A DNA stretch of 36,995 nucleotides from Candidatus Eiseniibacteriota bacterium (GTDB lineage Bacteria > Eisenbacteria > RBG-16-71-46 > JAGVPR01), in assembly GCA_020052115.1 (NCBI GenBank), contig JAGVPR010000109.1:1-36995 (forward strand), in the 5' to 3' direction. The notes beneath the pieces were generated by a model. The model did no database searches. It was not told the DNA's origin and worked only from the letters and a program-made list of their open reading frames with translations. The translations under genes and the position numbers were made by a program. Shown piece by piece: positions 1-36,995 of the stretch (position 1 is the stretch's first letter; the number at the start of each line of letters is the position of its first letter).

Positions 1-1
1 C

Positions 2-364
2 AACGGCAAGCCGACGGACTGCTACTCGTGCCATCAGCCGGAATACGCCCAGACGACGAACCCGGATCACCAGGCCGCCGGTTTCCCGACTCTCTGCACG
101 CAGTGCCACAACACGACGCAGTGGGAGGGCGCGACCTTCAATCACGATGCGCTCTACTTCCCGATCTACTCGGGGAATCACCGGGGGCGGTGGGATGAGT
201 GCGCGGACTGTCACTACAATGCCAACGATTTCGGCGATTTCTCATGCATCATCTGTCATGAGCACAGCGATCAGCAGCAGGTGGATCGTGACCACCAAGG
301 GGAGTCGGGTTACCAGTACGGCCCTCGTACATGCTACGACTGCCACCCGAGGGGATCGCATTGA
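2..364 (+). CDS. Multiheme cytochrome c, C-terminal fragment (5' truncated by window edge)
   Basis: Manual translation of frame +2, not in the ORF track: NGKPTDCYSCHQ...CTQCH...FNHDALYFPIYSGNHRGRWDECADCH...CIICHEH...CYDCHPRGSH*. Five CxxCH motifs and six additional His in 120 aa; stop TGA at 362-364. Confidence 0.95.
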   Translation, partial: NGKPTDCYSCHQPEYAQTTNPDHQAAGFPTLCTQCHNTTQWEGATFNHDALYFPIYSGNHRGRWDECADCHYNANDFGDFSCIICHEHSDQQQVDRDHQGESGYQYGPRTCYDCHPRGSH

Positions 365-1938
365 TGACAAGAATCAGGATGCTCCTGGTGCCGGCCGTGC
401 TGGCGGTTGTTCTCATCGCGTCCCTGTCCTCCGGCGGCGCCTCGGCCGCCGCCCCCACCGACAGCACGACGAGTCGCGTCCTGTACGTGACGGAAGGCGT
501 GGTCTACATAGACGCCGGTCGCGAGAAAGGACTGCGCGAGGGCGACATGATCCAGATCGTCCGGGGCGACTCCGTCGTTGCAGTCGCACATGTGACAGCA
601 CTTTCGAGCCGGGGCGCTGCCTGCGTGCGCATGCCGGGTGCCGGCCAGGTTGCGCCCGGCGACGTCGCGCGATTCGCGGAGCGGAATGAGGCTCGGCTCC
701 CAGAGTCCATAGCGCAGTCGGCACGCGGGCGAGTCCCCCGGCGAGCGTCGAATCCGCGCGGCCGTATCGGCGTCCGGATGCTGGCGATTCGCGACGGAAC
801 TGAGCCGCGCAGCGACATCTATCAACCGTCCATTGACGCCAGAATCAACGGCGCGCTATCCGACATGTTCGCGGTGGAGGTTGATCTTCGAGCCAGACAG
901 ACATACCGCCCGCAGGCCGAGGACGGGTCTCGCAACCTCACGCGCGTCCACCGGCTCGCGGTGGTGTGGCAGCGTCCCAATGCCCCCCTCAGGCTCACCG
1001 CTGGGCGGCTCTCGTCCCCTTCCCTCGCGACGGTCAGCGTGTTTGACGGAGGCCTCGCCGAATACAGGCGCAAGACGTGGAGCCTCGGTCTGTTCAGCGG
1101 AACCCAGCCAGAGCCCGAGACCTACGGATTGGACATGCACATCCGCGAACACGGGGGTTACGCCGAGCTTCGCGGGAGCCCCGGCGGCCGAGGGCGATAT
1201 GTCCTCACCGCAGGCGTCATCGGTTCGTATCAGAAGGGGCGCATCAATCGTGAATTCGGTTTCTTGCAGGCGCGGTATCTCGCACCGCGTTTCTCGGCGC
1301 ACTGGGCGCAGGAACTCGATGCGAACCGAAGCTGGAAGGCCGATGCGGGCGAACCCGCGCTGAGTCCGACAAGCACCTTCGCAAGCGCGCGCTACCGAGC
1401 TTTCGAGGCGCTCAGCTTCTCGTGCGGATACGACAACCGTCGCAACGTGCGTCTCTACCGCGATCAGGTCACGCCCGAGACGGAGTTCGATGACAGCTAC
1501 AGACAGGGGGTCTCGGGCGGCGCTGAGGTCCGGGTCTCGCGTTACAGCGCCTCGGCAGCGACGCGCTTCTCGCGCGGCGTATCTTCGGAGAAGACCGAAT
1601 CGCACACCTTTTCGGCCGAAGCCCGCTCCGTCACACGAATCGGCTTCACCATCGGCGGACGGAGCACGCGATTCGCGAGCTCCAGAGCCGAGGGGTGGCT
1701 CCACTCCGGCCACCTGGCCGTGCCGCTCGCCGGGACTCTCGGGGCCGACGTCGAGACGGGAATCCGGGACGAGCACGCTCGTCAGGCAGGACTCGATGGG
1801 TCGCGCCTCGTTTGGACCAGAGCGGATTTGACCGCAGCAATCGGACGCCGGTGGTTCGGGATCATCTCCGTGGAACGGGATGCCGGAGCGGGCGCCGATC
1901 AGATGCAGATCTACACAAGCCTGAGCTACAGGCTGTGA
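364..1938 (+). CDS. Predicted outer-membrane beta-barrel protein (putative porin partner of the cytochrome) with a small N-terminal beta domain
   Basis: ATG at 364 overlaps the cytochrome stop (TGATG). Signal peptide MTRIRMLLVPAVLAVVLIASLSSGGASA; many alternating amphipathic strands with aromatic ends; C-terminus IYTSLSYRL resembles a beta-signal; no CxxCH. Confidence 0.75.
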   Translation: MTRIRMLLVPAVLAVVLIASLSSGGASAAAPTDSTTSRVLYVTEGVVYIDAGREKGLREGDMIQIVRGDSVVAVAHVTALSSRGAACVRMPGAGQVAPGDVARFAERNEARLPESIAQSARGRVPRRASNPRGRIGVRMLAIRDGTEPRSDIYQPSIDARINGALSDMFAVEVDLRARQTYRPQAEDGSRNLTRVHRLAVVWQRPNAPLRLTAGRLSSPSLATVSVFDGGLAEYRRKTWSLGLFSGTQPEPETYGLDMHIREHGGYAELRGSPGGRGRYVLTAGVIGSYQKGRINREFGFLQARYLAPRFSAHWAQELDANRSWKADAGEPALSPTSTFASARYRAFEALSFSCGYDNRRNVRLYRDQVTPETEFDDSYRQGVSGGAEVRVSRYSASAATRFSRGVSSEKTESHTFSAEARSVTRIGFTIGGRSTRFASSRAEGWLHSGHLAVPLAGTLGADVETGIRDEHARQAGLDGSRLVWTRADLTAAIGRRWFGIISVERDAGAGADQMQIYTSLSYRL

Positions 1939-2092
1939 GCTAGCGGCCGGCCAGGCCGGCGGGGCAAGAAGTTCCGCAATCCACGCTCGCGGTGCGGGGC
2001 GCCGGTTCCTCGTGCCACCCCGACATGCCTCCCCGCCGGCGGTTCTCGCGCACCACGCAGCTCCGCATCATGATGATCCTCCGACTTTCTGC

Positions 2093-2118
2093 TGAACGCG
2101 CAGCCGCCACGCACCGTC
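2093..2118 (+). promoter_or_regulatory. Possible ECF-sigma promoter (TGAAC-N17-CGTC)
   Basis: GAAC at 2094-2097 and CGTC at 2115-2118, about 40 nt upstream of the ATG at 2159; matches the generic AAC...CGT ECF pattern. Confidence 0.3.
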
Positions 2119-2158
2119 AGAGCGACAGGAAGCCACCCCCATGGAAAGGAGATCCAAC

Positions 2159-2899
2159 ATGTTGCGGAGCCTCCGCTCGCCGGCCCACTGCATTCTCGCG
2201 ACGTGCCTTGCCTGTGCCGCGGTCCTCGTCGCGGGTCAGGTCCCGCCGGCGGCCGCCGGCGAACGGCCGACCAAGATCGAGCGCCAGATCACCGTTGCCG
2301 GGAAGATGATTGATGAGATGCTGGTGGACAGCCCGAACTTTCTCGTTTCCGGCCGAGAGCCCACCGATGGATTCGAGATCGAGGACATGGGCGCGCTGTT
2401 CGTGTTCGAAGCGTCCTTGACCGGACCCGAGTGGGACTCCGAGCACGGTTCGCACTCCTGGTTCTGGCCGTGGAAGAAGCACAATCGGGTCTTCGTGATC
2501 AACCGCGGGCACAAGAGAGAGATCCTCATGGACGGCGATCAGATCGTCATCAAGGATGGCGACGTCCACATCTCGGACGGCGGTAAGCTCCGCAAGCTCG
2601 ACGACAGCGAGTGGGACACGATGGACGAGAAGACCTATCGCGAGCGGGAGCTCGAGACATACGAGCGCGCCAAGGCGGAGTTGGTGGATGCGCTCCTGGA
2701 CTGCGGCGACATGCTGACCGCTCTGCCGCCCGGCCAGACGGTAAGGATCGAAGCACGGCTGCGGGAAATCGAGCTGCCCGGCGACCGCGAGGTGCGCCGG
2801 CTCACTGTGCGCGCGAAGAGCGACGATCTTCGCTCGTACTCTGATGGCCGGCTCTCCGAGACCGACATGCGCGCGCGCGTCGAGATCAAGGAGTCGTAG
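2159..2899 (+). CDS. Hypothetical exported protein
   Basis: Strong RBS (AAAGGAG) precedes the ATG at 2159; signal-peptide-like N-terminus ending PPAAA; GC3-biased codons; no recognised catalytic motif. Confidence 0.75.
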   Translation: MLRSLRSPAHCILATCLACAAVLVAGQVPPAAAGERPTKIERQITVAGKMIDEMLVDSPNFLVSGREPTDGFEIEDMGALFVFEASLTGPEWDSEHGSHSWFWPWKKHNRVFVINRGHKREILMDGDQIVIKDGDVHISDGGKLRKLDDSEWDTMDEKTYRERELETYERAKAELVDALLDCGDMLTALPPGQTVRIEARLREIELPGDREVRRLTVRAKSDDLRSYSDGRLSETDMRARVEIKES

Positions 2900-3026
2900 T
2901 TCCGGGCGGCCCGGGCTCTCTCGCTCGCCTTCCGCGAGGTCCGGGCCGCATCGGCCCCGCAAAGGCCTCGAAAGGAGAGAGCTAGCTCCGCTGGCGCTCT
3001 TTTCGCTGGATGACGGGCGCAACTTG

Positions 3027-3035
3027 TGGTAAAAT
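3027..3035 (+). promoter_or_regulatory. Extended -10 sigma70-type element (TGgTAAAAT) upstream of the M28 peptidase
   Basis: TG-N-TAAAAT about 55 nt upstream of the ATG at 3089, in an otherwise GC-rich region; -35 is poor. Confidence 0.5.
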
Positions 3036-3088
3036 CACTAGTTGCATGGTGCCCGGCAAGTCCGACCTTCAGCGTAGGGGGCATAGAC

Positions 3089-5581
3089 ATGAAGAACACG
3101 GTACCGCTCCTCATCCTGCTTCTGCTCGTCGTTCTCCCCGCCGTTGCGTTCACAGAGGCGCCGCAGCGGGCCCTCGTCGTCGTAGACGATCCAACGTCCG
3201 GCACGGCGGCCGCGCTTCTCGACTCGGGCATCCCTGTGGTGCGAGACATGGGGCGGTACTTGCTCGTGGCCGCCGAGGCGGCGGATCTTGGAAGGCTCGC
3301 CGGCATCTCTCCCCGCTGGCGGATCCTCGACAGCTCGATGGGGGCGAAGACCTACTACACGGTCACGCTCCGCGACGAGGCGCAAATCGCCGGGCTTCGG
3401 ACCCTCGCTCGCGTGCTGGCGGCCGATCGCTACGATGCGGTGGTCGAGGCTTCCGAGGCGGATGCTGCGGCCATCGTCGCCGCCGGCTACGATGTCGCCC
3501 GGGTGTTCATTCGGCCGGTGCGCCTGCCGCGCGACGCCAGCGAGGCGACCTCCACGGCCGCCAAGGTCGCCGACCCGATCATCCAGGGGATGGTCGGCGC
3601 GGTGAACGGCACCAATGTTGACGCCAACGTGCAGCGCCTCCAGAACTTCGTGACGCGCTACTGCACGACTGACAGCGCCCAGGCGGCCGCGAACTGGATC
3701 CAGTCGAAGTTCCTCTCGTTCGGGATCACCGACGTTCAGTTCGAGGCGATTCCCGGCGGCTACAAGCCGAACGTCGTCGCGACGATCCCGGGCACAGGGG
3801 ATCCCACGAAGATCATCGTGCTCGGCGCGCACTACGATTCGTACGCTCAGACCAACAACGCCCCCGGCGCGGACGACAACGCCTCGGGGACGTCCTGCGT
3901 CATCGAGACGGCGCGCATCCTGAGCCAGTATGAGTTCAACTACACGATCAAGTTCGTCGCATTCGGGGCCGAGGAGTTGGGTCTCTACGGCAGCGAGGCC
4001 TTCGCGGCCAACTCGGCCGCGCGCGGGGACGACATCCTCGCCGCGGTCTGCGTGGACATGATCGGCTACCTGGCCGGCGGCGACGTCCTGGACCTCGACA
4101 TCATCCGGAACACGAGTTCCCAGTGGATCCAGACGCTCGCGTTCCAGTGCGCGACCGACTACGTCCCCGGATTCGCGACCGTGAACGGCACGATCCCGGG
4201 AGGCGCGAGCAGCGATCATGCGTCGTTCTGGGCGCATGGATACGATTCGATCCTCTTCTTCGAAGACAGCGGGTCCTACAGTCCGTACATCCATACGACG
4301 AGCGACGTGGTCGGCACGAGCTACAACAGCCCGACGCTGGCGCGGAACTCGGTGAAGACGGCGGTCGGCCTCGTGGCCACCCTCGCCCAGCCGTTCGTGA
4401 TCGGCATCACGCACACGCCGCTGGCCGACACGGGGGATTCGGTCAATCCGTACCGCGTCGCCGCGACGATCACCGCGGCCGGCACGCTCAACCCCGACTC
4501 GCTCCTCGTGCGCTACGACACGGGCTCGGGGTTCCAGGCGGTTCAAATGACGCCCACCGGCACCGCGGACGAGTATGAAGCTCTCATCCCCGCCCAGGCG
4601 CCGGGGACGTTCGTGGACTACTACATCGTGGCCGAGGATACGAACGCCAACCGGAGAACCGATCCGGTGAATGCGCCGGCCACGGTGCACAGCTTCTTCG
4701 TGGGCACGCTGTCGGTCATCCTTGCCGATGATTTCGAGTCGGCGGGGAGCTGGACGGTCGGGGCGGCGGGCGACAACGCGACCACGGGTGTCTGGCAACG
4801 CGGGGATCCTCAGGGGACGACCACTGGAACCGCTCAGGTTCAGCCCGAGGATGACCACACCGGGGCGCCGGGCATCAACTGCTATGCCACGCAGCTCGCA
4901 GCCGGAACGAGCGTCGGCCAGTACGATGTTGACAACGGCAAGACGACTCTCCTCTCGCCGGTCTTCGATCTCTCCAGCTACACCGTGGCGTTCGTGTCGT
5001 ACTGGCGGTGGTACACGAACAGCCTCGGCTCCGGGGCCGGCGACGATTACTGGCAGGTCCAGGTGACGAACAACGGAACGACCTGGGTGGATCTGGAGTA
5101 CACCTTGGAGAACCGCAACTCCTGGGCGCAGTACTCCTTCCAGCTGCACCAGTACATCACGCTGACGGCGAACGTGCGCTTCCGGTTCATTGCAAGCGAC
5201 GTCAACCTCGCCTCGCTCGTCGAGGCGGCGGTGGACGATTTTTCGATCACCGGCTTCGAGCCCGTCATCTCGGTCGAGGAGGGTGGTGCGGACGCGCCGC
5301 GGCGTGTGATCTTGGCCGAGAGCCGTCCGAATCCGTTCAATCCGCGAACCGAGATCCGGTACTTCGTTCCCGCCCCGGGACAGAAGGTCACGCTGCGGAT
5401 CTACGATGTCTCCGGGCGCAAGGTGCGCTCACTCCTCCAGGGCGAGCGGGTTTCGGGCTGGAGCGCGACGGCCTGGAACGGCAACGACGAGGGCGGCGCT
5501 CCAGCGGCGTCGGGCGTGTATTTCTGCAGGCTCGAGGCGGGGAACAAGGTTCTCTCGAGGAGGCTCGTCCTTATCCGGTGA
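3089..5581 (+). CDS. Secreted M28-family metallopeptidase with Ig-like and jelly-roll accessory domains and a C-terminal FlgD-Ig/T9SS-like domain
   Basis: Signal peptide MKNTVPLLILLLLVVLPAVA; M28 zinc motifs GAHYDS, GADDNASG, AEELG, DMIG, SDH, YIHT; C-terminal PNPFNPRTEIRY...IYDVSGRKVRSL...WNG...SGVYFCRL. Confidence 0.92.
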   Translation: MKNTVPLLILLLLVVLPAVAFTEAPQRALVVVDDPTSGTAAALLDSGIPVVRDMGRYLLVAAEAADLGRLAGISPRWRILDSSMGAKTYYTVTLRDEAQIAGLRTLARVLAADRYDAVVEASEADAAAIVAAGYDVARVFIRPVRLPRDASEATSTAAKVADPIIQGMVGAVNGTNVDANVQRLQNFVTRYCTTDSAQAAANWIQSKFLSFGITDVQFEAIPGGYKPNVVATIPGTGDPTKIIVLGAHYDSYAQTNNAPGADDNASGTSCVIETARILSQYEFNYTIKFVAFGAEELGLYGSEAFAANSAARGDDILAAVCVDMIGYLAGGDVLDLDIIRNTSSQWIQTLAFQCATDYVPGFATVNGTIPGGASSDHASFWAHGYDSILFFEDSGSYSPYIHTTSDVVGTSYNSPTLARNSVKTAVGLVATLAQPFVIGITHTPLADTGDSVNPYRVAATITAAGTLNPDSLLVRYDTGSGFQAVQMTPTGTADEYEALIPAQAPGTFVDYYIVAEDTNANRRTDPVNAPATVHSFFVGTLSVILADDFESAGSWTVGAAGDNATTGVWQRGDPQGTTTGTAQVQPEDDHTGAPGINCYATQLAAGTSVGQYDVDNGKTTLLSPVFDLSSYTVAFVSYWRWYTNSLGSGAGDDYWQVQVTNNGTTWVDLEYTLENRNSWAQYSFQLHQYITLTANVRFRFIASDVNLASLVEAAVDDFSITGFEPVISVEEGGADAPRRVILAESRPNPFNPRTEIRYFVPAPGQKVTLRIYDVSGRKVRSLLQGERVSGWSATAWNGNDEGGAPAASGVYFCRLEAGNKVLSRRLVLIR

Positions 5582-5611
5582 GCACTCAGCGGTGAGAATG
5601 CGCAAAGCGGG

Positions 5612-5645
5612 GGAGGCGCTGGACAGACCGGCGCCTCCTTTCTTG
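5612..5645 (+). terminator. Intrinsic terminator after the M28 peptidase
   Basis: Stem GGAGGCGCTGG / CCGGCGCCTCC (one G-U pair) with a 5-nt loop, followed by TTTCTT. Confidence 0.75.
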
Positions 5646-5833
5646 TTGGTGCGCTTGCGGCGGCCGCCGGGCAGTATCCAACGCGCCATTGCAGGATGCA
5701 CGGCGCCGGGGTTCGCTCCAACCACAAAGGCGCAGATGAAGAAAGCGCCGCGGACTTCCGAAAGTCAAAGTTGAGTCACTCCTCGGGCCCCGCGGGATTC
5801 ACACCGCCGTCCGACATCGGTGCGGAGGTCCAG

Positions 5834-7525
5834 ATGCCCAACAGTAGTGATGCGAAGAAGATACTCATCGTGGATGACAGCGCCACCTCCATCGAGGCCA
5901 TGCGCGTCCTCCTGACCGGCGCGGGCCATGAGGTCGCGACGGGAAGGGACGGCATTGAGGGAATCACCTGCGCCTATCGGGATCATCCTGATCTCATCGT
6001 ATCCGACATCGTGATGCCGGAGCTCGACGGCTACCAGATGTGCCGGCTCCTGAAGTCGGATCCGTTGACGGGACACCTGCCGGTCATTCTCCTCACCGGT
6101 CTCAACGACCAACTCGATCGGTTCTGGGCCTCACAGGCGGGGGCTGATCTGTTCGTCGGGAAGAACGTGGCGCAGACGGAACTCCTCCCCGCGATCTCTA
6201 GGCTGCTTGCGACGGCAGCGCCGCGACCGCCATTCCTGACGTCTGGCGAACTACGCACGAAGCCGGACATGTCCGGCAGCGGCATTAAGTCCCGCGTCGC
6301 GCATCTTCTCGATAGACTTCTCTTCGACTCCACGGTCGTGAGCGGCCTGCGGCGCATCGGTCATCATTCGCAGGACCCTGCGACGCTGGCGGCGGAAGTG
6401 CTCGCCTTCCTCACCGCGCTTCTCGACTTCCGTCTGGCCGTTCTTACGCTCCCGTTGTTCCGTGGCGATGTGGACTATGTGATGGCCCGAGAGCCGGGCG
6501 CCGAGAACGATGTTGACGTGCTCGTTCAGGGAAGTCCGCGTTCAGAGACGGTGCGCCGGGAGATCGTCGCGTCGGGCGGGTTGGCGGGGAGCGAGGGACG
6601 AGGATCTCAGAAGGCGCGCCGTGGGCTCCACATCTGCCAGATCCCGCTCGAAGCTCGTGGCGAACCGTGCGGCGCGCTCTCTCTGATGCTGCGCGGCCAA
6701 CCGAAGGTGCACACGCAACTCGTCCTCGATCTCGTTCGGGAGGAGTTGTCGCTCGTAGCGGATTATCTTGTCCGCATGAATCGTCTCGAGGGTCTCCGCT
6801 CTGATTTCCAGGCGATGGTCGTCCACGATCTGCGCTCGCCGCTGTCGGGACTGCTCGAATCAGCAGAACTCCTGCTCAGCGAGGCAGCGGGACCCTTGAC
6901 CGAGGAGCAGCGGATGTTTCTGGATCTCAATCGCGACTCATCCCGCTCGATGCTGGGCCTCGTGAACGATCTCCTCGACCTGAGCAAGATCGAGGCTGGT
7001 CGCATGGAGCTTCGGCTCGATGATGTCGAACTGCTCGATCTCGCGGCCGAAGTGCTTCCTCTCTACCGTCTGCAGGCTGAGAAAGCCGGCTTGACCCTGC
7101 TCGATGAGCCATCAGCGCGGCCGGCGCTCTTCCGCGCGGACAAGGAGAAGCTCAAGCAACTGATGGGAAACTTGCTCTCGAATGCGATCAAGTTCACGCC
7201 CGTCGGCGGAACGGTTCGGTTCGGCTGGCGCGTGGAATCCGACACGGATGAATCCACGATGGAATTCTATGTGGCCGACACGGGAAGCGGAATCGCTGCG
7301 GACCAGATTCCGCTGCTGTTCGAGAAGTATCGGCAGACCGACACGGGGCGCCAGACCAAGGCCAAGGGCACGGGCCTGGGGCTCGCGATCTGCCGCAGCA
7401 TCGTGGAGGCGCATGAATGGACGATTGACGTCAAGAGCGAGGTTGGTCAGGGGACGATGTTCTCGATCCGGGTTCCTCTGCCGGTTCCTTCGCAGTCGGC
7501 CGGAGCTCTACCGCTCGCAGCCTGA
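5834..7525 (+). CDS. Hybrid sensor histidine kinase (N-terminal receiver, linker/GAF-like region, HisKA, HATPase)
   Basis: RBS GGAGG before the ATG at 5834; REC motifs LIVDD and SDIVMPELDG; H-box VHDLRSPL; N-box NLLSNAIKFT; G-boxes DTGSGI and GTGLGL. Confidence 0.92.
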   Translation: MPNSSDAKKILIVDDSATSIEAMRVLLTGAGHEVATGRDGIEGITCAYRDHPDLIVSDIVMPELDGYQMCRLLKSDPLTGHLPVILLTGLNDQLDRFWASQAGADLFVGKNVAQTELLPAISRLLATAAPRPPFLTSGELRTKPDMSGSGIKSRVAHLLDRLLFDSTVVSGLRRIGHHSQDPATLAAEVLAFLTALLDFRLAVLTLPLFRGDVDYVMAREPGAENDVDVLVQGSPRSETVRREIVASGGLAGSEGRGSQKARRGLHICQIPLEARGEPCGALSLMLRGQPKVHTQLVLDLVREELSLVADYLVRMNRLEGLRSDFQAMVVHDLRSPLSGLLESAELLLSEAAGPLTEEQRMFLDLNRDSSRSMLGLVNDLLDLSKIEAGRMELRLDDVELLDLAAEVLPLYRLQAEKAGLTLLDEPSARPALFRADKEKLKQLMGNLLSNAIKFTPVGGTVRFGWRVESDTDESTMEFYVADTGSGIAADQIPLLFEKYRQTDTGRQTKAKGTGLGLAICRSIVEAHEWTIDVKSEVGQGTMFSIRVPLPVPSQSAGALPLAA

Positions 7526-7568
7526 GCGGCGCGGGTTGCGCGGGGTTTCCGCAAGCAGGGGCAAGCGC

Positions 7569-7874
7569 TCAGCGTTCGCCGGACAGCTCCTGGGCGAGCC
7601 CGCCGGCGGTCCAGAACGCAGTGATGGATCGGGGCGCGCCGCAGAAGAGAACCCGACCCCCGCGGCGTTGCGTCGCCCGCCTGAGCGCCAGCAAGATCTG
7701 TGTGGCGGAGGTGTCTATCGCCGTCGCCGCGTGCAGATGGATGCTGACCTCGTTGCCACCGCTCTTCGCGGCCTCTCTCGCGGCGTCGTGCAGCGACGCT
7801 GAGTCGAAGATGTCAACAGTGCCGGAGAGCAGCAGAACGCAGCCGGCATCCGATGTCATGTACTCAGCTGGCAT
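7569..7874 (-). CDS. STAS-domain protein (chemotaxis-operon associated)
   Basis: 101 aa; LSGTVDI and AIDTSATQILL resemble STAS_2; RBS AGGAGG; last gene of the che operon. Confidence 0.8.
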   Translation of the reverse strand: MPAEYMTSDAGCVLLLSGTVDIFDSASLHDAAREAAKSGGNEVSIHLHAATAIDTSATQILLALRRATQRRGGRVLFCGAPRSITAFWTAGGLAQELSGER

Positions 7875-7908
7875 GATTTCCGGCCTCCTTTGACCGGCCG
7901 CAACCCGC

Positions 7909-9018
7909 TCACCGGGCGCGACCGCGAATAGACGATTTGATCACGCGACCCGGTGCTCGTGGAGGTTCCTCGGCCGCCATGGCTAGGGCCGCCGGCGCGA
8001 GATCTTCGAGCGGCAGCGTTCGCTCCGCGGCCCCGAGGTCAACGGCCGCCTTCGGCATTCCGTAGACGACGCAGCTCGACTCGTCCTGCGCAAGAGTCCG
8101 GCCGCCTGCCTCGCGGATGGCCAGGAGTCCCTCAGCCCCATCTCTGCCCATGCCGGTCATGAGGATGCCTGTCGTGTCTCGAGCGGCCTCGGCGGCGCAG
8201 GAGTGAAACAGCGCATCAACAGACGGTCTGTGCCGGTTGACGGCAGGGCCGTCGTCCAGCCGGACGACGAGCGCGTTGCCCGATCTCGTCAGCCTCATGT
8301 GGCGCCCGCCCGGAGCCAGGAGAACGCTGCCGGTGAGAACCGCGGCCCCGTCTTCGGCCTCGCGCACGCGCACGGTGCAGAGGCCGTCGAGGCGGTCGGC
8401 GAACGCGCGCGTGAAGGTCTCCGGCATGTGCTGCACGGCAACCACCCCGGGGCAGCCGGGAGGGAGCGCCTGCAGGAACGCCCGAATCGCCTGAGGTCCG
8501 CCCGTCGAGGCGCCGAGCGCGATCACGCGTTGCGCAAGGGCCGGTTCCGTCCTCTCGCGCCGCTCGAGCGACGGACTCTCGACCGCCGGCCTCGTCCGGT
8601 GAACGCGGGCGTGGGCCGCTGCCATCACCTTCTCGACCAGGTCCGAGGCGAGCCCGGCTCCCGAGTCGCCCGCCCCGAGACGTGGTTTTGTGACGAAGTC
8701 CACCGCTCCCAATTCGAGCGCGCGAAGTGTGACGGCGCAGCCGGCGGCCGTGTAGGTCGAGACCATCACGACCGGCATCGGCCGGGCCCGCATGAGCTTC
8801 TCCAGGAACGACAGGCCGTCCATCCGCGGCATCACGACGTCGAGGGTCAGGACGTCGGGCCGGAGTCGCCCAATCGCTTCCCACGCGGCGTAGGGATCGG
8901 AGGCGACGCCGACGACATCAATGCGCGAATCTCGACCGAGCAGGCCGCAGATGACGTGGCGGGCGACGGCCGAGTCGTCCACGACAAGCACTCGGACCTT
9001 TTCGCTCGGCGGGGTCAT
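7909..9018 (-). CDS. cheB: Chemotaxis response regulator protein-glutamate methylesterase
   Basis: REC domain (VLVVDDS, TLDVVMPRMDG) plus esterase triad GASTGG, VQHMP, TGMGRDG; ATG at 9018 overlaps the cheD stop (TGATG). Confidence 0.97.
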   Translation of the reverse strand: MTPPSEKVRVLVVDDSAVARHVICGLLGRDSRIDVVGVASDPYAAWEAIGRLRPDVLTLDVVMPRMDGLSFLEKLMRARPMPVVMVSTYTAAGCAVTLRALELGAVDFVTKPRLGAGDSGAGLASDLVEKVMAAAHARVHRTRPAVESPSLERRERTEPALAQRVIALGASTGGPQAIRAFLQALPPGCPGVVAVQHMPETFTRAFADRLDGLCTVRVREAEDGAAVLTGSVLLAPGGRHMRLTRSGNALVVRLDDGPAVNRHRPSVDALFHSCAAEAARDTTGILMTGMGRDGAEGLLAIREAGGRTLAQDESSCVVYGMPKAAVDLGAAERTLPLEDLAPAALAMAAEEPPRAPGRVIKSSIRGRAR

Positions 9019-9602
9019 CAGAAGAGCGTGACGTCCCCGAACGAGACGCTTTTCTGATTCCACTGGCGCTCCCGGTGGAGCAGCCGCGCGCGTGTCGTGA
9101 GCCCTACGATCCGGCGCACCCTCGCCCTGCCGCTCGTGGCGTGAAAGCGGACCTCCCGCGGGCTGTACCCGCCGACGTCCTCGCTCAGAACGGGCATCCC
9201 TTCATCGCAGAGGAATTGGCGGGCGAAGTCCACATTCCTCCTCGGGACCGCGAACGCATCGGGGTTGACGCCCACGACGTGACCGCCTCCGAAGACCTTC
9301 GCGACGAGCCGGCTCCGTTCGGCGCCGAGCTTCATGAGCGCTCCGATCAGCTGGTCCATCGCGTGCACACCGTAACGCGTTGCGGTGTCTCCGGGCTGTT
9401 GCGACGCGCCTTCGGGAAGCAGAAAGTGATTCATCCCTCCGATGCATCGCTTGGGGTCGAAGAGGCACACCGCCACGCACGACCCGAGCAGCGTCCTCAC
9501 GACGACGGGATTCGAGGATGCGTAGACCCCTCCGATGAAGAGCACGATCTCGGGGACCTCGGACCGGGGCGCGGCCCGTGTTTCTTCGGGGAGCGCGCTC
9601 AT
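9018..9602 (-). CDS. cheD: Chemoreceptor glutamine deamidase
   Basis: TLLGSCVAVC, GGMNHFLLP, AKVFGG and EDVGG motifs. Confidence 0.96.
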   Translation of the reverse strand: MSALPEETRAAPRSEVPEIVLFIGGVYASSNPVVVRTLLGSCVAVCLFDPKRCIGGMNHFLLPEGASQQPGDTATRYGVHAMDQLIGALMKLGAERSRLVAKVFGGGHVVGVNPDAFAVPRRNVDFARQFLCDEGMPVLSEDVGGYSPREVRFHATSGRARVRRIVGLTTRARLLHRERQWNQKSVSFGDVTLF

Positions 9603-9976
9603 GCGGCGTCCTTTCTCAGTACTCGGCGTACGACCTCACGCAGCGTGCCTGCCTCGAACGGCTTGACGATCCAGCCAGTGGCTCCGGCGTCACGGCCCTT
9701 CTGTTTCATGTCCGAGCCGCTTTCGGTGGTCAGCACCAGGATCGGCACGAAGCGGTTCTGCTGAGACTGTCGAATCGCGCGGACAAGACTGAGACCGTCC
9801 ATCCTCGGCATGTTGACGTCGGTGATGACCAGGTCGGCAGCGTTCGATTCGAGAACGGTGAGCGCGTCCTGTCCGTCACACGCCTCGAGGACCAGGTGCG
9901 AGTCCTGTTCGAGCGCCTCGCGCACCATCCGGCGCACCGTTCTTGAATCATCGGCGATCACCACTGTGGATGCCAT
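9599..9976 (-). CDS. cheY: Single-domain response regulator CheY
   Basis: 125-aa REC-only protein: ADDS, TDVNMPRMDG, LTTES, WIVKPF; lies within the che operon. Confidence 0.93.
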   Translation of the reverse strand: MASTVVIADDSRTVRRMVREALEQDSHLVLEACDGQDALTVLESNAADLVITDVNMPRMDGLSLVRAIRQSQQNRFVPILVLTTESGSDMKQKGRDAGATGWIVKPFEAGTLREVVRRVLRKDAA

Positions 9977-9999
9977 CGAGTCTCCTCCTGATTGGTCCG

Positions 10000-10914
10000 T
10001 CAGCCCGGCGGGCTCGGCGCCGCGGCATAGATTGCGTCCCCGAGCGAACGGAGCCCGTTCAGGCGTCCGTGGGCGTGCTCCGCGTGCCCGAGGAAGATGA
10101 GACCGCCATCATTGAGTGTCGTGACGAATCTCCGCGTCACTTCCCGCTGAACGCCTCCGTCGAGGTAGATCAGCACGTTCCGGCAGAAGACGGCGTCGAG
10201 CCGGCTCGCGATCGGCCAGTCGTCGAGGAGGTTGATCCGCGTGAACGTGACGAGACGGCGAACCTCCGGTCTTATGAGGAGCAGGCCGCTCTTCGAGCCG
10301 ATGCCTCGAAGGAAGTAGCGCCTGAGAAGGTTGCCCGGCACGCCGGACGCTTGCTCGGCTGTGTACACTCCGGTCGCGGCGCGTTCCAGTACTCCTCTGT
10401 TGATGTCCGAGCCGAGGATTTTCACGTCCCACGACCCGGCGGACGCGCCGAGGGCCTCCAGAACAACGAGCGCGATCGTGAAAGGTTCCTCGCCCGAACT
10501 GCATCCGGCGCTCCAGATCCGCAAGCGCCGCTCCCCGGTCTCGGCCGCAAGGGCTATCCGGCGGGGGAGCCAATCGCGGGCCATGTATTCGAACTGCTCC
10601 GGCGACCGGAAGAACTCCGTCTTCGTGGTTGTGATCGAGTCAATGAGGCGGGCGATCTCCTCGCCACTCCGGTCCCGTTGCGTCAACAGATCGTGGTAGG
10701 CGCGGTACGACCCGAGTCCGAGGCTCTGAAGCCTCTTCCTGAGGCGCACCTTCAAGAGTTCGCGCTTCGCCGGCTTGAGTTCGATGCCGGTCCTGGCGCA
10801 AACGAGATCTCGGAGCAGGGTGAACTCCTCGTGACCCAGGTGGATCTCGTTCTGGGCCGGAAGCGGGGCCGCGCTTTCAAGTGCCGGCCACGCCGCACGC
10901 TTCGCCGTTATCAC
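10000..10914 (-). CDS. cheR: Chemotaxis protein-glutamate O-methyltransferase
   Basis: TTTKTEFFR, IWSAGCSSGEEPFT, GSDIN, FCRNVLIY, LGHAE. Probable GTG start at 10914 overlapping the cheW stop (GTGA), with GGAGAGG upstream. Confidence 0.95.
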   Translation of the reverse strand: MITAKRAAWPALESAAPLPAQNEIHLGHEEFTLLRDLVCARTGIELKPAKRELLKVRLRKRLQSLGLGSYRAYHDLLTQRDRSGEEIARLIDSITTTKTEFFRSPEQFEYMARDWLPRRIALAAETGERRLRIWSAGCSSGEEPFTIALVVLEALGASAGSWDVKILGSDINRGVLERAATGVYTAEQASGVPGNLLRRYFLRGIGSKSGLLLIRPEVRRLVTFTRINLLDDWPIASRLDAVFCRNVLIYLDGGVQREVTRRFVTTLNDGGLIFLGHAEHAHGRLNGLRSLGDAIYAAAPSPPG

Positions 10915-11399
10915 GCTGCCTCTCCGGCGGCGGTCACTTCCTCGGAGAGGATTCTCTCGACGTCGAGGATGAGACACAGCTTATCGGCCGTGTGTACAAC
11001 GCCGCGAATGAACGGCACGGAGTTGCTGCCGAGGTCCGGCGGAGGCTGAAGCTCCGAGTCCGTGAACGTCAGCACGTCCGAGACCGAGTCCACGGCCAGC
11101 CCGACGGCGGCTGTCTGCGGGCGGACGACGATCGTCACGGCGAGCGGAGCTTCCCCGACCGCCGAGCCGCCGAGCCTGAGGCCCAGATCGAGCACCGGGA
11201 TCACGGCTCCGCGAAGGTTCATCACGCCTTTGACGTAGGCCGGCGTGTTCGGGACGGCGGTGATCGGAGCCTGGCCGCGAATCTCCTGGACCGACAGGAT
11301 GTCGAGCCCGTACTCCGCGTCTCCGAGCCTGAACGTCAGGACCTGAGTGCCCCGGCGTTCCTCGCGCGCGTCGCTTCGTTGATCAAGCTGTCGGGTCAT
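10911..11399 (-). CDS. cheW: Chemotaxis coupling protein CheW
   Basis: LTFRLGDAEYGLDILSVQEI, VPNTPAYVKGVMNLRG, GLAVDSVSDV. Confidence 0.97.
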   Translation of the reverse strand: MTRQLDQRSDAREERRGTQVLTFRLGDAEYGLDILSVQEIRGQAPITAVPNTPAYVKGVMNLRGAVIPVLDLGLRLGGSAVGEAPLAVTIVVRPQTAAVGLAVDSVSDVLTFTDSELQPPPDLGSNSVPFIRGVVHTADKLCLILDVERILSEEVTAAGEAA

Positions 11400-11408
11400 G
11401 CCGCCCTC

Positions 11409-13148
11409 CTAGAATTCGACGAATCCATCGGCTTCATCCGATTGCGGCATGGTCCCGCCTGTTGCCGAACGGCGCAGTCCGGTTCTCGGCCTCGCGGCGG
11501 ACGGTGGGGAGATCGGAAACACGGCGGCCTGAAGGCGCCTGGGACGCTCGAATCCCCGGCTCGGAGGCGCGGTCGTGGAGACACGGGCCGCATCGCCGTC
11601 GTCCAGCTTGAACCGGCGGACGAGCGTCAGGAGTTCCTCGGCCTGCGACGAGAGCGCCTCGGAAGTCGAGCTCAGCTCCTCCGATTGAGCCGCGTTCGAC
11701 TGGAGCACCTGGTCCATCTGCGCCACGGTGATATTGAGCTGCTCGATGCCCGCAGACTGCTGCTGCGCCGCGGTCGCGATGCCGGACATGATCTCCGTCA
11801 CCTGCTTCACCGAGGTGATGATCTCGGCGAGAGTCCGGCCCGATTCGTTGACCAGATCGGACCCTGCGTCAACCTTGGCCACCGAGTCGCGGATGAGACC
11901 CTTGATCTCCTTGGCAGCCGTCGCGCTCCTCTGCGCCAGATTGCGGACCTCTGTCGCGACGACCGCGAACCCGCGGCCCTGTTCGCCGGCGCGGGCCGCC
12001 TCGACAGCCGCGTTCAGCGCCAAGAGATTGGTCTGGAATGCGATCTCGTCGATCGTCGTGATGATCTCCGCGATCTTCTTCGACGCCTCGTTGATCTCCG
12101 ACATCGAGCCGACCGCCGCGGCGACCACGCCGCCGCCCTTCTCGGCAACCGTGCGGGAGTCCATGGCAAGCCGGTTCGCTTCTCGCGCATTCTCCGCGCT
12201 CTGCTTGACCGCGCTCGTGATCTGCTGCAGGGCGGCGGCCGTCTCTTCCAGAGAGGCGGATTGCTCCTGGGCTCCGCTCGAAAGCTGCTGCGCCGAAGCG
12301 GTCAACTGCTGCGCCGCCGCGGCTCCGTGCCCGGCGGCGGCGCGAACGTCGCCGAGTGTCGTCCGCATCGCGTTCAGTGAGCGATCCAGCGATCCCGCCA
12401 TCTCCCCGATCTCATCGGAGGAGGCGTAATCCAGCCGGGAGGTGAGGTCGCCGGCCCCGACGGATTCGAGCACTCGCGACGCCCTCGAGAGAGGGCCGGA
12501 AATGCTGCGCGCGATTCCCAATCCGAAGGCGACGGCGACTGCCACAGTCAGCACCATGAGAGCCAACGCGAGGCGGCGCGCGTACCCGTACTCCGATCGT
12601 CCGTGTTCGGCCCGTTCGTCGGCCGACTGGATCTGCATCGCGAGCAGTTGGTCCGGCGGACCGCTCGTCTCCTCGAATGCCGACTTGACGGTTCCAAGCG
12701 ACGCGGCCCAGGCCAGCTCTTCCTGGCCCTTGCTGCTCGGGGAAAGCGCCTGGGAATCGCGTGCCTGCTTGTAGCGCTCCCAGGAACGGTCGAACGATTC
12801 GAGCAGCCTGCGCTCTTCGGGGGACAGGCTGGCGCCTTCGATCGCCGTCATTGCGCCTTCGATCGAGACGTCCAGCCTGGCGATTTCCGTCTCGCATTCC
12901 CGCTTGATTTGGGGATCCGCCGCCAGCACGTGCTCGACCTCCAGGGCACGGGCGAGGTGCGTGTCCTCCTGGATGGTCGCCAGCTTCTCCAGGAGCAGGA
13001 CATCATGACCGGTCGTCAGCTCCAGGTTCTCCTGAATGCCTCCCATGAGGACCAGTGTGACGATCCCGAGCGCAACCGTGAGGGTCGCTGCGAGGCCGTT
13101 GGCGATCATCAGCTTCGTAAAGGTCCTTCTGTTTCGAAACCAGCTCAT
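11409..13148 (-). CDS. Methyl-accepting chemotaxis protein (TM - four-helix sensor - TM - HAMP - signalling domain) with C-terminal pentapeptide GFVEF
   Basis: Two TM helices; HAMP (GDLT...SDEIGEM); hairpin tip [30 protein letters not shown]; flexible tail ending GFVEF. Confidence 0.97.
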
Positions 13149-15211
13149 GTTCGACCCTCCGTTCCTGTCGCGCTCTCTGCCGAAAAGGCGGCTGCCGCCG
13201 CGGGGATTGCGGCCGCTCGTGCGCGGCCGCGAAGCTGCCGGTCGCCGGAATCCCCCCGCGATCTCCGGGCGAGCGCCAGCAGACCCGCGACGTCCAGGAT
13301 CATCGCGACGCGACCATCTCCCAGAATCGTCGCGCCCGAAATCCCGTCGCTGCGTGTGAAGTGGGTGTTGAGACTCTTGATGACAACCTGCTGCTGAGAG
13401 GAGAGTTCATCCACGAGGACGGCCGCTGAGAAGCCGTCCTGGGTGACGACCACCGCGATCTTCTCCGTGGCGTCGGCTCGATCGGTGTCGTGACCGAGGA
13501 GATCGGCGAGTCGCACCAGGGGAAGCGCTTTGCCGCGAACCAGGATGGCCTCGGCTCCTCGCGGCATCTGCGAGATGGAGCCTGCGCCCGGACGCACGGA
13601 CTCGGCGATGGCGGTCAGCGGGAGAACGTATGTCCGGCCGGCCGCCTTGAGGCACTGGCCCTCGATGATGGCCAGCGTGAGCGGAAGCGACACGAGGAAT
13701 CGGGTGCCTTGCCCGCATTGGCTCTCCACGGCGATCCGACCGCCGGCGCTTTCGAGCTTCTTGCGCACGACGTCCATGCCGACGCCGCGTCCCGAGATCT
13801 GCGTCACCTTCTCCGCCGTCGAGAGCCCGGGGTGGAAGATGAGGTCGCGGATCTCCTCGTCCGAGGGGGTCTCTCCGGGCGCGGTCACTCCGAGATCCGC
13901 CGCCTTCGCGAGAATCGCGTCCAGGTCCAGCCCGCGGCCGTCGTCGGAAACCTCGATGAGCAATTGGCCCGCCGACTGCCTGGCCGCGATGCGAACGACG
14001 CCGGCGGGGTTCTTGCCCGCGGCCTGACGGGTCGCGGGGTCTTCGATGCCGTGATCAATGGCGTTGCGTACAAGGTGGTTGAGCGGATCCGCGAGGAGAT
14101 CCATCACCGCCTTGTCAATCTCCGTATCCTCCCCGTCGGTCTCCAGACGGATCTGCTTGCTCTGCTCGGCGGCCACGTCGCGCACGAGCCGGGGAAAGCG
14201 GCCGAGCAGCGAGCGCAGAGGGACCGTGCGCACCGCCATCATCCGCTCGTGCAGCTCTCGCGCTTGCCGGTCCATGCGGGCCACGGACTCCTCAAGAGAG
14301 GGGAGATCCTCCGGAGCGAAATGGCCGACCGTTCGGACGATCATTGATTGCGTGATCACCAGCTCGCCGACGAGGTCAATGAGCCGATCCACCTTGTCGG
14401 TGCCCACGCGGAGGCTCGAACCTTCGACGGACGGCGGTGCGCTTCCTCGCGCCCGGGTCTCGCGGTCCATGGTCTCCGGACCATCATCGGATGCTGCTCG
14501 TATCGAAATCGCTGCGGGATCGCCCACGAATTCGAAACGCTCTGCAATCGCCTCGACTGTCGCGTTCGTTTCGAGCCGGATGTCCCATCCCAGGTAGCAT
14601 TCCTCGGGCGACATCTGTTCGAGTTCCGGAAGGTCGCTCATGTCGGGGGACACCCGGACCAGCGTGCCGATCCGTTCGAGCTGCATGATGAGGTGGATCG
14701 GATCGAGCCCTCGGCGCAGCAAGTCGCGCGGGGGCCGGAATCGGATGTCGTAGGTCGTCTTCGGCTCGGAAGGGGGGGCGAGGGACGTGGTCGTCCGCGG
14801 CGGTTCGATTTCGGTGTCGCAGCCCGCGGCGACGTCCCGCAACGCGGCCTGCAGGGATTCGCGGACGTGCTCGTCCTCGGCGGAACACGATTCGTTCCGG
14901 CGCGACTCCTCCAGCATCCGCCGCAGAGTATCCGTGGACGTCAGCAGGAGCTCGACGACTCGCGGCGTTGACTGAACGTTCTCCGAGCGAAGTCCATTGA
15001 GCAATTCTTCCACGGCGTGCGCGAAGTGGGCCATTTGGTCGAGCCCCACCATTGCGCTGCTCCCCTTGAGGGAATGCGCGCAGCGGAAGATCGCATGGAT
15101 GGTGTCGGAATCCGCGGCCCCGGATTCCAGGCGCAGAACGCCCGATTCCAATTCCGCGAGCAACTCCGATGCTTCCTCGAGGAAGATTTCTCTCAGGGAT
15201 TCTTGGGTCAT
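13145..15211 (-). CDS. cheA: Chemotaxis histidine kinase CheA
   Basis: Hpt [12 protein letters not shown]; P3 [13 protein letters not shown]; P4 [28 protein letters not shown]; C-terminal CheW-like P5. Confidence 0.98.
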
Positions 15212-15255
15212 TTGGCTCCTCGGATTCTTTCTTCTTCTTTCTTCTTAGGTTCTTC

Positions 15256-15282
15256 TTATCGGCCGGGAACGCGGTGCCTTGA
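15256..15282 (-). promoter_or_regulatory. Sigma28 (FliA)-type promoter of the che operon
   Basis: Minus strand reads TCAAG-N14-GCCGATAA, 44 nt upstream of the cheA ATG; the -10 is the exact sigma28 consensus. Confidence 0.8.
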
Positions 15283-15568
15283 GCCCGACGAACCCCGACG
15301 AGAATCGGAGTCGCCGGATCGTCGAGGGGGGGGGCCACGGGGGCCTGCGGGCGTCCGCGCCTGCGGGCCTCGTTGGGGCCGTACGCGGGGCTCGTCGGTC
15401 CAGACGGTGGGTGTGTTCCCTGGTGCATCGGGGAGCCAGGCTGTGCTAGTCTCCGGAGCGGTGTTGACGACGCGCGCCGGGGACGAAACGGGGGAGGGAG
15501 CGATCGCCTGCGACTCTGGGCGCGCTAAGTCCAGAACTCGTTTAGTCGCAACGGACTGCGGCTATCGC

Positions 15569-15654
15569 GGAGGGATGGCCGAGTGGTCTAAGGCGGCGGT
15601 CTTGAAAACCGTTGACCGAAAGGTCCGTGGGTTCGAATCCTACTCCCTCCGCCA
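15569..15654 (+). tRNA. tRNA-Ser (anticodon TGA)
   Basis: Acceptor GGAGGGA/TCCCTCC, anticodon loop CT-TGA-AA, long variable arm, GGTTCGAATCC T-arm, discriminator G, encoded CCA. Confidence 0.97.
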
Positions 15655-15729
15655 GCGCGGAACCGGCTTACAATCAGTCTGGAGATCAGGGGAACCGGCC
15701 GAGGCGTTCGGCTTCCGTACCCCTTTCAC

Positions 15730-15823
15730 GGAGAGGTGGCCGAGAGGCTGAAGGCAGCCGCCTGCTAAGCGGTTGTGGGGGATAATAACTCCACCGGAGG
15801 TTCGAATCCTCTCCTCTCCGCCA
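15730..15823 (+). tRNA. tRNA-Ser (anticodon GCT)
   Basis: Acceptor GGAGAGG/CCTCTCC, anticodon loop CT-GCT-AA, long variable arm, GGTTCGAATCC T-arm, encoded CCA. Confidence 0.97.
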
Positions 15824-15831
15824 GTTTCAGT

Positions 15832-15908
15832 GCGCCCATAGCTCAACTGGATAGAGCGTCTGGCTACGGACCAGAAGGTTGGGGGTTCGACTCCTCCTGG
15901 GCGTACCA
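15832..15908 (+). tRNA. tRNA-Arg (anticodon ACG)
   Basis: GCGCCCA/TGGGCGT acceptor, TAGCTCAACTGGATAGAGC D-arm, loop CT-ACG-GA, GGTTCGACTCC T-arm, encoded CCA. Confidence 0.97.
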
Positions 15909-15914
15909 CAACAA

Positions 15915-15980
15915 CGGGACGTCCGGCACATGCCGGGCGGCCCGATCTGCTGTGCGCGGCGGATCGCAACGCGACCGCCG
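15915..15980. terminator. Two GC-rich hairpins between the convergent tRNA cluster and dedA
   Basis: CGGGacGTCCGGCA-ca-TGCCGGGCggCCCG (15915-15944) and CGGCGGaTCGC-aac-GCGACCGCCG (15957-15980); no clear U-tract. Confidence 0.4.
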
Positions 15981-15985
15981 TTGAA

Positions 15986-16654
15986 TCAGTTCTTCTTCGG
16001 CGGTCCTTCCGCTTCTACGCTCACCGGCTCCGGCTCACCGCGCACGCGGTCCTTCCAGTGATGCCACACGAACCACACCACCCCAGCGAGGACCAGGATA
16101 CCGATCACGAGGTCCATCTTGTGGAAGAGGCCTCGCAGCGAGTCCCACCGTTCTCCGAGCTTCATTCCGACGAACGCGAGCAGCCAGGACCAGATCACGG
16201 ACCCGACGAAAGTGTAGACACAGAACTTGAAGATCGGCACGCGCGCGACGCCGGCCGGGACCGAGATGTAGGTGCGGATGACCGGCAGAAGGCGCGCGAA
16301 GAAGACGGTCGCATCGCCGTAGCGCGCAAACCACCGATCGGCGCGGTCGAGGTCGTGGCGGCTGATGAGCACGTAGCGACCGTACCTCATGAGGAGCGGG
16401 CGCCCGCCCCAGAGTCCGAGGTAGTACGTCGCGACGCTCCCGATCAGGCATCCGAGGCCGCCGGCCAGCGAGACCCACAGAAGCTGAAATCGGCCGGTGC
16501 TCACGAGGTAGCCCGAGAACGGCATGATGATCTCGGAAGGCAGCGGGATCGCAGCGCTCTCGATCGCCATCAGAAGCACGATCCCTGTATATCCGAGGGC
16601 GGCGATCGTCGAGAGCACGAAGCCGGAGAGGACGGCCAGGATCTTCGTCACCAT
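15986..16654 (-). CDS. dedA: DedA family membrane protein
   Basis: ESAAIPLPSE acidic motif, YYLGLWGGR, FFARLLPVIRTYIS; hydrophobic helices. Confidence 0.93.
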   Translation of the reverse strand: MVTKILAVLSGFVLSTIAALGYTGIVLLMAIESAAIPLPSEIIMPFSGYLVSTGRFQLLWVSLAGGLGCLIGSVATYYLGLWGGRPLLMRYGRYVLISRHDLDRADRWFARYGDATVFFARLLPVIRTYISVPAGVARVPIFKFCVYTFVGSVIWSWLLAFVGMKLGERWDSLRGLFHKMDLVIGILVLAGVVWFVWHHWKDRVRGEPEPVSVEAEGPPKKN

Positions 16655-16699
16655 AGGTTCGCGATTCTGACAGGGTGGCGCGGGCCGCGCAACATGAGC

Positions 16700-18130
16700 T
16701 TAGAGTTCGAAGTAATCGCCCAGGCGGACGTTGAAACCCTCGGGGTAGTAGGACCCGGTCCGCAAGTCGAGTTGGTAACGCCCTCGATGCGACCCGGCGC
16801 GGATGCGGCGAAGGGCCTGCAGGAGCTGATCAACTTCCTCGTGCGTATTGTAGATACCGAAGGAGGCCCTCACGGCGCCGGGGAGTTCCGAGCGGTCTCC
16901 ACGGCGGATCATTTCCTCGATGCGGCCGGCTTCAGCCTCCGATGTCCCCAGAAGCCGCTTCAGGTACGGATGTGCGCAGAAGCAGCCGTGGCGCACGCCG
17001 ATGCCGGCCTCGTATGAGAGCACGGCGGCCACGAGCGCGTGCGGGATCCCGGCAAGATTGAACGACACGACGCCGAGCCGGTCGCCGGCGTGCTCGGGCT
17101 CCTTCGGCCCCAGAATCTCTACGCCTTCGATCTCGTGAAGGCCCCTGAGGAGAAGTGAGGTCAGCTCCGCCTCGTGCGCGGCGACGGCGTCCATGCCGAT
17201 CTCTTCGAGCACCCGGATCGCCTTGGCCAGCGCGATGCCGCCGACGACGTTCGGGGTGCCGGCTTCTTCGCGGTCGGGAAGGTGGGCCCAGTAGGCATCG
17301 TCGAGGCTCACGATGTCCACCGTGCCGCCGCCCACATACTCCGGGTCGCCGGTGAGGAAGATCTCCCGCGGCCCGATGAGCACGCCGGTCCCGAACGGCG
17401 CATACATCTTGTGCGCGGAGAACGCCAGGAAGTCCAAGTGCGCCGGATCATCCGTCGTTCCCATGCGGAGACGGCGATGCGGCGCGAGTTGGGCGGCGTC
17501 CACGAGGATCATGGCGCCGTGGCGATGAGCGAGCCGCGCCAGCTCTTGGATCGGATTGATGATCCCCGTGATGTTCGATGCGCCCGTGACGGCGAGGAGC
17601 CGCACGCGGCCTTCGTGCTTCTTGAACGCCCTCTCCGCGGCCCCCATGTCGAGGGCGCCTTCATCGGTGACCGGCAGGTGGGCGACGGTCGCTTTGCCGC
17701 GCCACGGAAGATCATTCGAGTGGTGCTCCATGAGCGTCGTCAGGACCACGTCTTCACGGCGAAGCGCCAGGCGGTACGACAGCTTGTTGATCGCCTCCGT
17801 CGCGTTCTTCCCGAAGATGACGACGTGCGTTCGTTGATCGGCGCCCACGAAGGAGGAGACGCACTCGTGTGCCTCGTCGTAGAGGCTCGACGAGAGCCAT
17901 GACTTGAAGCCCGTCCCGCGATGGATGCTCGAGTACCACTCGAGAAAACGGCTCACCGAGTCGAGGACCGGCCTCAGAGCCGGCGTGCTCGCGGCGTTGT
18001 CGAGATTGACGTAGCGGACGCGACGGCCGTCGAGGAGCGGAACGAGCGCATCGAGGCCGACGATCATATCCCGCACGCGAACAAGCGCCGAGGCATCGAG
18101 AGTCCCTGTGGGCTTCAGCATCGAGTCCAT
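16700..18130 (-). CDS. Class V PLP aminotransferase, SufS/CsdA-like cysteine desulfurase or selenocysteine lyase
   Basis: LDNAASTP, SIHRG, EHHSN, DAAQ, SAHKMY (PLP Lys), EAGTPN, RHGCFCA (catalytic Cys loop); RBS GGAGG before the ATG at 18130. Confidence 0.9.
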   Translation of the reverse strand: MDSMLKPTGTLDASALVRVRDMIVGLDALVPLLDGRRVRYVNLDNAASTPALRPVLDSVSRFLEWYSSIHRGTGFKSWLSSSLYDEAHECVSSFVGADQRTHVVIFGKNATEAINKLSYRLALRREDVVLTTLMEHHSNDLPWRGKATVAHLPVTDEGALDMGAAERAFKKHEGRVRLLAVTGASNITGIINPIQELARLAHRHGAMILVDAAQLAPHRRLRMGTTDDPAHLDFLAFSAHKMYAPFGTGVLIGPREIFLTGDPEYVGGGTVDIVSLDDAYWAHLPDREEAGTPNVVGGIALAKAIRVLEEIGMDAVAAHEAELTSLLLRGLHEIEGVEILGPKEPEHAGDRLGVVSFNLAGIPHALVAAVLSYEAGIGVRHGCFCAHPYLKRLLGTSEAEAGRIEEMIRRGDRSELPGAVRASFGIYNTHEEVDQLLQALRRIRAGSHRGRYQLDLRTGSYYPEGFNVRLGDYFEL

Positions 18131-18177
18131 GTCGCCTCCCGATCGCGGGACGAAGGGCGGCTGCGAACGCCGGAGAG

Positions 18178-18207
18178 ACTCTAGCGGGGCGTGTTTGCGG
18201 GTGTCAA
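18178..18207 (-). promoter_or_regulatory. Sigma70-type promoter for the desulfurase-like gene
   Basis: Minus strand TTGACA-N18-TAGAGT. Confidence 0.55.
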
Positions 18208-18252
18208 GGCGCGGACCGGAAAGCGGCGGACCATGAACAGGGGCTTCGTTTC

Positions 18253-18282
18253 TTGACAAGCGGGACTCAAGTGTTGTATCAT
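18253..18282 (+). promoter_or_regulatory. Sigma70-type promoter upstream of the 2635-aa gene
   Basis: TTGACA (18253-18258)-N18-TATCAT (18277-18282). Confidence 0.6.
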
Positions 18283-18588
18283 TAGGTGCTGCAGATCATT
18301 CCCGGCGCACGGCGACCGATCTCATGGGTTTCATGATGACATCATGCGAAGTTCGCGCCCGTTGATTCCGCCTGGACCGGCCTCGATGCGGCCGGCCGTG
18401 ACCCGCCTGCTCATCTCGGGAACTACGGACTTTCGGGTGTCTTGTTCAAAGCGTGCTTCCCGCTCGCAGGACGCTCGCGGACAACGCCCATCGAGTCTCG
18501 ATTCGCACCTCCCGCGCCTGCGCCGTTCCCTTGCATCGTGTCCATCCGCTATTCTTAAAGCCTCCTGCTCCGGCGCGGAGGTTGTCCG

Positions 18589-21500
18589 ATGAAGCCGATC
18601 CCGCTCCTTCTCGGTCTGGCCATGCTGCTTCCGGGCTCCGCGCTCTACGCGCAGAGCGTGGCTCGCTATTTGCCGGTCACGCGAACCACGGGAATCACCT
18701 ACTCATCCATCGCGACCACCGGGTCGAGCTTCTCCGCATGGCGCAACGGGACGAGCACCGACGACAATCGCAGCGCCGCCACCCCGATCGGCTTCACCTT
18801 CTACTACGACGGCCAAGCATTCACGCAGCTCAGCGTCTCGACGAACGGCTTCATCGATCTTTCGGCTTCCGCTGCGATCGGGAACGGGATCGGCGCATTC
18901 GGCTACTCCAACACGCAATTCAGCGCCACGAGCGGGACGCTTCTGGCGATCGCGCCCATGTACGAAGAACTCATCACGGCGGGCAACCCGGGCACGCAGG
19001 CGTCGCTCGACGCCAGCCTCAAGCATGAGCTGTCCGGCTCCGCGCCGAACCGCGTGCTGACCGTCGAGTGGATTGCGCTCGAGGTGCATGAGGACACGGC
19101 GCCCTCCCTGAACTTCCAGGTCAAGCTGCACGAGTCGAGCGGCGTCATCGAGTTCATTTATGGGACGATGACGGCCGGCGCGGGGGTCTATTCGTACACG
19201 ACTGGCATCAACGGGCCCGCGATCTCCGCGGTGCCGGCCGCGAGCGAGCTTCTCACGCTCCAGTTCGCCGATTCCGACAGCTTCAGCGCGACTCCGCAGA
19301 ACGCGCTCTCCGTGATCCCGGAGTCGAACACGATGCTCTCCCTCGTCCCCGAAGAGAACGTCACGCCGGCCCAACCGCGGAATCTCTCCTTCGAGGAACT
19401 CACGCAGAGCTCGTTCAACGTTGTCTGGGCCGACAGCTCCACCACCGAGACTTTCTTCGTCGTCGAGCGCTCGACCGAAGACGGGCCGTACGAGGGTGTG
19501 GGGAACGTCCCCTCGAACTCGGTCGGAGGCCAGGGGACCGCGTACTCGATCGCCCAGGCGGGTCTGTCGCCCGGGACGATGTACGCATACAGGATCACGG
19601 CCAACAACGAGGCCAGCGCGCCTTCGGGGTATCTGGAGGGGAGCCAGACCACGGATCCTCCCGGGGAACTCGTCAGCGTCGCCAGCGGCAACTGGAGCGA
19701 GCCTTCCACCTGGTTGTACGGCCTGGTGCCGAGCCGGAGCGACGACGTCGTGATATCCGACGGGCACACCGTCATCATTGACACTTCGGCCTCCTGCTGG
19801 GATCTCACGATCGGCCAGGGGAACTCGGGTGTGCTCGAATTCGATCCGATCTCGGCGCGAGCCCTCACGGTCGGACACGACGTGAGGATACAAGCGGGAG
19901 GCGAATTCCGCACCGCGTCGTCCGGCAGCACGGTCACGAGCCATCTGCTCCTCGTGAGCGGGGGACTCGTGAACGACGGCACGCTCGATTTCAGCACGAA
20001 TGCGGACCAAGCGGGCGCTTCGATCCGATTCATCTCTTCCGATGATGTCTCCTTCACGGGAGCCGGTCCGACGACCGACGTCCGTTTCGTGACCGTGAAC
20101 AAGGGCACGAGCCGGACCCCCTTGCTGCTTATCACTCCCGGCCATCTCAGCGTGCGGGGCGATACGACCGACGTCGCTGGCTTCATCACCTTGGTGAGCG
20201 GAACGGTGCAGCTGGGCGGCACGTTCTCTCTGACGAATCGGATCTTCACGACGGCCTCGTACGTGATCCCCGTGACATCCGGCCTTTGGCTCAACAACCC
20301 GAACGTGGTCGTGGCGGGTCAGAACGGTTCTCCAACGAACAACGGCCAGATCCGCATCACGCAGGGGACGTTCTTCGTCGGCACCGCGGCGGGGAACACG
20401 ATGGGCGCATCCGCGGGCGCGGAGTTCGTGATCGAGGGCGGAGCGTTCACCTTCGCCGGCCGCCTCGGAACGGCCAGCGCCGTGACCTACAACCAATCCG
20501 GCGGAGTGGTGAGCGTCGCGACCATGGGCAACACCTCCTCAGGTGTCGCGTCCTTCGATCTCAGCTCCACGACTACCAATTACGTCATGAGCGGCGGCAC
20601 GATCGTTCTGGTGCAGCCGAGCACCGCTCCGTCTACGCGCCTCGACTACAAGATCAGCTCGACCGTCACCTCGTTGACCGGAGGAACGCTTCAGATCGGC
20701 AACGGCGCGACGGCTTCCGATGCGCTCTTCAACATCGTCGGTCCGCTTCCGGGTCTGGTCGTGGATAACGGATCCAGCGGCAGAAGGGTCGTGTTGTTCG
20801 CGGGGACGCCGCAGACCAAGGTCTTCGTGAACACGTCTATTCTCCCCGGGGCCACTCTCGATCTGGGCGGCTTCTCTCTTTATCAGCTCGGTGCGGCCTT
20901 CACCAACGATGGAACGCTTGTCGGGTCTACGGCGGGCAGCCGGATCCGATTCCAGGGCGCCGCGGGGCCTCAGACTTACGCCGGCTCCGGCGCGGTGCAA
21001 GGAGCGCTCGACGGCCTCATCGTGGACAACCTCGCGGGCGTGACGATCTCCGCGGGAATCCCGGCGAACCTCCCGGTCCTCCGCGTGGATCTGCTGCGCG
21101 GGCTGCTGGGAAACAGCAACAGGATCACGCTTGGAAACGGCGGCGCCACCTCGGCCGTGACTCAGATCGGCACCGCGGGTCTTGCCGTGACGGCGGGATC
21201 GTATGACCAGGCGCCTGTGTTCAACCCCGGGACTGCGGGTTGCAGCGTTCTCTACATGGAGGAGAATTCGCACAGGACGGCCGGTTTCGAGATCCCGCCG
21301 GGGCGCTCCATCGCGGGGCTCACGATCGCGAATCCGAACGGCGTGACGCTCTCCGGAGGAGGTCTCACGGTGACGGCGGGTCTCACGCTGAACTCGGGCG
21401 TGCTGGCGACGTCGGCGGGCGACCTGCTCACGCTCGCGAACTCCGTGGCCAACCCTGCGGGCGGTTCAGCCCAGAGCTACGTGGACGGTCCGCTTGCGAT

Positions 21501-24500
21501 CGAGTTCAACGTCGCGTCGCCGACGGACCGCGCCTTTGCAATCGGTAAGTCCGGGGCGTTCCGTCCCCTCGTTCTCAAGCAGGTGGATACCGGCGGGGTC
21601 TCTCGCATCTTCACGGCCGAAGTCGTCTCGGGGCCGCCCGGAGGCTCTCCCATCCAGCCGCTCGCGGCGCTCGATCCGGCACGTCACTGGACGATCGCCA
21701 ACACGGAGAATCTGAACGCGGCGGCACGTGTGCGGCTCGCGTTCGGGTCCGACGACGGGGTGGACTCCATCGCTGATGCGCGTGTCGCGCAGGCCTCCTC
21801 CGCCGGCGGGAGCTTCCTGACCCTCGGCGGCACGGCCACGGGCGATCCGGCGTCTGGCGTCGTGGAATCCACCGCGGATCTCACGCCCGGCGCGGGCTTC
21901 TTCACCATCGGCCTCGAATTCCCGCCGGTCACCTGGGACGGGGGCGCGAGCACGACGTTCTGGGGTGACGGCGCCAACTGGAACCCCGATGGCGTGCCCA
22001 CGAGTTCCGAGGACGTCTCGCTGAGCGCCGCCTCCCCCACGACCATCCAAGTCAACGGGAGCTTCGCATGCGACGTGCTGGCCATCGGGGACAGCATTGC
22101 GGTCGAATTCGGTTCCGGATCGCTGGACGCGGGAGGCGCGTTCACCCAGCTCGGCGGAATCGTGCACCTGGAAGCCGGCGTCCTGCGCGTTTCGGGTTCC
22201 TCGCTCCTTTCCGGGGGCGATCTCTACACCGACTCCGGGGAACTTCAGGCGGCGGGCGTGATGACGATCTCCGGCGGCACGGCGCATCTTGCGGGTTCGG
22301 GACGTCTTCTTGCCGAGGGGAATCTCTCATTGGAGGGCGGGGCGGTCGTCGTCGGCGATGGAACGATCGAGATGCGCGGGGCGTTCTCCAGAGTCGCCGG
22401 CTCGTTCGATGCGGGCACCGGCGCGACGGTGTTCTCGGGCTCCATCCCGCAGAGCATCGGCGGGGGTGTCACGCATCATCGTCTCGTGCTTCGCGGCGCG
22501 GGCGCGAAGGTCTTCGCGGCCGGCGCCGAATTCACCGTCGCTGACGATTTCACGGTCGAGAGCAGCGCACAGGTCGCGCTGAGCGACACGACGCCCACCA
22601 CGATCGCCGTAGGCGGCGATCTCCAGTACGGAGGTCTCGGCGGCGGAAGCCACGTCGGCCGCCTCACGGTGAACCTCACGGGCGCCGGGAAGATGATCGG
22701 CGGATCGGCCATGAAACGTGCCGGTTCCGCACGCCTGCCGGGTGGAATCACGGGCGTCGTGCTGAATCACCTCACGGATCCGCGGGAGATCTCGGTGGAA
22801 ACGGCGCGCGATGGGACGAAGAGCCGGTCGGGTCTGCGAAACACCTACTCCCAAAGGGCGGCCGATGTCGCGACTCTGATGGCCGCGGCCGCCAGGGATG
22901 CGCGCGTCACCTTGAATCTCGACGACGCGACGCTCGTGCGGAATCCCGTGGGGCTGGGATGGCTCTCGCCGCCGGCTCCGTTCGAGATGGCTGTCACCGT
23001 CGCCGCGGGAGCGTCCTACTCGCTCGAGGACGATGTCACGATCGGTTCCGGGCGGGAGTTCACCGTGAACGGCCGTCTCGATTGCGGGTCGTTCGCGCTC
23101 GGGGGCGACGGGGCCGTCGTTGTCGCGCCGGACGGGGTGCTCGCCACCGCGACGGCGGACACCAGCGGGCTCGCGGCCACGGTGCTTGCCGCGGGACCGA
23201 ACCGCTACGACGACGGAGCGATCATCGAGTACGGCGCCGCCGGGGATCAGACGATCAACGCCGCCAACCATCCTGCCTCGGCGATGATCTACACGGCCGG
23301 CGGCGGCATCAAGACGCTGAGCGGCGACATGACGATCACGGGAGGCTCGGGCCCCGCGCTCACCAAGGGCGCGCTCTTCGTGGGCCCCGGAACTGTCTTC
23401 GCCGACGGCGCGCACCGGCTGAGCTTCGCGACGAGCGACTTCGCGAACGTGATCGTCGAAGGCGACTATTCCTCTTCGGGGGCCGGCTCTCTTTCTTACG
23501 AGTCGGGGGCTTACCTCTCGAACATCTTGGCCGCGGACAGCACCGCGTTCGGTGATCTCTTCCTGAACTTCGATTCCTCCACGCAGGCCGTCGAGTTGAA
23601 CGCCGCCGACACGGTGGGCGTGAGCTTCCGGAACATCACGTTCGGGGGCGCAGCCGGAGGCGGCGCCGCGGGCGGCACCCTCCGGCTCAACGAGACGGGC
23701 ATCACGAATGTCACGGTCACCGGCGGCGTAATGCTGTCTCCCGCCGTGGCGGCCAACACGGGCGGGGGTTTCGGGGGGACGGTCTCCACGACGGGAACGG
23801 TTCTCGTGCTCGGCGACATCGTCTCCACGAGCGTTGAGGCAACGCAGCCGATCCTGGACGGGACCGGCGAGAACACGCTGGTGCTGGGCGGAACCGCGGG
23901 GACGCAGAATCTCTCGCTCGCGGCGAGCGCGACGCTGTTCCCCGGCTCGACCCTGCGCGTGGCGAATGCATCCGGTGTAGAGCTTGCCGGAGCGGGCCTC
24001 GGCTACGGAATCGGCGGAACCCTGGATCTAGAAGGCGGCAACGTGACGACCGGCGGGAACACGCTGGCGATCGCCGGGGCGGGGACGCTCACCCGCGTCT
24101 CGGGGCATGTGGTCGGCAATCTCCGCAAGAACGTCGGCGCGGGACTGGGCCCCGCGGTGACGTTCGAGATCGGCACCGGCGGCGACTACACGCCGGTCGA
24201 AGCGGTCTTCGACACCGTCAGCGCGGGCGGCGAGCTCGCCGCGACGGTCGCGGCCGCAGATCATCCGCTCCTCGCTGCATCCGGGCTCGATGTCTCGAAG
24301 ACCGCGAACCGCACCTGGACTCTGACCGGTCCGGATCTCGGCTTCTCGGGAGGCAACGCGACCTTCCATTTCGTCCCCGGCGACCTGGATCCCGGCGCCG
24401 ATCCGGACAGCTTCATGGTGGTGAGGCGCGGGCCGGCATCCTGGTCGTTCGAGTCCGTCGGCGTCCGGACTCCGGCGGCGACGCAGGCGACGGGGTTCGC

Positions 24501-26496
24501 GGCGCTCGGGGACTTCGCGGTCGGCCAGGGCGATGTCTTCTCGATCACCGCCACAGCGGGTCCGAGCGGAACGGTTGACCCACTGGGTGTCGTGAGTCTG
24601 CCCGCCGGATCCGACAGCTCGTTCACGATGCTCCCGGATCCGGGCTATCACGTGGCGGACGTGCTCGTGGATTCCACATCCGTCGGCGCGGTGAACCTCT
24701 ATACATTCTCGAGCATCGTCTCGGACCACACGATCCACGCGACCTTCGAGGAAGATTCGGACCTCGTCGAGGCGCGTCCGCTTGAGGGCATCTGCATCTC
24801 GAGCGCGACTCCGTGCGTGGAAGTGCCCGTGATGATCGAGCGGATGACTTCCACGCCGCTTCGCAGCTTCAGCGTTACGCTTCAGCTCGGCGCAGGGCTG
24901 GAACTCTGCAGTGGGCCGGATACCACCAACATCGTCGAGGGCACGTACCTGAGCAGCTACGGCGTCGAAACGGCCTTCTATGTGGTGTCCAACGGCGGCG
25001 GCTCCTACACCGTGGACGGAAGCATCCTCGGCTGGCCGTGCGGCCAGACCGGGGACGGGACGATCCTCTCGATCTTCGTCGCGAGCACCGCTCCCGGCGG
25101 GACCGGCACGATCACCATCACGGAGGTCCTCCTTCGCGACTGCGTCAACGGCCCCATCTTGGCCTGGCCGGGCGCCGTCGCCGCCGTCGAGATAGACAAC
25201 ACGCCCCCGGTCGCCGTCTCGAACGTCACTGCCGTCCAGGTGAAGACCGGCAACGACGCCGACGGCACGACCAAGATCAGCGTGACGTTCACGCCGCCCG
25301 CGGACGCCGTCGAAGTGGAGGTCTATCGCGCGGCCTTCGGCAACTACCCGGAATACGACGATCCGCCGGACGCGGGGTCCGAGCCCGCGGCGCCCGCGTA
25401 TCCGCCCGGCGCGCCGTGGCTCCCGACCGGCGTGACGGCGAGCGGGCAGACGGACGAGCCGCCGATGCGCGGTTTCTGGTACTACGTGGCCTTCGCGAAG
25501 GATGGGTGCGGTAACCCCTCACCGGTGTCGGCGCGGACGCCGGGCACGCTGAACTACCACCTCGGCGACGTTCACGACGCGTCGGTCGAGTGCGCCGGCG
25601 ACAACGCCGTGAGCGCGGCGGACATCAGCTTCCTCAGCGCGCACTACGGCGCGGCGCTCGGCGAAGCCGACACGCTGGGCTGCCTGGATGTGGGGCCCAC
25701 CCAGGATCTATGGGTGAACGCGCGCCCGCTGACCGACAACTGGATCCAGTTCGAGGATCTCATGATGTTCGCGATCAACTACGGCGCCTTGTCGAAGGGC
25801 ATGACGAAGCCTCCGCCCGCGGCGGTGGACGAGCTGACGCTGGAGGCGCCGGGTGAAGTGGAAGAGGGCGCGTTCGTGACGGCGAAGATCTTCGCCCGGG
25901 GCACCGGGCTCGTGCAGGGGCTGTCGGTGTCGCTCGCGTGGAACGCGGGCGTCGTCGAGCCCGTCAGCATGGTCCCGGGTGATCTGATCGGCCCCAACGG
26001 CGCGGTCGCCTTCACGCCGGCCCCAGGGACGGTGGACGCCGCCGTCCTCGGTGTCGCACAGGGTGGTTTCACGGGCGAGGGCTACCTTGCCGAGGTGACC
26101 TTCCACGCCATTGCCGCCGGCGAGCCGGGCTTCGGGATCGCATCGGTGGATGCCCGCGACGAGTTCAATCACACGGTCGCGATCGGCGTCGTCGTCGGCG
26201 CGCCGCAGCCCACGCCGCGGGTCACGGCGCTGATCGGGTGCGCGCCGAATCCATTCGTTCCGATGACGACGGTGCGCTACAGTCTGGCGCAGAGCGGGCC
26301 GGTCGATCTGACGGTCTTCTCGGTGGACGGCCGTCGAGTGCGCACGCTCGCGAGCGGCGTGCGGCCGGCCGGTGAACACCGCGTCACGTGGGACGGATTG
26401 GACGAGCGCGGTGCGAGAGTGTCCTCAGGGGTCTATTTCGCGCGTTTCAGGGCCGCAGGCGTGACGCACACGCGCTCGGTGACGCTGCTGAGATAG
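18589..26496 (+). CDS. Giant secreted modular surface protein (FN3, G8-like/beta-helix repeats, InlB-B-like repeat, cohesin-like, dockerin-like, FlgD-Ig C-terminal domain)
   Basis: RBS GGAGG; signal peptide ending ALYA-Q; FN3 (PAQPRNL...GLSPGTMYAYRITA); SGNWSEPSTW and TWDGG...WGDGANW motifs; long Gly/Thr/Ser-rich beta-solenoid-like regions; ITATAGPSGTVDP...PDPGYHVADVLVD; C-terminal PNPF...SVDGRRVRTL...WDG...SGVYFARF. Confidence 0.85.
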   Translation: MKPIPLLLGLAMLLPGSALYAQSVARYLPVTRTTGITYSSIATTGSSFSAWRNGTSTDDNRSAATPIGFTFYYDGQAFTQLSVSTNGFIDLSASAAIGNGIGAFGYSNTQFSATSGTLLAIAPMYEELITAGNPGTQASLDASLKHELSGSAPNRVLTVEWIALEVHEDTAPSLNFQVKLHESSGVIEFIYGTMTAGAGVYSYTTGINGPAISAVPAASELLTLQFADSDSFSATPQNALSVIPESNTMLSLVPEENVTPAQPRNLSFEELTQSSFNVVWADSSTTETFFVVERSTEDGPYEGVGNVPSNSVGGQGTAYSIAQAGLSPGTMYAYRITANNEASAPSGYLEGSQTTDPPGELVSVASGNWSEPSTWLYGLVPSRSDDVVISDGHTVIIDTSASCWDLTIGQGNSGVLEFDPISARALTVGHDVRIQAGGEFRTASSGSTVTSHLLLVSGGLVNDGTLDFSTNADQAGASIRFISSDDVSFTGAGPTTDVRFVTVNKGTSRTPLLLITPGHLSVRGDTTDVAGFITLVSGTVQLGGTFSLTNRIFTTASYVIPVTSGLWLNNPNVVVAGQNGSPTNNGQIRITQGTFFVGTAAGNTMGASAGAEFVIEGGAFTFAGRLGTASAVTYNQSGGVVSVATMGNTSSGVASFDLSSTTTNYVMSGGTIVLVQPSTAPSTRLDYKISSTVTSLTGGTLQIGNGATASDALFNIVGPLPGLVVDNGSSGRRVVLFAGTPQTKVFVNTSILPGATLDLGGFSLYQLGAAFTNDGTLVGSTAGSRIRFQGAAGPQTYAGSGAVQGALDGLIVDNLAGVTISAGIPANLPVLRVDLLRGLLGNSNRITLGNGGATSAVTQIGTAGLAVTAGSYDQAPVFNPGTAGCSVLYMEENSHRTAGFEIPPGRSIAGLTIANPNGVTLSGGGLTVTAGLTLNSGVLATSAGDLLTLANSVANPAGGSAQSYVDGPLAIEFNVASPTDRAFAIGKSGAFRPLVLKQVDTGGVSRIFTAEVVSGPPGGSPIQPLAALDPARHWTIANTENLNAAARVRLAFGSDDGVDSIADARVAQASSAGGSFLTLGGTATGDPASGVVESTADLTPGAGFFTIGLEFPPVTWDGGASTTFWGDGANWNPDGVPTSSEDVSLSAASPTTIQVNGSFACDVLAIGDSIAVEFGSGSLDAGGAFTQLGGIVHLEAGVLRVSGSSLLSGGDLYTDSGELQAAGVMTISGGTAHLAGSGRLLAEGNLSLEGGAVVVGDGTIEMRGAFSRVAGSFDAGTGATVFSGSIPQSIGGGVTHHRLVLRGAGAKVFAAGAEFTVADDFTVESSAQVALSDTTPTTIAVGGDLQYGGLGGGSHVGRLTVNLTGAGKMIGGSAMKRAGSARLPGGITGVVLNHLTDPREISVETARDGTKSRSGLRNTYSQRAADVATLMAAAARDARVTLNLDDATLVRNPVGLGWLSPPAPFEMAVTVAAGASYSLEDDVTIGSGREFTVNGRLDCGSFALGGDGAVVVAPDGVLATATADTSGLAATVLAAGPNRYDDGAIIEYGAAGDQTINAANHPASAMIYTAGGGIKTLSGDMTITGGSGPALTKGALFVGPGTVFADGAHRLSFATSDFANVIVEGDYSSSGAGSLSYESGAYLSNILAADSTAFGDLFLNFDSSTQAVELNAADTVGVSFRNITFGGAAGGGAAGGTLRLNETGITNVTVTGGVMLSPAVAANTGGGFGGTVSTTGTVLVLGDIVSTSVEATQPILDGTGENTLVLGGTAGTQNLSLAASATLFPGSTLRVANASGVELAGAGLGYGIGGTLDLEGGNVTTGGNTLAIAGAGTLTRVSGHVVGNLRKNVGAGLGPAVTFEIGTGGDYTPVEAVFDTVSAGGELAATVAAADHPLLAASGLDVSKTANRTWTLTGPDLGFSGGNATFHFVPGDLDPGADPDSFMVVRRGPASWSFESVGVRTPAATQATGFAALGDFAVGQGDVFSITATAGPSGTVDPLGVVSLPAGSDSSFTMLPDPGYHVADVLVDSTSVGAVNLYTFSSIVSDHTIHATFEEDSDLVEARPLEGICISSATPCVEVPVMIERMTSTPLRSFSVTLQLGAGLELCSGPDTTNIVEGTYLSSYGVETAFYVVSNGGGSYTVDGSILGWPCGQTGDGTILSIFVASTAPGGTGTITITEVLLRDCVNGPILAWPGAVAAVEIDNTPPVAVSNVTAVQVKTGNDADGTTKISVTFTPPADAVEVEVYRAAFGNYPEYDDPPDAGSEPAAPAYPPGAPWLPTGVTASGQTDEPPMRGFWYYVAFAKDGCGNPSPVSARTPGTLNYHLGDVHDASVECAGDNAVSAADISFLSAHYGAALGEADTLGCLDVGPTQDLWVNARPLTDNWIQFEDLMMFAINYGALSKGMTKPPPAAVDELTLEAPGEVEEGAFVTAKIFARGTGLVQGLSVSLAWNAGVVEPVSMVPGDLIGPNGAVAFTPAPGTVDAAVLGVAQGGFTGEGYLAEVTFHAIAAGEPGFGIASVDARDEFNHTVAIGVVVGAPQPTPRVTALIGCAPNPFVPMTTVRYSLAQSGPVDLTVFSVDGRRVRTLASGVRPAGEHRVTWDGLDERGARVSSGVYFARFRAAGVTHTRSVTLLR

Positions 26497-26559
26497 AGGG
26501 CGCCCGCACCGGCGCCTGCCCATCGTCAGCCAAGGTCCTCTCGCAAAGGAGCTCCGGTC

Positions 26560-28461
26560 ATGGTCCGTGTGGAGTCTCTCCTCTCCGCGCGCTTGTTCCT
26601 CGTTCCCCAGCTTGCCGGCGGTCGAATCTACTTCATCAGCAACCTGAGCGGCAGGCTCACGCTCTACGCCATGGACGAGGGCGGGAGCATTCCCGAGCCT
26701 CTCCTGCCGCCGGACATCGCGCTGCAGAATCCAGAGTTGATCGGCGGCCTCGCGTACCACATCTTCCCAAAGCTCGCGAAGATCCTCGTCATGATTGACA
26801 AGGACGGCGACGAGAACTACCAGCCGATGATCATCCCGATCGGCGGCGGCTTCCCCGAGCCCGCCTCCGGCGGATTCTTCGAGGGCTACCGGGTCCATTG
26901 CACTCACTGCGACCCTGAGCGGGGCCTGGCGTACTTCAGTGCCGAGTCGAAGAAAGAGCAGAACAACGAGGCGTTCCAGGTGGAGATCGAGAGCGGGCGC
27001 CGCGAGAAGATGGGGGAGAGCCGCTGGGGCTGCTGGATGGACGGCGTCAACGAGACGCACACCAAGGCGATCCTCACCGACACCTACACGGTCGGCGACC
27101 ACGTTCTCTACCTGTGGTCGAAGGGGGAGGGAGCGCGGCCGCTCTACGGCAAGCCGCTGGAGCAGCGTGCCGAGGGGGAGACCGTGGCGCTGAGCGCCAT
27201 CACCGGCTGCCAGTTCACTGCCGGCGACAAGGGTCTCCTCTTCGTGACGGCGCTCTTCTCGGACACCTTCGGGCTCGGCTACCTGCCCCTCTCAGGAGCG
27301 GGTGACGTCAGGCCGGTCGCCGTGGCCGGGACCGTCCACGAAGGGGCGGGGGAACTGGTGGGACTGCGCTCGGCGAAGAAGGGGCGCTATCTCCTCGAGT
27401 ACAACATAGACGGCTGCAGCTGGCTCTACGAAGGGACCCTCGACGAGGGCGCGCTGAAGGTGACCCTCGACACGGTCGTCTGCGGGCGCGGGACGTTGTC
27501 GCAGGGGGTCATGCACAACCCTTACTACGAGAAGACCGGGGACCGGTGGGCGCTTTCCTTCTGCACCGCGACATCCCCGACGCAGATCTACACGATCGAG
27601 GGCGCCGACCGCCGGCGCGTCAACGTGCACACGCGCGAGCGGCTCCTGGGCATTCCTGACGAGCACCTCGCGGCGGGCGAGGATGCTTCCTTCCCGTCAT
27701 TCGACGGCCGCCGCGTCTCCGCACGGCTGTATCTGCCGTCTCCTGCGCTCGGCTTCGCCGGCAGGCGGCCGCTCGTCTACTACGTCCACGGGGGCCCGCA
27801 GGGCCAGGAGCGGCCGAATTTCGCCTGGTTCTCGATGCCGCTCATCCAGTTCCTCACGCTGCGCGGCTTCGCCGTCTTCGTTCCGAACGTGCGTGGGAGC
27901 ACGGGTTACGGCCTCGCCTACACGAAGAAGGTGGACCACGACTGGGGCGGGGACGACCGTCTGGACCACATTCATGCGATGAAGGTCCTCTCGGGCGACG
28001 CGCGCGTGGATGTCTCTCGCGCCGCCGTCATCGGCCGCTCCTACGGCGGCTACATGACGCTGATGCTCGCCTCGCGGCACCCGGAACTCTGGGCCGCGGC
28101 GGTGGACATGTTCGGGCCGTATGACCTGCTCACGTTCATGGACCGCATTCCGGAGACATGGAAGCCGTATTTCGCTATCGCGGTCGGCGACCCTCAGAAG
28201 GACCGCGACTTCCTCGTCGAGCGCTCGCCGCGGTCGTACATGGACAAGATCCGCAGCCCTCTGCTCGTCATCCAGGGCGCGAACGACCCGAGGGTCGTCG
28301 AGCGCGAGTCACGCGATGTCGTCGAGCAATTGCGCGCGAAGGGGAAGGATGTCGAGTATCTGATGTTCTCGAACGAAGGGCATGACGTCTTGAAGTTCGA
28401 AAACCTCGTGCGCTGCTACGACACGATCGCGGGGTTCTTCGCGAAGCACCTGCGGCCGTGA
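26560..28461 (+). CDS. S9-family (acylaminoacyl-peptidase-like) serine peptidase, cytoplasmic
   Basis: VHGGP, PNVRGSTGYG; triad GRSYGG, GANDPRV, NEGHD; RBS AAAGGAG; no signal peptide. Confidence 0.93.
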   Translation: MVRVESLLSARLFLVPQLAGGRIYFISNLSGRLTLYAMDEGGSIPEPLLPPDIALQNPELIGGLAYHIFPKLAKILVMIDKDGDENYQPMIIPIGGGFPEPASGGFFEGYRVHCTHCDPERGLAYFSAESKKEQNNEAFQVEIESGRREKMGESRWGCWMDGVNETHTKAILTDTYTVGDHVLYLWSKGEGARPLYGKPLEQRAEGETVALSAITGCQFTAGDKGLLFVTALFSDTFGLGYLPLSGAGDVRPVAVAGTVHEGAGELVGLRSAKKGRYLLEYNIDGCSWLYEGTLDEGALKVTLDTVVCGRGTLSQGVMHNPYYEKTGDRWALSFCTATSPTQIYTIEGADRRRVNVHTRERLLGIPDEHLAAGEDASFPSFDGRRVSARLYLPSPALGFAGRRPLVYYVHGGPQGQERPNFAWFSMPLIQFLTLRGFAVFVPNVRGSTGYGLAYTKKVDHDWGGDDRLDHIHAMKVLSGDARVDVSRAAVIGRSYGGYMTLMLASRHPELWAAAVDMFGPYDLLTFMDRIPETWKPYFAIAVGDPQKDRDFLVERSPRSYMDKIRSPLLVIQGANDPRVVERESRDVVEQLRAKGKDVEYLMFSNEGHDVLKFENLVRCYDTIAGFFAKHLRP

Positions 28462-29426
28462 AGCCGGCGCCCGCCTTCGACGATGTCCGGGAGGCGGCGC
28501 GCCGGCTCGACGGCGTGGCGCACCGCACCCCGGTGCTCACGTCGCGGACCTTCGACGAGCGGGCGGGGACGCGCGCGTTCTTCAAGTGCGAGAACCTCCA
28601 GCGTGCAGGCGCGTTCAAGTTTCGCGGCGCCTACAATACGGTGGTTCGCCTGACCGGCGCCGAGCGCGCCTGCGGAGTCGTCTCCTACTCCTCCGGGAAT
28701 CACGCCCAGGGGCTCGCGCTCGCCGCGCGCCTGCTCGGCGCGCCGGCCGTGATCGTCATGCCGAACGACGCCCCGGAGGTGAAGCTCGCGGCGACGCGCG
28801 GCTATGGAGCCGAGATCGTCCTCTACGAGCGGGCGGAGGGGAAGCGGGAGGAGATCGCGAGACGGATCGGCGCCGAACGAGGGATGACGCTCGTTCCGCC
28901 ATTCGACCACCCGCACATCATCGCGGGGCAGGGTACGGCCGGCCTCGAACTCCTCGAAGAGGTTCGCGATCTCGATGTGCTCGTCGTGCCGGTGGGCGGG
29001 GGCGGGCTCATCTCCGGCTGCGCGCTCGCGGCACACGCGCTCAGGCCGTCGGCGCGCGTGGTGGGCGTGGAGCCCGCCCAGGCAAACGACTCTTACCTCT
29101 CGCTCGCGCGCGGCGAGCGCGTCGCCACGGCGCAGGCCCAGTCAATCGCGGACGGGTTGCTGCCGACGGCCCCCGGCGAGATCACCTTTCCGATCATGAA
29201 AGCGCACGTCCACTCGATCGCGCTCGTCACGGACGAGGAGATCGCAGACGCCGTGCGCTTCCTCCACGAACGGATGAAGATCGTCGTGGAGCCCAGCGGA
29301 GCCGCGACCGCGGCCGCGCTGCTTCACGGCCGGATCGAAGGCGTACGGGGGGCGAAGGTGGGCGTCATCCTCTCGGGCGGCAACGTGGATCCGAACGCGC
29401 TCACGGCGATCCTCGCGCGGGCGTGA
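28458..29426 (+). CDS. PLP-dependent serine racemase / Ser-Thr dehydratase family enzyme (threo-3-hydroxyaspartate ammonia-lyase-like, no ACT domain)
   Basis: KCENLQRAGAFKFRGA (PLP Lys), SSGNHAQG, PVGGGGL, EPSGA, LSGGN; GTGA overlap with the S9 gene. Confidence 0.92.
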   Translation: MKPAPAFDDVREAARRLDGVAHRTPVLTSRTFDERAGTRAFFKCENLQRAGAFKFRGAYNTVVRLTGAERACGVVSYSSGNHAQGLALAARLLGAPAVIVMPNDAPEVKLAATRGYGAEIVLYERAEGKREEIARRIGAERGMTLVPPFDHPHIIAGQGTAGLELLEEVRDLDVLVVPVGGGGLISGCALAAHALRPSARVVGVEPAQANDSYLSLARGERVATAQAQSIADGLLPTAPGEITFPIMKAHVHSIALVTDEEIADAVRFLHERMKIVVEPSGAATAAALLHGRIEGVRGAKVGVILSGGNVDPNALTAILARA

Positions 29427-29520
29427 GGGCCGCCCGCCGGAAAGCGCTCGCGGTGAGACGGAAACCGGCCGCGTCCGGCCCTGCGTCCCCATGGGTTCGT
29501 CCGCGCCCGGCCCGTCCAGC

Positions 29521-31044
29521 TCAGCGTGTCAGCGTCCTGACGACTTGCCCTTCCGCATTGATGATCCTCGCCACCAGCGGCATCGCGCCCGGCATGCTGT
29601 GGGTCGCGCAGCCGTGGCACGGGTCGTAGGCCCGGAACGCCATCTCGACCTTGTTGAGCAGCCCGTCATTCACCTTGCCGCCGTGGATGAGCCCCTTCGC
29701 GGCCCGCTCCACGCTCATCGCCATGCGGGCGGAATTGCCCTGGGTGGCGACGATCAGGTTCGCTTTGCGAATGAGACCCCGCTCGTCCGTCTCATAGTGG
29801 TGGATGAGCGTCCCGCGCGGCGCCTCGACGACGCCGATGCCGACGGTCGGCGTCTCCTTCGGGATCGTGCGGATGTCGGTCCCGGTGATCCCCGGGTCCG
29901 CGAGCAGCTCGTTCATCCGTTCGGCCGCCGCGATCATCTCGATCACGCGCGCCCAGTGGTTCGCGAGCGTGTGATGGACCGGCTTGCCGCCGAGCGTCTG
30001 GAAGTACTCCTCGTACGCCTTCTGGGCGATCGGCGTCGCCATGCCTTCGGAGACGTTGAGCCGCGCGAGCGGGGCCACGGAGTAGATGCCGCTGTCGGCT
30101 CCCTCGGTGAACCCTTTCCAGCCGACCGGCTTCAGGTAACAGAACTTCACGTAGCTCCAAGGCTCGACGTGCTCGGCGACGTAGTCGAGGTACTTGCCGA
30201 TCGGGAACTTCGCGCACTCCTTCCCCTCGGGCGTGACGACACGAACCTGCCCGTCGTAGAAGTTCGGCCGGTTCTTTTCGTCCACGAGCCCCATGTAGTA
30301 CGTGCGGTGCGTGTAGGCATCGGAGGTGATGAGCTTCACGTACTCCGGGTTCGCTAGCACGATGTCCTTGAACACCTGCAGCGTGAACTTCGCGAATTCG
30401 AGCCCGTCGCGCGCCGTCTCCTGAAAATGCGCGAGATCCTGCCTGGGAAGCGCCTTCGCGACGCCTCCCGGAAGCCCGAGCACCGGATGGATCGGCTTGC
30501 CGCCGAGCACGCCGATCAGCGCGCGCAGCGAGCGCCGCATCGCGATGAGGCGCTTTCCCGTCTCGACGCCCACCTTCTGGATGACGCCGACGACGTTTCG
30601 CAGCTCCTTCGGCGCCTCGGGACCGACGATGAAATCCGGTCCGCCGAGGACGTAGACATGCAGCGCGTGGTCTTCGAGCATGAAGATGTCGTAGACCAGC
30701 TCGCGAAGCATCTTCGCCGTGGGAGGCGGCTCGACCTTGTAGAGTGAATCGAGCGCCTTCGCGGCCGCCATGTGGTGCGCCGTGGGGCAGACCCCACAGA
30801 TACGGCTCGTGATCTGCGGCATGTCTTCCGCGGGCCGACCCTTGCAGAACGTCTCGAAGGCCCGGAGCTCCGGCACCTGGAAGAACGCGCGCGCGACGTC
30901 GCCCTTCTGGTCCAGGAAGATGTCTATCTTCCCGTGTCCCTCCAGCCGCGTGATCGGATCCACGGTCACGCGCCTCGTCTTCATGTAGTCCACGACCGCC
31001 TTGTCGCGCCCCTGGTTCCACACCTTTGCGACGCCATCGCTCAT
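29521..31044 (-). CDS. mvhA: [NiFe]-hydrogenase large subunit, group 3c (F420-non-reducing)
   Basis: RLEGHG; L1 RICGVCPTAH; VEAPRGTLIHHY; L2 RAYDPCHGCATH followed by a cleavable C-terminal extension. ATG at 31044 overlaps the mvhG stop (ATGA); a downstream Met (MKTRRV) is an alternative start. Confidence 0.95.
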   Translation of the reverse strand: MSDGVAKVWNQGRDKAVVDYMKTRRVTVDPITRLEGHGKIDIFLDQKGDVARAFFQVPELRAFETFCKGRPAEDMPQITSRICGVCPTAHHMAAAKALDSLYKVEPPPTAKMLRELVYDIFMLEDHALHVYVLGGPDFIVGPEAPKELRNVVGVIQKVGVETGKRLIAMRRSLRALIGVLGGKPIHPVLGLPGGVAKALPRQDLAHFQETARDGLEFAKFTLQVFKDIVLANPEYVKLITSDAYTHRTYYMGLVDEKNRPNFYDGQVRVVTPEGKECAKFPIGKYLDYVAEHVEPWSYVKFCYLKPVGWKGFTEGADSGIYSVAPLARLNVSEGMATPIAQKAYEEYFQTLGGKPVHHTLANHWARVIEMIAAAERMNELLADPGITGTDIRTIPKETPTVGIGVVEAPRGTLIHHYETDERGLIRKANLIVATQGNSARMAMSVERAAKGLIHGGKVNDGLLNKVEMAFRAYDPCHGCATHSMPGAMPLVARIINAEGQVVRTLTR

Positions 31045-32024
31045 CGCGCGCCCTCCTTCGCGGCGAGGTTCGCGCGGAGCCTCGACGCCGCGAGCCCGTA
31101 CCGGTAGAAGGTGCCGACCGGATCGGGGATGCCCGACAGGGTTTGCAGGATCTCCTCGTCGGTCTTCGGCCCGATGTTGGACGCGATCGAGGACAGGATC
31201 TTCGCTCCGTGGTCCAGGACCCGGGAGGTCGGCCCGAAGCAGCCGGTGCACGGCATGTGGCCGCCGATGCACTGCGCCTCACATCCCTGGCGCGTGGCGG
31301 GGCCCATGCAGACGACGCCCTGCGCGATGAAGCACTTCTCCGGGTCCATCAACAGCTGATGCGGCCGCCGGAACGCGGCGATGGCCAGGTCATCCGGTTT
31401 CGTGTCGCGCCGCGGACATTGCTCGCACAGCGCCACGTCCGGGGCCAGGACCGTCCCCTTGGGCGGTAGCTTCCCGGCGAGGATGGCCGCCAGCGCCTCT
31501 TGCAGGAGCTTCGGCGTCGGCGGGCAGCCCGGGATGTAGTAGTCCACGTCGACCACCTGGTCGAGCGCGCGCACGATCTGCCGCAGCCGGGGAAGCGTGA
31601 CCTCGTGACCGTTCTCAACGTAGCGCTCGAGCGGGCGGGTCTTCTTCTCGTTTACCGTGCTCGGCGATTCCTCGTAGACGTCGCGGAGCGCCTCCTCCAG
31701 CGAGAAGAGGTTCGCGAGGCTGGGGATGCCGCCCTGGTGGGCGCAGGAGCCGTACGCGACCAGGAGCCGGCACTTCGCGCGCAAGATGCGGACGATCTCC
31801 TCCTGCTCGGAACTTCGGACGGCGCCGTTGACGAGGCCGACGGCGATCGAGCCGTCCGCATGCGCCTCGAGATCCTCGAGCTTGAAGTCCATCGCCACGG
31901 GCCACAGCACGATGTCCACGGCGGCGACGACGTCGAGGATCCCCTCGGCGAGGTCCACGACCGACTCCTCGCAGCCGCCGCAGGAGGCGCACCAGTAGAG
32001 AGCGACCTTCGGCTTATCGGGCAT
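31041..32024 (-). CDS. mvhG: [NiFe]-hydrogenase small subunit, group 3c
   Basis: WCASCGGC, YGSCA, IPGCPP, CEQCPR, CF...CMGPAT..GCEAQC...PCTGCFG; no Tat signal. Confidence 0.94.
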   Translation of the reverse strand: MPDKPKVALYWCASCGGCEESVVDLAEGILDVVAAVDIVLWPVAMDFKLEDLEAHADGSIAVGLVNGAVRSSEQEEIVRILRAKCRLLVAYGSCAHQGGIPSLANLFSLEEALRDVYEESPSTVNEKKTRPLERYVENGHEVTLPRLRQIVRALDQVVDVDYYIPGCPPTPKLLQEALAAILAGKLPPKGTVLAPDVALCEQCPRRDTKPDDLAIAAFRRPHQLLMDPEKCFIAQGVVCMGPATRQGCEAQCIGGHMPCTGCFGPTSRVLDHGAKILSSIASNIGPKTDEEILQTLSGIPDPVGTFYRYGLAASRLRANLAAKEGAR

Positions 32025-32547
32025 GGCTCGTCGCCTCCTCATGGCGTTCGGACACCGCGGCCTCCAAGTGGTCGATCTCGCGGTCCCACTCGCGGAGGCG
32101 CCCGGGCAGGGCCAACGGCCCGAGCCTCACGACATCCTCGACCAGGCTGTTGACGACGGTCTTCACGCGCTCCCCCTCGGAGGCGGAGATCCACTCGAGT
32201 CGGAAGCGTTCCTTCTCGATGCCCATCTGTCCCAGCATGCGCTGCAGCAAGTGAAACCGGCGAAGGCAGTTGTAGTTGCCTTCCATGTAGTGGCAATCGC
32301 CCGGGTGGCACCCGCCGATGAGAACGGCGTCGGCGCCGCGGGCGAATGCGTCCATGACGAACTGGGGATCCACGCGCCCCGAGCACATCACCCGGATGAT
32401 GCGGAAGTGGGGCGAGTGCTTGAGCCTCGACACGCCCGCGAGGTCAGCGGCCGTGTACGTGCACCAGTTGCAGAAGAACGCGACGACGCGGGGCTTCCAC
32501 TCGGCCCTTGGGGCCGCCCCTTCGCGCGCCGCGACGTGGGCAGACAT
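32014..32547 (-). CDS. mvhD: [2Fe-2S] hydrogenase delta subunit
   Basis: FFCNWCTYTAAD, RVMCSGRVDP, GGCHPGDCHY, WISASEG; RBS GGAGGG before the ATG at 32547. Confidence 0.95.
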   Translation of the reverse strand: MSAHVAAREGAAPRAEWKPRVVAFFCNWCTYTAADLAGVSRLKHSPHFRIIRVMCSGRVDPQFVMDAFARGADAVLIGGCHPGDCHYMEGNYNCLRRFHLLQRMLGQMGIEKERFRLEWISASEGERVKTVVNSLVEDVVRLGPLALPGRLREWDREIDHLEAAVSERHEEATSHAR

Positions 32548-32564
32548 GATCCCTCCGTACCCGC

Positions 32565-34580
32565 CTACGTGACGGGCGTGAGAAGCCCTTCGATCTCGCT
32601 GAAGATCTCGTCGTCCTGGAACAGGTTCTGCCGGATGGAGCCCGACGGGCAGGAGGCCACGCAGGTCCCGCACCCCTTGCAGAGAGCCTCGTTGAGCAGG
32701 GCCTTCTTCCTTGCGGCGTCGAACGAGATCGCCGTGTAAGGACAGAGCGCGATGCACGACTTGCAGCCCGAGCACTCTTCCTCGACGATGTAGGCCGTGT
32801 TCGGCTCCAGCTCCTTCGATCCCGCATCAATGAGCGCCAGGACCTGCGCCGCCGCGGCGCCCGCCTGCGCCACCGTGTCGGGGATGTCCTTCGGGCTCTG
32901 GCAGGCGCCGGCGATGTAGACGCCGTCGGTGAAGGTGTCCACCGGCGCGAGCTTCGGGTGCCGCTCGAGGAAGAACCCCTCGCTCGAGCACGACATGTTG
33001 AAGAGCCGGCGAATCTGCTGCGAGTCGGGGCCGGGCTCCAGCCCCGTCGCGAGGACCACCATATCCACCGGCACGCGGCGGACGCGTCCGATGAGCGTGT
33101 CCTCCACGCGAATGACGAGCTTCCCCTCCTCGTCCGGCGTGAAGGCCCAGTCGCTCACCTCGGCGACGCGGCCGCGGATGAAGTGGACGCCGTCGTCCAT
33201 CACCTTGTAGAAGAACTCCTCGTAGCCCTTTCCGGCCGTCCGCATGTCGGTGTAGAAGTTGAAGACCTCGGCGCCGGTGTGCTCCTTGATGAGGTGCGCG
33301 AGCTTCAGCGAGTACATGCAGCAGACGCGGCTGCACCAGCGGTTCGTTTTCTCGTCCCGGGATCCGACGCAGTGGATGATCCCCACCGCCTTCGGCGCCT
33401 TGCCCTCGCGCGTGACGACCTGGCCGCCGGTCGGCCCCGAGGCGTTCACGAGGCGCTCGACCTCGAGCGCGGTGAAGACGTTTGGCATCCTTCCGTAGCC
33501 GTAGAAGGGCACTTTCTCCGATGGGACGGTCTGGAAGCCGGTGGCGACGATCACCGCGCCGACCTCGATCTGTTCGATCCTCTCCGTCTGCTTGAAGTCG
33601 ATCGCATCGCGGTCGCACTTCTCTGCGCAGGTCTTCTTGCACTTGCCGGACTTGAACTCGATGCACTGCTCAGGGTCTATGAGCACGAGCTGCGGAGTCG
33701 CCTGGGGAAACGGAATGTAGACAGGCTTGCGCTTGCCGAGCCCCTGGTTGAACTCGTCGTAGAACTTCCCTTCCTTGAATACGCATGCCTCGATGCACTC
33801 GAGGCACCCGACGCACAGCTCCTCGATCACGTAACGGGGCTTTCGCTTCACCGTCACCCTGTACCGGCCGACGAAGCCTTCGACCTTGGTGACCTCCGAG
33901 TACGTCCACAGCGTGATGTTCGGGTGCGAGCGCACCGCCGACATCTTCGGGGTCAAGATGCACGCCGCGCAGTCCAGGGTCGGAAAGGTCTTGTCGAACT
34001 TCGCCATGTGGCCGCCGATCGTCGGCTCCTTCTCGACGAGATAGACCTTCTTGCCGGCCGAAGCCAGCGTCAACGCGGCGTGGATGCCCGCGATTCCGCC
34101 GCCCACTATGAGAACCGCCGGGGTGATCGGCACCTTCTTCTGTTCGAGGGCCCGGTGAAGGCGGACGCGGCGCACCGCGGCGCGCGCGAGGTCAACCGCC
34201 TTCTCGGTCGCGTCGGCCGGGTCGTCGTGCACCCAAGAGACGTTCTCGCGTATGTTCACCATCTGGAAGTGGAACGCGTTCAGCCCTCCGCGCGCGACCG
34301 CGGTGCGGAAGGTGTGCTCGTGGAGCAGCGGCGAACAGGACGCGACGACGACCCGGTCGAGCTTCTGCTCACGGATGTCGTCCATGATCATCTGCTGCCC
34401 GGGGTCCGAGCACATGTACTTGTAGTCGCGGGAGAGCACGACGCCCGGGAAGCGGGCGACCGCCTGGGCGACCGCCGTGACATCCACCTTGCCGGCGATG
34501 TTGTGGCCGCAGTGGCAGACGTAGAAGCCGATCCGCGGCGAGCCGTTCTGCTGGGCCGGTTCAAACACGGGCGGGCTCAC
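32565..34580 (-). CDS. hdrA: Heterodisulfide reductase subunit A (bifurcating FAD/Fe-S flavoprotein)
   Basis: VCHCGHNI, YMCS, VASCSP, GGGIAG, FPTLDCAAC, inserted ferredoxin, HCVGSR, CSRVCCMYSLK, PKDIP, two C-terminal CxxCxxCxxxCP motifs. The start may instead be the GTG at 34568, which has better RBS spacing. Confidence 0.96.
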   Translation of the reverse strand: MSPPVFEPAQQNGSPRIGFYVCHCGHNIAGKVDVTAVAQAVARFPGVVLSRDYKYMCSDPGQQMIMDDIREQKLDRVVVASCSPLLHEHTFRTAVARGGLNAFHFQMVNIRENVSWVHDDPADATEKAVDLARAAVRRVRLHRALEQKKVPITPAVLIVGGGIAGIHAALTLASAGKKVYLVEKEPTIGGHMAKFDKTFPTLDCAACILTPKMSAVRSHPNITLWTYSEVTKVEGFVGRYRVTVKRKPRYVIEELCVGCLECIEACVFKEGKFYDEFNQGLGKRKPVYIPFPQATPQLVLIDPEQCIEFKSGKCKKTCAEKCDRDAIDFKQTERIEQIEVGAVIVATGFQTVPSEKVPFYGYGRMPNVFTALEVERLVNASGPTGGQVVTREGKAPKAVGIIHCVGSRDEKTNRWCSRVCCMYSLKLAHLIKEHTGAEVFNFYTDMRTAGKGYEEFFYKVMDDGVHFIRGRVAEVSDWAFTPDEEGKLVIRVEDTLIGRVRRVPVDMVVLATGLEPGPDSQQIRRLFNMSCSSEGFFLERHPKLAPVDTFTDGVYIAGACQSPKDIPDTVAQAGAAAAQVLALIDAGSKELEPNTAYIVEEECSGCKSCIALCPYTAISFDAARKKALLNEALCKGCGTCVASCPSGSIRQNLFQDDEIFSEIEGLLTPVT

Positions 34581-35463
34581 CTCCCTGCGGCGCTCCCGAC
34601 GTCATGGGGGGCGGGATGATGATCTTGTTGAACCCCAGCTTGTCGTTCGGGATCCCGAGCGCGAGGCCGAGGATCTGCGTGAAGTAGGCGACCGGCATGC
34701 GGAGGTCGTCGTCGAACTGCTTGTTCATCTCCTGCTGGAACGACTCGAGATTGAGCTGGCAGAGCGGGCAGGTCGTGACCACGCAGTTCGCGCCCCGGCG
34801 CCGCGCTTCCTTGAGGATGCTGTAGCTCATCTCCATCCCCACCGCGTGGATCGTGCCCATGAGGCTCGCGCCGCAACAGCGGGTGCGAAGCGGCCAGTCC
34901 ACCGTCTCGGCGCCGAGCGCTTCCATCAGCTTCTCGAAGGTCGAAGGCGTGCGGGGATCGTCGAACGACGCGAACGGACGAACGATCTGGCAGCCGTAGT
35001 AGCACGCCAGGCGCAGATGGCCGAGGCGGCTCTTCACCTTCTTGGCGATCGTCTCGACGCCGATGTCGTTGACGAGGACGTCGAGCGGATGGCGCGGCGT
35101 AACCGTGCCGGCGTAACTGTGTCCTGCATCGGCCAGCGCTCTCCCGACGACCTTCTGGACTTCAGGGTTTCCCTTCAAGTAGCGATCCGTTTTCGTCAGC
35201 ACCAGGAAGCAGGCGCTGCACGGCGCGACGAGCTGCGTCTGCCCGCTGCGCCCGTGCTGCCTCTCGGCCAGGGAGAGATTGCGGGCCGCCAGCGCCATCG
35301 CCTTGTCCTCGTCAACGGCCATGTAGGCGGTCGCGCCGCAGCAGTTCCAGTCATCGAGTTCTTCCAGCGGCACGTCGAGGGCGCGGAACAGGCTCAGCAG
35401 AGATTCCTCGTAGGCCTTTCCGGTGCTCCGCAGGCTGCACCCGGGGTAGTAGAGGTACCTCAT
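34561..35463 (-). CDS. hdrB: Heterodisulfide reductase subunit B (CCG domains)
   Basis: YYPGC...NCCGA...PCSAC and YYGCQ...RCCGA...TCPLCQ; ATGA overlap with hdrC. Confidence 0.96.
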   Translation of the reverse strand: MRYLYYPGCSLRSTGKAYEESLLSLFRALDVPLEELDDWNCCGATAYMAVDEDKAMALAARNLSLAERQHGRSGQTQLVAPCSACFLVLTKTDRYLKGNPEVQKVVGRALADAGHSYAGTVTPRHPLDVLVNDIGVETIAKKVKSRLGHLRLACYYGCQIVRPFASFDDPRTPSTFEKLMEALGAETVDWPLRTRCCGASLMGTIHAVGMEMSYSILKEARRRGANCVVTTCPLCQLNLESFQQEMNKQFDDDLRMPVAYFTQILGLALGIPNDKLGFNKIIIPPPMTSGAPQGGEPARV

Positions 35464-36107
35464 GACCAGAGCTCCTTCTCGGCCTTCTCCACGCCGTCCA
35501 TGAGCGCCTTGATCTCGCCTTTCGCGCGCACGCTCTCGGGTCTCAGCGGCAGGTGCCCCATGCGGATCAGCGTCATCCCGAGCTTCATGTCTCTGAAGAC
35601 CTTGACGAGGTTCGTCTTCCAGTAGAGCGCCATCATGAGCAGCGCTTCGCTGTTCCTTCCGCGCTTCTCGACCTGCTTGAAGAACTCCGTGGCGAGAACA
35701 GGCGTCGGCAGCTTCTTCGGGTAGAGGCCCTCGGAGATCGCCTCACGCTTGAGGGCGTACATCACGTCGGTGATTCGGATCTGGCGGGGACACTCGACCG
35801 TGCAGGAGTAGCAGGATGCGCACAGCCAGATGGTGAGGCACTGGAGGACATCGTTCTTGAAGCCTTCGCGCACCATCGCCACGATCTTCCGCGGCGTGTA
35901 ATCCATGTAGGGGCTGACGGGGCAGGTCGCGCTGCACGTGCCGCACTGGATGCAATTCAGGAATGCTTCGCCGTGGGCGCGCCATTTGACGCGCTGGGCG
36001 AACGCCGGATCCAGCTCGGACTGAAAAGCGATCTGAAGACGAACCTTCTTCGGCTCCACTACGTGAAGAGGCAAACCGTAGGGAGCAGTCGACGGCTTCG
36101 AACCCAT
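35460..36107 (-). CDS. hdrC: Heterodisulfide reductase subunit C (2x[4Fe-4S])
   Basis: CIQCGTCSATCP and WLCASCYSCTVECP; RBS AAAGGAGG before the ATG at 36107. Confidence 0.95.
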   Translation of the reverse strand: MGSKPSTAPYGLPLHVVEPKKVRLQIAFQSELDPAFAQRVKWRAHGEAFLNCIQCGTCSATCPVSPYMDYTPRKIVAMVREGFKNDVLQCLTIWLCASCYSCTVECPRQIRITDVMYALKREAISEGLYPKKLPTPVLATEFFKQVEKRGRNSEALLMMALYWKTNLVKVFRDMKLGMTLIRMGHLPLRPESVRAKGEIKALMDGVEKAEKELWS

Positions 36108-36202
36108 GGACGCGCCTCCTTTCTCGGCCCGAGAGGCGCCCACCGCCGCAACCCCACACCGATGGGCCGGCGGCAAAAGCCACAGGCCCATCGCCACGGT
36201 GC

Positions 36203-36211
36203 ATTGTATCA
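36203..36211 (-). promoter_or_regulatory. Extended -10 (TGaTACAAT) upstream of hdrC
   Basis: Minus-strand TG-N-TACAAT about 95 nt upstream of the hdrC ATG; no good -35. Confidence 0.5.
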
Positions 36212-36272
36212 GAGAAAAAGGTCTGTTGACCAGAGCTTCTCTCAGCCATTCCGTATCTGTCCCTGAAAGACT

Positions 36273-36301
36273 TTGACATGAGCTCCCGAGGTTGATAGCG
36301 T
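36273..36301 (+). promoter_or_regulatory. Sigma70-type promoter for the lipoprotein gene
   Basis: TTGACA-N17-TAGCGT with an extended TG. Confidence 0.6.
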
Positions 36302-36379
36302 AACTCGCTGAATTCTCATGAGATGTCGGGTTGCGACGAGCGACCCGAAGGGCTCCGGAACGTCGGGAGGGGAAAGACC

Positions 36380-36995
36380 ATGCGTGGCAGAGCAGGGTGG
36401 GCGGCGGCGCTCCTGGCGGCGGCGGTGCTGGGATGCCAGAGCGCGCCGAAGGGCGCAACAGCCGCGAAACAGGCGGCCCCGCCGGATCTGTCCTCCTACG
36501 GGATCACGACGGTGGCGTTTCTCGACATGGTGAACACCACCGACAACGATCATGCCGGCGAGAGGATGGCGGGACACCTCGAGGCTCAACTGAAGGCCGA
36601 CGGCGGCTACAACTACTTCACGATCTACGAGACCGAAGGCCGCGCGAACCGCGACGCGGCGGCCCGCGCGGATTTCGAGCGGCTCCGCAAGGACTGGAAG
36701 GGCACGCGACGACTCGACCCGGCGATCGTCGTGCGCTTCGGCCAGGCGATCGGAGCGCAGGGCCTGCTCGCCTCGGAGCTTCTCACGTGGACAAGTCACA
36801 AGGTGGACTGGAACGTCGAAGGGAAGTCGTACTCGCGCGTCACCTGCAAGCTCACGCTCTTTGAAGCTCGCACCGGCCTTCCGGCCTGGACGAAGGTCGA
36901 GGATACGCTCGTCGAGAGTGCGAATTACGACCCCTCCCAGTCGGCTTTCGGCGACCAGGGCGGCGTTCCCTCCGGCGAGGTCGTGAACCGGGCGC
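36380..36995 (+). CDS. Putative lipoprotein, 3' truncated (CsgG/LpoB/DUF799-like alpha/beta fold suspected)
   Basis: Manual translation, not in the ORF track: RBS GGGAGGGG, then MRGRAGWAAALLAAAVLG-CQSAPK...ITTVAFLDMVNTT...FGQAIGAQGLL...LTLFEARTG..AW; lipobox VLGC; frame open to the window end. Confidence 0.8.
   Translation, partial: MRGRAGWAAALLAAAVLGCQSAPKGATAAKQAAPPDLSSYGITTVAFLDMVNTTDNDHAGERMAGHLEAQLKADGGYNYFTIYETEGRANRDAAARADFERLRKDWKGTRRLDPAIVVRFGQAIGAQGLLASELLTWTSHKVDWNVEGKSYSRVTCKLTLFEARTGLPAWTKVEDTLVESANYDPSQSAFGDQGGVPSGEVVNRA

Follow-up and report, generated by a model that had tools for sequence, protein, structure and literature searches.

A multiheme cytochrome and outer membrane barrel gene pair in Candidatus Eiseniibacteriota, the likely distal end of a PCC3-type electron conduit operon

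Genes at the Start of the Contig

The window analyzed here, 36,995 nucleotides of DNA from a Candidatus Eiseniibacteriota bacterium, is an entire contig of the genome assembly (contig C235). Frame 2 of the forward strand is open from the first bases, and positions 2 to 364 comprise the 3' end of a multiheme cytochrome c gene, 120 codons followed by a TGA stop codon at 362 to 364. The truncation of the gene at the contig end accounts for its absence from the ORF track. The 120-amino-acid reading has CxxCH motifs at residues 7, 32, 67, 82, and 111 and nonmotif histidines at residues 23, 48, 60, 88, 98, and 120; a recount gave the same five motifs and six extra histidines that the original prediction had reported. 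The reading is not a chance frame because only 27 stop-to-stop ORFs of at least 60 amino acids in the six frames of the 3.26-Mb genome have three or more CxxCH motifs and because the translation is 49 to 61% identical to 53 C termini of cytochromes encoded beside homologous barrels. From this sequence comparison, the product of positions 2 to 364 is the conserved pentaheme C-terminal module of such a cytochrome. Histidines 23, 48, 60, 88, and 98 are candidate distal heme ligands in the module, and H23, H48, H60, and H98 were invariant in 54 aligned sequences. The invariance of four of the six extra histidines fits the bis-histidine ligation that had been proposed. The FP pattern described as repeating is present, but in the 54-sequence consensus it consists of two conserved motifs, AGFPT and FPIYSG. 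Pfam matches to the tail were weak (Cytochrome_C7, 23.2 bits versus a cutoff of 24.8; Paired_CXXCH_1, 22.6 bits versus a cutoff of 20.6).

The second gene, also on the forward strand, extends from position 364 to a TGA at 1936 to 1938 and encodes an outer membrane protein of 524 amino acids that belongs to no named family. Its start codon (364 to 366) overlaps the cytochrome stop codon, as first described, in the sequence TGATG (362 to 366), with the single base 364 in common. This overlap suggests that the two genes are translationally coupled. The Shine-Dalgarno-like sequence GAGGGGA at 349 to 355, within the cytochrome coding sequence and 8 nucleotides before the ATG, may serve as the ribosome-binding site. 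Alternative in-frame ATG codons are located at 331 and 379, and a database copy of the protein (P0001) has 519 amino acids, which would fit a start at 379. In 59 of 68 related loci, no more than 60 nucleotides separated the estimated barrel start from the cytochrome stop.

The first 28 residues of the barrel protein (MTRIRMLLVPAVLAVVLIASLSSGGASA; positions 364 to 447), judged by eye, form a probable Sec signal peptide with cleavage after ASA; in the AlphaFold2 model this region has a helix at residues 3 to 19. A small six-stranded beta domain follows at residues 34 to 105 (463 to 678) and is probably periplasmic. It had a weak match to FlgT_C (E value of 0.01, residues 47 to 70), and some members of the barrel family are annotated with AMIN (PF11741) or FlgT_C. 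A linker modeled with low confidence (residues 106 to 131, pLDDT of 31 to 53; positions 679 to 756) connects this domain to a transmembrane barrel of 22 antiparallel strands at residues 132 to 523 (757 to 1932), as assigned by DSSP from the AlphaFold2 model. The model of the complete protein had a mean pLDDT of 85 and a pTM of 0.69, and the loops connecting the strands were short, with 2 to 22 residues. The C-terminal YTSLSYRL (1912 to 1935) forms the last strand. A terminal aromatic residue is a mark of outer membrane barrels, and the consensus end of the family is LSYRF, with R523 invariant and F524 present in at least 90% of 68 sequences.

Gene Neighborhoods and Cytochromes in Relatives

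The neighborhood of the barrel gene was evaluated in 80 related loci from Gemmatimonadota, Eisenbacteria, Krumholzibacteriia, Acidobacteriota, and Binatia, 72 of which could be tested for an upstream cytochrome. A multiheme cytochrome gene was directly upstream of the barrel gene in 70 of these 72 loci; the two others, L059 and L073, had no adjoining cytochrome. In genomes of the same class, all 12 loci had an ORF with 10 to 61 hemes directly upstream on the same strand. These results bear out the expectation that barrel homologs consistently neighbor multiheme genes rather than occurring mostly away from them. Heme ORFs downstream of the barrel were found in only 2 of the 80 loci, within flanks of up to 10 kb where the contig permitted.

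To find neighboring genes, ORFs from three reference loci served as tblastn queries against all 80 loci. The ORFs ran from stop to stop and were supported by motifs or hidden Markov models; greedy longest-ORF calling was unreliable at 67% G+C. The usual gene order was a five-helix membrane protein, an iron-sulfur flavoprotein, a cytochrome with 20 or 23 hemes, the cytochrome with mostly 3n+1 hemes, and the barrel. Where at least 9.8 kb of upstream DNA was available (41 loci), the membrane protein was present in 38 and the flavoprotein in 36, in three arrangements.

The cytochromes encoded next to the barrel have a repeat period of 73 amino acids with three hemes per repeat. The number of CxxCH motifs was 3n+1 in 46 of 59 complete sequences, whereas one third would be expected by chance. 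Complete ORFs had approximately 6 to 61 hemes, and one ORF cut by a contig end had 64. The first cytochrome of the cluster was constant in size, with 23 hemes in 32 of 44 cases and 20 hemes in 10. The cytochromes of the cluster have approximately 24 to 31 residues per heme. Conservation was equal over the N-terminal, middle, and C-terminal regions of the barrel-adjacent cytochrome and thus does not indicate which end meets the barrel. Tandem three-heme units are also characteristic of the c7 polymers of Geobacter sulfurreducens (GSU1996 family), which have 12 to 27 hemes. However, the units described here are 73 amino acids long and lie between conserved nonrepeat ends, the largest heme counts are 61 for a complete ORF and 64 for the contig-cut ORF, and the gene is in an operon with an outer membrane barrel.

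Another contig of the source genome, C96, encodes a flavoprotein and two cytochromes, one with 20 hemes and one with 16, the latter being cut off at the 3' end of the contig. The last 48 residues of the 16-heme cytochrome are 77% identical to the first 48 residues encoded in the window. This similarity suggests that C96 probably carries the preceding part of the same operon, although the overlapping ends differ, and that the complete barrel-adjacent cytochrome of the source genome probably has 19 hemes. Both C96 cytochromes matched the Pfam family Cytochrome_C7 (PF14522) with 78 to 83 bits, against a cutoff of 24.8, in five stretches each. A match of a cluster cytochrome to TIGR04257, "nanowire_3heme," scored 32.8 bits, below the cutoff of 40. 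Neither signal peptide of the C96 cytochromes has a lipobox cysteine, and thus surface anchoring in the manner of MtrC or OmcB is not indicated. In the Geobacter Pcc system (OmbB-OmaB-OmcB), the outer cytochrome is a lipoprotein with 12 hemes and the periplasmic cytochrome has 8 hemes. The clusters described here differ from Pcc in the missing lipobox cysteines of the C96 cytochromes and in their heme numbers of 20 or 23 and 3n+1.

The membrane protein of the relatives is approximately 300 to 330 amino acids long, with five predicted transmembrane helices, an SGxxG motif, and WX3HX13H motifs on helices 3 and 5. Residues W121, H125, S161, G162, G165, W294, H298, and H312 (P0122 numbering) were invariant in 41 sequences, and H139 was present in at least 90% of them. 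The A2 membrane protein has the same SGxxG and WX3HX13H motifs. In the AlphaFold2 model, the helices span residues 39 to 58, 84 to 101, 118 to 141, 147 to 170, and approximately 290 to 324. Pfam matches were weak (cytochrome b561, E value of 0.019 in two of four; Ferric_reduct, E value of 2.4), and a fold search for this protein yielded nothing specific, the best match being to ABC transporter helices with a Z score of 10.2, a range that is uninformative for helical models. In the assembled source genome, the membrane protein of this cluster was not found beside the C96 or C235 genes; the sole homolog, on contig C22, is 32 to 35% identical and is located in another cytochrome cluster. The flavoprotein combines DZR, Fer4, and Pyr_redox_3 domains (1e-41 to 6e-43) and has a YpdA/TrxR-like fold.

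Two HX13H histidine pairs on two helices of a membrane protein that is accompanied by a cytoplasmic protein of the FAD/NAD(P)H type resemble the arrangement in NADPH oxidases and ferric reductases (PF01794, PF01292). He et al. pointed out such histidine pairs in both the FRD domain and the cytochrome b subunit (PMC5566968). The analogy has limits in that the two proteins here are encoded by separate genes rather than as a single chain, the flavoprotein has a thioredoxin reductase/YpdA fold rather than a ferredoxin-NADP reductase fold, and the membrane protein had insignificant Pfam matches and no structural match.

The Barrel and Its Possible Partner

The original prediction of a signal-peptide protein with barrel-like strands agrees with the 22-strand model and with a Foldseek search of that model, which matched outer membrane barrels exclusively. 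The top Foldseek matches were the PapC and FimD usher pores (E value of 3e-8, TM score of 0.37 to 0.41), and general porins and substrate channels (OccK, MOMP, and AlgE) were also matched. The best structural matches were to the 22-strand barrels of SusC/TonB-dependent proteins (Z scores of 17 to 20.5), a likeness limited to the barrel itself, approximately residues 128 to 524 of the model. Ushers had Z scores of approximately 17, and MtrB (6r2q_B) had a Z score of 15.7 with an rmsd of 5.2 over 334 aligned residues. A TonB-dependent transporter was considered and rejected: neither Plug nor TonB_dep_Rec matched at an E value of 1 or below. Plug domains of TonB-dependent transporters have approximately 150 residues, and the N-terminal domain of the barrel protein has approximately 70.

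By name, the family is a blank. No Pfam or NCBIfam family matched the barrel protein, and its homologs, with E values down to 1e-119, were every one annotated as hypothetical. The family comprises 3135 clusters (50% identity; E value of 0.001 or below), and the 30 nearest clusters in the ESM Atlas were hypothetical proteins throughout, with no Pfam family. No longer or fused relative of the barrel turned up in a search for such proteins, which is weak evidence.

The gene layout, with the barrel gene directly after a multiheme cytochrome gene, is that of MtrCAB, MtoAB, and PioAB of Shewanella, Sideroxydans, and Rhodopseudomonas, and the working idea of a heme chain insulated within a barrel is also that of MtrCAB. 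Nevertheless, the barrel is not an MtrB or PioB protein, in line with the first impression, because there was no match to PF11854 or TIGR03509 at an E value of 1 or below, and a 68-member profile of the barrel family aligned with the genome's own PF11854 porin with an hhalign probability of 0.6%. That porin, a true MtrB/PioB protein, is encoded elsewhere in the genome (C264, positions 1558 to 3588, reverse strand; PF11854, 1.1e-69) beside a 10-heme ORF. The MtrB barrel has 26 strands, in contrast to 22 in the AlphaFold2 model of the barrel described here. The neighboring cytochrome also differs from MtrA, MtoA, and PioA; it is built of triheme repeats, mostly with 3n+1 hemes, rather than being a decaheme protein, and it scored 22.7 bits against a cutoff of 192 for the decaheme family TIGR03508.

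By analogy with MtrB, which MtrA fills, the lumen of the barrel is most likely filled by a partner because the barrel has 22 strands, short loops, and merely a tethered N-terminal domain of 70 residues. The partner would likely be the cytochrome encoded immediately upstream, in a gene translationally coupled to that of the barrel, and we infer that this cytochrome is seated inside the barrel. Barrel residues 30 to 524 were cofolded with the 120-residue tail of the cytochrome and four hemes, from alignments of 68 rows for the barrel and 54 rows for the cytochrome. The ipSAE values were 0.02 and 0.08 (threshold, 0.32), and the result is evidence neither for nor against this arrangement. The N-terminal domain could instead be the plug of a gated channel with another use, a point against a conduit, as are the two loci in which the barrel has no adjoining cytochrome.

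Those two loci would also be consistent with the barrel being an ordinary solute porin or an unrelated outer membrane protein, with the periplasmic cytochromes storing electrons or reducing soluble substrates. The lack of a sequence family or functional motif and the presence of OccK, MOMP, and AlgE among the Foldseek matches fit this possibility as well. However, adjacency in 70 of 72 loci over several phyla, together with the start-stop coupling, is far tighter than would be expected for a housekeeping porin. Furthermore, the modeled barrel has neither a constriction loop nor a full-size plug, and if unfilled it would presumably be a very wide hole in the membrane. We regard this explanation as highly improbable.

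Another possibility is that the barrel, instead of being a static sheath, is an export or anchoring pore, usher-like or two-partner-like, that threads a long, rod-shaped cytochrome to the cell surface. Ushers were the top Foldseek matches and, like the barrel protein, have a periplasmic domain that precedes the barrel, and the cytochrome lacks a lipoprotein signal. A cytochrome with 61 to 64 hemes, if extended, would be too long for the periplasm at a rough 1 nm per heme; for comparison, MtrA measures approximately 100 Å for 10 hemes, according to the passage on MtrA in PMC5566968. However, the usher matches were no better than those to other large barrels, with 22-strand transporters scoring higher. 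Pfam and NCBIfam searches gave no usher, POTRA, or TpsB domain, and identification of the barrel as an usher was rejected for want of a family match. It also counts against an export pore that we know of no precedent for a folded protein loaded with heme passing through a barrel of 22 strands. These considerations make export through the barrel improbable, although less so than an ordinary porin.

Comparison with PCC3 and the Direction of Electron Flow

A barrel that sheathes its neighboring cytochrome would correspond to a conduit type that has been described. In 2017, He et al. (PMC5566968) predicted PCC3 clusters in silico in Proteobacteria. As given in the sections of that article devoted to PCC3, the clusters occur in Alpha-, Beta-, and Gammaproteobacteria and comprise a porin with "up to 42" transmembrane regions, an extracellular cytochrome that is variable and rich in repeats (median of 34 hemes, maximum of 85), a periplasmic cytochrome (median of 21 hemes), and an inner membrane protein of approximately 300 amino acids, which has SGxxG on the fourth of its five helices and WX3HX13H on the third and fifth; the residue-to-heme ratio is 22 to 39, with a median of 26. 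In a pangenome of Gallionellaceae, as described in the portion on PCC3 by Hoover et al. in 2023 (PMC10734462), the periplasmic cytochrome has 21, 24, or 27 hemes.

Compared with these partial accounts, the loci of the relatives have the same four parts in the same neighbor order, and all four were present in 38 of the 41 loci with enough upstream DNA. The membrane protein has the size, helix number, and motifs of its PCC3 counterpart. The residue-to-heme ratio is similarly low (approximately 24 to 31, compared with 22 to 39), and the periplasmic cytochrome varies in the same three-heme steps (20 or 23 hemes, compared with 21, 24, or 27 in Gallionellaceae). In the source genome, a PCC3-like set is partly assembled, with the barrel and cytochrome tail on C235 and two cytochromes on C96. 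There are also differences. The lineages are Eisenbacteria, Gemmatimonadota, Krumholzibacteriia, Acidobacteriota, and Binatia. With 524 amino acids, the barrel protein has an extra N-terminal domain and is modeled by AlphaFold2 with 22 strands, whereas the strand counts in the PCC3 passages came from another predictor. The zinc-ribbon/2x[4Fe-4S]/FAD flavoprotein, present in 36 of 41 loci, goes unmentioned for PCC3 in the sections of PMC5566968 noted above, which assign an Fe-S gene to PCC4 subgroup II only.

Matched by layout and motifs, the pair in the window appears to be a porin-cytochrome conduit of the described PCC3 kind in a new lineage. The suggestion that the locus represents an undescribed electron transfer system holds in part: the lineage is new, the barrel is smaller, and there is a flavoprotein partner, but the gene content, order, heme numbers, and inner membrane protein motifs match PCC3. 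The parts of the literature that were searched yielded no account of this cluster for Eisenbacteria or Gemmatimonadota. Overall, we consider it likely that positions 2 to 1938 are the distal end of a PCC3-type trans-envelope electron conduit operon and that the cytochrome-barrel pair probably conveys electrons through the envelope of the cell.

In the mechanism that we propose, electrons, probably from NAD(P)H, would enter on the cytoplasmic side through a membrane-tethered zinc-ribbon/2x[4Fe-4S]/FAD flavoprotein. They would pass to the five-helix membrane protein, whose two histidine pairs probably bind two b-type hemes, and thereby across the inner membrane. The second cytochrome, constant in size at 20 or 23 hemes, would form the periplasmic bridge. 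The barrel-adjacent cytochrome, predicted to be Sec exported and made up of c7-like repeats of 73 residues and three hemes each, flanked by conserved ends, would continue the chain through the barrel. The assignment of the extracellular cytochrome, the binding of heme b, and the electron donor are what we infer from these gene products. We favor an outward flow of electrons, to minerals, humics, or partner cells.

The same conduit might instead carry electrons inward, with Fe(II), reduced minerals, or a partner cell as the donor, a direction suggested earlier for the PCC3 of neutrophilic iron oxidizers. In the scheme of He et al. (PMC5566968), PCC3 takes electrons from a donor outside the cell and delivers them to the quinone pool, and the discussion of PCC3 by Hoover et al. 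(PMC10734462) treats it as a candidate for iron oxidation in Gallionellaceae. That discussion also notes for Mto and Mtr that multiheme chains are reversible in principle. However, the conserved partner in the clusters described here is a cytoplasmic flavoprotein with an NAD(P)H-disulfide reductase fold and a ferredoxin domain. Reduction of NAD(P)+ with donors at the level of Fe(II) via two b hemes would, judging from standard potentials, be steeply uphill. Inward flow therefore seems unlikely to us.

Outward flow might take a more specific form, a cable independent of quinones, in which NAD(P)H-derived electrons pass from the flavoprotein to the two-heme membrane protein, to the 20- or 23-heme cytochrome, and on to the barrel with a wire made of a single, module-tuned polypeptide. 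The length of the wire would have been tuned in evolution through gain and loss of three-heme modules, from approximately 6 to 61 hemes, or roughly 10 to 60 nm. We put this forward tentatively, as a possibility that is more plausible than inward flow but well short of the likelihood of the conduit itself.

This large barrel family, unnamed in Pfam, NCBIfam, and the ESM Atlas, occurs in phyla that are common in soils and sediments and are not classic electroactive organisms. The immediate gain is one of annotation, with the two unannotated genes of the window recognized as the last two of such an operon. If the operon encodes a working conduit, extracellular electron transfer would be much wider than surveys of Mtr, Omc, or Pcc markers report, and if the route is indeed fed by NAD(P)H rather than by quinol, the modeling of its energetics would change. 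The rule of three-heme steps offers a natural series in which to relate wire length to function. If the cable mechanism is correct, a considerable proportion of the Gemmatimonadota, Eisenbacteria, and Acidobacteriota in soil would possess a nanowire consisting of one molecule, of a design unlike Mtr conduits, Omc filaments, or pili, with which to dump reducing power on minerals and humics or to wire one cell to another.

Conservation of the cytochrome-barrel gene pair

The window, which is contig C235 in its entirety, belongs to a genome bin of 3.26 Mb in 411 contigs (66.7% G+C, estimated 86% complete). From the contig's first bases, frame 2 of the plus strand is open up to a TGA at positions 362 to 364 and encodes the last 120 residues of a cytochrome (2..364), with five CxxCH heme-binding motifs (residues 7, 32, 67, 82, and 111) and six further histidines (residues 23, 48, 60, 88, 98, and 120). 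The ATG at position 364 overlaps the last base of this TGA (TGATG) and is preceded, in our reading of the sequence, by GAGGGGA 8 nt 5' on the same strand. It opens a plus-strand ORF (364..1938) for 524 residues that begins with what appears by eye to be a typical signal peptide and ends in YTSLSYRL. The original prediction of a hidden multiheme cytochrome coupled to a barrel had described each of these features correctly: both residue counts, the stop-start overlap, the signal peptide, and the C terminus. The cytochrome gene was hidden because the contig end cuts it.

Barrel homologs were found in 12 of the 40 other genomes of the same class that were searched, and ORFs with 10 to 61 CxxCH motifs lay directly upstream on the same strand in all 12 extended loci. 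A scan with one genome per species yielded 80 loci, which by bin label were mostly Gemmatimonadota, with Candidatus Eisenbacteria, Krumholzibacteriia, Acidobacteriota/Polarisedimenticolia, and Binatia also represented; one contig is common to both samples (L039 of the 80 loci and same-class genome G034). Eight loci with less than 200 bp upstream were left out. An ORF with at least three CxxCH motifs ended no more than 900 bp from the barrel start in 70 of the 72 loci judged. The exceptions were L059, with no heme ORF within 10 kb upstream of the barrel, and L073, whose barrel gene seems to be rearranged in its N-terminal part. As a control, the downstream flank was inspected up to 10 kb where the contig allowed, and only 2 of the 80 loci had such an ORF there. 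The possibility that barrel homologs mostly occur apart from cytochrome genes is therefore clearly contradicted. In 59 of 68 loci, no more than 60 nt separated the cytochrome stop from the estimated barrel start. These results place a real, strongly conserved porin-cytochrome operon end at the start of the window.

Conserved neighbors were sought by tblastn of the ORFs of three reference loci against the 80 loci. Nothing was conserved downstream of the barrel, each ORF recurring in at most 11 of the 80 loci; the 252-aa signal-peptide protein encoded directly 3' of the barrel gene (2141-2899, plus strand), which has no family, is likewise not conserved beside barrel homologs. Farther along the window are an M28 peptidase (3026-5581) and a plus-strand ORF for 2,635 aa (18589-26493) that has a single fn3 domain and, at its C terminus, FlgD_ig. 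The two have tails of the same kind, that of the peptidase matching the T9SS type A sorting-domain model, and both are probably secreted surface proteins. Positions 5696-15211 hold a hybrid histidine kinase/response regulator followed by a minus-strand chemotaxis set (CheB, CheD, CheR, MCP, and a CheA-CheW fusion).

Barrel and cytochrome families

The 524-aa protein had no significant match in Pfam or NCBIfam, the sole hint being a weak FlgT_C match at residues 47 to 70. A word-indexed search (8,000 candidates scored) found 224 relatives at E ≤ 0.001; the 119 listed, the window's own protein aside, were 34 to 48% identical to the query, and those with names were all called hypothetical. An exhaustive profile search with the barrel yielded 3,135 clusters (50% identity) at E ≤ 0.001 and 891 at E ≤ 1e-30, and the nearest 30 clusters in ESM-Atlas had no Pfam family. 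The consensus C terminus of the family is LSYRF. Some members (P0017, P0066, P0082, P0246, and others) have 650 to 770 aa and an N-terminal extension annotated AMIN (PF11741) or FlgT_C (PF16538), which points to a periplasmic or peptidoglycan-binding module in some of the proteins.

An AlphaFold2 model built with a 68-sequence alignment (mean pLDDT 85, pTM 0.69) consisted of a signal helix, a six-strand domain (residues 34 to 105), a low-confidence linker, and 22 strands (residues 132 to 523) connected by loops of only 2 to 22 residues. All of the Foldseek matches listed, from 368 at E ≤ 0.001, were outer-membrane barrels (TM 0.23 to 0.47). A structure search independent of Foldseek placed 22-strand SusC/TonB-dependent barrels first (Z 17 to 20.5) and ushers next (Z about 17); MtrB from the solved Mtr complex (6r2q_B) had a Z of 15.7 (rmsd 5.2, 334 residues aligned). 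Structure prediction thus bears out the proposed barrel, as one with 22 strands in the outer membrane, and the protein belongs to an unnamed family. Identity with MtrB/PioB, the known porin family of Mtr-type conduits, was rejected, in agreement with the original prediction: there was no HMM match, and the hhalign probability against the bin's own PF11854 porin was 0.6%.

The terminal 120 residues of the cytochromes were 49 to 61% identical over 54 sequences, with all five heme motifs kept. H23, H48, H60, and H98 were invariant, so the tail fits bis-His ligation. The N-terminal, middle, and C-terminal parts were about equally conserved (median identity 51 to 55%). Among 59 complete barrel-adjacent cytochromes, 46 had 3n+1 CxxCH motifs (range 10 to 61), and one ORF cut by a contig end had 64. 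The 13 others included counts of 6 and 8, and 2 of them had one additional CxnCH-type motif. Seven of the 13 (8, 17, 20, or 26 hemes) came from the seven loci of a Gemmatimonadales subgroup (L078, L086, L092, L093, L100, L102, and L106) in which the usual …CYSCHPRG end is replaced by a His- and Cys-rich tail, …CSTHHHP..C…C. The next cytochrome upstream was complete in 44 cases; 32 of these had 23 hemes and 10 had 20. The cytochromes are modular.

Another contig of the bin, C96, carries a 5'-cut flavoprotein gene, a 20-heme cytochrome gene, and a 16-heme cytochrome gene running off its 3' end, in that order. The signal peptide of the 16-heme protein lacks a lipobox cysteine, and the protein contains 73-residue units of three hemes each (residues 225/241/266, 298/314/339, and 371/387/412). 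C96 is probably the missing upstream part of the window's operon because the final 48 residues of this cytochrome share 77% identity with the first 48 of the window and, in our own reading, bear the sequence signature typical of the conserved terminal module and not that of the internal repeats. About one base in five differs between the two ends, so they may instead come from a strain variant or paralog. If C96 does precede the window, overlapping the ends would give a cytochrome with 19 hemes.

Membrane protein, flavoprotein, and other electron transfer genes

The tblastn search found two conserved upstream genes besides the cytochromes. One encodes a flavoprotein in which a double zinc ribbon and two [4Fe-4S] motifs accompany a Pyr_redox_3 domain (1e-41 to 6e-43); its closest models are YpdA and thioredoxin reductase, with scores below their cutoffs, and an N-terminal hydrophobic segment was seen in L021. 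The other encodes a membrane protein of about 325 aa with no Pfam family, in which the W-x3-H...H pairs and SGxxG are invariant. Five transmembrane helices are seen in its AlphaFold2 model (pLDDT 76); helices 3 and 5 bear the His pairs, and a long helical insert separates helix 4 from helix 5. Where at least 9.8 kb of upstream sequence was available (41 loci), the membrane protein was present in 38 and both genes in 36. The genes were collinear (membrane protein, flavoprotein, two cytochromes, barrel) in 23 loci, the flavoprotein gene was divergently transcribed in 11, and it lay downstream in 2. That the association survives rearrangement argues for a functional link of both proteins with the cluster.

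The flavoprotein on C96 is 65% identical to that of L033. The sole membrane-protein homolog in the bin (32 to 35% identity) is on C22, 5' of a different cytochrome gene, for a protein of 17 or more hemes; this is a second, paralogous cluster. The bin also has a canonical MtrB/PioB-family porin gene (C264:1558-3588, minus strand, L107; PF11854, E 1.1e-69), immediately preceded on that strand by a 10-heme ORF. The organism therefore has two or more kinds of porin-cytochrome system. Among many further multiheme ORFs are ones with 33 hemes (C267), 19 hemes (C288), and 12 hemes (C156, L026), the last with no barrel downstream and with its final 119 residues 41% identical to the window's cytochrome tail. 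In the window, minus-strand positions 29524-35463 encode [NiFe]-hydrogenase large (PF00374) and small (Oxidored_q6) subunits adjoining an HdrA-like Fer4/FAD protein and a CCG-domain (HdrB-like) protein, which together look like an Mvh/Hdr-type cytoplasmic hydrogenase-heterodisulfide reductase set.

Relation to PCC3 and a possible electron path

The cluster resembles PCC3, a class defined in Proteobacteria (He et al. 2017, PMC5566968). The passages describing PCC3 there list a porin, a many-heme extracellular cytochrome with internal repeats (median 34 hemes, up to 85), a periplasmic cytochrome (median 21 hemes), and an inner-membrane protein about 300 aa long; residue-to-heme ratios ranged from 22 to 39. 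The inner-membrane protein carries SGxxG on the fourth of its five helices and WX3HX13H on the third and fifth, and two b hemes were proposed for it. Periplasmic PCC3 cytochromes of Gallionellaceae have 21, 24, or 27 hemes and extracellular ones 10 to 35 (Hoover et al. 2023, PMC10734462). Compared by description rather than by sequence, the present cluster matches all of the described features. However, it lies outside the Proteobacteria, its barrel has 22 predicted strands and an N-terminal domain, in contrast to "up to 42" predicted transmembrane regions, and its flavoprotein partner is not mentioned in those passages. Other porin-cytochrome architectures, with 8 to 13 hemes and unlike the present cluster, are presented in a 2026 preprint on Acidobacteriota and Verrucomicrobiota of peat, and a literature search found no account of it in Eisenbacteria or Gemmatimonadota. 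Thus, of the proposed undescribed extracellular electron transfer system, the conserved porin-cytochrome operon end is real, but its features match the predicted PCC3. It is most reasonable to regard the cluster as a variant of that kind, new and particular to its lineage, rather than as wholly undescribed.

The cluster comprises five gene families with conserved order and coupling, heme and His motifs, and predicted barrel and five-helix folds. With 22 strands, short loops, and a tethered domain of 70 residues, the modeled barrel would otherwise have a wide hole, and so the coupled cytochrome is the obvious candidate to fill its lumen. The constant 20- or 23-heme cytochrome might span the periplasm while the variable one reaches outward. 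MtrA, at about 100 Å for ten hemes (PMC5566968), gives about 1 nm per heme; by rough extrapolation a wire of 19 hemes would measure 15 to 20 nm and one of 61 to 64 hemes about 60 nm. By analogy, the flavoprotein together with the membrane protein looks like a split NADPH oxidase-like entry, which would supply the wire with electrons from cytoplasmic NAD(P)H, the putative donor, through putative b hemes, instead of from quinol; such an entry would favor outward electron flow. A full cable from NAD(P)H to the cell surface is a tentative proposal that we regard as somewhat doubtful, but we consider it quite probable that the porin-cytochrome operon works as an electron conduit.
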